Source of the DNA: a virus | IMG/VR virus record: IMGVR_UViG_3300023212_000175 | Location: 1-43,152 of that record | Reading direction: 5' to 3' (one strand) | DNA length: 43,152 bases | In this document: positions 1-43,152 of the stretch, in pieces | How the letters are laid out: the number at the start of each line of letters is the position of its first letter | Numbering within the stretch: the first letter of the stretch is position 1 | The notes under the pieces: model-generated | What the model was told of the DNA's origin: nothing | What the model saw: the letters and a program-made list of their open reading frames with translations, nothing else | Database searches by the model: none | Position numbers and translations under genes: made by a program

Positions 1-127
1 CCGGCCGTCCACCCGCTGTCCACCCGCCGAATGCGGCCCGAATTCGATCGAGCAAAACGCATAAATGCCGCGCTATCATAAGTTTACCCGTATTCAAAGC
101 CTCACTACCCCTATGTTCAAAAAAAAA
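1..127. repeat. Exact 127-bp terminal duplication, copy 1 (identical to 43026..43152)
   Basis: Compared base by base. ccggccgtccacccgctgtccacccgcc...ctatgttcaaaaaaaaa occurs at 1..127 and again at 43026..43152, ending exactly at the window edge. Confidence 0.95.
7..27 (+). repeat. Tandem decamer GTCCACCCGC x2 (7..16 and 18..27) between the divergent promoters
   Basis: Read directly. The copy at 43032..43052 exists only because of the terminal duplication. Confidence 0.8.
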
Positions 128-157
128 AGAAGGGGTGTAAAAAGTACCCGGAAAAAA

Positions 158-231
158 TTACCTTTCGTTTCTAAGTGATTGATTCTTAAAAAAAAAAAAA
201 GAAAAAAAGAAAAACTTATAACGAAAGGTAA
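158..231. promoter_or_regulatory. Perfect 12-bp inverted repeat TTACCTTTCGTT (158..169) / AACGAAAGGTAA (220..231) flanking an A13-G-A7-G-A5 tract (188..214); candidate operator pair or UP/bent-DNA element upstream of the early promoter
   Basis: Read directly. The core ACGAAAGGT recurs three times at 41531..41617. Confidence 0.6.
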
Positions 232-255
232 ATTTTACATAGGGAACTTTCCCTA

Positions 256-284
256 TTGCATATATAGGTACTTCATGCTATAAT
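256..284 (+). promoter_or_regulatory. Sigma70-type early rightward promoter: TTGCAT (256..261), 17-nt spacer, TGc-TATAAT (279..284)
   Basis: Near-consensus -35, perfect -10 and an extended -10 TG at 276..277. An A-tract lies upstream. All downstream genes to 16886 are on the + strand. Confidence 0.7.
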
Positions 285-334
285 GCCTGTAAGCCTATGA
301 AAAAGAAGCTTTTAGCGCTTCCCCGGGCCCGCAG

Positions 335-373
335 ACAGGGGATTTCAGCGGCAGGACAGGGGGTTTTCAGCGG
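335..373 (+). repeat. Tandem direct repeat ACAGGGGATTTCAGCGG (335..351) / ACAGGGGGTTTTCAGCGG (356..373) in the early leader
   Basis: Read directly. It lies between the early promoter and the first supported CDS. Confidence 0.8.
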
Positions 374-428
374 TATGACAGCCATTTTTCCACGGCTTTT
401 GCAGGTCTTAAAGTGAAAGGACGAAAGC

Positions 429-551
429 ATGAACTGTAAACACTGCGGAACTAAACTACAAAAGAGCAAGTACGCTGACCGCAACACCCAGCTATGCATG
501 AATTGCCGTTTGAAAAAACACGGCGATGCGTTTCGGGAAAGGAAGAATTAA
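429..551 (+). CDS. 40-aa zinc-ribbon peptide (CxxC-16-CxxC)
   Basis: Hand translation: MNCKHCGTKLQKSKYADRNTQLCMNCRLKKHGDAFRERKN. An AAAGGA RBS lies upstream. The stop TAA (549..551) abuts the next ATG at 552. It is below the ORF-track size cut-off. Confidence 0.55.
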   Translation: MNCKHCGTKLQKSKYADRNTQLCMNCRLKKHGDAFRERKN

Positions 552-779
552 ATGATGAATCTCTGTTTCATTTGTCAGAAAAACGAACCGAGCAAAATTT
601 TAACCCGCAACCACGAATCTTTCAGGGTCTGTGCCGACTGTGCAAAGTTAGCACAAACAGAGAACGACGCGCGTAACAAAATCAAAAAAGCGTTGCGCGC
701 GTCAGACACAACTCACATCTTTGAGTACACTCTCGGAATGAATCTATCCACGGTACAAATCAGAATCGAGGATCTATGA
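552..779 (+). CDS. Small zinc-ribbon protein (CFIC...CADC)
   Basis: 75-aa ORF with two CxxC pairs, directly abutting the previous stop. Confidence 0.65.
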   Translation: MMNLCFICQKNEPSKILTRNHESFRVCADCAKLAQTENDARNKIKKALRASDTTHIFEYTLGMNLSTVQIRIEDL

Positions 780-988
780 GGATACTTCACAGAGTCTGGT
801 CGAAGCCAGTACTCGATTTTCTCCAGAAAGTTTACGACAAGCAAGGGAAAACCTCGGGTTCATGCACAGGAATGAACTCAATGATCGTCGTTGGACTAAC
901 CCAAATGCCCGTGTTTTTCGACGCCGCACAAGATGAGTTATATTCAGTTTGCCCCGAGAAAGCAAACTTCTACAACGGAGGAAAATAA
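776..988 (+). CDS. Hypothetical protein
   Basis: 70-aa ORF. ATGA start/stop overlap with the upstream gene at 776..779. Confidence 0.6.
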   Translation: MRILHRVWSKPVLDFLQKVYDKQGKTSGSCTGMNSMIVVGLTQMPVFFDAAQDELYSVCPEKANFYNGGK

Positions 989-994
989 AATTTT

Positions 995-1228
995 ATGTCA
1001 GAGGATCTCTTTGATGTACAGCGGACAAGTTTAAGGTTGCAATTGAAATCTACCAAGAATCGGTTAGGGGCAGCTTATCTCGTAGTCTCAATGAATATGA
1101 ACCTTTTAAACTCTCAAGGAGAGATTCCGCCAAAGGAAAGGATAGAATTGTACAGGAATTTAACGGGTGCAATCGTAGAATGCCTATCATCAATGAACTC
1201 GCTGATGGAATCGAAGGGAGACAAATAA
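995..1228 (+). CDS. Hypothetical protein
   Basis: 77-aa ORF in the co-directional early array. Confidence 0.6.
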   Translation: MSEDLFDVQRTSLRLQLKSTKNRLGAAYLVVSMNMNLLNSQGEIPPKERIELYRNLTGAIVECLSSMNSLMESKGDK

Positions 1229-1467
1229 TGTGGTATTGGAAAATCGGACAGGAAAAATCAACGCGCTATTACGAAACACTCGATTCCTGCATTCAGGACA
1301 TTCAATTCGAGTTCAAAAAATGGCAATTTAAACCGTCTTTAGTTCGCTTCATTAAGATAGGAAGAAAGAGAATCGAACTGCCAGCGCGAGTTTTGGGGCG
1401 TGGCACAATAGGAATGATTATCACTCCAGACCTGACCCTATTTCCTCAAGAGAGAGGAGTGCTATGA
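1228..1467 (+). CDS. Hypothetical protein (start trimmed to ATG 1228)
   Basis: TAATG overlap with the previous stop at 1226..1230. The ORF-track start at 1180 would overlap the previous gene by 49 nt. Confidence 0.55.
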   Translation: MWYWKIGQEKSTRYYETLDSCIQDIQFEFKKWQFKPSLVRFIKIGRKRIELPARVLGRGTIGMIITPDLTLFPQERGVL

Positions 1468-2015
1468 GAGGATACATGCGCTGTGAATACATTTCGCCAA
1501 ACTCCGGACAACAGTGCGAAGTTTGGTTCCCATCAATCGAAAGGCAAAAAGATAACTCCGGTAACTTGCTTCCCATCTTATGTCCCGACTGTGCCAAAAT
1601 AGCCAATCCTTCAACGCAAAAAACCGCGTACATCGAGGCAGTCAACGTTCAAAAACTCTACTGCTACAAAATGTTCGAAAAGGGCATTGAAGAGGGATTT
1701 TCACTCCTGGACGAACATATCGCCAAGATCGAAGCCGCTATCCAGGAGCAAAAAGACTTGCTCTGGTCGGCGCGCGCGGTTCGGGCTGAAAAAGAGCAAA
1801 GTTTGAGCGAATCAGAATACAACGAAAGACGTAAGTACAAAGTCAAAGTTGCTGTTGATAAAGCAGCGAAGCCAAAGACAGTCTCAATGAAGAAAGATCC
1901 AATAGCGGCTTTGACCTCAAAAATAGGAGACAAACAAAAAGCCGCGGACTTACTTTCAATGGACCCCGACGAGTTCATAGCAAAATACCAAGCAAAAAGA
2001 AAGAAAAGATCATGA
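1464..2015 (+). CDS. Hypothetical protein with an N-terminal Cys4 zinc ribbon and a Lys-rich coiled-coil C-terminus
   Basis: 183 aa. Cysteines in CEYISPNSGQQCEVW...LCPDCAK. ATGA overlap with the upstream gene. Confidence 0.7.
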   Translation: MRGYMRCEYISPNSGQQCEVWFPSIERQKDNSGNLLPILCPDCAKIANPSTQKTAYIEAVNVQKLYCYKMFEKGIEEGFSLLDEHIAKIEAAIQEQKDLLWSARAVRAEKEQSLSESEYNERRKYKVKVAVDKAAKPKTVSMKKDPIAALTSKIGDKQKAADLLSMDPDEFIAKYQAKRKKRS

Positions 2016-2260
2016 CAAACCTCGAAATTTGGGATGAAGTCAAAGAGGGGTGCACCCCAGAGGAAATAGATCTGATGGCTTATTATATCTTGGGGGCCGT
2101 ATCGCTTTACACTCATCAGCAGAGGTGGAACGAAGTGTGCCAGCACGCATACGAATTTATCTGCATGAGAAGGAGAGTCAATGACATTACCACCCTTGAA
2201 ACTCCGTCTGGAAGATTACAGACTGATCGAGAGGATGATAAACGAGATTCCGGAGAATGA
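2012..2260 (+). CDS. Hypothetical protein
   Basis: 82-aa ORF with ATGA overlap with the previous gene. Confidence 0.6.
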   Translation: MTNLEIWDEVKEGCTPEEIDLMAYYILGAVSLYTHQQRWNEVCQHAYEFICMRRRVNDITTLETPSGRLQTDREDDKRDSGE

Positions 2261-2378
2261 ACTAACGGACGAAGAAACACACCTCCGTTGGAAAGTTCGT
2301 AAGATAGCATCTAACATCGAACGTGCAATCAAAAGGGACAAATCCAATGAGCAAAATCGAAACAACAACTCTCAATGA
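2181..2378 (+). CDS. Hypothetical protein (start uncertain; alternative ATG at 2235)
   Basis: 65-aa ORF that overlaps both neighbours. This is the weakest gene call in this stretch. Confidence 0.4.
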   Translation: MTLPPLKLRLEDYRLIERMINEIPENELTDEETHLRWKVRKIASNIERAIKRDKSNEQNRNNNSQ

Positions 2379-2523
2379 TTGGATTCTCGATCTTGAGAAT
2401 ACTCAGATAAACTTAGAGTGGCTGATAAAAAGGATTGAAGATCCATTCCCTAATCAACTTCTACGCGCGCTGCTTCGCAATATCAAGAATCTCGAAGAGC
2501 AAATGCGTGAGGTGCAAAAATAA
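2323..2523 (+). CDS. Hypothetical coiled-coil protein (alternative ATG at 2347)
   Basis: 66-aa ORF. Its stop overlaps the SNF2 start (TAATG at 2520..2525). Confidence 0.5.
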   Translation: MQSKGTNPMSKIETTTLNDWILDLENTQINLEWLIKRIEDPFPNQLLRALLRNIKNLEEQMREVQK

Positions 2524-4151
2524 TGCCGTTCATTCAAGAGAAGTGCCCAACCTGTCAGAAAACGGCGAAAACGAAGTCCACAGTCCACATTGGGACCGAG
2601 CAACGCACGGTGAATATTCTCGAGTGCGGCCATTTCATCGTTCAGGATCAACTCGCGCGCAAAGACGCCAGCGCGCTCAGAAGTCTTCTCGGCCATAAAT
2701 TAAGACCGTTCCAAATCAAAGGGGTTGAGTTCTTGGAACACGCCGACGGAACGGCACTAATCGGAGACGAACAGGGACTAGGGAAAACAATTCAAGTCCT
2801 TGCTTTCTTGTACTTGCACAAAGAACTACTTCCAGCCGTAGCCGTTGTCAAAGGAAGTTTGAAGATACAATGGCAACACCAGGGTTATGACTGGCTTTCC
2901 GAAGATGACGATCTGGGCATTGTCTTCCCACAAATCATCGAGGACTCAAAAGACACACTTCTCCCCAAACAAAAGTTATACATCGTTTCCTTCGACCTGC
3001 TTCGAAGGTTCAACGGAAAAAAAGGAGATCGAGGCCACTACGAAAATCGCTTCGAAGAAATGATAAAAAAAGCAGGTGTTAAGACACTAATTATCGACGA
3101 ATGTCAAAACATCAAAAATCCTGAATCCCAAAGAACCGTGGAGGTACGTCGCCTTGCAAATTGCGTTGAGCACGTCGTTGCCCTCTCTGGTGCGGCCATC
3201 AAGAATCACGCTGGAGAATACTTCAGTGTGCTCAATATGTTGCACCCTGAAATGTTCTCAAACTACTCGAACTTTCTACGCTATGAATGCCAGTCAGTGT
3301 GGAATGGTTATGGGTATAAGACTGGTGGATTACGCGATCCGGAAGCTTTCCTCCAGAAAACTTCTTCCTTTATCATTCGACGCGAAAGAAAGGAGGTTGC
3401 ACCTGAGCTACCAGTGGTTGATCGGCAATTTCAACTTTGTGATCTTGCAGATGAGGTCGAACAAGCCTACAAAGATACGTTTCTGGCATTTAGAAACGAT
3501 TACGACTCAAATGCAAGTTCTTTTCAAGATTCCGGGCACACGCTCGCCTATCTTTCTAGAATGCGGCATCTCGTCGGATATTCTAAGATTGATCCCTGCA
3601 TTGACTACGTAATGGAATTCTTAGGCTCTACAGCCGAGAAGAGAATTTGCATCTTTGCTCATCATCAAGACGTCGCAGAGTTACTTCAGACAAAGCTCAA
3701 AGCATTAATGAACTCAATCAACGAGGGTGAGCCTTGGAACCTTGTTGGTCTTGGTCCTGAAGTTCGCGAAGTGAAGAAAAACGACTGGTTAAATTCAAAC
3801 TCGCGCGTCTTAATTCTCTCCGCCTTAGCATCCGGCGAAGGTCTTGACGGTCTCCAAAAAGTCTCTGATACAATAATAATGCTGGAAAGGCAATGGAATC
3901 CGGCGAATGAAGAACAAGTTGAAGGACGACTAGCTAGGATGGGAAGGGTGGATACAGTACAATCCATCATTGCTACTTATTTCGTTGCAGTTGGAACGGT
4001 GGATGAATTCTTTTCAGAGATCGTTGAAAAGAAACGAGAAATCGTTGGAAAAACTCTTAGCGGACAGGCCGCTGAATGGCAGGAGAGTTCAATCATGAAA
4101 GAGTTAGCCGAAGTCCTCATGATGAAGGGAGGACAGAAGTGGGGATTGTAG
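2523..4151 (+). CDS. SNF2/RAD54-family DNA helicase/translocase with an N-terminal zinc finger
   Basis: Motif I GDEQGLGKT, motif II DECQNIKN, motif III LSGAAIKN and motif VI QWNPANEEQVEGRLARMGR. N-terminal CPTCQ...ECGH. Confidence 0.9.
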   Translation: MPFIQEKCPTCQKTAKTKSTVHIGTEQRTVNILECGHFIVQDQLARKDASALRSLLGHKLRPFQIKGVEFLEHADGTALIGDEQGLGKTIQVLAFLYLHKELLPAVAVVKGSLKIQWQHQGYDWLSEDDDLGIVFPQIIEDSKDTLLPKQKLYIVSFDLLRRFNGKKGDRGHYENRFEEMIKKAGVKTLIIDECQNIKNPESQRTVEVRRLANCVEHVVALSGAAIKNHAGEYFSVLNMLHPEMFSNYSNFLRYECQSVWNGYGYKTGGLRDPEAFLQKTSSFIIRRERKEVAPELPVVDRQFQLCDLADEVEQAYKDTFLAFRNDYDSNASSFQDSGHTLAYLSRMRHLVGYSKIDPCIDYVMEFLGSTAEKRICIFAHHQDVAELLQTKLKALMNSINEGEPWNLVGLGPEVREVKKNDWLNSNSRVLILSALASGEGLDGLQKVSDTIIMLERQWNPANEEQVEGRLARMGRVDTVQSIIATYFVAVGTVDEFFSEIVEKKREIVGKTLSGQAAEWQESSIMKELAEVLMMKGGQKWGL

Positions 4152-4648
4152 TAGAGCCGATAACTCTTACTCAAAAATCCTACATTCGTGCGCTCTTAGT
4201 AGGAATGATACGATATCCTACTGTTGTGAGAAGTTACGTTTCAGAAGTAATAGGGCGCGACATCGATAGCATCAACACCGAGGTAGATCTTGACAAACTT
4301 TCGAAGGATGAAGCAAGTAATATAATTTCAGGGATTTTAGGAGTAAAAAAGGAGATGACTACACTCAAGAACTACACTGTAAAAATTGAAAGCCCATTTC
4401 TACTGACACCAACACAAATCAAAAACAAACTTGGAATCGGTTTCAAGGTCCTAGCCGTTGAAATTGAAAAGGAAATCAATCGTGTTAAAATTACTTCAGT
4501 TGATTCAGCGGTCGATGAAATCATTAAGCAGGGTTATCGTGCTCTCATTCGTGCTCACCATCCTGATGTTGGCGGGGATACAGAAGTGGCCGTAATTTTG
4601 AATCGTGCGAAGAAAGAATTAGACGAACTCATGAGGTCAATACGATGA
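4139..4648 (+). CDS. J-domain (DnaJ-like, HPD motif) protein
   Basis: C-terminal KQGYRALIRAHHPDVGGDTEVAVILNRAKKELDEL matches J-domain helix II - HPD - helix III. Preferred start is GTG 4139, 5 nt after AAGGGAGGA (4125..4133). The ORF-track ATG at 4076 would overlap SNF2 by 76 nt. Confidence 0.7.
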   Translation: MGIVVEPITLTQKSYIRALLVGMIRYPTVVRSYVSEVIGRDIDSINTEVDLDKLSKDEASNIISGILGVKKEMTTLKNYTVKIESPFLLTPTQIKNKLGIGFKVLAVEIEKEINRVKITSVDSAVDEIIKQGYRALIRAHHPDVGGDTEVAVILNRAKKELDELMRSIR

Positions 4649-4824
4649 GACGTGATAAATACGGAGGCATCATTTTAGCAACTCCAAATCCTGACTGTCC
4701 ATACTGTCAGGCTAAAAATCACCATATGGATATGACTCCTGAAGAACGAAAGAAGTTTCACCCTGATGCCGGAAAGGGAGTGGATAATTTCGGAACCAAA
4801 AGAAAGGAACCTCGCAATGGGTAA
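4645..4824 (+). CDS. 59-aa Cys/His peptide
   Basis: Hand translation: MRRDKYGGIILATPNPDCPYCQAKNHHMDMTPEERKKFHPDAGKGVDNFGTKRKEPRNG. ATGA overlap with the J-domain gene stop. Its own stop overlaps the vWA start. Confidence 0.5.
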   Translation: MRRDKYGGIILATPNPDCPYCQAKNHHMDMTPEERKKFHPDAGKGVDNFGTKRKEPRNG

Positions 4825-5350
4825 CTTAATCCAAAACCAATCGACGATGACTCTTTATCAAAGATTAAAAGCCAGCAAGAACAAACCAGCAATCGCCCTA
4901 GATGTGTCTGCTTCTATGGATGGCATTGTCGAGGGAACCACGCGTGCGATTGATTGTTTACGTCAAGTTATAAAGGACATTCAAGTTTCGGCGAATTATT
5001 ACTGGTTCAACACAGACTGGGGAAAATGCACAAAAGAAAATGTTCCCGAACCAGATGGCGGTACTTGGCTTTCTCCGGTGATCGAAGCCATAAAGTCCGA
5101 TGGTTACAATGAAGCTCTCGTAATAACGGACGGAGATGTGAATGCGAACAATCAAGAACAAACCCTCAAAGCTACCGAGAATATTAAGCTCACGATTTAT
5201 TATGTCGGACCAGGAAAGAGACCAGAATTCCTCGAAAAATTAGCAAAACAATCGGGAGGATTTTGTGAGAAGAGAGACCTGAAATTTACTCAAGAACTTA
5301 CGGAAGCTATCCAAAAACTCTTACCTCCAGCGGGGCCAATTTCGTTATGA
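4817..5350 (+). CDS. von Willebrand factor A (vWA) domain protein with a MIDAS motif
   Basis: IALDVSASMDG (DxSxS), then GGTWLSPVIEAI and ALVITDGDVN. Start trimmed to ATG 4817 (ATGGGTAA overlap). The ORF-track start is 4766. Confidence 0.8.
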   Translation: MGNLIQNQSTMTLYQRLKASKNKPAIALDVSASMDGIVEGTTRAIDCLRQVIKDIQVSANYYWFNTDWGKCTKENVPEPDGGTWLSPVIEAIKSDGYNEALVITDGDVNANNQEQTLKATENIKLTIYYVGPGKRPEFLEKLAKQSGGFCEKRDLKFTQELTEAIQKLLPPAGPISL

Positions 5351-5550
5351 CAAAATGTGTTAACTGTATCTTTTACGATTCAGAGAATTCAAAGGTGGTC
5401 GGGCAGGGTTCTTGCCGTAGAAAACCACCGAGAGCAACGACCTTTCCAACTGCGACACCAGGTGGTATGCAGTTAGTAAATATCACCCTGTGGCCTGAGG
5501 TCAAGGAAACCGATGGTTGTGGTAAAGGACAACCTAAGAACGTTTCGTAG
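5347..5550 (+). CDS. Small Cys-rich protein (CxxC ... C ... WP ... C)
   Basis: 67-aa ORF with ATGA overlap with the vWA stop. Sequence features: CVNCIFYD...GSCRRKPP...LWPEVKETDGCG. Confidence 0.6.
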   Translation: MTKCVNCIFYDSENSKVVGQGSCRRKPPRATTFPTATPGGMQLVNITLWPEVKETDGCGKGQPKNVS

Positions 5551-5573
5551 CACGAAAAGTTAACACGAAGAAA

Positions 5574-6461
5574 ATGGAACAAAAAATAGTTAGTCTTGAC
5601 GCGACGATTCTGAATACTTATCAGAGTTGTCCCTTGAAGGTGAAACAAGCTTTCGTTGATCTCCTCAAACCCAATGTGAAAGCTGAAGCTTTGGAAAAAG
5701 GAGATCTCTTTCACAAACTGCTCGAAGTTTACTACAGCTATCGGTTCGACATGATGGATTTTCGTTCCGATACATGGGGAGAATTAAGAGAGGCCAAAAT
5801 AGAACCGGGAGATTTGACTCCAGAGGTGTTCTGTACCAAAGTAGTTGGACCATTCTTCGCGAGTCAGATGAACACTCCACCAGAAATTCTTGAGGAAGTC
5901 ATATATCAATTCGGTGCATACTGCGAGTTTTATAAACACGATGAGTGGCATCCACTGGCCGTTGAGCAGGTAGGTTCCAAGATTCTCTTTGAGGATGAAG
6001 AGTGGAAAATCATCTACAATATCAAGTGCGATTTGGTCGCTGAGAAGGGAACTCGAATTGCTCCTTGGGATCATAAAACGGGTTCAAGGAGAAGTACTCC
6101 AAATTCAATGTCCAATCAATTCATCGGTACTTGCTTCGTTTTGGGCATGAACTATATGATGATTAACAAGATTGGATTCCAAAAAACTTTGGCTCCAAAT
6201 GAAAGATTTCAGCGCTTCCTTTTGAATATCCCACAAACTAGAATTGACGAGTGGGTCAAAAATACAACCTGGTGGGCGAAAGAACTGCACAAAAGCATTT
6301 CCGAAGATAATTGGCCTATGAATCTGACAGCTTGCGACAAGTACTCCGGTTGCGTGTACATCCCTATTTGTGAATCGACTCCAGAAATGCGTTTGTTCAC
6401 TATTTCAAGAGACTTTTCGGTCGGCGAAAAATGGGACGTTGCGGCTATTTTGGAGGCTTAG
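5574..6461 (+). CDS. PD-(D/E)XK nuclease, Cas4/RecB-like exonuclease with a C-terminal Cys cluster
   Basis: N-terminal Cys (SCPLKV), the core IKCDLVAEKG...WDHKTG, and the C-terminal CDKYSGCVYIPIC typical of Cas4-like 4Fe-4S nucleases. Confidence 0.8.
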   Translation: MEQKIVSLDATILNTYQSCPLKVKQAFVDLLKPNVKAEALEKGDLFHKLLEVYYSYRFDMMDFRSDTWGELREAKIEPGDLTPEVFCTKVVGPFFASQMNTPPEILEEVIYQFGAYCEFYKHDEWHPLAVEQVGSKILFEDEEWKIIYNIKCDLVAEKGTRIAPWDHKTGSRRSTPNSMSNQFIGTCFVLGMNYMMINKIGFQKTLAPNERFQRFLLNIPQTRIDEWVKNTTWWAKELHKSISEDNWPMNLTACDKYSGCVYIPICESTPEMRLFTISRDFSVGEKWDVAAILEA

Positions 6462-6647
6462 ATGATGGAAAACAACGCAAGTAACATCGAACACCTCATA
6501 AACGTAGTTTCCACAATAGGTCATAATCTGACCGAATGGGAGGAAGACTTTATAACATCTATTGCAGTTCAATTTAACGAACGAAGAAGACTTACTGACA
6601 GACAATTTGAGATTCTTGAAAGGATTTATGCGGAGAAGACGCCGTGA
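6462..6647 (+). CDS. Hypothetical protein
   Basis: 61-aa ORF that starts immediately after the previous stop. Confidence 0.6.
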   Translation: MMENNASNIEHLINVVSTIGHNLTEWEEDFITSIAVQFNERRRLTDRQFEILERIYAEKTP

Positions 6648-6922
6648 AGTATAAACACAAAGGTGCACATTTATACGAACGCTTTGTTACAACCAAAGAC
6701 AAGGTCATTTTCAAGTGCATGATTCCTAATTGCACACACTTCTTGACCAATCCAGACATGGTTATCAATCGCTTAACACGTTGTTGGGGTGAGTGCGGCC
6801 GCGAGTTGGTGTACACAAAAGAACATTATCAGGATAAGATAAAGAAACCGCTCTGTGACGAGTGCAGAGAAGAAAGGAAAATACAACGAACACTGTTGTC
6901 GCAAATACCAAATGCCACATAG
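6644..6922 (+). CDS. Zinc-finger protein (multiple Cys/His pairs)
   Basis: 92-aa ORF with GTG start overlapping the previous stop. Cys/His pairs: CMIPNCTH...CWGECG...CDEC. Confidence 0.6.
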   Translation: MKYKHKGAHLYERFVTTKDKVIFKCMIPNCTHFLTNPDMVINRLTRCWGECGRELVYTKEHYQDKIKKPLCDECREERKIQRTLLSQIPNAT

Positions 6923-7790
6923 TACACTAGATTCAGAAATTCAAGAGCACGGCGTTTTCGCTCTTTTCAAGGGAGACACAGGCTCTGGAAAAAGCGTTGG
7001 CGCCTTATCTTTCCCTAAAGCTTATGTTTTTGACCATGATTACAAGATGCCAAATATCGCTCAGAAACACTTTCCTGGGAAAGAGATTTTTTGGGACACA
7101 TTTTTTGACGTTTTCGGTGTTGGAGATAAATTAGCGGAACTCGTTCAGTATTATCCCCACATCAGTAAAGAGGACGCGCAAAAAAATGGCTTTTTTGCGG
7201 AAAACGAATGTCCTTATGAGACCATAATTGGGGACACAGTGACTGGTTTATCATATACCGCGCTCAAAACTGTGGACGATGTTAAGGGACAGAATATTCT
7301 TACAATGCTTAAGAATATTAAAGCGACGAGAAGCGGTGGCAAGATGATCGAACTTCGTGGCTATGATTATTACAACGGAGAAGATTCCTTCCTGAAATAC
7401 TACATCGATACATTAAAGTTCCTTTGGGCGCGTCCCGGAAATCCTAAACACGTTATCATTTGTTGTCATATTATAACTTCCGATCAGAAGGGTCCTCCTG
7501 GATCAAACGTTGTTACACAAACACGAAGAATAGTAACAGCGGGTAACAAAATTGCTGCTTACATCCCAGCACAGTTCGACGAGATGTGGCAATTCTCCAT
7601 CCAACCAGGGGATGCATTCAGTTCCGATTCAAAGGCAAAGCATATCGTCTCTTTTGAAGCCATCGGAGAAGATTCCGCGAAAACTGCTTTGAAGTTACCC
7701 TTCGCGCACCTTGACTTCACAGACCGACCACTATTCGGTCTTTTATCTAGTTATATTAATTTGGGGAAAGTGGAATCAACGGCTTTATAA
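6912..7790 (+). CDS. AAA_24/Sak4-like RecA-fold ATPase (putative recombination ATPase)
   Basis: Walker A FKGDTGSGKS near the N-terminus and Walker B-like HVIICCH. Start trimmed to ATG 6912. The ORF-track start is 6855. Confidence 0.7.
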   Translation: MPHSTLDSEIQEHGVFALFKGDTGSGKSVGALSFPKAYVFDHDYKMPNIAQKHFPGKEIFWDTFFDVFGVGDKLAELVQYYPHISKEDAQKNGFFAENECPYETIIGDTVTGLSYTALKTVDDVKGQNILTMLKNIKATRSGGKMIELRGYDYYNGEDSFLKYYIDTLKFLWARPGNPKHVIICCHIITSDQKGPPGSNVVTQTRRIVTAGNKIAAYIPAQFDEMWQFSIQPGDAFSSDSKAKHIVSFEAIGEDSAKTALKLPFAHLDFTDRPLFGLLSSYINLGKVESTAL

Positions 7791-7811
7791 CAAAAAGCGA
7801 AAGGAAAACAA

Positions 7812-8225
7812 ATGCCAAAAGTTAAGTTCAGCAAATCCGATCTGCTAGCAACTAACCAACTAGACGCGACGTGGTACAAATTGCAAGTCCGAGGCATATC
7901 AGAGTGGAAGCCCGGTAAGACTGACCCAACGTCAAACAACATAGAGGCTGACTTCGTTGTTGTTGACGGTCCAAAGGCCGGGACACCACTAAAGCACTGG
8001 TTCTCGGAGAAGGCAATAGGTACATCCTTCGATATGCTAGCAGAATTCACAGCAACATTCACGGACTCTGGTAAAGCAGAACAAGACAAAGAATATGACC
8101 TGAATTCGGTCATAGGAAAGGAAGTCGCAGCTTACATCGTTTTCGATCCAGAGCGGAAACAAAACACAATCAAAAATTTTCGCAACGTGAATTTCCGTCC
8201 GGCGGTGGGGGTTGCAAAATCATGA
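7812..8225 (+). CDS. Putative ssDNA-binding protein (DUF669-like, called by position)
   Basis: 137-aa ORF with an AAAGGAAA RBS. It lies directly downstream of the AAA_24 ATPase, the usual DUF669 position. No diagnostic motif was verified. Confidence 0.4.
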   Translation: MPKVKFSKSDLLATNQLDATWYKLQVRGISEWKPGKTDPTSNNIEADFVVVDGPKAGTPLKHWFSEKAIGTSFDMLAEFTATFTDSGKAEQDKEYDLNSVIGKEVAAYIVFDPERKQNTIKNFRNVNFRPAVGVAKS

Positions 8226-8401
8226 GATACACATTCAAGATAACAGGAACTCTCGAGGCTGTGAACGAAGACGCTGCAGAGAGTCTCCTCGAAAAAATGT
8301 TGAGCAATCCAGCGGTCGGCGCGGATACAAACATCGAGGTTGAAGAAGACATCAACAACGAAGACGAAGAGAGTGAAGAAGAAGAGGAAGAAGCGAAATA
8401 A
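8222..8401 (+). CDS. 59-aa protein with a strongly acidic C-terminal tail
   Basis: Hand translation: MRYTFKITGTLEAVNEDAAESLLEKMLSNPAVGADTNIEVEEDINNEDEESEEEEEEAK. ATGA overlap with the upstream stop. Confidence 0.5.
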   Translation: MRYTFKITGTLEAVNEDAAESLLEKMLSNPAVGADTNIEVEEDINNEDEESEEEEEEAK

Positions 8402-8407
8402 AACAAA

Positions 8408-8432
8408 GTGGCGCGCGAATAATAAAACATCG
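8408..8432 (+). repeat. Motif GtGGCGCGCGAATAAtAAAaCATCG, copy 1 (core GCGCGCGAATAA at 8411..8422)
   Basis: Occurs 7 nt after the stop of the 8222..8401 ORF. A near-identical copy lies at 8704..8726. Confidence 0.75.
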
Positions 8433-8520
8433 TAAGGGTACGCGATGAGGAATAACGGAATAAAAGGCTTTAACCCTGGGACAACCCCACCGTCGCGCCG
8501 CTAAGAAAAAGGAGAGTAAA

Positions 8521-8700
8521 ATGAAAGAGAAAGACTACCTACAGAACGAAAAGAATACGAACGCAGGACCGGTAATGTCCACCCGATTTAATCAGGTGGA
8601 TCAAGTAGAGGCCGATAACGAGAAGTTGAAAGAAATAATTAATCAACAAAAAGGAGAACTTCTCGATTTGTATCGAAGGATTCTCAGATCGGGGTACTGA
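8521..8700 (+). CDS. 59-aa hypothetical coiled-coil protein
   Basis: Hand translation: MKEKDYLQNEKNTNAGPVMSTRFNQVDQVEADNEKLKEIINQQKGELLDLYRRILRSGY. A strong RBS (AAAAAGGAGAG) lies 5 nt upstream. Confidence 0.5.
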   Translation: MKEKDYLQNEKNTNAGPVMSTRFNQVDQVEADNEKLKEIINQQKGELLDLYRRILRSGY

Positions 8701-8703
8701 AAG

Positions 8704-8726
8704 GTTGCGCGCGAATAAAATATCGG
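8704..8726 (+). repeat. Motif GTTGCGCGCGAATAAAATATCGG, copy 2 (core GCGCGCGAATAA at 8707..8718)
   Basis: Occurs 4 nt after the stop of the 8521..8700 ORF. Confidence 0.75.
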
Positions 8727-8793
8727 AGCCGCCATCAAAAGAATTCTAGATTTATGCTAGAGATGGAGTCAGAATCCACCGACGCGCAAATTT

Positions 8794-8961
8794 ATGTTAG
8801 AGATAATTTACGGACCCGTTGAAGGAATATACGACCTAGAGCGTTACCGTAGATTCGTTAAGGAATACAGGTATGAAATCGTCTCTTGGTACGATGATCA
8901 AGGCAATAGAACCGGACAATATGGGTTACTTGTTTATGTGACATCTGAAGGAGCGGATTAA
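8794..8961 (+). CDS. 55-aa hypothetical protein
   Basis: Hand translation: MLEIIYGPVEGIYDLERYRRFVKEYRYEIVSWYDDQGNRTGQYGLLVYVTSEGAD. The stop TAA (8959..8961) abuts the next ATG at 8962. Confidence 0.45.
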   Translation: MLEIIYGPVEGIYDLERYRRFVKEYRYEIVSWYDDQGNRTGQYGLLVYVTSEGAD

Positions 8962-9288
8962 ATGCTCTGGGGACAAATACTTGACGGCCTTGACGGCAGG
9001 ACTCTAAACTATATAATGAAGCAGGGCTTCTTGATAGTCCGTTCTAATAGAAGAGACGAAATAGGGTTTAGTTTCGAGGGCACGACCTTTGACGGAGTAA
9101 GAGTAGGGACGCGTTTTATCGTTGTCGGATACGCAACATGGAAGGAGTTCGTTCAACAATGTAACGCACTCGAACCAGGATCTAGCGTTAATTCTTTCGG
9201 ACCCCTTCAAGGAGAATACCTCTTGAAAATCATGCCGGAAGACGATTATGATAATATGATTTTTGACAATTTAAGGAGAACAGAATGA
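8962..9288 (+). CDS. Hypothetical protein
   Basis: 108-aa ORF. Its stop overlaps the next start (ATGA). Confidence 0.65.
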   Translation: MLWGQILDGLDGRTLNYIMKQGFLIVRSNRRDEIGFSFEGTTFDGVRVGTRFIVVGYATWKEFVQQCNALEPGSSVNSFGPLQGEYLLKIMPEDDYDNMIFDNLRRTE

Positions 9289-9581
9289 GTACAATGTGGG
9301 TCAATGGTTTGGTTGCACATCGCGATAAAATGCCCTATGTTCAAATTCTTAAGGACGAAAACATAGTCTGTCAGATGTCAGTTGCACAGGCATTCAATTT
9401 CGCGCGGGACATAATACAGTCAATAGCTCGTGTTGAGGCTGATGCGATGCTGCTCAAATTCTTCGATAGAAATAGATTCCCATCAGGCGCTGCTGGAGCA
9501 CTGCTGATGGAGTTTCGAGATTTTCGAGCAGAACTGGACAAGGAGAATCCAAGAGATGACACCAGATCTAAAGGTGACTGA
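9285..9581 (+). CDS. Hypothetical protein
   Basis: 98-aa ORF, translationally coupled to both neighbours. Confidence 0.65.
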   Translation: MSTMWVNGLVAHRDKMPYVQILKDENIVCQMSVAQAFNFARDIIQSIARVEADAMLLKFFDRNRFPSGAAGALLMEFRDFRAELDKENPRDDTRSKGD

Positions 9582-10638
9582 CGAATTAATTGATAAGGTT
9601 GTTGAGGTCATCGCTTCCGACGGCTATGAGAGCGAAAAGACAAAAGAACTCATAGAGCCTGTCAAAGATAACAAGCTCGAACTCCTCCAACTTATCATAA
9701 AAAAGCCCAACATCTCTTGGGTTGATCTCGTTACCATTGAGGCCGAAATTCATTCTTTACAGATTGAACTTCACGGAAAAAATTTGGGCGGCCGACCAAA
9801 AGATGGAATAAAAATTGGTTGGTCTGCGGTCGATACCGCGAGAGAATTGAAACGCGCGATAGGAACCTTTTCCGAAGACTTAAGACTTGCAGAGGCGCTA
9901 AAGCAGAATCCAGGGCTGTCCAAAATTAAGGATAAGACAACAGCTATTAAGCTCGTCCGAAGAATGGCCGCAAGAGAAATTAACGAGCTTGAGTCTTTAA
10001 TCCAAACTCCAAACATGGATCAAGTCCTTTTGGGAGATTCTCTTGATATACTTAAGTTATTCCCCGACAAGACGTTTGACGCTTGCATTACTGATCCACC
10101 GTGGACGGAGTTCAGAGACCCAGAACTCTGTGCAGACGAACACACTCTTCCAATTTTCCGTGAAATCTTTCGAGTACTCAAGTCAGACGCATTCCTTTAC
10201 GCTGTTTTATCTACTCCGGACTTTATCTCTTATTCTAAGATCCTTCCGACTTTCGGTTTTCGTGTTCAAGAATACCCCATTATATGGCAAAAAGTAGGAG
10301 GTATGACTCACGGCTCCTCTGGATGGCAGCACGCGCGCGACTATGAACCAATTCTTTTAGCCGTCAAAGGAGCCCCAGTTTTAACTTCAAGTACTGAAGT
10401 TTCCTCCATCTTTCCCTTTCAAATAGTCCATCATACAAGGATGATCCATCCAAACGAAAAACCGCTAGACCTCGCTAAGACGCTTGTTCGAACCTGCACT
10501 TTTGCCGGTGGAAAAATCCTAGACCCCTTTGCCGGTTCAGGTGTTTTCGTCCATGCGGCAAAAGAATTAGATCGTCGTTATGTCGCTATTGAGAGGAATC
10601 CAAAGTTTCATCAGAATATCGTTAAGAGACTAAAATGA
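9556..10638 (+). CDS. Beta-class N6-adenine/N4-cytosine DNA methyltransferase with an N-terminal DNA-binding (ParB/HTH-like) extension
   Basis: Motif IV CITDPPW precedes motif I ILDPFAGSGV, which is the beta-class order. HPNEKPLDL lies between them. The N-terminal 170 aa contain GGRPKDG...VDTARELKRAIGTFSEDLRLAEAL. No cognate restriction gene is present. Confidence 0.85.
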   Translation: MTPDLKVTDELIDKVVEVIASDGYESEKTKELIEPVKDNKLELLQLIIKKPNISWVDLVTIEAEIHSLQIELHGKNLGGRPKDGIKIGWSAVDTARELKRAIGTFSEDLRLAEALKQNPGLSKIKDKTTAIKLVRRMAAREINELESLIQTPNMDQVLLGDSLDILKLFPDKTFDACITDPPWTEFRDPELCADEHTLPIFREIFRVLKSDAFLYAVLSTPDFISYSKILPTFGFRVQEYPIIWQKVGGMTHGSSGWQHARDYEPILLAVKGAPVLTSSTEVSSIFPFQIVHHTRMIHPNEKPLDLAKTLVRTCTFAGGKILDPFAGSGVFVHAAKELDRRYVAIERNPKFHQNIVKRLK

Positions 10639-10832
10639 GCAAAAACATCAATGGAATTCCAGTCATCTTCGAAGAGGAACCTAATGAGTGTTCTACTTGT
10701 CATAAATTCGAAGAGTGCCGCCCATACGGGAAAAATGGAGCTTTGGTCTGTTTTGATTGTGCAATGAAAGATAAAGAAACGACCAAAGAGCAAATGAATA
10801 TGAGACTCTTTGGAGAACCACCAACACAATGA
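10635..10832 (+). CDS. Small zinc-ribbon protein (CSTC...CFDC)
   Basis: 65-aa ORF with ATGA overlap with the methyltransferase stop. Confidence 0.65.
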   Translation: MSKNINGIPVIFEEEPNECSTCHKFEECRPYGKNGALVCFDCAMKDKETTKEQMNMRLFGEPPTQ

Positions 10833-11068
10833 CTATTGAAGAACTTTGGCAAAAATATCGGTCTGAAGCCATTAAGGAAGAAGTGGACGAAGTTGACCTT
10901 GACGGAATGAAACGTCTATTTTTCGCGGGTGCCTTATCTCTAATGCAAGAGTTTGCGCGCGAGGAAACCGCTCTTTTTTCTAGCTTTTCAGAAGATTTTC
11001 AAAAATTCGATCAGGAGATGCAGGAAAAGTATGGAAGGACAATGGATAAAAGCCAAATTGGTGACTGA
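10829..11068 (+). CDS. Hypothetical acidic protein
   Basis: 79-aa ORF with ATGA overlap. Confidence 0.6.
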   Translation: MTIEELWQKYRSEAIKEEVDEVDLDGMKRLFFAGALSLMQEFAREETALFSSFSEDFQKFDQEMQEKYGRTMDKSQIGD

Positions 11069-11315
11069 CAATATTAAAAGCTATGAAGTGGATGCCCTAA
11101 TTGATCCACTTGAAGGAGTACCCTTAAAATTTGAAACCCCACTAGGTCCATTAAGTGGGAGATTTAACATATATACGATTGCCGCAATGATAACCCTATG
11201 GGACGAAGAATTTTCTCCAAACGGAACAGTAGACATGGAGAAATTCTTGGGAAGGGAATTAATGTTTTTTGTGGAGAACAGCAAAGTGAAGAAAATCAGG
11301 AGGGTGCCATGCTGA
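11031..11315 (+). CDS. Hypothetical protein (start trimmed to ATG 11031)
   Basis: The ORF-track start at 10953 would overlap the previous gene by 116 nt. The start is uncertain. Confidence 0.5.
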   Translation: MEGQWIKAKLVTDNIKSYEVDALIDPLEGVPLKFETPLGPLSGRFNIYTIAAMITLWDEEFSPNGTVDMEKFLGRELMFFVENSKVKKIRRVPC

Positions 11316-11755
11316 AAATAAGCGTAGAAACGATACCCCACAGTTGTCAACGATATGACACAGTCGGAGATTGGACCTTTGAACCAGACGGAACGTTGAA
11401 TGTCAACGTCTCAAAGATCTTGAAAAGAGACGAGGAAATGTCTCAACAGTTAAAAGCGATTGTTGGAGAACATTGTACTGGAGCATTTCAAGAACTTGAG
11501 GATTTCGAATTCCTCGTTGCTATTCATGAAATCATCGAGGCTTGGCTTTGCAAAAAAGACGGAATAACGGCCGAACAAGTCGATGAGTGGGACAAAGGTC
11601 TTTCAGACGAAAGCCTATACGAAGAACCAGGAGAAGATCCCAGAGCACCATACCACATTCAACATCTAATTGCCACATCAATAGAAGTAATGCTGTGTGC
11701 GCAATTGAAATTGAATTGGGCGGAATACGACCAGCATGTAAAAAATGTCACCTAA
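11309..11755 (+). CDS. Conserved phage protein of unknown function (IPHxxQRYDTVGDW N-terminus)
   Basis: ATG 11309 lies 5 nt after AGGAGG (11298..11303). The ORF-track start at 11198 overlaps the upstream gene. Confidence 0.65.
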   Translation: MLKISVETIPHSCQRYDTVGDWTFEPDGTLNVNVSKILKRDEEMSQQLKAIVGEHCTGAFQELEDFEFLVAIHEIIEAWLCKKDGITAEQVDEWDKGLSDESLYEEPGEDPRAPYHIQHLIATSIEVMLCAQLKLNWAEYDQHVKNVT

Positions 11756-14207
11756 GTACGTTGGTGGTTGTGGTCCATCCACAGCAAAACTCGCGTTAGT
11801 TGGTGAGGCGCCTGGAGAAAGGGAAGAAGCTATAGGAATTCCCTTCTCCGGTCCTTCAGGAAAGCTCGTAGACGAATGTCTAGAAAGTGTAGGTATTTCT
11901 CGTGATTCAGTGTATCTTACCAATGTATGCAAAGTACGTCCACCTAACAATGATCTTAGGTTACTTAATCTTGTGGGTCACAAGTTGGATGATTTTATAC
12001 CGCAGTTACGAGAAGAACTGCGAAGCCTCAATCCGAACTGCATCCTTGCTATTGGTGCTACTGCTTTGTGCGCTCTTACTGGGCTGGATGGCATTAAGCA
12101 TTATCGTGGCAGCATATTGCAAACTGATCTAGGGATTAAACTAGTTTCAACCCTTCATCCTGCGGGTCTCTTGCACGCAGAATCTGAGGAATCGAAAATG
12201 CTCTCGTGGAAGGACCTAACATACATCAAATGGGACTTCGCGCGCGCCGTAGAAGAATCGAGATATCCTGAATATGATACTCCACACCGTAACCTCATTG
12301 CTTGCCGTAGTTCCATTGACTTATATCAATTTCTGGATCGTCATAAGAGTAAAACGATTGTTTCGGTCGACATTGAGACCTTTAGAACTATACCTATTTG
12401 CATTGCTCTTGCTTTTAGTCGAGACGAAGCAATTAGTATTCCACTTGTCAACATCCACGGCAATGTTATTCCTCGCTCTGATTTGGTCAATCTTTGGTTT
12501 GAAGTTGCTCGAATTCTAGCCGACCCGAAAATTAGGAAGGTAGGTCAGAATTTCAAATTCGATGAAAAGCAATCAGATGAGTGTGTAAACGGCACTCTAT
12601 TCTATGGTCTTAAGACGTATTCGTTTTGGTTCGATACTCTTTTAGCTTTTAGAACCTTATACCCAGAACTTCCTGGGAAACTTGAATTCATAACAAGCGT
12701 TTTAACAAGAGAACCTTATTATAAAGAAGAGGGCAAGGGTTTTAATCCTAAGAAAGATAAGTTCGATAGACTTCTTTTGTACAACGCCAGAGATGCTGCT
12801 GTTACATTTGAAGTTTATGAGAAAGAATTGGAGGAACTGAAAGATAGAAATCTTGAGCAGTTCTTCTTCACCCGAGTCATGCCATTGCATCCCTTTTATT
12901 CTCGTATTGAGGGTTGGGGAATTAAGAGGGATGCTTTCAAACAAAGATTTCTTCTGGAAAAGTATAAGGACAAGCTCAAAGAAGCGCAAGAAGAACTAGA
13001 TTCTCTTTGCGCGTCGTACATTGGGGACCGACGAATAAATGCAAATAGCAACAAAGACGTACCTTGGTTGTTTTTTGTAGTTTTAAAACTACCAGCGAGA
13101 AAGAGGACGGATGAAAAAACGATTGATTCCTTACTCAGAAACGTTGTTAAAGATACGGACAAACGAAGAATTCTTAAATTGGTTCTCCTTATTAGAAAAA
13201 TTAAGAAGACCATCGGAACTTATGTTGAGTGTAATCCGTCACCTGACGGACGAATCAGAACTTCGTTTAGGATTGCGTTGGAAACTGGACGAACATCAAC
13301 AGGGATTCTCAAGTCTCCTGTTACCACAGAACCAATGGGATGTGCTCTTCAAACGCTTACCAAGCACGGCGATGTTGGGTCTGATATTCGGTCGATGTAC
13401 GTACCTGACGAGGGATACGTTTTCCTGGAGCCCGATTTATCAGGAGCAGAGGCTAGAGTTGTTGCTATCTTGGCAAATGATCTTAAGTTGCAGAAGATCT
13501 TTGAATACAATCTGGACATCCACAGAATCACTTATGGATGGATTCAGGATATAGCTCCTAATAACCTTTTGGATGAATTTTTTCAATGTACTAATGTCTC
13601 AAGAATTCTTGAACTTAAAACAGCCATAAGTAGATACCTCAAAGAATTAATAGATGACGAAACAAGACAACTTGGTAAGAAATTCAGACACGCGGCTCAT
13701 TATGACATGGGTAAACGAGTTGCCTCAGAACTTACAGGTTTAAGCGAATGGCGTTGTGGTAAGATCTTGGAGAAAGTTCACGTTACAAATTCGAATATCA
13801 AGGGAGTCTTTCACAAAGGAATCCAAGATTGTCTCAAGAATAATGATCGCACTTTAACAAGTCCTCACGGCCGTGTTCGTCAGTTCCTTAATAAATGGGG
13901 CGATGAACTTTTTAAGGAGGCTTATGCCCAGATACCGCAGGCAACGGTATCTGATCAGACTAAATTCGCGGCCCAGAGAATTGAAAAGCGATGTCCTTAT
14001 ATAAAGATTCTCTCGGAATCTCATGATAGCTTCTTATCGATGGTTCCTATTCCTAAAGTGGACGAAGTTATTAAGGTCATAATGGAAGAAATGCAACAGC
14101 CTATTGACTTTTCCAAGTGCTCTCTTGGAGGAAACAAAGTCCTTGTAATACCGTGTGAAGTCAAAATTGGAAAAAACAATTGGGAAATAATGGAGAAAAT
14201 CGCATGA
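11745..14207 (+). CDS. Family A DNA polymerase with an N-terminal family-4 uracil-DNA-glycosylase-like domain and a 3'-5' exonuclease domain
   Basis: UDG4 motifs GEAPGEREEAIGIPFSGPSGKL and STLHPAGLL. Exo motifs VSVDIET, GQNFKFD and YNARDAAV. Pol motif A DLSGAEARVVA, motif B RQLGKKFRHAAHYDMG and motif C ESHDSF. Confidence 0.9.
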   Translation: MSPKYVGGCGPSTAKLALVGEAPGEREEAIGIPFSGPSGKLVDECLESVGISRDSVYLTNVCKVRPPNNDLRLLNLVGHKLDDFIPQLREELRSLNPNCILAIGATALCALTGLDGIKHYRGSILQTDLGIKLVSTLHPAGLLHAESEESKMLSWKDLTYIKWDFARAVEESRYPEYDTPHRNLIACRSSIDLYQFLDRHKSKTIVSVDIETFRTIPICIALAFSRDEAISIPLVNIHGNVIPRSDLVNLWFEVARILADPKIRKVGQNFKFDEKQSDECVNGTLFYGLKTYSFWFDTLLAFRTLYPELPGKLEFITSVLTREPYYKEEGKGFNPKKDKFDRLLLYNARDAAVTFEVYEKELEELKDRNLEQFFFTRVMPLHPFYSRIEGWGIKRDAFKQRFLLEKYKDKLKEAQEELDSLCASYIGDRRINANSNKDVPWLFFVVLKLPARKRTDEKTIDSLLRNVVKDTDKRRILKLVLLIRKIKKTIGTYVECNPSPDGRIRTSFRIALETGRTSTGILKSPVTTEPMGCALQTLTKHGDVGSDIRSMYVPDEGYVFLEPDLSGAEARVVAILANDLKLQKIFEYNLDIHRITYGWIQDIAPNNLLDEFFQCTNVSRILELKTAISRYLKELIDDETRQLGKKFRHAAHYDMGKRVASELTGLSEWRCGKILEKVHVTNSNIKGVFHKGIQDCLKNNDRTLTSPHGRVRQFLNKWGDELFKEAYAQIPQATVSDQTKFAAQRIEKRCPYIKILSESHDSFLSMVPIPKVDEVIKVIMEEMQQPIDFSKCSLGGNKVLVIPCEVKIGKNNWEIMEKIA

Positions 14208-14587
14208 AAATTTACTTAGCTTCGAATTACTCAAGCCACCCAGAAATGAGGAAATACAGAGCTTTTCTTGAATCAAAAGGGTTCAAAGTTACTTCGCGCT
14301 GGATAAACGGAGAGCATGAAGTCCTCGAAGGCCAAGATCATGAAATAAACTCCAAATTTGCTCAAGACGATTGGGAGGATATAAATGATTCCAATTTAGT
14401 TCTTTGGTTTTCAACGAACAAGTCAAATCGTGGACGAGGTGGTCGGCATGTTGAATTTGGAATTGCTCTTGCCTTAAGCATCGAGATAAGAGTAATCGGT
14501 AAGAAAGAAAATATTTTTCATTGGTTGCCTCAGGTGAAGCATTTTAAGAGTTTAGAGGACTCAATAAAGGATATAAGACCACTATGA
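14204..14587 (+). CDS. Nucleoside 2-deoxyribosyltransferase-like (Rcl/NDT-fold) protein
   Basis: MKIYLASNYSS at the N-terminus and GGRHVEFGIALAL near the C-terminus resemble the NDT/Rcl signature. ATGA overlap with the polymerase stop. The ORF-track start is 14180. Confidence 0.45.
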   Translation: MKIYLASNYSSHPEMRKYRAFLESKGFKVTSRWINGEHEVLEGQDHEINSKFAQDDWEDINDSNLVLWFSTNKSNRGRGGRHVEFGIALALSIEIRVIGKKENIFHWLPQVKHFKSLEDSIKDIRPL

Positions 14588-14883
14588 AATCAGAAATAAT
14601 TTGGTCAGACAAAATAAAGATTCCTCATCAGCCAAGGATGCACGAATTTCTCCAAAAACAAGCTAATCGTTTGGTTGTTGGTCACATTCGTTATGGAATA
14701 CCAGAAGTAAGAAAAAAATACATGACACGTATTTCTATCGAATTGAAAGCTTATAAGAAATCTGGTAATCTTGAGCATCTTTATAATATCGCTAATTATT
14801 GTATCCTTGAATCCCTCAAACCGGAAAACACAAAATTTCATTTTGATGGAAGAGTAGATTCGGTAACGCGTGGAAAAATTTAA
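14584..14883 (+). CDS. Hypothetical protein (weak resemblance to small all-alpha MazG/DUF550-type NTP pyrophosphohydrolases)
   Basis: 99-aa ORF with ATGA overlap. The only hint is VVGHIRYG...ELKAYKKSGNLEHLYNIANYCILE. Confidence 0.55.
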   Translation: MKSEIIWSDKIKIPHQPRMHEFLQKQANRLVVGHIRYGIPEVRKKYMTRISIELKAYKKSGNLEHLYNIANYCILESLKPENTKFHFDGRVDSVTRGKI

Positions 14884-15128
14884 TGGGTGAGCACAAGTCA
14901 GAGTACTGCAGAAGAGGCCTTCATAAGATGGAAGGAGAAAATCTTTACGTTGCAAAAAATCATAGGCAGTGTCGTCTCTGTCGCAATGAAACAGCACGAA
15001 GAAATCAAAGGGACTATAGAGACAGAAAAAGAAGAGAAAAAACTGCACTTCAGGGTAACGGGAAGCCAGATGAACAATTAGACAGAGAGGCAGCCGAGTG
15101 GCTGATAAATCATGGCTGGACGTCTTAA
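14883..15128 (+). CDS. Small basic zinc-binding protein (C-x2-GLH ... C-x2-C, HNH-like remnant)
   Basis: 81-aa ORF with TAATG overlap. Sequence: YCRRGLHKMEGENLYVAKNHRQCRLCRNETARRNQRDYR. Preferred over the overlapping frame 14887..15081 because of the coupling and the Cys pattern. Confidence 0.5.
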   Translation: MGEHKSEYCRRGLHKMEGENLYVAKNHRQCRLCRNETARRNQRDYRDRKRREKTALQGNGKPDEQLDREAAEWLINHGWTS

Positions 15129-16291
15129 CAGAATCTACGGTTGAATTAGAGCCACCCGAGAGATTCTTTTGGTGGAGCGGATTAGCTGCCATTTCAGCGG
15201 TAGTGAGGAAAAATGTTTTTTTGAATCGATTTAGTTACATTCTATATCCTAATATTTATGTCGTTCTGGTGTCATCAAAATCAGGACTGAGGAAGGGTAT
15301 ACCTATAGGGTATGCTAGATCTATCGTTAAGCATCTTGATTGTACCCGCGTTGTATCCGGTGCTACCTCAGTTCCCGCTCTTCTTGAAGAACTCGGTAAT
15401 CAAAGAACAACTGCGAGTGGTAAAGTTTTTTCGGACGCGCAAGCATTCATCTGTGCCCCTGAACTTGATGGTTTTCTTGTTCAGGATGATAAATCTCTCG
15501 TAGTTTTGACTGACATTCATAACACACACGAACACGAAGATGGATACGAGAAGAACCTGAAGTCGGGGCGCGTGTTTTTGAAAAGCCCTTGTATTACCCT
15601 TTTGGGAGCATCAAATGAAGTTCTCTTTGAGGATTTTGTTCGGGCTCGTGATGTTGAGGGAGGCTTTCTTGCTAGGACCTTTATCGTTCACGAGTCCAAG
15701 AGACGTCGTAATAATTCACTCATGTGGAAACCAGATCAACTCGTCGAGCGCTCGGTACTAGCACAGAATCTTGAACGTCTTGTTAGTCTTACGGGTGTAT
15801 TTCAAATTCCCGAACAAGCCAGACATCATTATAATGATTGGTATAATGAAATTTCGAATTCAGGATTCGATGATCGGACAGGTTCAATCGAGCGTATTGG
15901 TGATCAGGTTCTTAAGGTAGCAATGCTTGTTAGTCTTTCTAAATCTAACAATTTAGAGATAACCGTAGAAGACTTGGATACCGCAATACAACGTTGTGAA
16001 GAAGCCGTAGTTGGTACCAAAAAGGTCTCAATGGGGCAGGGACGATCTGAAGTAACACCCATTGTTTCCGAAATCATAAAACTTTTAGTTGACGCTCCCG
16101 AACAAGAAGTCGAACGTGCGAAACTCTTAGACAAAACCAAGTGTGAGCCCCTGCAATTAGATCGCGCCTTAGATACTTTAATTCAGAGAGATATGATTGA
16201 TGGTCCTTTTCGTAAGCAAGGAAGCAAAAAGTTTTTCTACAAGATGAAAAAATCAGTCTACGAGAAGTATTTGAAGATAAGAGAAATATGA
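15098..16291 (+). CDS. Putative replication ATPase/helicase (DUF3987-like)
   Basis: 397 aa with a GTG start. The N-terminal pattern ERFFWWSGLAAISAVV...PNIYVVLVSSKSGLRKG resembles DUF3987 proteins with a degenerate P-loop. Not verified by any search. Confidence 0.4.
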   Translation: MADKSWLDVLTESTVELEPPERFFWWSGLAAISAVVRKNVFLNRFSYILYPNIYVVLVSSKSGLRKGIPIGYARSIVKHLDCTRVVSGATSVPALLEELGNQRTTASGKVFSDAQAFICAPELDGFLVQDDKSLVVLTDIHNTHEHEDGYEKNLKSGRVFLKSPCITLLGASNEVLFEDFVRARDVEGGFLARTFIVHESKRRRNNSLMWKPDQLVERSVLAQNLERLVSLTGVFQIPEQARHHYNDWYNEISNSGFDDRTGSIERIGDQVLKVAMLVSLSKSNNLEITVEDLDTAIQRCEEAVVGTKKVSMGQGRSEVTPIVSEIIKLLVDAPEQEVERAKLLDKTKCEPLQLDRALDTLIQRDMIDGPFRKQGSKKFFYKMKKSVYEKYLKIREI

Positions 16292-16677
16292 ACTTTTCAA
16301 AGTTTTGGATTGACGAGTGTGAAGATTGTCCTCCAGATACAATCAGATTTATCAAAGACGGTAAAATTGTTCACGAAATAAGGAACATTGGAATGCCTCA
16401 AGATCCATTACTAACGCGAATCTCATGGGAGCAGTACATTAAAATCCATGAATTCAAACCAGGACATATTTATATTGTCCTCTTTGACCCTGCAGTCCTC
16501 GGCGTCGGTGATATTACTAAATTCGGAAAGGATATTCCTTTAGAATACCCAGATGTGGAGATAATTTTCGTCCCAGTACAAGGAAAGGTGGAAGAGGCAA
16601 CGATAACTCTTGAACAAGTGGAGTTTATAAAACAATGGCTCAGGGAAGTAGAATCACGTTTACAGAAAGAGAGCTAG
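16288..16677 (+). CDS. Hypothetical protein
   Basis: 129-aa ORF with ATGA overlap. Confidence 0.65.
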   Translation: MNFSKFWIDECEDCPPDTIRFIKDGKIVHEIRNIGMPQDPLLTRISWEQYIKIHEFKPGHIYIVLFDPAVLGVGDITKFGKDIPLEYPDVEIIFVPVQGKVEEATITLEQVEFIKQWLREVESRLQKES

Positions 16678-16886
16678 AACTTCTTGATCTAGTAGCAGAG
16701 GGTCATGAAGCTCCTGCAATCTCACGAATAATGCATATTTCGAGGTCAACGGTGCTAATTCATCGTCATAGAGTACGTCAAAAAATAGGTCTTAAGCCAG
16801 GAGATTCTTTGCGATTGTGGCTTAAGAACAATGGTTGGGATGTCTATTGGAGAGACGGAAAGGTATGGTCACCAAGTTGTGATTAA
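16635..16886 (+). CDS. LuxR/GerE-type helix-turn-helix transcription regulator
   Basis: TERELELLDLVAEGHEAPAISRIMHISRSTVLIHRHRVRQKIGL matches the LuxR C-terminal HTH. It is the last gene of the early arm. Confidence 0.8.
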   Translation: MAQGSRITFTERELELLDLVAEGHEAPAISRIMHISRSTVLIHRHRVRQKIGLKPGDSLRLWLKNNGWDVYWRDGKVWSPSCD

Positions 16887-18799
16887 TCTTTTTCCAATTT
16901 CTTGATTTCACGATCAGCCTTCACGATAAAGCCCTCCTTTTTAAGTCTTTGAACTGCTGCTTTAAGGCTCTCCCCACGAGCTTTAGCTTCAGCTCGAACC
17001 GCTTCAGGAAGGATAACTTTTTGTTCTTTTTTCGGCGTTTTCTCTTCTACAGTGATTTTACCTTTTCCACGATATTCGTACTCAGGAGCCTCTCCACCTT
17101 CTTTGAGGTGTGGATACTCCTTTAGAAGGTCGTCCACACTCATGTTCAGGGTATCCGCAACTTTCTTGAGTTCTTCGGCACTAGGCGCACCTTTCTTGGA
17201 CATTTGCAATGGTGGCTCGTAGGGTTTGCCAAGGTCTTTGAGGTTTTCGCGTTTTACATTGAACGGATTAGCACCAGCCTCTTCAGGTGGAGGTGGAATG
17301 TTTGCACCTTCTTGATAAAGCTGCAATCTTCTTTGCCTCGGAGTGTACATTCCGCTCTCGGACGCGCGCGCGAGGCCCTTTTTACCTCCGTAAACAGGAA
17401 CTTCACCGGCGGGGGGCATTGGAATCGCTCCTGTCCCCTGTGGAATTGCAGGACCCGTTGGTTGTGGTGGTTGATATTCTCCCGAGATTCCAGGACCTGG
17501 AGGTAATCCTTGAGCGGGTGGCATTTCTGTTGCCGGCTGTCCACCATAAAATGGACCTTTTTGTCCTCTGATATCAACAGAAGGAACGTTAAGAGCAGGT
17601 CTTCCTTGCGCCATCCCTCCCCAAGGATTGTAAGGACCACCTGAAGGAGCGGGTTCGGCATTAATGGGACCAGCATTCCTTTCGGGTACCGAAAAGTTTT
17701 GAAGACCTTGTTTAAAACCTCGAATCATTGCGGGTACCTTACTTCCAGCAAGGCCTCCCATGGCCATCCCAGGACCCGCGCCAACATAGTAAGGTAAGCC
17801 AAGACCGTGCGCTGCCCCCGCTCCGGCTGCCCCACCAGCCGCAGAACCAACAGCCGCTCCAGGCTTTGAATATCCAGGCTCGCTAAATGCACCGCGAGTT
17901 GCACTCGGAATAGCTGCTTCTGGATAAGCACGAGCGGCCGCTGGAATGCGAGATCCTAGACCCGCTTGACCAAGGCTAACCACCCAATCCGCAGCCTCTT
18001 CTGGTTTCATAGCTCCTCTAGAAGCCCTTAGGACGGAACCTAAAATAGGAATACTTTCGAGAGACATTCCCCTTTCGAGGCTCTCCGGAGTGACTACATC
18101 GCCCCCTCCAAAGCCAGTTCCAGTAGGACCTGAAATTACATTTTTGGGGTTCAACGCGCGCCCAATCGCTCCAGGAATGCCCTTGAAAACATTTGTAGCA
18201 TAGTTTTTGGTTGCTGTGACTGGGCTTGGGACCTCCTTAACGGCCGTACGTCCTTGTTGTTGAGCACCTTTAACAGCCCTAGTTCCTTCCTTTTTCTCCA
18301 GATTTCTGCGTGCATATTCCGTCCGAGCTAGTGCTTTTAATTCATCGTCAGAGGCATTATCGGGAGCATTAATTCTGAATTGTTCCCCTTTGACTTCAAG
18401 AACGTATTCCATGGGTTTTCCAGTACCTCCAACATAACCACCACCAAAGACAGAGTTCAAGTATTTTTGTGTTTCAGGAAAAGGAGGGACACCACCATAA
18501 CGGGTAACGGCACCAGGACCAGCATTATATGCTGCAACCGCAAGACGATCATCTCCAAATCGATCGGTAAGTTCTCGCAGATACTTAGCCGCGCCATCGA
18601 TTGCTTGTTCTGGATTTTTCGGATCTATACCAAGATACCCAGCCGTCTCCGGCATTATTTGAGCTACTCCCTGAGCACCTTTAGGAGAATCAGGGGTGTT
18701 AACATTTCCACGAGATTCAGCATGAATTATTCCAGCAAGAATACTCCTTTTTACTCCGTGCTCTTTAGAGCTTTTGTCAATCAATTCTTCAATAGTCAT
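16883..18799 (-). CDS. Internal virion/ejection protein with an N-terminal lytic transglycosylase (SLT) domain and a long Gly/Pro/Ala-rich C-terminal region (T7 gp16 analogue)
   Basis: SLT motifs: IIHAESRGN, GVAQIMPETAGYLG and VAAYNAGPGAV. It is the last gene of the late arm. The C-terminal two thirds are low complexity. Confidence 0.8.
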   Translation of the reverse strand: MTIEELIDKSSKEHGVKRSILAGIIHAESRGNVNTPDSPKGAQGVAQIMPETAGYLGIDPKNPEQAIDGAAKYLRELTDRFGDDRLAVAAYNAGPGAVTRYGGVPPFPETQKYLNSVFGGGYVGGTGKPMEYVLEVKGEQFRINAPDNASDDELKALARTEYARRNLEKKEGTRAVKGAQQQGRTAVKEVPSPVTATKNYATNVFKGIPGAIGRALNPKNVISGPTGTGFGGGDVVTPESLERGMSLESIPILGSVLRASRGAMKPEEAADWVVSLGQAGLGSRIPAAARAYPEAAIPSATRGAFSEPGYSKPGAAVGSAAGGAAGAGAAHGLGLPYYVGAGPGMAMGGLAGSKVPAMIRGFKQGLQNFSVPERNAGPINAEPAPSGGPYNPWGGMAQGRPALNVPSVDIRGQKGPFYGGQPATEMPPAQGLPPGPGISGEYQPPQPTGPAIPQGTGAIPMPPAGEVPVYGGKKGLARASESGMYTPRQRRLQLYQEGANIPPPPEEAGANPFNVKRENLKDLGKPYEPPLQMSKKGAPSAEELKKVADTLNMSVDDLLKEYPHLKEGGEAPEYEYRGKGKITVEEKTPKKEQKVILPEAVRAEAKARGESLKAAVQRLKKEGFIVKADREIKKLEKD

Positions 18800-18993
18800 T
18801 AGCTTTGTTTTTTAAACAGAAGACTCCTCATGAGTTCGAGGTTATACTCAAGACTTATTATTTTGCTCTTAAGTGCATTGTTCTCTCTTTGCAAATCGAT
18901 ATTATTTTGACTGATTTTCTGCCACATTTTGGACAATCCTAGAGACTCCTCATGAGCCAACGATAATTCATCTTCAATATCTCTATCGTCCAT
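18799..18993 (-). CDS. Small coiled-coil protein
   Basis: 64-aa ORF whose start and stop both overlap neighbouring genes. Confidence 0.6.
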   Translation of the reverse strand: MDDRDIEDELSLAHEESLGLSKMWQKISQNNIDLQRENNALKSKIISLEYNLELMRSLLFKKQS

Positions 18994-20531
18994 TATCTAC
19001 CACCGCGTGTGATGATTTTTATGTCCTCATCTCCTACTTCTTCTTTCTTTTTTCCAGGACCAAGAATACCCTCCATCGTATTTTGCGCGCCTCTCTCTTC
19101 CGCATCAAGAGCACCGAGAAAACGTTGATATATTTGTTTTGCACTAGGACTTGAGGTTCTCAAAAGTTGAATGACCTGCCATGCTGGCCTGTTACCGCCC
19201 AAAAGACGAGCCTCACGAAGCATGTTCATTTTAATGAAAGATAAAAGCTCCTGCTCCTTTTCAGGATCAACTAGTCCTGTAGGATTTCCACCCCAATTAC
19301 CTTCGAAGTCTTGAATTCGACCTAAGATAGGTCCAAGATTTGCCTGTATTTGTGGATCGTCAATGAGCTCCCTTAAAGTCTTCGCGTGTTGAAGAGTAAT
19401 TTGAGCGGCATCAACAAGTACTTTATCTGCCGCGGGAGGAATGACTTGAATCGGGACAGCCGCGAGCAAATCCCTTCTTTTTATATCGGAATATCCCTTA
19501 GCATAATCCATAGCTTGTTCTGGATGTGTAGAGGCAAAATTACGGAACTGCTCGATTTCTTGTGGAGTAGCACCTTCGGCCCTTTTCACATTCAATTTTG
19601 CAGTTGCAGTTCTTTCTTCCTTCAAAGCTGGAGTCTCTCTTGCTTGTGCAGATTCAGCTTCCCACTGATCAACCAATTCAGGAGGAGGGGTTTGATAGTT
19701 ATTGGTCATTAAATAGTTGCGGTATTTCATCGCAATTGAAGTCCTTGGTTCAGATCCCGAAAGCTTCATTTTAGGCTGCAAACTGCCGGGTTCAAAAGAT
19801 TCAGCGGTGTACACTGTACCATCGTCTCCCATATAATGAATAGACTTCCCAGCCTTATCGTGCACACGAGAAAGGTTGTCGACAGGAGTGCCATCTTTCA
19901 GTTTACCAGTGAAAGTATCTTTGGTTTCAAAAATTGCACTTTCAGGGTGTTGCAACCTTGTAATCTCTTCCTTTCCTGTGAATTCGGAGGTTCCTGGTCT
20001 GAGCGCGCGTTCTTCGGCTGCTTCACGTGACTCTCTAGCTTTTTCTGCACCGGCGCGAGATACCTCTGCTCTACGTCTTTCACCTAGTTCCCCGATTTTA
20101 GCGGTCGATTCGGCCTCCCCAATTTCAACACCAGACTTTTTCTCAGCTTCTCCAAGTCTTTGTTGGAATTGTCTTTGTTGTTCAGCAAATGGACCTTCTT
20201 TGACGTAACGATTCATCTCCATACCGACCAAAGGATTTCTCGTTAAAATTCCAGTTCCGATACCCGCAAGGATCCCTCCAAGACGACGACCAAAAGAAGG
20301 TTTGTACTGTGAAAGCTGCGGCCCAGTTCCAATCATAGATTCATACGCGCGCGTCGCTGGATAGAACGTTGCTTCTGGGGGAGTTACGAATTGAGTGTCA
20401 GGACGAGGAATCACTCCCATATCTGGAGGCTCTTGTTCTGGAGCGGCAGGCGGTGGTCCTGATGCCTGCATTAAAGCTTGCTGAAGCTGTCTCTGCCTTA
20501 ACATTTCGAGAACGTCATTTGGTGAACTCAT
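18993..20531 (-). CDS. Putative internal virion/ejection protein (T7 gp15-position analogue)
   Basis: 512 aa, helical and charged. The call rests on its position between two other ejection-type proteins. Confidence 0.45.
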   Translation of the reverse strand: MSSPNDVLEMLRQRQLQQALMQASGPPPAAPEQEPPDMGVIPRPDTQFVTPPEATFYPATRAYESMIGTGPQLSQYKPSFGRRLGGILAGIGTGILTRNPLVGMEMNRYVKEGPFAEQQRQFQQRLGEAEKKSGVEIGEAESTAKIGELGERRRAEVSRAGAEKARESREAAEERALRPGTSEFTGKEEITRLQHPESAIFETKDTFTGKLKDGTPVDNLSRVHDKAGKSIHYMGDDGTVYTAESFEPGSLQPKMKLSGSEPRTSIAMKYRNYLMTNNYQTPPPELVDQWEAESAQARETPALKEERTATAKLNVKRAEGATPQEIEQFRNFASTHPEQAMDYAKGYSDIKRRDLLAAVPIQVIPPAADKVLVDAAQITLQHAKTLRELIDDPQIQANLGPILGRIQDFEGNWGGNPTGLVDPEKEQELLSFIKMNMLREARLLGGNRPAWQVIQLLRTSSPSAKQIYQRFLGALDAEERGAQNTMEGILGPGKKKEEVGDEDIKIITRGGR

Positions 20532-20541
20532 ATTTCCTCAT

Positions 20542-21429
20542 TTAGAAAGCGTGAGTAAAGCTCACTGGATTAGCACCACCTACAGCACCAATTCCCTGCA
20601 TGATATTACCGAATAAACCGGGATTTTTAGACAGATTTGTTAAAAAGCTAATCGCTTCTTCTTGAGTATTAAACTGAAGTCCCATTGACTGTAAGAGCTG
20701 ATTTCCCTGTGCGGTTAATTGCCCAGTGCTCGTATCATACAGACCCTGCAAACCCTGAGTTCCCGCGCGAGATCCAGCAGCAACACCACCTTCGAGACCA
20801 AGTTGTTGACCAAACCCCGCTTCACGCGCACCAGCAACATTTGCAGCGGTTGTTCCAAGACCTCCAAGACCCGCTAATTTATTTGCATTTATTTGCTGAT
20901 CCAAAGCAGTTTGGGCATTCAAAGTCGCATTAGCCTGATCTTGTGCCAAATTACGAGCCATCATAGCAGTTTCTCCAGCAACGTTACCACCCTGCGCGGC
21001 CGCTCGTCTCTGCAATTGTTGCTGAAGAACGTCGTAATCAGAAGTGACTCCAGATGTCGCTTGATTCAAGAAGCGATCTTTCGCGGCTTGGTCATAACCC
21101 CCGGTCTGAGCAAAATCTGTATAGCCTCCAGTCAACGTAGCTAATTGATTGGGATCGTAGCCTCCAGTTTGAGTGAATCCCTGAGAAGTTGAACGTAAAC
21201 CTTGCAATTGAGTAGGATCATATCCACCAGTCGTTTGCATATTCTCGAAACCAGCTTTGGCTTCTTGTCCTGTCTGTCCTTGAAATTGACTCGTAGATCC
21301 TGGAGCAGCAGGAGCGCCTATTCCAGTTTGGCTCATTAAACCTTGTTGGACGGGTTGTAGCTGCTGTTGACCCTGATTGTAAATGCTATTAGCCTTATTT
21401 GTAGCGTCTTGTGTCTGACTTTTTGCCAT
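20542..21429 (-). CDS. Gln/Gly-rich repeat protein (TGGYD repeats), putative internal virion protein
   Basis: 295 aa. Four spaced copies: QTTGGYDPTQLQGL, TQTGGYDPNQLATL, TGGYTDFA and QTGGYDQAA. Confidence 0.5.
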   Translation of the reverse strand: MAKSQTQDATNKANSIYNQGQQQLQPVQQGLMSQTGIGAPAAPGSTSQFQGQTGQEAKAGFENMQTTGGYDPTQLQGLRSTSQGFTQTGGYDPNQLATLTGGYTDFAQTGGYDQAAKDRFLNQATSGVTSDYDVLQQQLQRRAAAQGGNVAGETAMMARNLAQDQANATLNAQTALDQQINANKLAGLGGLGTTAANVAGAREAGFGQQLGLEGGVAAGSRAGTQGLQGLYDTSTGQLTAQGNQLLQSMGLQFNTQEEAISFLTNLSKNPGLFGNIMQGIGAVGGANPVSFTHAF

Positions 21430-21800
21430 CAGTCTACCTCCAAATACAGAGGAATGCCAGTCGCACGGACGAAACCTAAATGACTTTCAAGGATTTTAGC
21501 ATACTCTTCTGAGTCTGCGAAGACGTGTGCGCTCTTAATTCCTTTTTTCATAAGGTCTTCTGCAATCGCTTTCCCAGCCTCTTGCCAGAGCCTCGCTTTA
21601 GTAATTCGAGGAAGATCGTTTTTCAAAATAAGAATAAGTTCAGAGGTTCTTCTTCCAAAGATTGCTCCAACAACTTCGTCACCATTACAAATCGTGAGTT
21701 GAGAGACGTAAGACGGGTCCATGATTTTCGGCAGAGGAAAATCCCCTGAATGCATTCTCTCTATCCTTATCAAATCAGCGAGTTGTATTTCTCTAATCAT
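21429..21800 (-). CDS. Small alpha/beta protein, possibly GNAT-like acetyltransferase fold (weak)
   Basis: 123 aa. The C-terminal AKILESHLGFVRATG resembles the end of a GNAT domain. The canonical Q/RxxGxG/A motif is not seen. Confidence 0.3.
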   Translation of the reverse strand: MIREIQLADLIRIERMHSGDFPLPKIMDPSYVSQLTICNGDEVVGAIFGRRTSELILILKNDLPRITKARLWQEAGKAIAEDLMKKGIKSAHVFADSEEYAKILESHLGFVRATGIPLYLEVD

Positions 21801-22003
21801 CCAATATAAGCGTATGGAAGCTGTACGCCCCCCTGATTTGGATTAATCACAAAATCAAAAATAGACACTGAGTAACTGTATCCAGCTACTTTATCTTCCT
21901 GCAATAAAGTGATAGTGCCAGTTCCAACGCCAGCATAAGTTGTTATTTGGGTAAAAGTATAATTTCCTTCGAGAACAAAATTGTGGGTTACAAACGTTGA
22001 CAT
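21797..22003 (-). CDS. Hypothetical small beta-rich protein
   Basis: 68-aa ORF with ATGA coupling. Confidence 0.55.
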   Translation of the reverse strand: MSTFVTHNFVLEGNYTFTQITTYAGVGTGTITLLQEDKVAGYSYSVSIFDFVINPNQGGVQLPYAYIG

Positions 22004-22015
22004 ATTTCTTCTCTT

Positions 22016-22969
22016 CTAACTGGTTGCTACCCAAATATTAGGCAATTGTTGATTACCTATAGCATACCAATTGTGGCCAAAAAAAGTTGTTGTTGTATCA
22101 CCGACTATGCTCATATCGAAAATAGCTACACAATCCCAAAGCATCCCGACTATTTTAGCGTAGGAGACTGGAGGATTTGTATTGGCTACATCTGTCCACG
22201 CGACCCAAGGGTCAAAGGTCCAAAAACTGCCGTCATAAAACTGGAACGTTAGACCTTGAGAGTTAGTCGCTGCGTAACCCTTAGCCATCGGGCCAAATAA
22301 CTGAAACCATCCAGCCAACTGGTTCGACGCAGCGCCGCCCTGGTCCACTAAGTTTGAATTGATGATTCCCTGGAATGGACTCTGATTAAAACCCGAATTT
22401 CCAGTCGCGTCAAAGTCCAACGGATTAGTAGTCAAATTAGCATTAGGAGTAGACCTTAAACTAACTGGCACAATAGTATTATTAGATGCTGAACTACCTC
22501 CTATCAAGTAACCTAAGGCTGTTACTGCTGAACCGGCAAGAAACGCTGGTACCCAAGGACATCCTCCCATGGCAAAGACTTGATAATCACCATAAACGCC
22601 CGGAACTACAATCCAAAAGTAATACGGTCCACATATTACTCTAAAATTACTAGTTGCCTGAACTTTAAGACTAACACCATTGCCCGCTCCGCTAACTCCG
22701 ACTAGAGTCCCAGAAACGTTCTGAAGAGAAATTTGAATGGTCGCTTGATTTACTGTGTTTAGAAGACCATTATCCTTAAATCTAAAACGCATTTGCATAT
22801 TCTGAGGAGAATTGACAGTCTGCATTAGAAGATTAGTAGTCCCACCACCCGATATAACGGTCCAATTAGACGCAGTTAGAGCGGCCTGAATACCGGCGAT
22901 TAAGGCAGATGTAGTCGCACCAGCGAAAGTTGAAGTAGTAATAGGTCCACCAGAAAATTGAATACTCAT
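22016..22969 (-). CDS. Putative tail fibre / receptor-binding protein
   Basis: 317 aa, rich in Gly/Ser/Thr/Asn/Trp (beta-type composition). It lies downstream of the large tail protein. Called on position and composition only. Confidence 0.4.
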   Translation of the reverse strand: MSIQFSGGPITTSTFAGATTSALIAGIQAALTASNWTVISGGGTTNLLMQTVNSPQNMQMRFRFKDNGLLNTVNQATIQISLQNVSGTLVGVSGAGNGVSLKVQATSNFRVICGPYYFWIVVPGVYGDYQVFAMGGCPWVPAFLAGSAVTALGYLIGGSSASNNTIVPVSLRSTPNANLTTNPLDFDATGNSGFNQSPFQGIINSNLVDQGGAASNQLAGWFQLFGPMAKGYAATNSQGLTFQFYDGSFWTFDPWVAWTDVANTNPPVSYAKIVGMLWDCVAIFDMSIVGDTTTTFFGHNWYAIGNQQLPNIWVATS

Positions 22970-23472
22970 TGGAGAGTCCCGTTAAGTTGTAAGGTTGCTT
23001 GTTTTCCGGTTATATCCGGTCCATTACAAATCGCGCGCGCCCAAGAGCCAGCTGGAATAGTTGCTATAGCAAACGACGTTACCGGAGTCGGGACATTTAC
23101 ATTCAAATTAAATAGCAATAAACTTTTCAAGATCGTTTTCCATGTGGTATTATCTGCAGAGATTTGAATATCAAAAGTCGCCTGACTTACCGATCCAGCA
23201 GATACCATCTCAAGATAAACAAAACTTGGAACAGCCGCGCGAGATAAGAAAACATGATTAGTTTCTGATCCAACTATTAATTGAGGAAAAATAAACGTTG
23301 CAAGAGTTACTCCAAACGTTCCACCACCAATCACCTGTTGTGCATTATAAAGAGTCTTTATGGCGTTATCTAGAGCGTCAAACGTCCGAGCAGAAATAAT
23401 AGCAATATCCCGCGGCGTTTTATTTACCGTCTCTCTGAGTTCGCCGTAAAGATATCTTATGCTCTGGATCAT
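22966..23472 (-). CDS. Hypothetical structural protein
   Basis: 168-aa ORF coupled to both neighbours. Confidence 0.55.
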   Translation of the reverse strand: MIQSIRYLYGELRETVNKTPRDIAIISARTFDALDNAIKTLYNAQQVIGGGTFGVTLATFIFPQLIVGSETNHVFLSRAAVPSFVYLEMVSAGSVSQATFDIQISADNTTWKTILKSLLLFNLNVNVPTPVTSFAIATIPAGSWARAICNGPDITGKQATLQLNGTLQ

Positions 23473-25328
23473 AATGGCCTAGACTGCCATCTTCTCTTGT
23501 GCCAAAAGTCAAGTCGTTTTAAGATACAATTCCCTGAGGTATTCGTGAGAGTAAACGATACCTTTTCATTAGTGTAATTCAGGTGTTTTCCATAATCCTG
23601 ACTAGGTGCGGCCGCAAGAGTTATAGCGGGAATGGTAGTTACATTACCGTTGTCCTCATCTTGTGCTGTTAAACTTAGAGCGCCTGACCCCGAAGATCTA
23701 ACCCGCATGAATCTGAAGATTCGCAAAGAGCCATCTCCGGATCCATCTTGGGGTAAATTCGTCGTTTGCCATTTTGCGGTTATGACTGTTCCCGAATCGT
23801 TAATTACCTTCGAAGTTAATTTGTCAACCCCTGAGGATTTCCCTATACGTAACCAGTAGTCGAAATCGTCATTATCGTTGATGGAACAAATCATTATACA
23901 TTGAGGAGTGTAAGGCAATACAAAGACAGACCACTCAATATTTTGAAAATCCAACCCATTTGAAAAATTTCCAGCGATTAAAAGATTAGGAGTTGTCGAT
24001 CCATTGCTAGGAATCATGATGTACAGCGTATCTGTAGTAATGTCAACACAGGACATCGGCGCGTGTTCAGATCCATGAGTGAATTGATTCCAAGTTCCTT
24101 GAATTTTCCAGGTTAAAGCCGGACGGACTAGTGCTCCATTCCAAACATAAACTCCCTCTCGTGTCGTCCCGAACATCAAAGAACTTATAGGTCCCCGGTA
24201 TTTATTCTCTAGAACGGAAATAAGAGAATAATGAGGAAATCCATTCCCAGATTCAATGAGGTTGACAGACCACGTTGAGGGATCTCCACCGTTGTCACCT
24301 GTAGCATGTATTCCAACGTTTCCGGAGATGTACAACGTTCCAAAGTATTCGAACGCAGAGATAAACTGATCTACTTGATAATCTGTTTGAATGAATCCAA
24401 CGACAGTATCAAAGTTTTCTGGTAGTCCACTCTGTGATACAGGAACCTGATTCGCAACTGTACCATCTAAAATAATTAAACGCCCCTTATAAACCGCAAG
24501 ACCCGCACCGCCGTAGCCTGTAATAGCCGCGGTGATTGAACCGCGAAAATTAAATTGAGGACTAGCATCGATAGCTAAGTCAGTGTCGAAGAAATTCAAC
24601 GTCGCAGTTGTAGTAACGTTGTCGTTAATCACTCCACCAGCTGCAGAAGGGACAAAATAAAAAGTATTAAGATTAGCTTTAGTCGCTAAAATCAGTCTTT
24701 GTGTCGTCCCCGTAGGTCCCGTTGGAATAACTGTTAGATTAGCCGTGCCATTCCCGGCAGTAAATGTGAAGGACGTTGATGGTCCTGGAGCAGTAGAGAA
24801 TCCTGTAGTCGTTACAAAAACAACGGCAAATTTATGCGTTCCTACGACGATATTACCTCCCGCAGCCTGAGCAACTGTAGGTCCCGATCCAGGAGGATTT
24901 CCGAGAGCGGGACGTGGAGGATTAATAGTATCCCAAACGTATAAAACAGTACCAGCGGCCGCAGCAGTACAAATAGGAAGGATAAAAACATGACCATAGA
25001 GATTGATAGCTACGAAATCGATCATATTCGTAACTGTTAAGAAAAGAGTGGTTACTGGGGCGCCACCGGAAACAGTCGTAGAATAAATATTACCAACACC
25101 ATCACAAGTTAAAACGGTATTAGCCGTAGTCAAGAATTGACGAACTACATTATGACCTGTGTTTAACGAAAGCTTCGTCCCATCACGAACTTGGAATTGC
25201 TTTCTATTACTTATAAAGTTCTGACAGATCTGAGCGTGATCAAGAGGACAGTCATCGGCCGCGACGCGATCGTACTGACCGCGAAAATCGTTAATTGTGA
25301 TATGTTCGTAACTATCGAGGAACATCAA
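23469..25328 (-). CDS. Large tail (nozzle) protein, T7 gp12-position analogue
   Basis: 619 aa and beta-rich. It follows the adaptor-like paralogues. Called on position and size only. Confidence 0.4.
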   Translation of the reverse strand: MMFLDSYEHITINDFRGQYDRVAADDCPLDHAQICQNFISNRKQFQVRDGTKLSLNTGHNVVRQFLTTANTVLTCDGVGNIYSTTVSGGAPVTTLFLTVTNMIDFVAINLYGHVFILPICTAAAAGTVLYVWDTINPPRPALGNPPGSGPTVAQAAGGNIVVGTHKFAVVFVTTTGFSTAPGPSTSFTFTAGNGTANLTVIPTGPTGTTQRLILATKANLNTFYFVPSAAGGVINDNVTTTATLNFFDTDLAIDASPQFNFRGSITAAITGYGGAGLAVYKGRLIILDGTVANQVPVSQSGLPENFDTVVGFIQTDYQVDQFISAFEYFGTLYISGNVGIHATGDNGGDPSTWSVNLIESGNGFPHYSLISVLENKYRGPISSLMFGTTREGVYVWNGALVRPALTWKIQGTWNQFTHGSEHAPMSCVDITTDTLYIMIPSNGSTTPNLLIAGNFSNGLDFQNIEWSVFVLPYTPQCIMICSINDNDDFDYWLRIGKSSGVDKLTSKVINDSGTVITAKWQTTNLPQDGSGDGSLRIFRFMRVRSSGSGALSLTAQDEDNGNVTTIPAITLAAAPSQDYGKHLNYTNEKVSFTLTNTSGNCILKRLDFWHKRRWQSRPL

Positions 25329-25647
25329 TCTGCTCGTCTGGTTTCAATTCTGTTATTTCACAAACTACTTGCAAGTAGCTACTTGTATTGTTTTCCGTAG
25401 GTGGGGCATATTTTGAGATAAAGTTTCTTAGTGTTTCTGCTCTGTTAGAGTAAATGTCCTCCAAAAGAGCATTGTATCCATCTAAAAACGTCGCAAAACG
25501 ACAGTAACCATCAACGATAGAAGTACTTCCCCAACGCCTTAGGTTACCGGGGTTATTATTACGATGTGGAAGAGAATTCACCGAGAATGCACCTTCACAA
25601 TGCATCATCGCTGCAGCAATCATTGAAATTCTTGCACTAAAAGTCAT
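25312..25647 (-). CDS. Conserved small protein with NNPGNLR and YAPPTENNT motifs (possible cell-wall-related virion protein)
   Basis: 111 aa. I recognise the motif pair NNPGN(L/I)R ... YAP..ENNT as a recurring family but cannot name it. Confidence 0.35.
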   Translation of the reverse strand: MTFSARISMIAAAMMHCEGAFSVNSLPHRNNNPGNLRRWGSTSIVDGYCRFATFLDGYNALLEDIYSNRAETLRNFISKYAPPTENNTSSYLQVVCEITELKPDEQIDVPR

Positions 25648-26369
25648 TAGAAATCACGAACCGCACGAGAACGTCCACGTCCTCGATGATACGGTCTCCT
25701 TTTTGCTGGCAGTGTTTGTAGACCTTGAATAGCGTCTGCTAAGAGATTGTCCAAGTTGCGTTCACCCAATGCTTTTATTGCCTCCATTTGTGTTTGAGAA
25801 GAATTAGGTAGAGAGGCAAGGCATAAATATGCTGTCTCAGCCCCGAGATACGTTTCGGCAAGAGGAACAGTAAGGGAGTCCCCTGCTGCATTAGGAGGAG
25901 TAAGAACTCTTTTATATCTTAATTGAACCTGAGTAGGAACAAATGCCCCGCGAAGCATTATCGTGGAACCAATCCAAGACCACCAAACAAGTTCGTTTCC
26001 AAGAGGAATATTAGGAATGAAGTCAACTTTCGTCATATCGACGAAATCTGCATTCATTTGTCCAATCGCGCGCTCCTTCATCCAGATAGGTTCAAGCATA
26101 TCTGTCGGAAATGTTCCAGCAGTTATGTTCGCTGGAGTGGACATATCAATTGAATTATCATCAACAGTATTAGCCACAACCGTCATAATAGTCGAGACGT
26201 TATTAACAACAGGAATATTGTTACGCTCGAATTCATTCATCATTTCGCGGTAAGCTGCTCTTAGCTTAGGCATGATTTTCCAATCGGGCCAAAGAGATCC
26301 ATGCTCATCATTAAGATGAGTTCTTGCTATCTTCAACGCTTCATTAGCTATTGCTGCTGGAACTGACAT
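25647..26369 (-). CDS. Adaptor / tail-tubular-A-like protein, paralogue A
   Basis: 240 aa. It aligns by eye with the next gene: LNDEHGSLW / LNDDSISLF, DMLEPIWMKERAIG..FVDMTKVD / DIWEPIHLWEKVQG..YVDMTEQD, and LVWWSW...VQLRY / LKYWQW...VRIQY. Confidence 0.5.
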   Translation of the reverse strand: MSVPAAIANEALKIARTHLNDEHGSLWPDWKIMPKLRAAYREMMNEFERNNIPVVNNVSTIMTVVANTVDDNSIDMSTPANITAGTFPTDMLEPIWMKERAIGQMNADFVDMTKVDFIPNIPLGNELVWWSWIGSTIMLRGAFVPTQVQLRYKRVLTPPNAAGDSLTVPLAETYLGAETAYLCLASLPNSSQTQMEAIKALGERNLDNLLADAIQGLQTLPAKRRPYHRGRGRSRAVRDF

Positions 26370-26371
26370 TA

Positions 26372-26992
26372 TTATGGTCTCACACTAGGAATCATCCGAC
26401 CCTTATTAATTGATACGACATCAGCAAGAGTCACATTAGCTATATCAGTTGCTATCTTGTACGTATCTGGATCGCCAAGAGATCCGGCTTGTAGGGCCGC
26501 AATCCTAGGACCCAACCACGCTTCACCGTCGATTATACCGATAAGATCCGTACTAATAACAGGAATTGTAATAGAGCGCCAATATTGAATACGAACAGTA
26601 ACCGCATTGGCAGAAGCGCCAAGAAAAAGAAGCGCTTCCTGATACCACTGCCAATACTTCAAAGAAGTAGTTTGAACTCCTTGAACTACGTCAAGTGGAT
26701 CTTGTTCCGTCATATCGACGTAAGTGGTGTCCGACGTTCCTTGAACCTTTTCCCATAAATGAATAGGTTCCCAAATGTCACCCGGTGGAGCGGTTAGTGC
26801 CGTTGCATTGATAGCAACCGCGCCAATAAAATTGCCGCGCATGACTTGACAGTCAGATCTACGCAATTTCGCTTGCAGTTCTCGATGAGCAATAGCCATC
26901 TTGCTCGCTAAGACTGCATCGCTGAACAACGAGATGCTGTCATCATTCAACAGCGCCCTTGCTGCATTGTAAGCAACTTCAGCTTGTGCCAC
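26372..26992 (-). CDS. Adaptor / tail-tubular-A-like protein, paralogue B
   Basis: 206 aa. Clear paralogue of 25647..26369 (see that entry). Confidence 0.5.
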   Translation of the reverse strand: MAQAEVAYNAARALLNDDSISLFSDAVLASKMAIAHRELQAKLRRSDCQVMRGNFIGAVAINATALTAPPGDIWEPIHLWEKVQGTSDTTYVDMTEQDPLDVVQGVQTTSLKYWQWYQEALLFLGASANAVTVRIQYWRSITIPVISTDLIGIIDGEAWLGPRIAALQAGSLGDPDTYKIATDIANVTLADVVSINKGRMIPSVRP

Positions 26993-27355
26993 TTAGCTTT
27001 GACCGTAGATCCAGCTTCCCTCGAACGTAATAGTGTCTCCGGAATTTCCGGCCGGAATTGCAACACCGTTTCCAAGTTCCGTTCCGACAGCGGTAAAAAG
27101 TTTAAGAAGTCCGTTTGAAACGGTGCTACCAGGAACGAAGGCATAAAAAAGACCACCAATGCCCTGGACGTAAACGACAATAGGTGGACCTTGTGCCTTG
27201 ACCAATGGATGCGAAAGATTCATCACAATTCCACCAGTCGCATATGTCGCTGGATTAGCGTCGATTGCAACTGTCCCGAAAACGTTAAGAAAGCGACCGT
27301 CAAATCCAGTGTTTAGGATCGTGGGAATAGTGATACGTGCTAGTGCCTGTGCCAT
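26993..27355 (-). CDS. Small beta-rich protein (possible head decoration or connector accessory)
   Basis: 120-aa ORF whose stop abuts the next start. Confidence 0.5.
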   Translation of the reverse strand: MAQALARITIPTILNTGFDGRFLNVFGTVAIDANPATYATGGIVMNLSHPLVKAQGPPIVVYVQGIGGLFYAFVPGSTVSNGLLKLFTAVGTELGNGVAIPAGNSGDTITFEGSWIYGQS

Positions 27356-27368
27356 GGTTCAATTCCTT

Positions 27369-28019
27369 TCAAGCAAAAACTAAGTCCTTTTGTTCACCTT
27401 GAATTACCCTACAAACTGGACAAACCTTTGCCCTTGGATCGATTTTACTGAAACAACCAATACACTCCTTCGTTAACACTTCCTCTGCCATTGCTGTTGT
27501 TGCGCTCATCCAAGGATGTTGATCTAGATTAAGATTCATTATATCCGCGATGGTTCTTTGAAAGTCCGAAATAACAGTATGCTTGTGATATCGTTGCCAG
27601 TCGTCGTCGGCAATCTTGATGAGATTCGAAAACCATTTGTTCTGTGCGGATAAGTGTTTAACGCATTCAGCTCGATTGGCGAGCATGACCTCTTCAGTCT
27701 TCAACCACCCAGGAAGCCAAAAGATAGCAGGATGAGCATCTTCGGATAAACCAAGCTGAGAATTGATGTAGTCACTGACAATCGACCGAGCGACCTCATC
27801 AGAGGGATCGCGCGCGAGAAGTGAACCACGAGTATCATCCAAATAGACATAATGAAACGATTTGTTGTAAACATAAATGAGACTAGGAGTCTTAGTATCC
27901 GATTTCGGAATCTTGTACTTTCCAGGAAAAAGGCCGGGTTTCTCTTCATATAGATCCCACGGGACGAAGGAAACTACTGTACAAGCAAGAGCCTTTTCAC
28001 GAGAATTTTCTTCGTTCAT
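27369..28019 (-). CDS. Hypothetical protein with a C-terminal zinc ribbon
   Basis: 216 aa. C-terminal sequence: CIGCFSKIDPRAKVCPVCRV. Confidence 0.6.
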   Translation of the reverse strand: MNEENSREKALACTVVSFVPWDLYEEKPGLFPGKYKIPKSDTKTPSLIYVYNKSFHYVYLDDTRGSLLARDPSDEVARSIVSDYINSQLGLSEDAHPAIFWLPGWLKTEEVMLANRAECVKHLSAQNKWFSNLIKIADDDWQRYHKHTVISDFQRTIADIMNLNLDQHPWMSATTAMAEEVLTKECIGCFSKIDPRAKVCPVCRVIQGEQKDLVFA

Positions 28020-28576
28020 TTTTTGCCTCCAAAGAGTCGTTGAGTCAGTTTTTTGCCTTCAGAACTTATGAACATTGACACAGCTTCACGAGTATGTAAA
28101 AGACTTTGAATTTCACTTCTTCCTTCACCTTCCAACATATCCACAAAGTCCTGAACTTCTTTGTCTTCCGCCTTTTCCAATAAGGCTAACCTTTCGGCAG
28201 GCGAAAGCTTTACCTTTGTTCTTGCTGCTTCAATGATGAATTGGACAACTTTAAGCGTTGGGTCGAGGTAATTGCCTTTCGAATCCTCGAACACGAACAG
28301 GGGCTCGTAAGAACCTCCTTCAGATGTATCAATTTCAGAATTCGACCCCTCCGACCAGATCTCAAGAATCCAACGATCCTTGTTGATATAATTGTACTTA
28401 AGGGTTTCACGGGTTTCTTTCACAGTCCTTAAAAAGATTTTACCGTAGAAATCATTGAAAATGCCTTTGCGTTTCTCTGTCGCATTAGTTGACCAAACAA
28501 GACGATATTTCTTCTTAAAATTCAGAGCCTCTCCCTGCCTTGCCAACCACTTTTCGACTTCTTTAAAACTCGTCAT
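28016..28576 (-). CDS. Hypothetical protein
   Basis: 186-aa ORF with ATGA coupling to the downstream gene. Confidence 0.6.
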   Translation of the reverse strand: MTSFKEVEKWLARQGEALNFKKKYRLVWSTNATEKRKGIFNDFYGKIFLRTVKETRETLKYNYINKDRWILEIWSEGSNSEIDTSEGGSYEPLFVFEDSKGNYLDPTLKVVQFIIEAARTKVKLSPAERLALLEKAEDKEVQDFVDMLEGEGRSEIQSLLHTREAVSMFISSEGKKLTQRLFGGKK

Positions 28577-28616
28577 GGAATTGAAGAGGGAGAGTTTGCA
28601 GTCCTCCCCCTAAAGT

Positions 28617-29888
28617 TTAATAACCAGCAGGAACGGCTAAATTGTCGATATAAGCGGCTGCAGCTGGATTGTTCATGTAGAGATTGAACGATGCGACGAT
28701 GTAGAAAATCCACGATGTCGCAACTCCACCGGTACCTCCTCGAATTTCCCAGACCCTTTGGTTATTATCAGGATTCTGGTAGAAGCCAGGAGGATGAAGC
28801 TCCGCGCGGCCCCAAACTTCAGTGTCGATGAAATCAATTCTCGTTCTATCCCAAGAATACGAGACTTTCAACGGAGCGCCGGCAATCCGCATGTTGTCAT
28901 TGAAGTAAAGGTCTAAACCTTCTTCCTTGGCTTCTTTGTTAATGATTGTCGCCTGGAAGCCTAGTTCTTCGTAAGCTTGCTGTTGTGCCGGATGGGTCCA
29001 CGCCGTTGTCTTTCCACGTTGCTTGATTCCGACACGATCACCGATCTTATTGACGGCTAATCGTGGTAGAGGAAGTGTCAAAGCGGAACCATTGCCGTTG
29101 ACTCGATTCGCCCTAATTTCGGGGTTAAGGCTTCTATCGAAACCGAGCCAAGTCCCCGTGCTAGCATTAGAATCGTGATACTTGATTCCAAGCATTCCAG
29201 TTGGGGGGGTTGACTGCAAACCAGAAGCGACAACCAAATCGGTCGCTGTAGCACCCGCGACGCTCGGAGTTACAGCGATCGTCTTATTTGCTAGGTCATA
29301 AAGAGTGATCGTCGATTCGTTGGAGGGACCTCCACCAGTTCTAACTGTCGTCAGCGTAGAATTGAAAACGTTAACATTCTGACCGAAACGCAACAAACGC
29401 GCACCAAAACCGTCAGTGGTCATCGTGTAAGTATCCACGCCTCCCGATGTCGAAACGGAAGTGATGGTACCTAGAGTTCCAGTGCCGTCTGTCATACACT
29501 GCGAGTCGACTTGTCGTCGGAATTCTTTCATCGCGGTCGACAGATTATGTCGAAATGCATTTAAAACGGCCTTTCGATTGTTATCCGTCGCCCACATGGT
29601 CTTTGAGGTGAATTCAACCGCATGACGAAGGTGAACCGAGTTAATAATCGCCTTGTCAAAGGTTGGCATGTCACCACGTCCAAGATCTCCGCCATCTGGA
29701 TTGTAATATCCGAACTTGCCACCTGGACGCATTTCAAGAGGTGCCCTCATATCTCTCGCTGAGATCACCTCAACTGGGCGCTTCTCAATCGTTGCATAGA
29801 AAACGTCATCACGATCGAAGAGCGCCGGAACCTTGGGAAGTACTCGTTCGAGTTCAGCTCCCACTACCTGGGTCTCGTTGCCCGCCAT
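28617..29888 (-). CDS. Major capsid protein (putative, HK97-fold expected)
   Basis: 423 aa, immediately downstream of the scaffold-like gene. Called on size and position; no motif was verified. Confidence 0.6.
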   Translation of the reverse strand: MAGNETQVVGAELERVLPKVPALFDRDDVFYATIEKRPVEVISARDMRAPLEMRPGGKFGYYNPDGGDLGRGDMPTFDKAIINSVHLRHAVEFTSKTMWATDNNRKAVLNAFRHNLSTAMKEFRRQVDSQCMTDGTGTLGTITSVSTSGGVDTYTMTTDGFGARLLRFGQNVNVFNSTLTTVRTGGGPSNESTITLYDLANKTIAVTPSVAGATATDLVVASGLQSTPPTGMLGIKYHDSNASTGTWLGFDRSLNPEIRANRVNGNGSALTLPLPRLAVNKIGDRVGIKQRGKTTAWTHPAQQQAYEELGFQATIINKEAKEEGLDLYFNDNMRIAGAPLKVSYSWDRTRIDFIDTEVWGRAELHPPGFYQNPDNNQRVWEIRGGTGGVATSWIFYIVASFNLYMNNPAAAAYIDNLAVPAGY

Positions 29889-29891
29889 AAT

Positions 29892-31124
29892 TTATTTCCT
29901 GTATGTGATGTTATCGTTGATAATATCGTCGTCAGAGGTTTTATTGTAATCAATCCTACCTGTGATTCCAGAAGAATTCCTAGACTCACGTGCAGGAGAT
30001 CCAGTACCACGACGAACGCCATCAACTACTTCCTTTGTTCTAGCAGCTCGGCGTTGAGAAGTCCCATTAGCCTCTGCCACTATTTTCGCACGGACAGCCG
30101 GAACGAGCTGACGGGCGCGCGCCAGGTACGCGGAAGTAATTCTGGACTTCCAATCACTCGTGTAACCATCCTTCTTTGCCTTAGACCACAAAGAATCCAT
30201 ATAGCGGAGATGTTCTCTATCCGCTCCCATTTGGTCGTCGACCTCTTTATTAATCTTCTCCACGAGTGTGTCGACCATCCATCTGGAGAAGACTCCCTCT
30301 GGATCGAGACGAAGACTACCGTTCTTGTCCTTAGAGAGAATGACAGATTTAACCTGACCCTTGATGTCAGAACTGATGTCTCCGGTGAAAGCCTTTAAAC
30401 GGTCGGACTCAAATTTGACACGTTCAGGATCCGTCTTCGATTCAGCAGCCCGAGGAACATACGATTTCTTTCCATCGAGAATATCCTGAGCATCGTTCCC
30501 GAACAAGAACTTCGCCATCAAAAGAGCTGCTTTTTTGGTGTCCTCATTGCCCGGTGCACTTTCTGCGAAAGCTTTGACCATGTTCTCCATCAAAGGATTA
30601 GCCGCAGCCCAATGTGCTTTCTCGTCAACCTTATACAACGCCGGCATAATGTTTGAAGCAAATTTAAGAAGAGCGGCTTCGTCAGTCTTTTTAACGGCCG
30701 CGAGGAATCCAGAGCCGTCGTCGTTGAAAATGCTTTGACGGGCTTCTTGAAGGGCCACGGAATCATCTTGTGCGGTTCTCGCGTCTTCAATTGAAGAGAA
30801 GAGCTCATTAAAAGCTTTCTCTCGGAAGAGAACATCGCGGAGCACGGGGAACTTTTTGAAGAGGTCCGGGAAAGCCTCTTTAATATCAGTTAAAGTTGGA
30901 CGTTCGTGCGGGAGAAGTTCCCTTGGTTTTGCGGAGGCTTCCCTTTCCTCCCGTTCTTCTTCGGTCTCCTCGACCACTTCTTCTTCTTTTTCTTCAACTT
31001 CTGGTGTAGCCGCATCAGCTGGAGGTTGTTCGTCTTCCTGTTCGAGAAACTTAACATCGTCGCTAATACCTGTCGTTCCTTCGAGAGAATCTGGAGATTT
31101 CAAAATGTCTTTTAGGCCAAACAT
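29892..31124 (-). CDS. Scaffolding protein (putative)
   Basis: 410 aa and helical. It has a strongly acidic N-terminal region (EQEDEQPPADAATPEVEEKEEEVVEETEEEREEREAS) and lies directly upstream of the capsid gene. Confidence 0.55.
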   Translation of the reverse strand: MFGLKDILKSPDSLEGTTGISDDVKFLEQEDEQPPADAATPEVEEKEEEVVEETEEEREEREASAKPRELLPHERPTLTDIKEAFPDLFKKFPVLRDVLFREKAFNELFSSIEDARTAQDDSVALQEARQSIFNDDGSGFLAAVKKTDEAALLKFASNIMPALYKVDEKAHWAAANPLMENMVKAFAESAPGNEDTKKAALLMAKFLFGNDAQDILDGKKSYVPRAAESKTDPERVKFESDRLKAFTGDISSDIKGQVKSVILSKDKNGSLRLDPEGVFSRWMVDTLVEKINKEVDDQMGADREHLRYMDSLWSKAKKDGYTSDWKSRITSAYLARARQLVPAVRAKIVAEANGTSQRRAARTKEVVDGVRRGTGSPARESRNSSGITGRIDYNKTSDDDIINDNITYRK

Positions 31125-32398
31125 AACGATTCATCCTCAATCTTATCGTACATATCAGGTAAAACTTTCGCAAGATCGGTACGATATTGTTTATCTGGAA
31201 TTTTTACCTCTTCAAGAACGTCGTAACACTGTTTTAAAGCATCTTCACAATTACCATCGGCGAAAGAAACAACAGCGATGGCCCCCGTGCCAGAAGAATG
31301 GTATAAGCATTCGTCTTCCTGAAATACTTCATAGTAATAATAATTCTCATCGTATTCTTCAGGCAAACGAATAGGGAGTCCACAAGATGGCGATATCTTG
31401 TCTATCTTTTCGATATCCGCTGATTTCTTAGTCTCGATTGGGTACGGCGGGATAGTGAGCCGCACTCCACCGGCGTAAACGTCCTCGGCGGGAAATTCCT
31501 CCGTCACTCCTTGACAAAGATCTGAAATGAACTTTCCTAGGTCTTTGCTAAAAAGCTGTAAGAGGGTTGGCATAGCGTCGAGTCCGAATCGAGGTGTCCA
31601 TTCGAGTCCATAGACATTCTCTCCATCGCAGATTGTGTTAAGATCGATCGGTCCAATGTATCCATTTTCGATTAACTTTTTTTCTGCTTTGAGAATTCCT
31701 TTATCAAGAATCGGAGAATCTTCACAAAGCCAAACAAGATTGCCGCTGCAACCAGTAGAAGGACCAAGGTCGTCATTGAGAAATTTTTTAACCTCGACCG
31801 TTTGGTTACCCGGACGAACAAAGCCGTGCGGGCCGCACCAGAACTCTGATGAAACTACAGCGCCTTCAACGAAGCGCTGTAGGACGAAATCATCTAGAAG
31901 ATCTTTGTAATTCCTTTCCACGTATTGCATGTATGTCGTTAAGTCTTCTGAGTCTTCTCCGATATACGTTAATTTAGATGGTAAGTCTCCAGAAGGCTTA
32001 AAAACGAACTTTTCCTTTGATTTCGAGAGAAATTCGTACGCCTTCTTGAAGTCGGTCCCCTTAAAACGATGTGTCTCAGGAGTTCGTATTCCACAAGATT
32101 CCATAAACTCCAGTCCGAAACCTCTTGAATTTTCAAGATTATCGTGAAACTTGGAACCCGAGAAAACTCGAAGACCCCGGCGACGATACTCGTCTGCTTC
32201 CTTTCCAGATCCAGTTGAGTCGAAAATAACGATCTCATCCCGGGTAGGGTTACAAGTCTTCTCCTTTTTGAGGATGCCATCATAGACATTATAATATTCC
32301 TTTTCCTTCACGTAAACACGACAGGAATTCCCCTCCCTTTGCAGTCGGAGCAAAAGCCCGCAACCCTCACCGCATTTTGACATCATAAAGAACTTCAT
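31112..32398 (-). CDS. ATP-grasp ligase, divergent PurD (phosphoribosylamine-glycine ligase)-like
   Basis: Segments matching PurD along the whole length: ENSRGFGLEFMESCGIRTPE, FVFKPSGDLPSK, VLQRFVEGAVVSSEFW, VKKFLNDDLGPSTGCSG (PurD has GPNTGGMG) and YGLEWTPRFGLDA (PurD has RFGDPE). Confidence 0.75.
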   Translation of the reverse strand: MKFFMMSKCGEGCGLLLRLQREGNSCRVYVKEKEYYNVYDGILKKEKTCNPTRDEIVIFDSTGSGKEADEYRRRGLRVFSGSKFHDNLENSRGFGLEFMESCGIRTPETHRFKGTDFKKAYEFLSKSKEKFVFKPSGDLPSKLTYIGEDSEDLTTYMQYVERNYKDLLDDFVLQRFVEGAVVSSEFWCGPHGFVRPGNQTVEVKKFLNDDLGPSTGCSGNLVWLCEDSPILDKGILKAEKKLIENGYIGPIDLNTICDGENVYGLEWTPRFGLDAMPTLLQLFSKDLGKFISDLCQGVTEEFPAEDVYAGGVRLTIPPYPIETKKSADIEKIDKISPSCGLPIRLPEEYDENYYYYEVFQEDECLYHSSGTGAIAVVSFADGNCEDALKQCYDVLEEVKIPDKQYRTDLAKVLPDMYDKIEDESLCLA

Positions 32399-32724
32399 TA
32401 ACCGTACTCTAAAACCGCTTGAAATTTCTGGGATGCCGCTTGTCCGGCTAAAAAATAATCTTTAAGACAAATAATATTTTTCAGCTCGGAACGATTCAGA
32501 ATAGTTCCACCTGCCGCGATTGCTGGACCTGATGTATTAGCGAAATTCGCATCCGCCAGCTTCACGGTCGACGCGTTTCCAGCGTCTGCCGTTAATTGAC
32601 ATCCGGTACAACGATCAGGAAGTATACCATCAGTCGGAGTCGCACCAGTGACGCCAAGCAAGGACGTATAAAGCTGATGAAAGTTAGTATCAGCTGGTAG
32701 AGTAACTGTGAAAACGCGTTGCAT
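32398..32724 (-). CDS. Hypothetical 108-aa protein, translationally coupled to both the portal and the ATP-grasp gene
   Basis: Its start overlaps the portal stop and its stop overlaps the ATP-grasp start (ATGA-type junctions). It ends ...AVLEYG. Confidence 0.6.
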   Translation of the reverse strand: MQRVFTVTLPADTNFHQLYTSLLGVTGATPTDGILPDRCTGCQLTADAGNASTVKLADANFANTSGPAIAAGGTILNRSELKNIICLKDYFLAGQAASQKFQAVLEYG

Positions 32725-34916
32725 TATGCGACCTTTCCTGGAATCGTTTGCTCGTCTGGTGGTGTTGGTGGTAATGCCCCAGGAGCACCATTTGGTTTAG
32801 GTTGCTGAGGTTTAGGTCCTGCGGTGGGAGGGGGTTTCAATCCCTGCAGGTGACCCTGTAAATGCTGCTGCATTAACGCGTAAACTTTTGGCTGAGTTCG
32901 TTTGATTTCCTGTCCTGGAGAATCAGCTAAGTAATTGCGTAAAGTCTCCGCATGAATTGAATGATCATCAACGAGATTGTCAACTGGAATATTGTTACCT
33001 TTCCGCATCTCGTTAATTTCAACCATTTGCAAGCTTCTCTGAACCTCCCCCGGTATCTTGAAATCCGGATTAGAAAGATAATCGGCAAGTAACCTTCTAT
33101 TTTCCGGAGAATATAACGCTGTATTGAGGAACTCGTTGTTCATCTCCATGAGTTTCATTAAAAGCGCCTGCTTCTGAGGGAGGCTCAACGGGAAACTTTC
33201 GGAGCCTTCAGATTCAACTTCACCAACTTTACCGGTTGTCTCTGCCCTACGAATCCAGACATTAACGTAGTTACCTGAAGCCTCCTTAACAACATAGCGT
33301 TCGTCTTCGATCATGTTTTCAACGAACAAATGAACACACTTCTCCAACATTCGAGCGACCCAATCGACTACAAAGGACCAACAAATTGAAAGTCTTTGAA
33401 GAGCCATTTGACGGCTCATGTTATATTCTGCCGCCGTTCTTGATTTTCCTTCAGCAGCTCCTCCGTAAATCGAAGGGAAACTTCCTGTAACAAACTGGCC
33501 CATTTGTTCAAGCTGTTTACTGAAACCAGCAAGCTCTCTTGATAAGGTAGCTCTATTTCCTTCATAGAACGCATCAGCAAGACGCTGACCCGTTCTGGGT
33601 CGGGCCGGAAAGACGAATCCTGGTCTTGCCTCATGTCGAGAATAGACTTCAAAATTGAGAACTCCAGGATCTGCAAAAGTGCTAGGTATTCCGTGTTCGA
33701 TTGTTTCTTCCGTAAGATTAAGATGGACATTAGTTATCTCCTGGATAGGAATTAGGGGTTGTCCCAACGGGTCCGAGTGAATATACTGACTTAAACCCGC
33801 TTGACCGATTGTCCAATATTTGTCCAGGTCTTCATCTCTACTCTCAGCATAAGTAGTTCCCACATACGCGACGTAAGCACCATTAGGAAAAAGCTTCTGC
33901 AACTGCTTTTGTTCTTCTTTTTTCTCCGGAGGTAGACCCTCGAAAGCCCAAGGACGTAACCACCACTGCTTTAACGTTAGGAGATTACGATTTTCGTCAA
34001 TAGTATTGTAAGACGAATAACTCGAAGGAGTCCTTGCCAACTTCTCATACATTCCCTGTTCGCCCTCATCTTTTCGGAGGTCATCTGCGATGTGGGGATA
34101 CAAATGCTTCAAGAACTCGCGCGGCCGGTCTGTATTGAGACTTAAGTAAGGTGTATCTTTTTGCGTTCTCGAATAGTAAGAGACCTTGACGAAAAGAGGA
34201 CCATAACACTCGATCATGACCCTAGATTTTGGACTTTTCTGGAAGTCGTCCAGAACGGGAACCATTTTCATTGGCTGTCCACAAGTCGGGCAGGGCATAC
34301 CGTCGAATGCTTCATCCTCTCCGATCGGTTTCTCCATCTCGCAATTCATGCAAGTGAGACTTTCTTTGTAATTCGGTATGTTAATCTCACCAAATGCCTT
34401 ATCCGCCCTCGGTGCATGATAAGCGCAAACGATCCCTTGATTCCAAAGGAGGAAGAGAGAACGAAGAAATAGAATTTTGAACTTATTATGCCGCATTATT
34501 AAATCGGCAATTTTGGCGTAGACCTGAGATGTTGTAATGTCTTCATCATCGTCGGCATCATCAGGAGGGAACCTGACCGCCGGTATGTTTGCTGACAAAG
34601 CCGCAATAATTGCCTCTCCGTGAGCGCGGTAAATATTAGCCACGAAATCGTAAAACGGACCCTCAGCTTCCTCCCGACCCTCTTCTTCCTGATACCAACG
34701 TGTATCAGTTGGACTGATCCAGTCTTGACGTGATTCCGACCAAAAAATAAACTGTATTCCATGCCAAAACTCATCATTCTTCTTCCAGAGCTTAATTTGC
34801 TGTTTACGAATCCACGCATCCTCTTTTTCGTATTTGTCTATAAGCTCCTTAAGACAGTCCTGCAACTCCTTCGGCAACTTTTCGTTGTTTTGACCGTATT
34901 TTGGCTTTGGACTCAT
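32724..34916 (-). CDS. Portal protein (putative) with an inserted Cys4 zinc ribbon and a Pro-rich C-terminal tail
   Basis: 730 aa, the largest head-module protein upstream of scaffold and capsid. It carries CMNC-x16-CPTC at aa 189..212. Called on position and size. Confidence 0.55.
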   Translation of the reverse strand: MSPKPKYGQNNEKLPKELQDCLKELIDKYEKEDAWIRKQQIKLWKKNDEFWHGIQFIFWSESRQDWISPTDTRWYQEEEGREEAEGPFYDFVANIYRAHGEAIIAALSANIPAVRFPPDDADDDEDITTSQVYAKIADLIMRHNKFKILFLRSLFLLWNQGIVCAYHAPRADKAFGEINIPNYKESLTCMNCEMEKPIGEDEAFDGMPCPTCGQPMKMVPVLDDFQKSPKSRVMIECYGPLFVKVSYYSRTQKDTPYLSLNTDRPREFLKHLYPHIADDLRKDEGEQGMYEKLARTPSSYSSYNTIDENRNLLTLKQWWLRPWAFEGLPPEKKEEQKQLQKLFPNGAYVAYVGTTYAESRDEDLDKYWTIGQAGLSQYIHSDPLGQPLIPIQEITNVHLNLTEETIEHGIPSTFADPGVLNFEVYSRHEARPGFVFPARPRTGQRLADAFYEGNRATLSRELAGFSKQLEQMGQFVTGSFPSIYGGAAEGKSRTAAEYNMSRQMALQRLSICWSFVVDWVARMLEKCVHLFVENMIEDERYVVKEASGNYVNVWIRRAETTGKVGEVESEGSESFPLSLPQKQALLMKLMEMNNEFLNTALYSPENRRLLADYLSNPDFKIPGEVQRSLQMVEINEMRKGNNIPVDNLVDDHSIHAETLRNYLADSPGQEIKRTQPKVYALMQQHLQGHLQGLKPPPTAGPKPQQPKPNGAPGALPPTPPDEQTIPGKVA

Positions 34917-34973
34917 GATTTTATTGGGGCTCTCAAGATCTCCCCCGAGATTGGGAGCCCCTCATTCCGTCCC

Positions 34974-35762
34974 TTACAGAGTTCCAACTACGTAAAGAAC
35001 GAACACCTCGAACGACCCTGCGGTTAGTGTAGCCGCAGCAATCGTCACGTTAATCTGTCCCGCGGCGGTTAATTTCACCGGCGCCGCGAAGGTCACACTG
35101 AGATTAATGGGAGTCGCAACGACAAAGGACGCCTTGCCGGTCGCTACGAGAATAGAGCTACTTGAACTTCCAGCAGTCGTCCCAACAGCGACAGTAGCCG
35201 CGCCGGCTGAAGCAACAGCGACGGTCGTATTCAAAGTACCACCGACCATAATTGCATTGATCGGAATTACGTCTGAGTACGAAGCGGGAGTCAAAGTCGA
35301 AATCGCACCACCGTCAACCACGAAATCGTAACGCGCAATAGCGACGTTCAAATATGTACGATTTAACGGGGTGTACAGAAGATAAGGCGAAGCTCCTGGA
35401 GCACCAGGAGTTACATCCGCCGTTGCGTTCTGGGAAATGGAGACGTCGACACCGATATTGGTTTGCGCGGTTGGATACGCATTAGTCGATGTGCAGACAA
35501 CGTCGTAAGCTATGGCCGAAGGTGCCGGATTCCAAGAGACAGCAACGAAATTTCCGTTACTTAAATTTTTGACGTTAGAGGGAGCACCCGCCCCTCCTAA
35601 CGCGGCTGGTGTGTTATTTACTTGGACGGGACCCGCAAATAAGCTCCTGGAACCATCCGGATAGATGGCCTGAACCCAGTAAAACCGACTTGTCGCGCCG
35701 CCCGGTGATCCGAAATAACGGGCAATCAAGCCCGTAACCGGAGGTGGGGTGACTGATGGCAT
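34974..35762 (-). CDS. Surface-exposed Ig/FN3-like protein (possible head fibre or decoration)
   Basis: 262 aa. It has an FN3-like segment (NFVAVSWNPAPSAIAYDVVCTS) and an Ala/Thr/Gly-rich beta C-terminal half. Confidence 0.35.
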   Translation of the reverse strand: MPSVTPPPVTGLIARYFGSPGGATSRFYWVQAIYPDGSRSLFAGPVQVNNTPAALGGAGAPSNVKNLSNGNFVAVSWNPAPSAIAYDVVCTSTNAYPTAQTNIGVDVSISQNATADVTPGAPGASPYLLYTPLNRTYLNVAIARYDFVVDGGAISTLTPASYSDVIPINAIMVGGTLNTTVAVASAGAATVAVGTTAGSSSSSILVATGKASFVVATPINLSVTFAAPVKLTAAGQINVTIAAATLTAGSFEVFVLYVVGTL

Positions 35763-35765
35763 CGT

Positions 35766-35936
35766 TTACTCCTTTTTTCGCTTAACTACGCTTTCTCTAA
35801 ACCAATCGAAAAGCATGTCGACTTTTGTTTCAATACTTGTGAAGCGCCTTGTGTTCTTACTGTGAAGGGCGATCAAAGTAACACCGATACCTATAAGAGT
35901 TAAGACGTCCCCAAGATGTATTGTTCCATCAAACAC
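35766..35936 (-). CDS. 56-aa single-pass membrane protein with a basic C-terminus (holin-like candidate)
   Basis: GTG 35936 overlaps the upstream stop (GTGTTTGA). TM segment LGDVLTLIGIGVTLIAL, then the charged tail ...RESVVKRKKE. The ORF-track start at 36035 would overlap the upstream gene by about 107 nt. Confidence 0.4.
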   Translation of the reverse strand: MFDGTIHLGDVLTLIGIGVTLIALHSKNTRRFTSIETKVDMLFDWFRESVVKRKKE

Positions 35937-36177
35937 GATGGAGAGCCTTGTTAAAGGTCTTATGTTTGTCTTCGATCTTTTTCTTTTTTCCTGAAAGACC
36001 CCCAAGACCCTTTGGCCTTTCTGGATAATGCCCACCGTGCTTATTTTCTTCCCTTCTTTCTGAGTACATAATCGCGACGGCTTGTTTAGGGTTGGTCACT
36101 TTTGGGTGCCCTTTTCCTTTGCCCCCAGAGCGAAGTTTTCCAGCAGAAAACTTTTTCATTACCTGTGAGCTAGGCAT
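35929..36177 (-). CDS. Small basic protein resembling the bacterial DUF6496-type family (F-x-x-GKLRSG...KQAVAI)
   Basis: MPSSQVMKKFSAGKLRSGGKGKGHPKVTNPKQAVAIMYSERR. Start trimmed to ATG 36177 (AAAGGG RBS). The ORF-track start is 36321. Confidence 0.4.
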   Translation of the reverse strand: MPSSQVMKKFSAGKLRSGGKGKGHPKVTNPKQAVAIMYSERREENKHGGHYPERPKGLGGLSGKKKKIEDKHKTFNKALHRV

Positions 36178-36544
36178 TCTCGACCCTTTCATTTCGCGCG
36201 CGCCAATGCTTTTCAGTAGCGTCAACCTGCTGTTTCGCTTTAGAGCGTTGCGCGTCCATTCTCTCAAGTCGTTGTCTCCTTGACGTCCAGGACTCGCCAC
36301 CCGTTTTGATCGGCTGAACATTCTTGTCTTCTAATCTAACCTCTCCTTGTACTTGATTGATTCCTGAAACTTCAAAGAGTTTTTCCCTGAACAAAGTCCC
36401 CTCATCACTAAGCTCTTTGATCCTCTCTCGGAGGGAGGCGATCTCGACATCCTTAGCAGTTATGAGCTGGTTCAGGACGGAAGCCTGTTTCTCAAGATCA
36501 CTCGCCGTGCTCCCCCCGAGAATTTTTATGAACCAATTTTTCAA
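36170..36544 (-). CDS. Coiled-coil protein
   Basis: 124-aa ORF that is charged and helical. ATGA-type coupling to the upstream gene. Confidence 0.55.
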   Translation of the reverse strand: MKNWFIKILGGSTASDLEKQASVLNQLITAKDVEIASLRERIKELSDEGTLFREKLFEVSGINQVQGEVRLEDKNVQPIKTGGESWTSRRQRLERMDAQRSKAKQQVDATEKHWRARNERVENA

Positions 36545-36921
36545 AATGTCCCCACTACTGGAGTGGCGCTATTGACCGTCGCTTGTAACGTAAACGGAGC
36601 CACGCTCGTTATATTAATAATTACGGTTGCAGCGTTCGTCCCGGTGTTAATTTGGAACGTCAACGCCCACGGAAGAGTGACTGTGTTCGGAACTGTAAAT
36701 TGAGGTATTGTGACACCATCAGCCGTGATGGGTCCAATCGTCAAGACCTTAGCTGGAAATGTGTCACCGATGATAGTGAAAGCAACGGCCTGAGGAGTTC
36801 CAGGAGAAACGTTAATTACTACCTTCGCTGGAGATGCTGGAACAGCGGGGGAACCAGGAGTAAACGTTGCTTGCGCGGCCGCGCTCAAATAAAATAAGAA
36901 AAGCAATATTGCTAACTTCAC
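36541..36921 (-). CDS. Secreted beta-rich (Ig-like) protein with a cleavable Sec signal peptide
   Basis: MKLAILLFLFYLSAAAQA|TF has an n-region, a hydrophobic core and an AxA site. There is no lipobox Cys. Its start overlaps the TerL stop. Confidence 0.6.
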   Translation of the reverse strand: MKLAILLFLFYLSAAAQATFTPGSPAVPASPAKVVINVSPGTPQAVAFTIIGDTFPAKVLTIGPITADGVTIPQFTVPNTVTLPWALTFQINTGTNAATVIINITSVAPFTLQATVNSATPVVGTF

Positions 36922-38519
36922 TGTATTCTCCTTGAATGAAATCTTCGTACAGGAATAATTTCTTTATCTGCTTTCATCGCCTCGATATGTTCCATTTGAC
37001 GATGTAACGAAGTCCAATCCTTAGTCTTCTCAAAACTCTCAAGAACGGCTCCGATTACTTTTCTCTGGTCACCTTCTTCTCTGAGTTGTCCGAGAAGAGT
37101 ATCGGCCTCCTCAACCATATAACGCGCGCAATCATACGGATCGTCTCCATCGAACTCTTTAACGTCTTCACTTGGTTTTCCGTCTGGAGTTTTCTTACCG
37201 TAGATGCACAGAGGAATGCACTTGCGAAATTCAACGCAGTTTTCAAAGACTTGGAGTTTTGGTAAATTCGTTTCCGGAACTTCCGGCTCGAAGGAGGTAA
37301 CGTAGTCTTTGTAGGCGTCGAGACCTTGAATACGCATTATTCGTTGCGCGGCTTCATTGGAGAATTCACCGTTAATATTCTTACTTTGAGGCTTAGCCGT
37401 CCATCTTAAGTACTCTTGAAGGAGCAATTTACCGTGAATCCTATCGTTCTTCGCTTCCTCAAACTCAATGTTGGAATATTTTCTGGCCTTATCGGCCATT
37501 ATGATGTCATCTTCCCCGCGATTTTGCCAAGCAGAGCGACAGAGCACGGCCCTTGAAAATCGTTCAGAGTCAGAAAGTTTTCCTATCTCACTCGCCCACT
37601 CCGAAGTCTTCTTACCTTTCTGAGCATATTCCCGGTACAAAAATAAGCGATCATTAGGACTGAGAGCGCCCCAAAGACCAACAGTAAAAGCATTAAAACC
37701 CCAGTCAACGGAAATAATACGTGTCCACCAATCCGGAATCGGAAAAGGTTTGATAACATGAAGTGCGTGCTCTGGTTCTCCGGGTATATTGTTTTCTCTC
37801 CAATCGGTGAACACTTGACCCTCAAACGTGTACCAATCGCCGTCAAGCTTCGCGCGCCTCTCAGCTTCAGGGAGAGCCATCAAGCGGTTCACATAATTCG
37901 GATCGATGTGGGGATTATCTTTAAGAAGGCACTGAATAAAGATTCTCTTTAGGGTCGTTCTACGATCAAGGATGATTGTTCCCCATGGAGCGGGCTCAAC
38001 AAAATAACCGCGCACCCACGCATGACCAACATTACCAGGATTTGTTCCTGAACGAACAATAACTGGTAGATTAGAACTTTTCCTGGTCCGCATTCTTGAG
38101 TTAACAAAATATTTGTATTGGAATTCTGTAAAAGATGTTAGTTCATCAAACGCGGCGAATTGGTATTCATCAGTGTCGTATTTTCGTACGTCGTTCTCAT
38201 ATTCCATATGACCGAAACGAATTACGGCACCAGAACCGAAAACCCAACGCCTTTTCTCTTCATGATACTGTCCCCCGAAATGTGGGTACCACTCTCTTGA
38301 GCGGCCGATGATTTCCGTTTCAAGCTCTGGATAAGTCCTTCTAAAGAGAATTCCCTTGAAGTACGGATTCTTGTGAAAGCCGCGCAAAACTGGGAGCATG
38401 ACCAGGAGATCGGATTTCCCTCCTCCAGCCGCGCCCCCGTACATAGCTTCGAAAATGGAATCTGGAAGACCCGCAAAGAGTTCTTGTTTCTTGTGCGGCT
38501 TCCACTCTTTAGTTAGCAT
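36918..38519 (-). CDS. terL: Terminase large subunit
   Basis: Walker A YGGAAGGGKS, Walker B FAAFDELT and a C-terminal nuclease-sized domain. 533 aa. Confidence 0.85.
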   Translation of the reverse strand: MLTKEWKPHKKQELFAGLPDSIFEAMYGGAAGGGKSDLLVMLPVLRGFHKNPYFKGILFRRTYPELETEIIGRSREWYPHFGGQYHEEKRRWVFGSGAVIRFGHMEYENDVRKYDTDEYQFAAFDELTSFTEFQYKYFVNSRMRTRKSSNLPVIVRSGTNPGNVGHAWVRGYFVEPAPWGTIILDRRTTLKRIFIQCLLKDNPHIDPNYVNRLMALPEAERRAKLDGDWYTFEGQVFTDWRENNIPGEPEHALHVIKPFPIPDWWTRIISVDWGFNAFTVGLWGALSPNDRLFLYREYAQKGKKTSEWASEIGKLSDSERFSRAVLCRSAWQNRGEDDIIMADKARKYSNIEFEEAKNDRIHGKLLLQEYLRWTAKPQSKNINGEFSNEAAQRIMRIQGLDAYKDYVTSFEPEVPETNLPKLQVFENCVEFRKCIPLCIYGKKTPDGKPSEDVKEFDGDDPYDCARYMVEEADTLLGQLREEGDQRKVIGAVLESFEKTKDWTSLHRQMEHIEAMKADKEIIPVRRFHSRRIQ

Positions 38520-38833
38520 TAGCCCTGCGTGAACTCTATAAACCCCGCAACGTCAACCGCGACGTCCGAATGAAGTTTTAAATCGGCTCCAGACGAACCA
38601 ATCGCTAACTGTCCTAAGGTATCCCCAAAACGGCAGTTATAGACAGATCCACTAACCGTAGTATAAGGTCCTAACTTCGGAGAAAAAGAATTTACTCCAT
38701 CCTTGAATTCAAGTAAAGCCCCCAAAGTAGGAACTAACCAAAAAGAATAGAAAGATACTTTTTGGCCTGATACTCCAGGAACGATAATCGTATTAGAATT
38801 GAGTCCTATCGTTATACTAAAAGGCAAAATCAT
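38519..38833 (-). CDS. Small beta-rich protein
   Basis: 104-aa ORF. Its stop overlaps the TerL start and its start abuts the upstream stop. Confidence 0.55.
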   Translation of the reverse strand: MILPFSITIGLNSNTIIVPGVSGQKVSFYSFWLVPTLGALLEFKDGVNSFSPKLGPYTTVSGSVYNCRFGDTLGQLAIGSSGADLKLHSDVAVDVAGFIEFTQG

Positions 38834-39511
38834 TTAGGGAATTACCTCCTCCCAAGTCATAGATGCTGAAACTAACCAAGTAGTCCCAGCGCCATTACCT
38901 ACTGCGATACCACAAAAACCTCCAGGAGGGACAATGATTTCCCCCGCTGTTTCTTCCAAGATTGAAACCGACGCGGTTCCTTGAGCTAGAGCGGTCGGTG
39001 TTGCGATTGTAATGCCAGCGATGGGTCTTAAAACAATGGCTACGACGGAACCCGTCAAGGCTGAGTTTATATAGCCTTGCATTGATGAACCGACTCCCTT
39101 GAAAGTAAAATTATTTATCGGTGGATTTGCAGAAGCTGCTGTTATTCCTGCGGGGCTTGCTATGACATTCCAAAAGAACATTGGGACCGCTGCTGGTGTC
39201 CCGGAAATTTGGGATACGAAAGCTCTTAGGATCGAGGCACAAAATTTGTTACTGGCCGGATTGAAGATACCAACTAGGGGCTGTCCTGTATTTGCTGCCA
39301 GTGGTGAATTATTGGCGGCCGCGACTGTAATACCTGCCGTCACGGAAGAAAGAGTAAAAACATTGCCCCTGATTACGGCTTCCTGGTAGCGCGCGTGTGC
39401 GTCTGTTGATATTAAAGAAGAATCACGAGAACCTCGAAGCATGAACTGCGAGCCATCTGCGGCTGTTCTTGGTCCGACGATTCCTTGATCTACCGTAATG
39501 CAAGGAAACAT
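38834..39511 (-). CDS. Ala/Gly/Thr-rich beta protein of unknown function
   Basis: 225-aa ORF, preceded by a promoter-like element and an AAAGAAAGG RBS region. Confidence 0.6.
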   Translation of the reverse strand: MFPCITVDQGIVGPRTAADGSQFMLRGSRDSSLISTDAHARYQEAVIRGNVFTLSSVTAGITVAAANNSPLAANTGQPLVGIFNPASNKFCASILRAFVSQISGTPAAVPMFFWNVIASPAGITAASANPPINNFTFKGVGSSMQGYINSALTGSVVAIVLRPIAGITIATPTALAQGTASVSILEETAGEIIVPPGGFCGIAVGNGAGTTWLVSASMTWEEVIP

Positions 39512-39532
39512 TCTTATTTGCCTTTCTTTTAC

Positions 39533-39561
39533 TTCATAAAATGAGTTACCAAAATTGTCAA
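39533..39561 (-). promoter_or_regulatory. Sigma70-like promoter on the minus strand: TTGACA (39561..39556), 17 nt, TATGAA (39538..39533)
   Basis: Read on the reverse complement of the only sizeable gap (39512..39641) inside the late arm. Confidence 0.45.
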
Positions 39562-39641
39562 ACTTAAAACCAGAAAACCAAAGTTATCTTCTAAAAGTTT
39601 AATGGCTCTTTTTCTGTTGTCAGGATTGTGAACAGTAAGCA

Positions 39642-39992
39642 CTAAACTCCAGTTCCAATTATTGGAGGGACTTCAAAGTTGCCTTTGATGCTGACGCCGG
39701 GCTGGCTCGATTGGACAAAAATTCCACCGGACATGAAGATACCGATTTTATCTTCTGGAGTATATGATATCATACCTCCATCATTTAAGTTAGTGGGGGG
39801 TACGACAAAGATTGGGGGGCTACTCAAATCCCAAACAGAAACCTTTGAGGTTAAGCCAGAAGAATTTGCAATCAAAAGATTATGCAAACGGCAGTCATAA
39901 TTGTACAAAGCTGTCGGACTCGTTGGCATTATTTGATTGATGTCAGTCATCAACTTTTGATTATCCGGTCGCGGTGTTTGTTTGACTAGCAT
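39642..39992 (-). CDS. Small beta-rich protein
   Basis: 116-aa ORF. Its ATG overlaps the upstream stop (TGATG). Confidence 0.55.
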   Translation of the reverse strand: MLVKQTPRPDNQKLMTDINQIMPTSPTALYNYDCRLHNLLIANSSGLTSKVSVWDLSSPPIFVVPPTNLNDGGMISYTPEDKIGIFMSGGIFVQSSQPGVSIKGNFEVPPIIGTGV

Positions 39993-40114
39993 CAGTAATT
40001 CGGGCTTTGACCCATATCGGTGCCAATCCCGTAAGGCGCCATTTTCTTTTCTTTGACCATCTTGATCTTCTTCGGTTTCTTCAACTTCTTCGGTTTGATG
40101 CTGAATTTTCGCAT
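39992..40114 (-). CDS. 40-aa Lys-rich basic peptide
   Basis: Hand translation: MRKFSIKPKKLKKPKKIKMVKEKKMAPYGIGTDMGQSPNY. An AAGGAG RBS (40125..40120) lies 5 nt upstream. The stop overlaps the next ATG. Confidence 0.5.
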   Translation of the reverse strand: MRKFSIKPKKLKKPKKIKMVKEKKMAPYGIGTDMGQSPNY

Positions 40115-40123
40115 GTTTTCTCC

Positions 40124-40516
40124 TTATGCTGCGTGCGGCGCTGGAAGAGTTGGATCAACAGCCGCAGCTATTGCATTCATGTTGGACACGACAGTATTGA
40201 CCTGCTGTACAATGACGTCTGTAGTATTTGTCGGAAGGGGTTTCTTTCCCTGAGAAGCGAGGATTGAATTTATCACATCGATCGATGCTTGTGCAGACGC
40301 CGCAACGGCCGCACCTTTTACCGCTCCGGAACCAGGAGCTGTTACGGATGATTCTACTGACACCGCAGCTTTTGTCGCCCCAAGCATCAAACCACCAATA
40401 ACAGGATCGAACGTTGCAATAATCGGTGCGGCTACGCTCGCGGCAACTTCGGTGGCATGGAATACGGATTTGAAAACTCGAAGGAAGGAACTCATATTAG
40501 TTTGTCTTTCGGACAC
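40124..40516 (-). CDS. Ala-rich hypothetical protein (GTG start; alternative ATG at 40495)
   Basis: 130-aa ORF. No convincing RBS for either start. Confidence 0.5.
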   Translation of the reverse strand: MSERQTNMSSFLRVFKSVFHATEVAASVAAPIIATFDPVIGGLMLGATKAAVSVESSVTAPGSGAVKGAAVAASAQASIDVINSILASQGKKPLPTNTTDVIVQQVNTVVSNMNAIAAAVDPTLPAPHAA

Positions 40517-40628
40517 TCCTCACAAATATCTGGGTATCCAATACCATGGACGCATACCCAAATGTCGGAACTGGGAGGAAATTTCAAATGAACTATTGCC
40601 GAATCCGAATTCAAAAGACCGTTGCTCT

Positions 40629-41141
40629 TCAAATTTCGATCGTCTTGAATGACTTTTCACTCCTTTGTTCTGGACAGTAAACTATCACATTGACGGGCGC
40701 TTGACTCTCTTCTCGTGGTAACGTGCGATCCATGACCTTCGCCATGTTGGCAGCAATTCGAGAAAGTCCTTGAGCATTCTCCCTTGAGAGTTTGTCATCG
40801 GAGATCAAACCCATTGATGCCATTAGCTTATCGACAGCAATGTCTCTGACCTCCTTCAACTGTTGTTGCAGCGCTTGTTCGTCCAGAGATTTATCTTTCC
40901 CTCTTTCAAGTTGGGAGACGCGCGCTTGCGTTGTGCTGAACTCAGAAGCTAAATCCGCTTGCAATTCACCCAAACGAGAGCGAAGCGCGATTTCATTTCT
41001 TTTAACGACCTCAAGATTAGGAACTCCTGTTTTCCTCCCCGGTCGATGAATGATGCGCTCCTGAACTCCGGAACCAAAGCGCAGAGCTAGATTGTCCGGG
41101 GAGGAAAGTCTTTGATCTACTTGTTCATTGCTGAGAAGCAT
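40629..41141 (-). CDS. XRE-type HTH DNA-binding protein; small terminase subunit candidate
   Basis: LRSRLGELQADLASEFSTTQARVSQLERGK is HTH-like and is followed by a helical region. It is the second gene of the late arm, upstream of TerL. Confidence 0.4.
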   Translation of the reverse strand: MLLSNEQVDQRLSSPDNLALRFGSGVQERIIHRPGRKTGVPNLEVVKRNEIALRSRLGELQADLASEFSTTQARVSQLERGKDKSLDEQALQQQLKEVRDIAVDKLMASMGLISDDKLSRENAQGLSRIAANMAKVMDRTLPREESQAPVNVIVYCPEQRSEKSFKTIEI

Positions 41142-41394
41142 TTTGTTCTTCTTGTTCTTCTTGTTTTAAAGCAACTCTGAGATGATCCTTTACAGCCTGG
41201 AGGAAATTAATTTCAGCTTCAATTGGTGACGGTGAACCCTTCGCGGCTTCGATAGCGAGATCGATATCTCGAACGAAACTTTCCGGATCGATTGGGAGCC
41301 CATCAATTCTTTGGGCACGAAAAACTTTTTCCGGCAAAAGAAATAACTGCGTAAGACCTTGGGACCGAAGAGAAATCTGTATAGCTCCCTGCAT
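41125..41394 (-). CDS. Hypothetical protein, first gene of the late arm (apparently leaderless)
   Basis: 89-aa ORF. Its ATG lies only 9 nt downstream of the -10 hexamer and has no Shine-Dalgarno sequence. Confidence 0.55.
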   Translation of the reverse strand: MQGAIQISLRSQGLTQLFLLPEKVFRAQRIDGLPIDPESFVRDIDLAIEAAKGSPSPIEAEINFLQAVKDHLRVALKQEEQEEQNASQQ

Positions 41395-41403
41395 ATTGAT
41401 GAC

Positions 41404-41432
41404 AGTATAAGCGAAGCGCCTTGTCCTGTCAA
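41404..41432 (-). promoter_or_regulatory. Sigma70-type late promoter: TTGACA (41432..41427), 17 nt, TATACT (41409..41404)
   Basis: Consensus -35, a 5/6 match at -10 and an ideal spacer, read on the reverse complement directly upstream of the first late gene. Confidence 0.65.
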
Positions 41433-41466
41433 TGCACCGCTAGACCCTGTGAATATGCCCGCATTG

Positions 41467-41508
41467 GCGCTGCGCTGCCCTGCGCTTCAATGCGGGGCAG
41501 CGCAGCGC
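41467..41508. promoter_or_regulatory. Perfect 14-bp GC-rich inverted repeat GCGCTGCGCTGCCC / GGGCAGCGCAGCGC with a 14-nt loop
   Basis: Read directly. It lies 35-75 bp upstream of the late -35. No U-run follows on either strand. Confidence 0.7.
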
Positions 41509-41530
41509 AAACTTACCCTACCCCAACGAA

Positions 41531-41617
41531 ACGAAAGGTTTTCTAGGGCTTTACTGCCCCGAATAAAAAACGAAAGGTTATTTGCACGTCCAATAACTTC
41601 TCGCCTCACGAAAGGTT
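41531..41617 (+). repeat. Three direct copies of ACGAAAGGTT (41531..41540, 41570..41579, 41608..41617), spaced 39 and 38 bp
   Basis: Read directly. The same core occurs twice in inverted orientation at 160..168 and 221..229. Confidence 0.8.
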
Positions 41618-41775
41618 ATGAGAATTTATTTTTTCTACGACGGAAATATGGTTCGACACTTTCAGGGGACCCCTTTTGTGGAAAATAGTGGGAGGTCAAG
41701 CCCGGCGCTCGCGCCGGGGGGAGCGACGGTCGTGGGACTCCTACGGACATGGGGGTGGGGGTGTCTGAAGTTAAC

Positions 41776-41945
41776 TTTGGATAATAAGATCTTAATATCT
41801 TAATAGTTTAAGAGTTTAAGATCTTTTTGTCTTAATAGTTTAAGATATTAAGATCTTAAATTCTTAATATATTAATACCTGAATACCTTTTTATATTGAG
41901 AGATTAATACCTTTCTATCTTAATATCTTAATACCTTAATATCCG
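41776..41945. repeat. AT-rich microrepeat array (CTTAATA / ATCTTAA units in both orientations) preceded by a DnaA-box-like TTATCCAAA (reverse complement of 41776..41784); candidate replication origin
   Basis: CTTAATA starts at 41791, 41799, 41831, 41863, 41919, 41927 and 41935. TAAGAT starts at 41786, 41816, 41841 and 41848. CTTAATAGTTTAAG occurs twice. TTAATACCT occurs three times. Confidence 0.5.
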
Positions 41946-41960
41946 AAATAGCTGCAAAAA

Positions 41961-41988
41961 GAAAACCGGAGTTTTACCTCCGGTTTTC
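41961..41988 (-). terminator. Intrinsic terminator for leftward transcription: GAAAACCGGAG / CTCCGGTTTTC stem, 6-nt loop, T5 run on the minus strand
   Basis: An 11-bp perfect stem read directly. On the minus strand it is followed by TTTTTGCAGC (reverse complement of 41951..41960). It lies 5 nt after the stop of the 41993..42148 ORF. Confidence 0.8.
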
Positions 41989-41992
41989 TGAA

Positions 41993-42148
41993 TTACCTCC
42001 AGCCTTTCGGCGTCCCGTAGACCATCCGCGCGCGCCTCCCCTCAGCCTGATTAGCGCGAAGTCGCGCGCGTCGCAGAAGGTACAAAGAGAAAGGATCGTA
42101 GTCCAGAGAGTCAATCACCTGAGAGAAAATCCGTTGGGTTTTAATCAT
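41993..42148 (-). CDS. 51-aa Arg-rich peptide
   Basis: Hand translation: MIKTQRIFSQVIDSLDYDPFSLYLLRRARLRANQAEGRRARMVYGTPKGWR. An AGGAG RBS lies 7 nt upstream. A terminator follows. Confidence 0.5.
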   Translation of the reverse strand: MIKTQRIFSQVIDSLDYDPFSLYLLRRARLRANQAEGRRARMVYGTPKGWR

Positions 42149-42154
42149 AATTCA

Positions 42155-42187
42155 CTCCTGGTCCTAGGATAGCCCAAAGACCAGGAG
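42155..42187 (-). promoter_or_regulatory. 9-bp perfect hairpin (CTCCTGGTC / GACCAGGAG, 15-nt loop) that sequesters the Shine-Dalgarno of the 51-aa ORF
   Basis: On the minus-strand mRNA, the AGGAG used as RBS for ATG 42148 is the 3' arm of the stem. Confidence 0.55.
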
Positions 42188-42207
42188 CGAAAAATCGGGA
42201 ATTCACC

Positions 42208-42393
42208 TTATGACGGTACTACGAAGCGGCGCGCGCCCAGGCGAATCTCTTGACAGTTTGGAGTGCCCCAACAACCAGTTCGGACCCACGAACCAATTTC
42301 GGAGTACTCGATTTCGACGCGTCCGCGCAGAAGCAAGTACGCGTTGTACACTCCGTCTTCGTTACCCATGTCGTACACTTTGAGATTTACCAT
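42208..42393 (-). CDS. 61-aa hypothetical protein (start trimmed to ATG 42393)
   Basis: A GGAGGA RBS (42403..42398) lies 4 nt upstream of the ATG. The ORF-track TTG start at 42405 lies inside the RBS. Confidence 0.6.
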   Translation of the reverse strand: MVNLKVYDMGNEDGVYNAYLLLRGRVEIEYSEIGSWVRTGCWGTPNCQEIRLGARRFVVPS

Positions 42394-42410
42394 AGAATCC
42401 TCCAAAACAA

Positions 42411-42448
42411 GAATACCCGATTAAGACTTTCGCCTCAATCGGGTATTC
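42411..42448 (-). terminator. 12-bp perfect hairpin (GAATACCCGATT / AATCGGGTATTC, 14-nt loop) followed by TTGTTTT on the minus strand; attenuator or partial terminator between cassette genes 1 and 2
   Basis: Read directly in the 42406..42462 gap. Confidence 0.55.
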
Positions 42449-42462
42449 ACTTGACATAGGTA

Positions 42463-42891
42463 CTACGCCGTCGCGGGTTCTGCGTCTACCTCCATCTCCA
42501 TCGTGAGCAGGACGATTTTGCGCGCTTGGACTTCCGTGATGGGCTTACCCTTGGCCGCACGCGCCTTGACCAGTTGCTCCACTTGTCGATTGATAGCTTT
42601 CTCCGGACCTTCGAGCTTATTGAGCAGAGCCGCGCGAACCGTGGCGCGCGCTTTGAGATTCGCGCCATAATTCTCACAGACAAGCAATTCGGCTGTTTTC
42701 GGCGCCAACTTGACAACCGTTTTGCCGTCTGCGAGCTGAAACTCCACCACGTCTCCGGAGTTATCCCCGAGGACAGAAAGAATGTCTTCTGCGGATTCGA
42801 AGAAGGGAAAAGTAACCGGCGATTGCTCGATTATTTCCTTCCCTTGCGCGTCCTTGATTTTTACCTCGACAACACCTGATATCGTTTTCAT
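42463..42891 (-). CDS. 142-aa hypothetical protein, first gene of the leftward cassette
   Basis: Long ORF with no recognisable motif. Its G+C looks higher (about 55% by eye) than in the early arm. Confidence 0.65.
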   Translation of the reverse strand: MKTISGVVEVKIKDAQGKEIIEQSPVTFPFFESAEDILSVLGDNSGDVVEFQLADGKTVVKLAPKTAELLVCENYGANLKARATVRAALLNKLEGPEKAINRQVEQLVKARAAKGKPITEVQARKIVLLTMEMEVDAEPATA

Positions 42892-42955
42892 CTTTTTTTG
42901 CCTTTTCTCCGGATTTCCGGTTCCGGTTCCGTTCGGCCCTTTTCCGGCCTAATTC

Positions 42956-42984
42956 ATATTCGCATAACCAACCAAAAAAGTCAA
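42956..42984 (-). promoter_or_regulatory. Candidate leftward promoter: TTGACT (42984..42979), 17 nt, GAATAT (42961..42956)
   Basis: Good -35, weak -10. It is divergent from the early promoter across the circular junction. Confidence 0.35.
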
Positions 42985-43025
42985 GTACTTTCGACAAACA
43001 TTTTTCGGCCGCACCCCCCTAAAAT

Positions 43026-43152
43026 CCGGCCGTCCACCCGCTGTCCACCCGCCGAATGCGGCCCGAATTCGATCGAGCAAAACGCATAAATGCCGCGCTA
43101 TCATAAGTTTACCCGTATTCAAAGCCTCACTACCCCTATGTTCAAAAAAAAA
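43026..43152. repeat. Exact 127-bp terminal duplication, copy 2 (identical to 1..127)
   Basis: See the entry for 1..127. Confidence 0.95.

Follow-up and report, generated by a model that had tools for sequence, protein, structure and literature searches.

The ligase gene and its neighbours in the head operon

The window, meaning the whole stretch of viral DNA that was analysed (43,152 nucleotides; IMG/VR record IMGVR_UViG_3300023212_000175), carries on its minus strand a packaging and head gene block in which a 428-aa ATP-grasp ligase is encoded between the portal gene and a putative scaffold gene. The genes and residues that bear on its interpretation are the following.

36918..38519, minus strand: terminase large subunit (TerL), start of the packaging/head gene block
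32724..34916, minus strand: portal protein, 730 aa, assigned by fold match; CxxC...CxxC zinc-ribbon insertion at residues 189-212
32398..32724, minus strand: 108-aa protein, function unassigned, TAATG-coupled to portal and ligase, lineage-restricted
31112..32398, minus strand: PurD-fold ATP-grasp ligase, 428 aa, from profile searches, model and family alignment
29892..31124, minus strand: putative scaffolding protein, 410 aa, from position and composition; its start overlaps the ligase stop
28617..29888, minus strand: major capsid protein (MCP), 423 aa (phrog_14242, 1.8e-9)
11309..11755, plus strand: F9-family protein, 148 aa (JGI call; the ORF opens at 11198)
Ligase catalytic set: R92, K134, E202, K204, D252, N254, E266, R270
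Ligase family signatures: GPSTGC (C217), LEWTPRFG[YL]DA, IPPYP, YRTD

The preliminary description had reported an ATP-grasp ORF of 428 aa with altered motifs, and both motifs were recovered, GPSTGCSG at residues 212-219 and RFGLDA at residues 270-275. The 108-aa ORF with the C-terminus ...LEYG was likewise borne out by the sequence, as was the chaining of starts and stops: the portal stop and the 108-aa start share TAATG with a 1-nt overlap, the 108-aa stop and the ATP-grasp start form the same TAATG junction (again a 1-nt overlap), and the ATP-grasp stop and the putative scaffold start overlap by 13 nt (ATGTTTGGCCTAA). Promoter-like and terminator-like sites within the portal-to-scaffold gene block showed no excess over shuffled expectation. 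The ligase gene is part of the head operon and is coupled there in translation to its neighbours.

The earlier placement of the ligase between portal and scaffold stood firmly on the portal side, where the identity comes from the fold, and on the other side it depends on the position and composition of the 410-aa protein. The 730-aa protein had no sequence match to any portal family; its model matched podophage portals only (Pa223, N4, SU10 and P22; best E = 2e-14), and these structural matches confirmed it as the portal. The 410-aa protein, for which no match was obtained in Pfam, PHROGs, NCBIfam, PADLOC, PDB profiles or by hhalign, begins with an acidic low-complexity region, continues as a helical core and ends in a conserved, basic C-terminus that bears the motif DYxKTSDxDI; from its position and its acidic and basic ends we infer that it is the scaffold.

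The 108-aa protein had been put forward as a partner or acceptor of the ligase, but a conserved role of this kind was not upheld, its family being found in only part of lineage a; it is one occupant of a variable slot between portal and scaffold. A C-terminal acceptor on this protein was also considered and rejected, since the ends vary (...LEYG, ...TIEP, ...SIIAN and ...FISK). No conserved small precursor, carrier or short ORF flanking the ligase was found across lineages, the small proteins encoded upstream of it varying from locus to locus.

A PurD fold with replaced substrate residues

The resemblance of the ligase to PurD (GAR synthetase) was confirmed, yet it was weak, all scores lying under the curated cut-offs: 25.9 bits for PF01071 (cut-off 27), 22.9 bits for PF02843 (cut-off 34.8) and 59.9 bits for TIGR00877 (cut-off 288). 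The best PDB sequence match was A. aeolicus PurD (3.6e-11), identity to E. coli PurD was 16-22%, and detectable sequence similarity to PurD began only near residue 67. PurD was the sole match when profile searches were made with the ligase family.

The AlphaFold model (pLDDT 94.2, pTM 0.91) contained the complete four-domain PurD fold (N, B, A and C), and the likeness of the N-domain to PurD was visible in this model only. The top 15 Foldseek matches in the PDB were all PurD, full-length, with TM 0.70-0.77; biotin carboxylase, PurK and PylC came next. The top 50 PDB structural matches contained neither RimK nor TTL, and viral TTL-like proteins matched weakly (TM ~0.3). A search of BFVD found no close structural relative. 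The ligase is a compact, PurD-sized enzyme without extension.

Residue conservation was scored over 196 family members. K134, N254 and R270 were present in all 196, R92 and E266 in 195, and K204 and D252 in 192; E89, E202 and G272 were likewise listed as invariant, and the ATP-phosphate lysines, Mg ligands and catalytic arginine that mark an active ATP-grasp enzyme were conserved in the family. Inteins were found at three sites within catalytic motifs, between GPSTG and C217, between LEW and T268, and after TPR270. The invariant catalytic residues and the location of these inteins led us to count the ligase as an active enzyme; it has the PurD fold in full and is predicted to be competent for catalysis as a carboxylate-amine ligase of the ATP-grasp type.

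The substrate residues gave a different picture from that of PurD, in which the glycine site is formed by E. coli D293 and E295 (human D295 and E297) of the RFGDPE motif, and the phosphate/PRA-site arginines are R11 (GGREHA) and R383 (GGRVL) in E. coli numbering (PMC2978367, PMC8880213). At position 273, equivalent to D293, Tyr was present in 164, Phe in 14 and Leu in 13 of the 196 members, and at position 275, equivalent to E295, Ala in 158, Ser in 22 and Gly in 6, with HMM and hhalign alignments concordant on this replacement. In the N-domain, where no sequence similarity to PurD is detectable, the correspondence was taken from a MAFFT alignment and from the matching register of secondary structure: the R11 equivalent (position 11) was acidic in 141 of the 196 (Asp 90, Glu 51) and Arg in none, and the E12 equivalent was Gly, Ser or Ala. 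Position 373, whose correspondence to R383 was backed by two independent alignments, was hydrophobic (Val, Ile, Leu, Phe or Trp). The PRA- and glycine-binding residues, the retention of which had been proposed as a check, were replaced in every member, and the altered motifs noted earlier turned out to be a family-wide replacement of PurD substrate residues.

These data bear directly on whether the gene is a genuine PurD, an auxiliary metabolic gene that would raise purine synthesis. Its best sequence and structure matches are indeed PurD, the homologues carry the JGI name 'phosphoribosylamine--glycine ligase', and published lists of auxiliary metabolic genes include viral purD (PMC12043954, PMC11097641, PMC12647753). 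However, besides the low TIGR00877 score (60 against 288 bits) and the low identity to E. coli PurD, all the glycine-amino- and phosphate-binding residues are replaced in 196/196 members, a Pfam scan of 29 ORFs revealed no further pur gene in the complete 43-kb genome, the position is always in virion operons, and in cells the family is confined to a few phage-like loci (see below). We regard a genuine PurD as extremely improbable. The ligase is predicted, on sequence grounds, not to make glycinamide ribonucleotide and to belong to a phage-restricted sister family of PurD; the preliminary description, which had argued that it is not a plain purine auxiliary gene, was right in this, the gene encoding a neo-functionalised PurD-fold ligase in a coupled head operon.

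An accessory and mobile phage family

A word-indexed search returned 898 homologues and an exhaustive search gave 874 clusters at E<=1e-10, from which it follows that the gene is real and under selection. On the cellular side, only three MAG loci were found among 185,579 species genomes, all of them phage-like, and the family appears to be large and almost phage-restricted. When four diverse members were searched by tblastn against 50,697 phage records, no cultured phage with the ligase was found; only the uncultured MW202796 was returned, plus PurD-level matches in unannotated records. The extra length of the long homologues examined came from inteins only; Pfam showed no other informative domain in them, and no MuF or portal fusion was seen. 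A literature search gave no description of a head-module PurD-like ligase.

The neighbourhood survey that had been suggested earlier placed the ligase always in late or virion operons, while coupling to the scaffold was lineage-specific. The order ligase-scaffold-MCP was conserved in ~26 related loci; in other lineages the ligase gene preceded the gene of an unrelated portal or stood amid genes for large late proteins that are uncharacterised. In some of these lineages the large late proteins around it were of low complexity, and a protein of 1000-1570 aa lay beside it. Across lineages it adjoined three unrelated portal types, and no lineage with the ligase among early genes was seen. The neighbours in lineage c were negative in Pfam, PHROGs, NCBIfam, PADLOC, PDB profiles and hhalign; only primase and DNA polymerase were common to this lineage and the window genome, leaving the virion genes unanchored.

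The ligase is accessory, being present or absent among phages with closely related capsid proteins. L095, L097 and a P0369-bearing contig were without it though their MCP was 74-75% identical, and for L095 and L097 this absence covers 14-16 kb, from TerL to past the MCP. MCP identity was 70-75% in L095, L096 and L097, of which L096 carries the ligase. The ligase-free close relatives share their portal, scaffold and MCP families with the window genome and have an unrelated beta-helix protein in the slot, L024 carries both the ligase and the beta-helix protein, and the slot as a whole is hypervariable, with GDSL lipases, beta-helix proteins and small secreted proteins. Since close relatives lack the gene, it is not required to build or cross-link this capsid. 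A core head-morphogenesis factor essential for heads, such as an ATP-driven assembly chaperone or a capsid-maturation catalyst, would agree with the tight translational coupling to portal-side and scaffold genes and with the conserved gene order, but the gene-free TerL-to-MCP regions of close relatives and the entirely different head genes that accompany the ligase in other lineages make such a factor very unlikely.

Ligase identity was 50.1% within lineage a and 45.5% between lineages a and b. The ligase remained ~45% identical across phages with unrelated portal, terminase and scaffold, with invariant pocket residues, and it appears to have been exchanged between unrelated head modules. This combination argues for a substrate that is independent of particular virion proteins. 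Counting against a substrate unrelated to virions, some placement among early genes might then be expected, and none was seen.

The original proposal, that the ligase modifies a virion component, survived in part: an optional ATP-dependent step during head assembly that adds an amino acid, a peptide or an amine to capsid, scaffold, portal or 108-aa protein, or cross-links it, remains a rival, and it is no longer the best-supported reading, because the gene is absent in close relatives and moves between modules. RimK, LysX and TTL are ATP-grasp enzymes that modify proteins. The translational coupling in the head operon, the adjacency to portals in three lineages and the long acidic tracts and basic tail of the putative scaffold would all suit such a modification. 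Against it stand the ligase-free phages with a 74-75% identical MCP, the movement of the ligase between unrelated head modules with an invariant pocket, the lack of a conserved adjacent small protein or C-terminal acceptor, and the closest folds, which are PurD, PurK and biotin carboxylase and, within the top 50 PDB matches, not RimK or TTL. We consider it rather unlikely.

The F9 protein and the proposed ligation, compared with known systems

F9 is a small protein with invariant His, Asp and Glu residues and is probably a small metal-binding enzyme; no match was obtained in Pfam, PHROGs, NCBIfam, PADLOC, PDB profiles or by hhalign. It was directly adjacent to the ligase, on either side, in 17/84 ligase loci and within 1.4 kb in 26/84. 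Seen from the F9 side, a strong ligase family member lay within 500 nt in 20/80 loci, and 17 further loci had an adjacent divergent relative (37/80 in total), these neighbours being only weakly related to the ligase (31-61 bits; hhalign probability 59%). The linkage was also seen in L087 and L091, and 31/80 F9 loci had no ligase within 10 kb. In the window genome F9 is unlinked, ~20 kb from the ligase on the other strand, in the replication module between a DNA methylase and the DNA polymerase. This separation in the window's own lineage means that the pairing is not obligatory, and the location of a recurrent partner outside the virion module speaks against virion-protein modification. F9 is likely the second component of the ligase system.

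The best explanation of these data, which we hold at slightly below even confidence, is that the ligase is an accessory, mobile and active amide ligase that works together with F9 and whose substrate is not particular to this capsid. Beyond the assignment as an ATP-grasp ligase, the chemistry is what we infer. The enzyme would act late in infection with Mg-ATP bound between the B and A domains, phosphorylate a carboxylate to an acyl-phosphate stabilised by R270, and pass the acyl group to an amine in a pocket of family-specific residues, forming an amide. This pocket would be lined by C217, Tyr/Leu273 and Ala275, and also by acidic side chains (positions 11, 60, 86 and 91), which suggest a cationic amine. 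F9 may make, trim or present the substrate. Since the pocket is kept across phages with unrelated virion proteins and this capsid does not need the gene, the substrate is most likely independent of the phage's capsid proteins; candidates are a small molecule, DNA undergoing packaging and a conserved component of the host. More tentatively, the ligase and F9 might form an undescribed mobile two-component phage system that uses ATP to join a group through an amide to a macromolecule, be it a virion protein, DNA undergoing packaging or a conserved host target reached after ejection. If true, phages would encode a novel type of covalent modification that databases now hide under the label 'purD'.

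The constant late, portal-proximal placement would be compatible with loading of the enzyme into the head and its delivery along with the DNA. As a sub-variant of the accessory amide ligase, the enzyme may enter the procapsid through the portal/scaffold core, be ejected with the DNA and, early in infection, modify a conserved molecule of the host. Such action has models in T4 Alt and IPI*, the P1 Dar proteins and MuF-fused enzymes, and the portal-scaffold slot, which the lineage a ligase occupies, holds in SPP1 and Mu the head-incorporated gp7/MuF protein. Its location in other lineages among large low-complexity late proteins, by the 1000-1570-aa protein, points the same way, as does the portal fold of N4/SU10/Pa223 type; of these phages, at least N4 has an internal protein that is ejected, the virion RNA polymerase (PMC13492108). 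By a published contextual rule, enzymes encoded beside terminase and portal genes are probably co-synthesised and packaged (PMC9503650), and accessory status, horizontal mobility and phage restriction fit a host-directed function. On the other hand, the enzyme is compact and PurD-sized, the long members examined carried inteins only, with no MuF or portal fusion or targeting extension, and no similarity to known defence-system components was found, so that a packaged effector seems fairly improbable.

Compared with PurD (TIGR00877; PF01071, PF02843; PDB 2YW2, 1GSO, 2QK4), the ligase has the same N-B-A-C ATP-grasp fold and shares E-x-[SD]-[KR] (E89, R92), K134, the Lys of D/E-x-K (K204), the G-P-x-T-G loop, E266, R270-F-G, a G-Y-P equivalent (Y319-P320) and R406-x-D408. 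It differs in the glycine site, where D293/E295 become Tyr/Leu and Ala, in the change of R11/R383 to Asp/Glu and a hydrophobic residue, in an extra Mg-site pair D252/N254 where PurD has Tyr and Gly, in a near-invariant Cys217, in Thr268 replacing the Mg-ligand Asn of PurD, and in its phage-restricted occurrence in virion operons without purine-pathway context. The name 'phosphoribosylamine--glycine ligase' is attached to hundreds of clusters in the family, and metagenomic surveys count viral purD among the auxiliary metabolic genes for purines; as the residues indicate that the family cannot do the PurD reaction, ecological inferences are probably wrong where purD calls belong to it. The large, conserved, intein-targeted and phage-restricted family, together with F9, points to an unexplored ATP-dependent ligation late in many environmental phages, and a compact, confidently modelled enzyme with a defined predicted pocket should make the competing hypotheses directly testable.

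The PurT/PurK motif is E-x-[SA]-P-R and that of PurD is E-F-N-x-R, so that E-W-T-P-R of the ligase is closer to the former. PurK was also among the next-best structural matches, and it is typically found beside the small partner gene purE, as the ligase family is found beside F9; profile searches, in contrast, matched PurD only, and no ribonucleotide-binding residues were identified in the ligase. F9 was considered as PurE and rejected, as it had no Pfam match.

RimK, LysX/ArgX with LysW, TTL and the graspetide/microviridin ligases use the same superfamily chemistry, from acyl-phosphate to amide or ester. Unlike the RimK/LysX/TTL type, the ligase has no conserved adjacent partner bearing an acidic C-terminal acceptor, and its closest fold and sequence relatives lie outside that clade; unlike graspetide (RiPP) ligases, it is not flanked by a short precursor peptide whose core motif is conserved. 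A phage early cluster of amidoligase, glutamine amidotransferase, ATP-grasp and gamma-glutamyl-cyclotransferase genes was reportedly described by Iyer and co-workers in 2009. This cluster, known from LUZ24-like and HMO-2011-like phages (PMC3890496), also contains a phage ATP-grasp of unassigned amide-forming role with linked partner enzymes, but its ATP-grasp is ~290 aa, early, of non-PurD fold and with other partners, whereas the ligase family is 420-450 aa, late and F9-paired. Although the ligase has no homology to head-cargo proteins such as SPP1 gp7/Mu F, T4 Alt/IPI* and P1 Dar, and carries no MuF or portal fusion or capsid-targeting extension, these too are non-essential head-operon genes by portal or scaffold, some enzymatic and delivered with the DNA, and the portal-scaffold slot of the ligase phages is hypervariable, as head cargo slots are.

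The late operon and its head genes

The window ends in a perfect 127-nt direct terminal repeat (positions 1-127 and 43026-43152), so the phage genome is complete and was assembled as a circle of ~43.0 kb (~43,025 bp); a k=127 assembler leaves a 127-nt overlap on a circular genome. No tRNA genes were found in the window. A contiguous late operon on the minus strand carries the genes of TerL (terminase large subunit), several small proteins, the 730-aa, 108-aa, 428-aa ATP-grasp and 410-aa proteins and MCP (major capsid protein).

Named genes of the late operon
36918-38519, minus strand: TerL
32724-34916, minus strand: portal, 730 aa, by structural match to podophage portals
32398-32724, minus strand: ORF of 108 aa
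31112-32398, minus strand: predicted ATP-grasp ligase, 428 aa, from a PurD-fold model and a family alignment
29892-31124, minus strand: putative scaffold, 410 aa, by position and composition
28617-29888, minus strand: MCP, matching phrog_14242

The start/stop junctions claimed in the preliminary description from portal to scaffold were found exactly as described (TAATG twice, then a 13-nt overlap), and the motifs GPSTGCSG and RFGLDA that it had read in the 428-aa protein were both confirmed. Promoter-like and terminator-like sites in the late operon did not exceed the shuffled expectation.

No match to the 730-aa protein was obtained by sequence searches. Its model, built from 56 homologues (pLDDT 73), matched podophage portals exclusively in PDB (Pa223, N4, SU10, VP1, DEV and P22; best E = 2e-14), and for this reason the protein is identified as the portal; its earlier naming as such was upheld by predicted structure, not by sequence. 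A CxxC...CxxC zinc-ribbon insertion at portal residues 189-212 (about 34281-34352, minus strand), kept across the portal family, looked unusual for a portal, and it explains why certain homologues bear a zinc-finger annotation. In the 410-aa protein, a helical core separates an acidic, low-complexity N-terminus from a basic C-terminus, in which the motif DYxKTSDxDI is conserved, and no library match identified the protein as a scaffold; with its gene placed between those of portal and capsid, it can reasonably be taken as a putative scaffold.

Two further late proteins were observed. A gene lying between TerL and portal region (36541-36921, minus strand) codes for a 126-aa protein with a clear N-terminal signal peptide (MKLAILLFLFYLSAAAQA); the head modules of relatives contain similar small secreted proteins (family F30). 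A 638-aa protein with an N-terminal SLT lytic transglycosylase domain (16883-18799, minus strand), encoded at the operon's distal end, resembles podophage internal/ejection proteins.

The ATP-grasp ligase and its relation to PurD

Sequence searches with the 428-aa protein returned PurD (GAR synthetase, phosphoribosylamine--glycine ligase) alone, and weakly: 25.9 bits against PF01071 (cut-off 27), 22.9 against PF02843 (cut-off 34.8) and 59.9 against TIGR00877 (cut-off 288). The PurD alignments started near residue 67, and the best PDB sequence match was at 3.6e-11, or 9.5e-26 when the family profile was used. An AlphaFold model built from 119 homologues (pLDDT 94.2, pTM 0.91) could be superposed from end to end on 15 PurD structures (TM 0.70-0.77, 16-20% identity), with biotin carboxylase, PurK and PylC well behind. 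On this highly confident model, the protein is a complete PurD-fold enzyme.

In human PurD, Asp217, Arg292, Asp295 and Glu297 hold glycine, and one phosphate site is made up of Arg13, Arg292 and a helix dipole; a role in orienting the ribose was proposed for Glu14, and Arg385 is at the second of the sites proposed for phosphate (PMC2978367). ATP binding in the A. aeolicus enzyme involves Lys103, Lys143, Glu185, Glu192 and Lys214 (PMC8880213). We aligned 196 members of the ligase family (about 30-100% identity) with E. coli PurD. The catalytic residues E89, R92, K134, E202, K204, E266, R270 and G272 were essentially invariant, R92, K134, E202 and K204 being equivalent to PurD Lys105, Lys145, Asp214 and Lys216. 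The substrate residues were replaced throughout the family: E. coli Asp293 by Tyr, Phe or Leu, Glu295 by Ala, Ser or Gly, and Arg383 by hydrophobic residues. Arg11 became Asp or Glu, with Arg in none of the 196 members, and Glu12 became Gly, Ser or Ala; the correspondence at positions 11 and 12 is alignment-dependent, with no detectable sequence similarity there and a matching strand/helix register. Near-invariant residues of the family's own are D60, together with D252 and N254 (Tyr and Gly in PurD), Cys217 (181/196) and Thr268 (180/196).

Of the likeness to PurD proposed at first reading, the fold and the catalytic residues were therefore kept, but the glycine- and phosphate-site residues were not. 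The family passes the fold and ATP-grasp catalytic tests and fails the PurD test on every substrate-defining feature, so that a true PurD can be given next to no probability; no further purine-pathway genes were detected among the 29 window ORFs scanned against Pfam. That the 428-aa protein would be active as an ATP-grasp ligase, with the fold of PurD but substrates other than those of PurD, is firmly supported.

A word-indexed search returned 898 ligase homologues; contigs of 43-48 kb carry many of them, and the JGI name of many is 'phosphoribosylamine--glycine ligase'. In an exhaustive search of 50%-identity clusters, 1464 were obtained at E<=1e-3, 874 at <=1e-10 and 332 at <=1e-30. Only three loci, all in MAGs, were present among 185,579 cellular species genomes. 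No member was found in cultured phages, full-length alignment being obtained solely to the uncultured MW202796, and BFVD held no close structural relative. Restriction of the family to phages is thus firmly supported. Five long homologues outside the window (P0176, P0216, P0235, P0220 and P0217) contain inteins with Hint and LAGLIDADG homing-endonuclease domains, at three sites all within catalytic signature motifs (GPSTG/C217, LEW/T268 and TPR270/, the slash marking the insertion). Inteins typically occupy sites of this kind, in the active-site motifs of proteins that matter to the phage.

Gene neighbourhoods and the portal-scaffold slot

ORFs of 80 viral loci were clustered and the recurrent families annotated, giving several gene orders.

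Gene-order lineages (F9, a small-protein family recurrently beside the ligase; F40, another clustered family)
Lineage a, including the window (about 29 loci): portal, 0 to 4 variable genes, ligase, scaffold, MCP
Lineage b (10 loci): TerL (phrog_38), F40, F9, ligase, portal (phrog_145), scaffold (phrog_206)
Lineage c (28 loci): low-complexity 400-670-aa proteins, small basic protein, ligase, (F9), 1000-1570-aa protein, then convergent replication genes
Lineage d (8 loci): TerL (phrog_675), ligase, T7-type portal (PF12236)

No similarity was seen among the three portal families (probability below 1% by hhalign), yet ligases of lineages a and b share a mean identity of 45.5%, overlapping the range within lineage a, and lineages a and c have only primase, DNA polymerase, F9 and ligase in common. 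On these comparisons, the ligase has been exchanged between unrelated virion modules. Replication and structural blocks show strong module mosaicism between lineage c and the window; in lineage c phages (L044-L085), no homologue of the window virion genes was detectable. In the lineages surveyed, the ligase always lay in late/virion operons, often beside the portal. The virion-operon setting first noticed in the window therefore holds across lineages, but a constant virion partner does not.

The accessory status of the gene was read from lineage a loci sampled from the portal side. Locus L096, with an MCP 70% identical to that of the window, has the ligase. L095 and L097, with MCPs 74-75% and portals 52-54% identical, have no ligase from TerL to past MCP; directly upstream of the scaffold they encode an unrelated 482-485-aa beta-helix protein with a signal/lipoprotein-like N-terminus. 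Gene sizes are the same on the contig with P0369. In L094 the position is taken by other genes, in L024 beta-helix protein and ligase occur together, and in other loci two GDSL-type lipases or other large genes lie between portal and scaffold.

Slot occupants, with or without ligase
L095: 9444-10901
L097: 10807-12255
L024: 5598-6953
L004: 3176-5988

Since close relatives vary in occupants and some lack the ligase, the portal-scaffold interval is a hypervariable accessory slot, and the lineage a capsid system would assemble without the enzyme; L095 and L097 thus make an essential morphogenesis factor very improbable. The 108-aa protein, once proposed as acceptor of the modification, is one variable occupant of the slot: its family occurs in some loci only, with a C-terminus that is not conserved, and the proposal was not borne out. 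That the ligase is phage-restricted, mobile, accessory and expressed together with head genes is firmly supported.

The slot is the classical position of SPP1 gp7/Mu F, and the lineage c gene lies among putative internal proteins. Both are consistent with a ligase that may also be packaged into the head and delivered, and enzymes linked to terminase or portal have been regarded as probable head cargo (PMC9503650); against packaging, no targeting domain was found in the family.

The F9 partner and candidate substrates

No gene was a neighbour of the ligase family more often than F9 (~125 aa): it was found on the ligase strand within 1.4 kb in 26/84 loci, directly adjacent in 17/84, and adjacent in L087 and L091 as well. 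Whether it lies upstream or downstream depends on the lineage; adjacency surviving gene-order flips is a usual sign of functional linkage. From the F9 side, 20 of 80 independent loci had a strong family ligase within 500 nt, 12 had an ATP-grasp match further off within 10 kb, and 31 had none within 10 kb. The remaining 17 (L099, L104, L105, L110, L114-L119, L142, L150, L151, L157, L159, L173 and L176) had an adjacent 420-450-aa protein with a collinear but weak ligase-family alignment (31-61 bits; hhalign E = 9e-5, probability 59%) and no GPSTGC loop; these may form a second, more divergent subfamily of a ligase/F9 two-gene module. Frequent pairing of the ligase with F9 is firmly supported.

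F9 had no match in Pfam, PHROGs, PADLOC or PDB. Its invariant or near-invariant residues are His48, Tyr53, Gly57, Asp58, His110-Glu111-x-x-Glu114, Asp132, Pro151-Tyr152, His156, Glu163 and Trp174, and the His/Asp/Glu set suggests a small metal-dependent enzyme. The window copy (11309-11755, plus strand; E = 4e-42) is unlinked to the ligase and lies between a DNA methylase and the DNA polymerase, as in L093. In this family A polymerase (11745-14207, plus strand), the 3'-5' exonuclease and polymerase domains are preceded by a fused N-terminal domain of the uracil-DNA-glycosylase superfamily, an architecture also seen in L093; just 3' of it, 14180-14587 (plus strand) gave a sub-threshold match to PF05014 (nucleoside 2-deoxyribosyltransferase; 21.4 bits, cut-off 28.8). 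In L090, an anti-defence gene of Acb2/Tad1 type is located some 1.2 kb away from F9.

By the chemistry of the superfamily, a carboxylate would be activated as an acyl-phosphate and then attacked by an amine. Acidic residues 11, 60, 86 and 91 suggest a cationic amine substrate; replacement of both acidic ligands of the glycine amino group, by Tyr/Leu and Ala, points away from a free small alpha-amino acid as the carboxylate. The preliminary description had proposed ATP-dependent modification or cross-linking of a virion component. This was weakened, because the ligase is dispensable in near-identical capsid systems, moves across unrelated head modules while its pocket stays invariant, and lacks a conserved virion partner; optional modification of a virion protein is accordingly unlikely. 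For the same reasons, we tentatively favour, at slightly less than an even chance, a substrate independent of particular virion proteins, with F9 as second component.

Viral 'purD' has been reported in the literature as a purine auxiliary metabolic gene, and no description of a head-module PurD-like ligase was found in our literature search. The ligase is classed here as a new ATP-grasp family, distinguished by its setting in virion operons and by a partner protein that is likewise new. It differs from the known phage ATP-grasp systems, namely the early-gene amidoligase/GATase/ATP-grasp cluster, the R2K family and the RNA ligases.

What the first reader, a model, noticed from the sequence alone, without database searches (positions are those of the whole stretch)
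41776..41945. AT-rich heptamer array with an adjacent DnaA-box-like sequence: candidate origin of replication
Within about 165 bp, CTTAATA occurs at least 7 times on the + strand. The related TAAGAT/ATCTTAA occurs at least 4 times, giving palindromes such as AAGATCTTAA. CTTAATAGTTTAAG occurs twice and TTAATACCT three times. TTATCCAAA (8/9 match to the DnaA box TTATCCACA) lies at the left edge on the complement. The array sits between the leftward terminator and the late control region. This is not a CRISPR array, because the units are 7 nt and have no spacers. The alternative is a nucleoid-protein or bending region that insulates the two transcription units.
Basis: partly seen in the sequence, partly recalled or inferred. 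Interest (0 to 1): 0.5.

Follow-up and report, generated by a model that had tools for sequence, protein, structure and literature searches.

The report
Phased TTAA box array in phage
An uncultured 43-kb phage carries about 20 back-to-back 8-bp palindromic "TTAA boxes", conserved in two relatives, which look like a landing pad coated by many copies of a DNA-binding protein in front of the packaging and structural genes; a role as replication origin is neither shown nor excluded.

Summary
Window 41782-41941 holds 20 contiguous 8-nt slots. Fourteen carry TTAA, all in one register. The box consensus is the palindrome T[C/A]TTAA[G/T]A, in both orientations, with a 32-nt super-period. The unit is 8 nt, not 7.

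The array is the least stable duplex in the genome (z 5.4). It lies between an intrinsic terminator and a C-run/GTAGGAGTCCCA element, about 350 nt upstream of a near-consensus sigma70 promoter for the terminase and structural operon.

The same phased TTAA array, in the same place, occurs in the closest relative (TerL 66%) and in a distant one (49%). Relatives at 52-61% lack it. Five of them carry other short, mostly palindromic repeats there.

The origin reading is undecided. The skew minimum follows the coding-strand switch 1-2 kb away. DnaA-like boxes occur at chance frequency. No initiator gene lies nearby.

My best reading (about 0.4) is an operator-like lattice coated cooperatively by a dimeric protein, with the geometry of MetJ boxes or ParG parH/OF, controlling the head of the late/packaging operon. 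Origin (0.25) and terminase loading site (0.2) remain open. No binding protein was identified.

The adjacent C-run element also precedes terS in phages that share no detectable proteins with this one.

The parts
41782..41941 (.). Array of 20 contiguous 8-nt slots. Fourteen slots have a perfect TTAA core. The box consensus is T[C/A]TTAA[G/T]A, a palindrome, present in both orientations.
   Evidence: The pooled consensus of 25 boxes from three phages is.
41785..41869 (.). 32-nt super-repeat (four boxes each, 2.7 copies). GATC lies at 41788, 41820 and 41852, exactly 32 nt apart, which is about 3 helical turns.
41776..41784 (-). DnaA-box-like TTATCCAAA (8 of 9) at the edge of the array nearest the late genes.
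   Evidence: One search shows one of 14 such matches in the genome, which is chance level. A similar TTATCAACA sits at the same place in L001.
41950..41989 (-). Intrinsic terminator of the leftward three-gene cassette: a 12-bp stem followed by a T-run, ending about 5 nt before the array.
   Evidence: (-23.7 kcal/mol, z -6.2) and inverted repeat I20. The scan did not list it, probably because of how it counts the tail.
41733..41770 (-). C-run (CCCCCACCCCC) followed by GTAGGAGTCCCA, 12 nt downstream of the array on the late strand. The GGAGTCCCA part is unique in the genome.
41702..41720 (-). GC-rich hairpin followed by CTTGAC. L001 has the same arrangement with a different stem sequence.
   Evidence: Direct reading.
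41531..41617 (+). Three direct copies of ACGAAAGGTT at 38-39 nt spacing. This is a second repeat family, which also flanks the early promoter at 160 and 221.
   Evidence: A related CGCAACTTT repeat, 8.6 copies, occurs in relative L146.
41404..41432 (-). Sigma70-type promoter TTGACA-17-TATACT (11 of 12) for the leftward late/packaging operon.
40629..41141 (-). 170-aa HTH protein, the second gene of the late operon. It is either a regulator or a small terminase subunit: an HTH, then a helical hairpin, then a conserved C-terminal strand.
41993..42148 (-). 51-aa basic protein, the last gene before the terminator and the array. It is conserved in L001 but was not found in L040.

Best explanation
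The array is a lattice of about 20 tandem 8-bp palindromic boxes, T[C/A]TTAA[G/T]A. I propose that it is coated cooperatively by a dimeric, sequence-specific DNA-binding protein, one dimer per box. With four boxes per three helical turns, the protein would spiral around the DNA.

The array sits directly after the terminator of the early leftward cassette and directly before a conserved C-run/GTAGGAGTCCCA core, at the head of the roughly 550-nt control region of the terminase and structural operon. I read it as an operator-like nucleoprotein array. It would gate what happens at that core, namely the start of late expression, and would shield the late operon from leftward read-through.

Shown: the phased palindromic boxes, their position, and their conservation in two relatives. 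Inferred: that a protein binds them, the one-dimer-per-box geometry, and the regulatory effect. The binding protein is unidentified.
For: 1. Strict 8-nt register and a palindromic consensus in both orientations.
2. The same geometry is documented for ParG on parH/OF: 20 tetramer boxes separated by 4-bp spacers, in direct and inverted orientation, with one RHH dimer per box (PMC3130281). From my own knowledge it also holds for MetJ on tandem 8-bp met boxes.
3. The same phased TTAA array lies in the same place (terminator, then array, then C-run, then late genes) in L001/L021 (TerL 66%) and in L040 (TerL 49%). The surrounding non-coding DNA and the upstream genes differ.
4. Other relatives have lineage-specific repeats at or just upstream of that spot. 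Four are dyad-like: TTGCAA x5 in L146, TAGTACTA-type x3 in L147, AAAGTACTTT x2 in L187, and an imperfectly repeated long palindrome in L152. L155 has a 17-nt direct repeat. Dyad motifs are the usual look of operators for dimeric regulators.
5. The box sequence is almost absent elsewhere in the genome, so this is a single dedicated site.
6. A near-consensus sigma70 late promoter implies that some mechanism must delay late expression.
Against: No binding protein was found. The small ORFs give no RHH or other DNA-binding hit.

The only neighbouring DNA-binding protein is the 170-aa HTH protein. Its recognition helix is identical in the window and L001 and similar in L146, all of which carry AAC(C)TTTC-type repeats; it differs in L040, which has the TTAA boxes.

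The array lies 350-540 nt upstream of the late promoter, which is far for a classical operator. Twenty boxes is unusually many.

The array's extreme AT content and its self-complementarity as single-stranded DNA (z -5.3) would suit an unwinding element equally well.
Confidence: 0.4

Rival explanations
1. Replication origin. The boxes would be short iterons for a phage initiator or helicase, and the 170-nt stretch at 19% GC would be the unwinding element. The terminator would keep transcription out of the initiation complex.
For: - It is the lowest duplex stability in the genome (z 5.45).
- It is the only long repeat array in the genome.
- There are no repeats next to the DUF3987 helicase gene.
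- Short 5-6-nt iterons flanking an AT-rich centre are known for SaPI origins (PMC9371898).
- DnaA-box-like 9-mers sit at the same edge in the window and in L001.
- Three GATC sites lie 32 nt apart, and the phage encodes an N6/N4 methyltransferase.
Against: - The skew extremes track the coding-strand switches, not the array.
- DnaA-like boxes occur at chance frequency.
- No initiator gene is adjacent, whereas SaPI origins lie immediately downstream of rep.
- The boxes are palindromic and of mixed orientation.
- The array is missing from relatives at 52-61% TerL identity that keep the same replication genes.
- Copy number varies from about 6 to 20 slots between phages.
Confidence: 0.25
2. Packaging recognition site, like pacL or cosB. 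The small terminase or an accessory protein would load on the boxes, and the terminase would act at or near the adjacent conserved C-run element.
For: - The region lies upstream of the terminase operon.
- Two repeat families flank a conserved core, as in SPP1, where direct repeats span the promoters and the start of the small-terminase gene (PMC4737164).
- The 170-aa HTH protein has a small-terminase-like layout.
- Its language-model neighbours are viral HTH_23, HTH_7 and HTH_psq proteins.
- A weak structural match covers the helical hairpin of the G20C small terminase (Z 5.2).
- In other phages the C-run element lies 100-400 nt upstream of terS and terL.
Against: - The C-run element is shared by phages whose TerL and TerS-like proteins show no similarity to the window's. 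Two complete such genomes share no detectable protein with the window. That argues against a terminase-specific site.
- An 8-bp phase does not match the roughly one-turn spacing of HTH motifs on small-terminase rings.
- The TTAA boxes do not co-vary with the HTH protein.
- Contig ends do not coincide with the element.
Confidence: 0.2
3. The array has no dedicated phage function. It would be a slippage-born 8-mer microsatellite, or simply AT-rich DNA bound non-specifically by a host nucleoid protein.
Against: - This array is imperfect yet keeps register.
- It mixes both orientations.
- It keeps the TTAA core while the flanking positions vary.
- It persists at the same position at 49% TerL identity, where neutral non-coding DNA is unalignable.
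Confidence: 0.1

Closest known systems
ParG-bound parH centromere and OF operator of plasmid TP228 (PMC3130281)
   Same: Both have about 20 degenerate tetramer boxes at an 8-bp period with 4-bp spacers. Both have boxes in direct and inverted orientation. Both arrays are about 100-160 bp long and lie upstream of an operon. In TP228 one dimer binds per box and coats the site cooperatively.
   Different: The core here is TTAA, not ACTC. Here the core is AT-rich and the spacers are mixed, which is the reverse of parH. No ParG-like RHH gene or ParA/ParF gene was found. The genome looks like that of a virulent phage, with no plasmid or lysogeny genes seen among the ORFs scanned.
MetJ met boxes (tandem 8-bp palindromes, AGACGTCT consensus). 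This comparison rests on my own knowledge.
   Same: Contiguous 8-bp palindromic boxes, each a dimer site, with cooperativity between neighbours.
   Different: Met operators have 2-5 boxes, whereas this array has about 20. The sequence is unrelated. No MetJ-like protein was identified.
SaPI replication origins (PMC9371898)
   Same: Short repeats next to an AT-rich stretch. Initiation would be by a self-loading helicase, and the phage has a DUF3987 helicase-like gene.
   Different: SaPI iterons are 5-6 nt long, number 6-12, lie in two opposed sets around the AT-rich centre, and sit immediately downstream of rep. Here the array is 17 kb or more from the helicase gene and has no two-set layout in the relatives.
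SPP1 and SF6 pac region (PMC4737164)
   Same: Sets of repeats upstream of and overlapping the start of the packaging operon. An HTH protein is encoded just downstream.
   Different: SPP1 has a few direct repeats and bendable DNA, not a strictly phased palindromic lattice. The role of those repeats in binding is itself doubtful.

Membership tests
DnaA-dependent or iteron-type replication origin | A cluster of DnaA boxes above the background frequency | tested here: not met
   There is one 8-of-9 match at the array edge. Genome-wide there are 14 matches against 9.5 +/- 3.3 expected, scattered over the genome.
DnaA-dependent or iteron-type replication origin | An AT-rich unwinding element of low helical stability | tested here: met
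   The array is the least stable segment of the genome at window sizes of 60, 100 and 170 nt (z 4.3 to 5.5).
DnaA-dependent or iteron-type replication origin | A strand-composition switch (skew extremum) at the site, not explained by gene orientation | tested here: inconclusive
   The minimum lies at about 43,019 to about 1,000 and the maximum at 16,868. Both are at coding-strand switches. The curve is flat over the array.
DnaA-dependent or iteron-type replication origin | An initiator gene next to the repeats, and replication start mapped there | not testable with these tools
   No initiator is recognisable nearby. Marker-frequency data are not available.
RHH-coated box arrays (ParG parH/OF, MetJ, omega) | Contiguous short boxes at a fixed sub-helical period (7-8 bp), tolerated in both orientations | tested here: met
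   Fourteen of 19 slots are in one 8-nt register. The boxes TCTTAATA and TATTAAGA are reverse complements of each other.
RHH-coated box arrays (ParG parH/OF, MetJ, omega) | A cognate ribbon-helix-helix protein encoded by the element | tested here: inconclusive
   About 45 window ORFs gave no RHH family hit in Pfam or PHROGs. Small divergent RHH proteins are easily missed.
RHH-coated box arrays (ParG parH/OF, MetJ, omega) | A partner ParA-type ATPase (for a centromere role) | tested here: inconclusive
   The only P-loop hit among the ORFs scanned is AAA_24/Sak4. Most of the long leftward structural ORFs between about 20.5 and 36.9 kb were not scanned.
pac or cos packaging recognition region | Location at or just upstream of the small-terminase gene | tested here: inconclusive
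   The array is 640 nt upstream of an HTH protein that may be the small terminase. The fold search did not decide this.
pac or cos packaging recognition region | Genome termini or the first cut map to the site | not testable with these tools
   The 127-nt end overlap of the record probably reflects assembly of a circular or concatemeric molecule; that is my inference. Contig ends of relatives do not coincide with the element.
CRISPR array | Repeats of 25-40 nt separated by unique spacers | tested here: not met
   The units are 8 nt and contiguous, with no spacers.

The most novel reading that the evidence does not exclude
The TTAA lattice and the adjacent C-run/GG(A/G)GTCCCA core would together form an undescribed two-part cis-element that marks the head of the packaging operon. 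The core is shared by phages with no detectable protein homology, and it also occurs in genome-bin contigs labelled with several bacterial phyla. It would therefore be read by universal host machinery, or would act through DNA or RNA structure. The lineage-specific repeat arrays next to it would be gates bound by lineage-specific proteins.
Probability: 0.2. Interest if true: 0.7.

Novelty: new variant of a known kind. Interest (0 to 1): 0.42.

Why it matters
The phage family has no cultured relative (TerL 33% identity or less to any deposited phage) and no prophage relative in 185,579 species genomes. Nothing is known about how it times late genes, starts replication or starts packaging.

A 20-box lattice with this degree of order is a clean handle. 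A pull-down with the array should identify the protein that governs the early-to-late boundary. The neighbouring C-run element may be a widespread and so far undescribed signal upstream of terminase genes.

If the array is only an operator-like site, it is an ordinary kind of element in an unusual format.

Tried and rejected
- Close DNA relatives among deposited phages: none.
- Rfam families: none in the window or in 11 loci carrying the C-run element.
- tRNAs in the window: none.
- The metagenome scan returned only the same phage as L001.
- The pattern CTTAATANCTTAATA in viral contigs gave no further relatives.
- A generic (TTAA-N4)x5 scan mostly returned unrelated microsatellites, but it did yield the distant relative L040.
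- The fold of the 170-aa HTH protein (pLDDT 76) gave no decisive match. Foldseek found nothing at E 0.001 or better. VIA-align found transposase-type HTH domains and generic helical hairpins at Z about 6, with the G20C small terminase only at rank 46.
- The Atlas search on the 142-aa cassette protein was uninformative.
- A sigma54 promoter reading of the C-run element was considered and rejected by inspection: the -24 element is a poor match and the orientation is wrong.
- CtrA boxes (TTAA-N7-TTAA) were rejected because the spacing here is N4.
- The idea that the array occurs only where upstream genes are co-directional and end in a terminator was weakened. L147 has its palindromic repeats next to mostly divergent upstream genes, and L146 next to a largely non-coding stretch.

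Full report
**Setting.** The window is a complete IMG/VR virus record. Bases 1-127 repeat at 43026-43152. I take this 127-nt overlap to reflect assembly of a circular or concatemeric molecule, so the map is a 43,025-nt circle; that is my inference.
- The + strand from about 250 to 16,677 carries the early and replication genes: an SNF2 helicase, a PD-(D/E)XK nuclease, a Sak4-like ATPase, an N6/N4 methyltransferase, a UDG-PolA fusion and a DUF3987 helicase-like protein.
- The - strand from 41,394 down to 16,883 carries one long late operon that includes TerL.
- A small leftward cassette at 42,891-41,993 lies upstream of the finding.
- No cultured phage is close: TerL is at most 33% identical. 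No prophage relative was found in the species-genome collection.

**The observation.**
- All 14 TTAA tetramers in the region start at 41792 + 8k. They fill 14 of 19 slots, and three more slots match 3 of 4.
- Read in register, the boxes are TCTTAATA (6 copies), its reverse complement TATTAAGA, GTTTAAGA (3 copies), and near variants.
- Pooling 25 boxes from three phages gives T(76%) [C/A] T T A A [G/T] A(80%), an 8-bp palindrome.
- Tandem Repeats Finder reports period 8 with 19.9 copies, plus a 32-nt super-period. GATC recurs at 41788, 41820 and 41852. Four boxes therefore span three helical turns.
- Chance is excluded. Simulated sequences of the same composition never exceeded 5 TTAA in one register. 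The three-box pattern occurs 7 times, all here, against 0 in shuffles.
- As single-stranded DNA the segment folds far better than shuffles (z -5.3). That follows from the palindromic boxes.

**Anatomy on the late (-) strand.** The order is as follows.
- The stop codon of the 51-aa ORF.
- The terminator hairpin at 41989-41960 plus a T-run.
- The array, 41941-41782.
- TTATCCAAA.
- A C-run and GTAGGAGTCCCA (41770-41733).
- A GC hairpin followed by CTTGAC.
- Three copies of AACCTTTCGT.
- A GC-rich inverted repeat at about 41467-41510, read from the sequence.
- The promoter TTGACA-17-TATACT at 41432-41404.
- The first late gene, then the 170-aa HTH protein.

**Relatives.**
- The closest relative is L001, the same phage as L021 (TerL 66%). 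It shows the same order with a shorter array: TTAA in 5 of 6 slots, in the same 8-nt register.
- A scan of viral contigs for five phased TTAA returned mostly unrelated perfect microsatellites. It also returned L040, a genuine distant relative: TerL 49%, SNF2 38%, J-domain protein 46%, nuclease 39%, HTH protein 26%.
- In L040 the order on the late strand is a terminator, then TCTTAATA CCTTAATA CCTTAATA TCTTAATA TCTTAATA TCTTAAGA TATTGAGA, then a C-run, then three copies of a different repeat, then a promoter and the HTH gene. The upstream genes are not homologous to the window's cassette.
- A profile search for TerL gave 65 related loci. None of the others has 5 or more phased TTAA.
- Several of those with the region intact carry other short repeats at the equivalent spot, at or upstream of a C-run followed by GGGTCCCA(T). 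These are TTGCAA x5 in L146, TAGTACTA-type x3 in L147, AAAGTACTTT x2 in L187, CATACGTT-containing 17-mers x3 in L155, and an imperfectly repeated long palindrome in L152.
- So a function at this position appears conserved while the recognised sequence changes from lineage to lineage. That is the usual behaviour of binding sites for fast-evolving specificity proteins.

**Who binds?** I could not tell.
- Pfam and PHROGs found no RHH or other DNA-binding domain among the small ORFs.
- The only nearby DNA-binding protein is the 170-aa HTH protein.
- Its recognition helix is identical in the window and L001 and similar in L146. All three have AAC(C)TTTC-type repeats.
- It is different in L040, which has the TTAA boxes but another second repeat. 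On these few genomes, the HTH protein goes with the second repeat family, not with the TTAA boxes.
- The HTH protein's model (pLDDT 76) is an HTH, a long helical hairpin and a conserved C-terminal strand. That layout suits a small terminase subunit or a regulator. The fold searches did not decide, and the language-model neighbours are viral HTH proteins.

**Origin test.**
- For: the array is the least stable duplex in the genome (z 5.45 at 170 nt). The second least stable is the A-tract of the early control region. There are no repeats near the DUF3987 gene.
- Against or uninformative: the cumulative skew peaks at 16,868 and bottoms at about 43,019 to about 1,000, which are exactly the two coding-strand switches, and it is flat over the array.
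- DnaA-like 9-mers are at chance frequency.
- No initiator gene is adjacent.
- The boxes are palindromic.
- Relatives that share the replication genes lack the TTAA array.
- I therefore leave the origin reading open at about 0.25.

**Packaging test.**
- The C-run plus GTAGGAGTCCCA element occurs in 14 stretches of viral contigs, 12 of them outside the window's own phage family.
- In eight of these it lies 200-400 nt upstream of a block of genes of about 200, 510 and 820 aa. Two of the 510-aa proteins were scanned and both carry a terminase nuclease domain. In another locus it lies about 100 nt upstream of a Terminase_2 small subunit.
- That points to the head of the packaging operon.
- However, those terminases and small-subunit candidates show no similarity to the window's.
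- Two complete genomes of that group share no detectable protein with the window.
- The element also occurs in contigs of genome bins labelled Nitrospinota, Flavobacteriales, Luminiphilus and Sediminibacterium.
- A site read by one specific terminase is therefore unlikely.
- Contig ends do not coincide with it, and no Rfam family matches it.

**Reading.**
- The geometry has documented precedents. These are ParG on the 20 tetramer boxes of parH/OF, with 4-bp spacers, both orientations and one RHH dimer per box (PMC3130281). From my own knowledge they also include MetJ on tandem 8-bp met boxes and omega on 7-bp heptads.
- Dyad-like repeats at the same spot in relatives look more like operators than like direct iterons or terminase sites.
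- A near-consensus sigma70 late promoter needs something to hold it back early in infection.
- I therefore favour an operator-like, cooperatively coated array that gates the head of the late/packaging operon and blocks leftward read-through (0.4). The rivals are origin (0.25), terminase loading site (0.2) and no dedicated function (0.1).
- The binding, the stoichiometry and the effect are all inferred. Only the sequence order and its conservation are shown.

**Limits.** There are only three independent genomes with the array. The host is unknown. No read-level data were available.

Noticed in passing
window 41733-41770 (- strand); L007-L020; L317-L324: A C-run (CCCCACCCCC) followed 2-14 nt later by GTAGGAGTCCCA; relatives have GGGTCCCA(T) instead. 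The GGAGTCCCA part is unique in the window. The element recurs upstream of terS, terL and portal genes in viral contigs that share no detectable protein with this phage. It also occurs in 8 genome-bin contigs from several phyla, twice about 150 nt from a tRNA. No Rfam family matches. In each lineage it is preceded by different short repeats.
   Followed up: partly
window 41531-41617, 160-168, 221-229; L146 1373-1445: The ACGAAAGGT motif has 5 copies in the window, all in the two control regions. Relative L146 has the related CGCAACTTT as a 9-nt tandem array of 8.6 copies. On a handful of genomes, the motif family appears to go with the recognition helix of the 170-aa HTH protein.
   Followed up: partly
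window 1-127 and 43026-43152: An exact 127-nt repeat at the two ends of the record. I think this is an assembly overlap of a circular or concatemeric genome rather than a true terminal repeat. L001's contig breaks at the same A-tract.
   Followed up: no
window 41700-41765 (+ strand): Four G-runs (G6, G3, G5, G5) on the + strand opposite the C-run element, giving possible G-quadruplex or i-motif potential.
   Followed up: no
window 40629-41141 (- strand): A 170-aa HTH protein conserved across the whole TerL-defined family (16 sequences aligned). It has an invariant C-terminal YxPE motif region and a variable recognition helix. It may be the missing small terminase subunit or a late regulator.
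   Followed up: partly
window 41993-42148 (- strand); L001 918-1052: A 51-aa arginine-rich protein ending in GxPxxWR, conserved in L001 and encoded immediately before the terminator and the array. No family hit. It is a possible small nucleic-acid-binding protein.
   Followed up: no
L146 1180-1290: Two copies of a long composite palindrome (CGAAGATCTTCG plus GTAAGTAAGTACTTACTTAC) lie between the TTGCAA repeats and the C-run in this relative.
   Followed up: no
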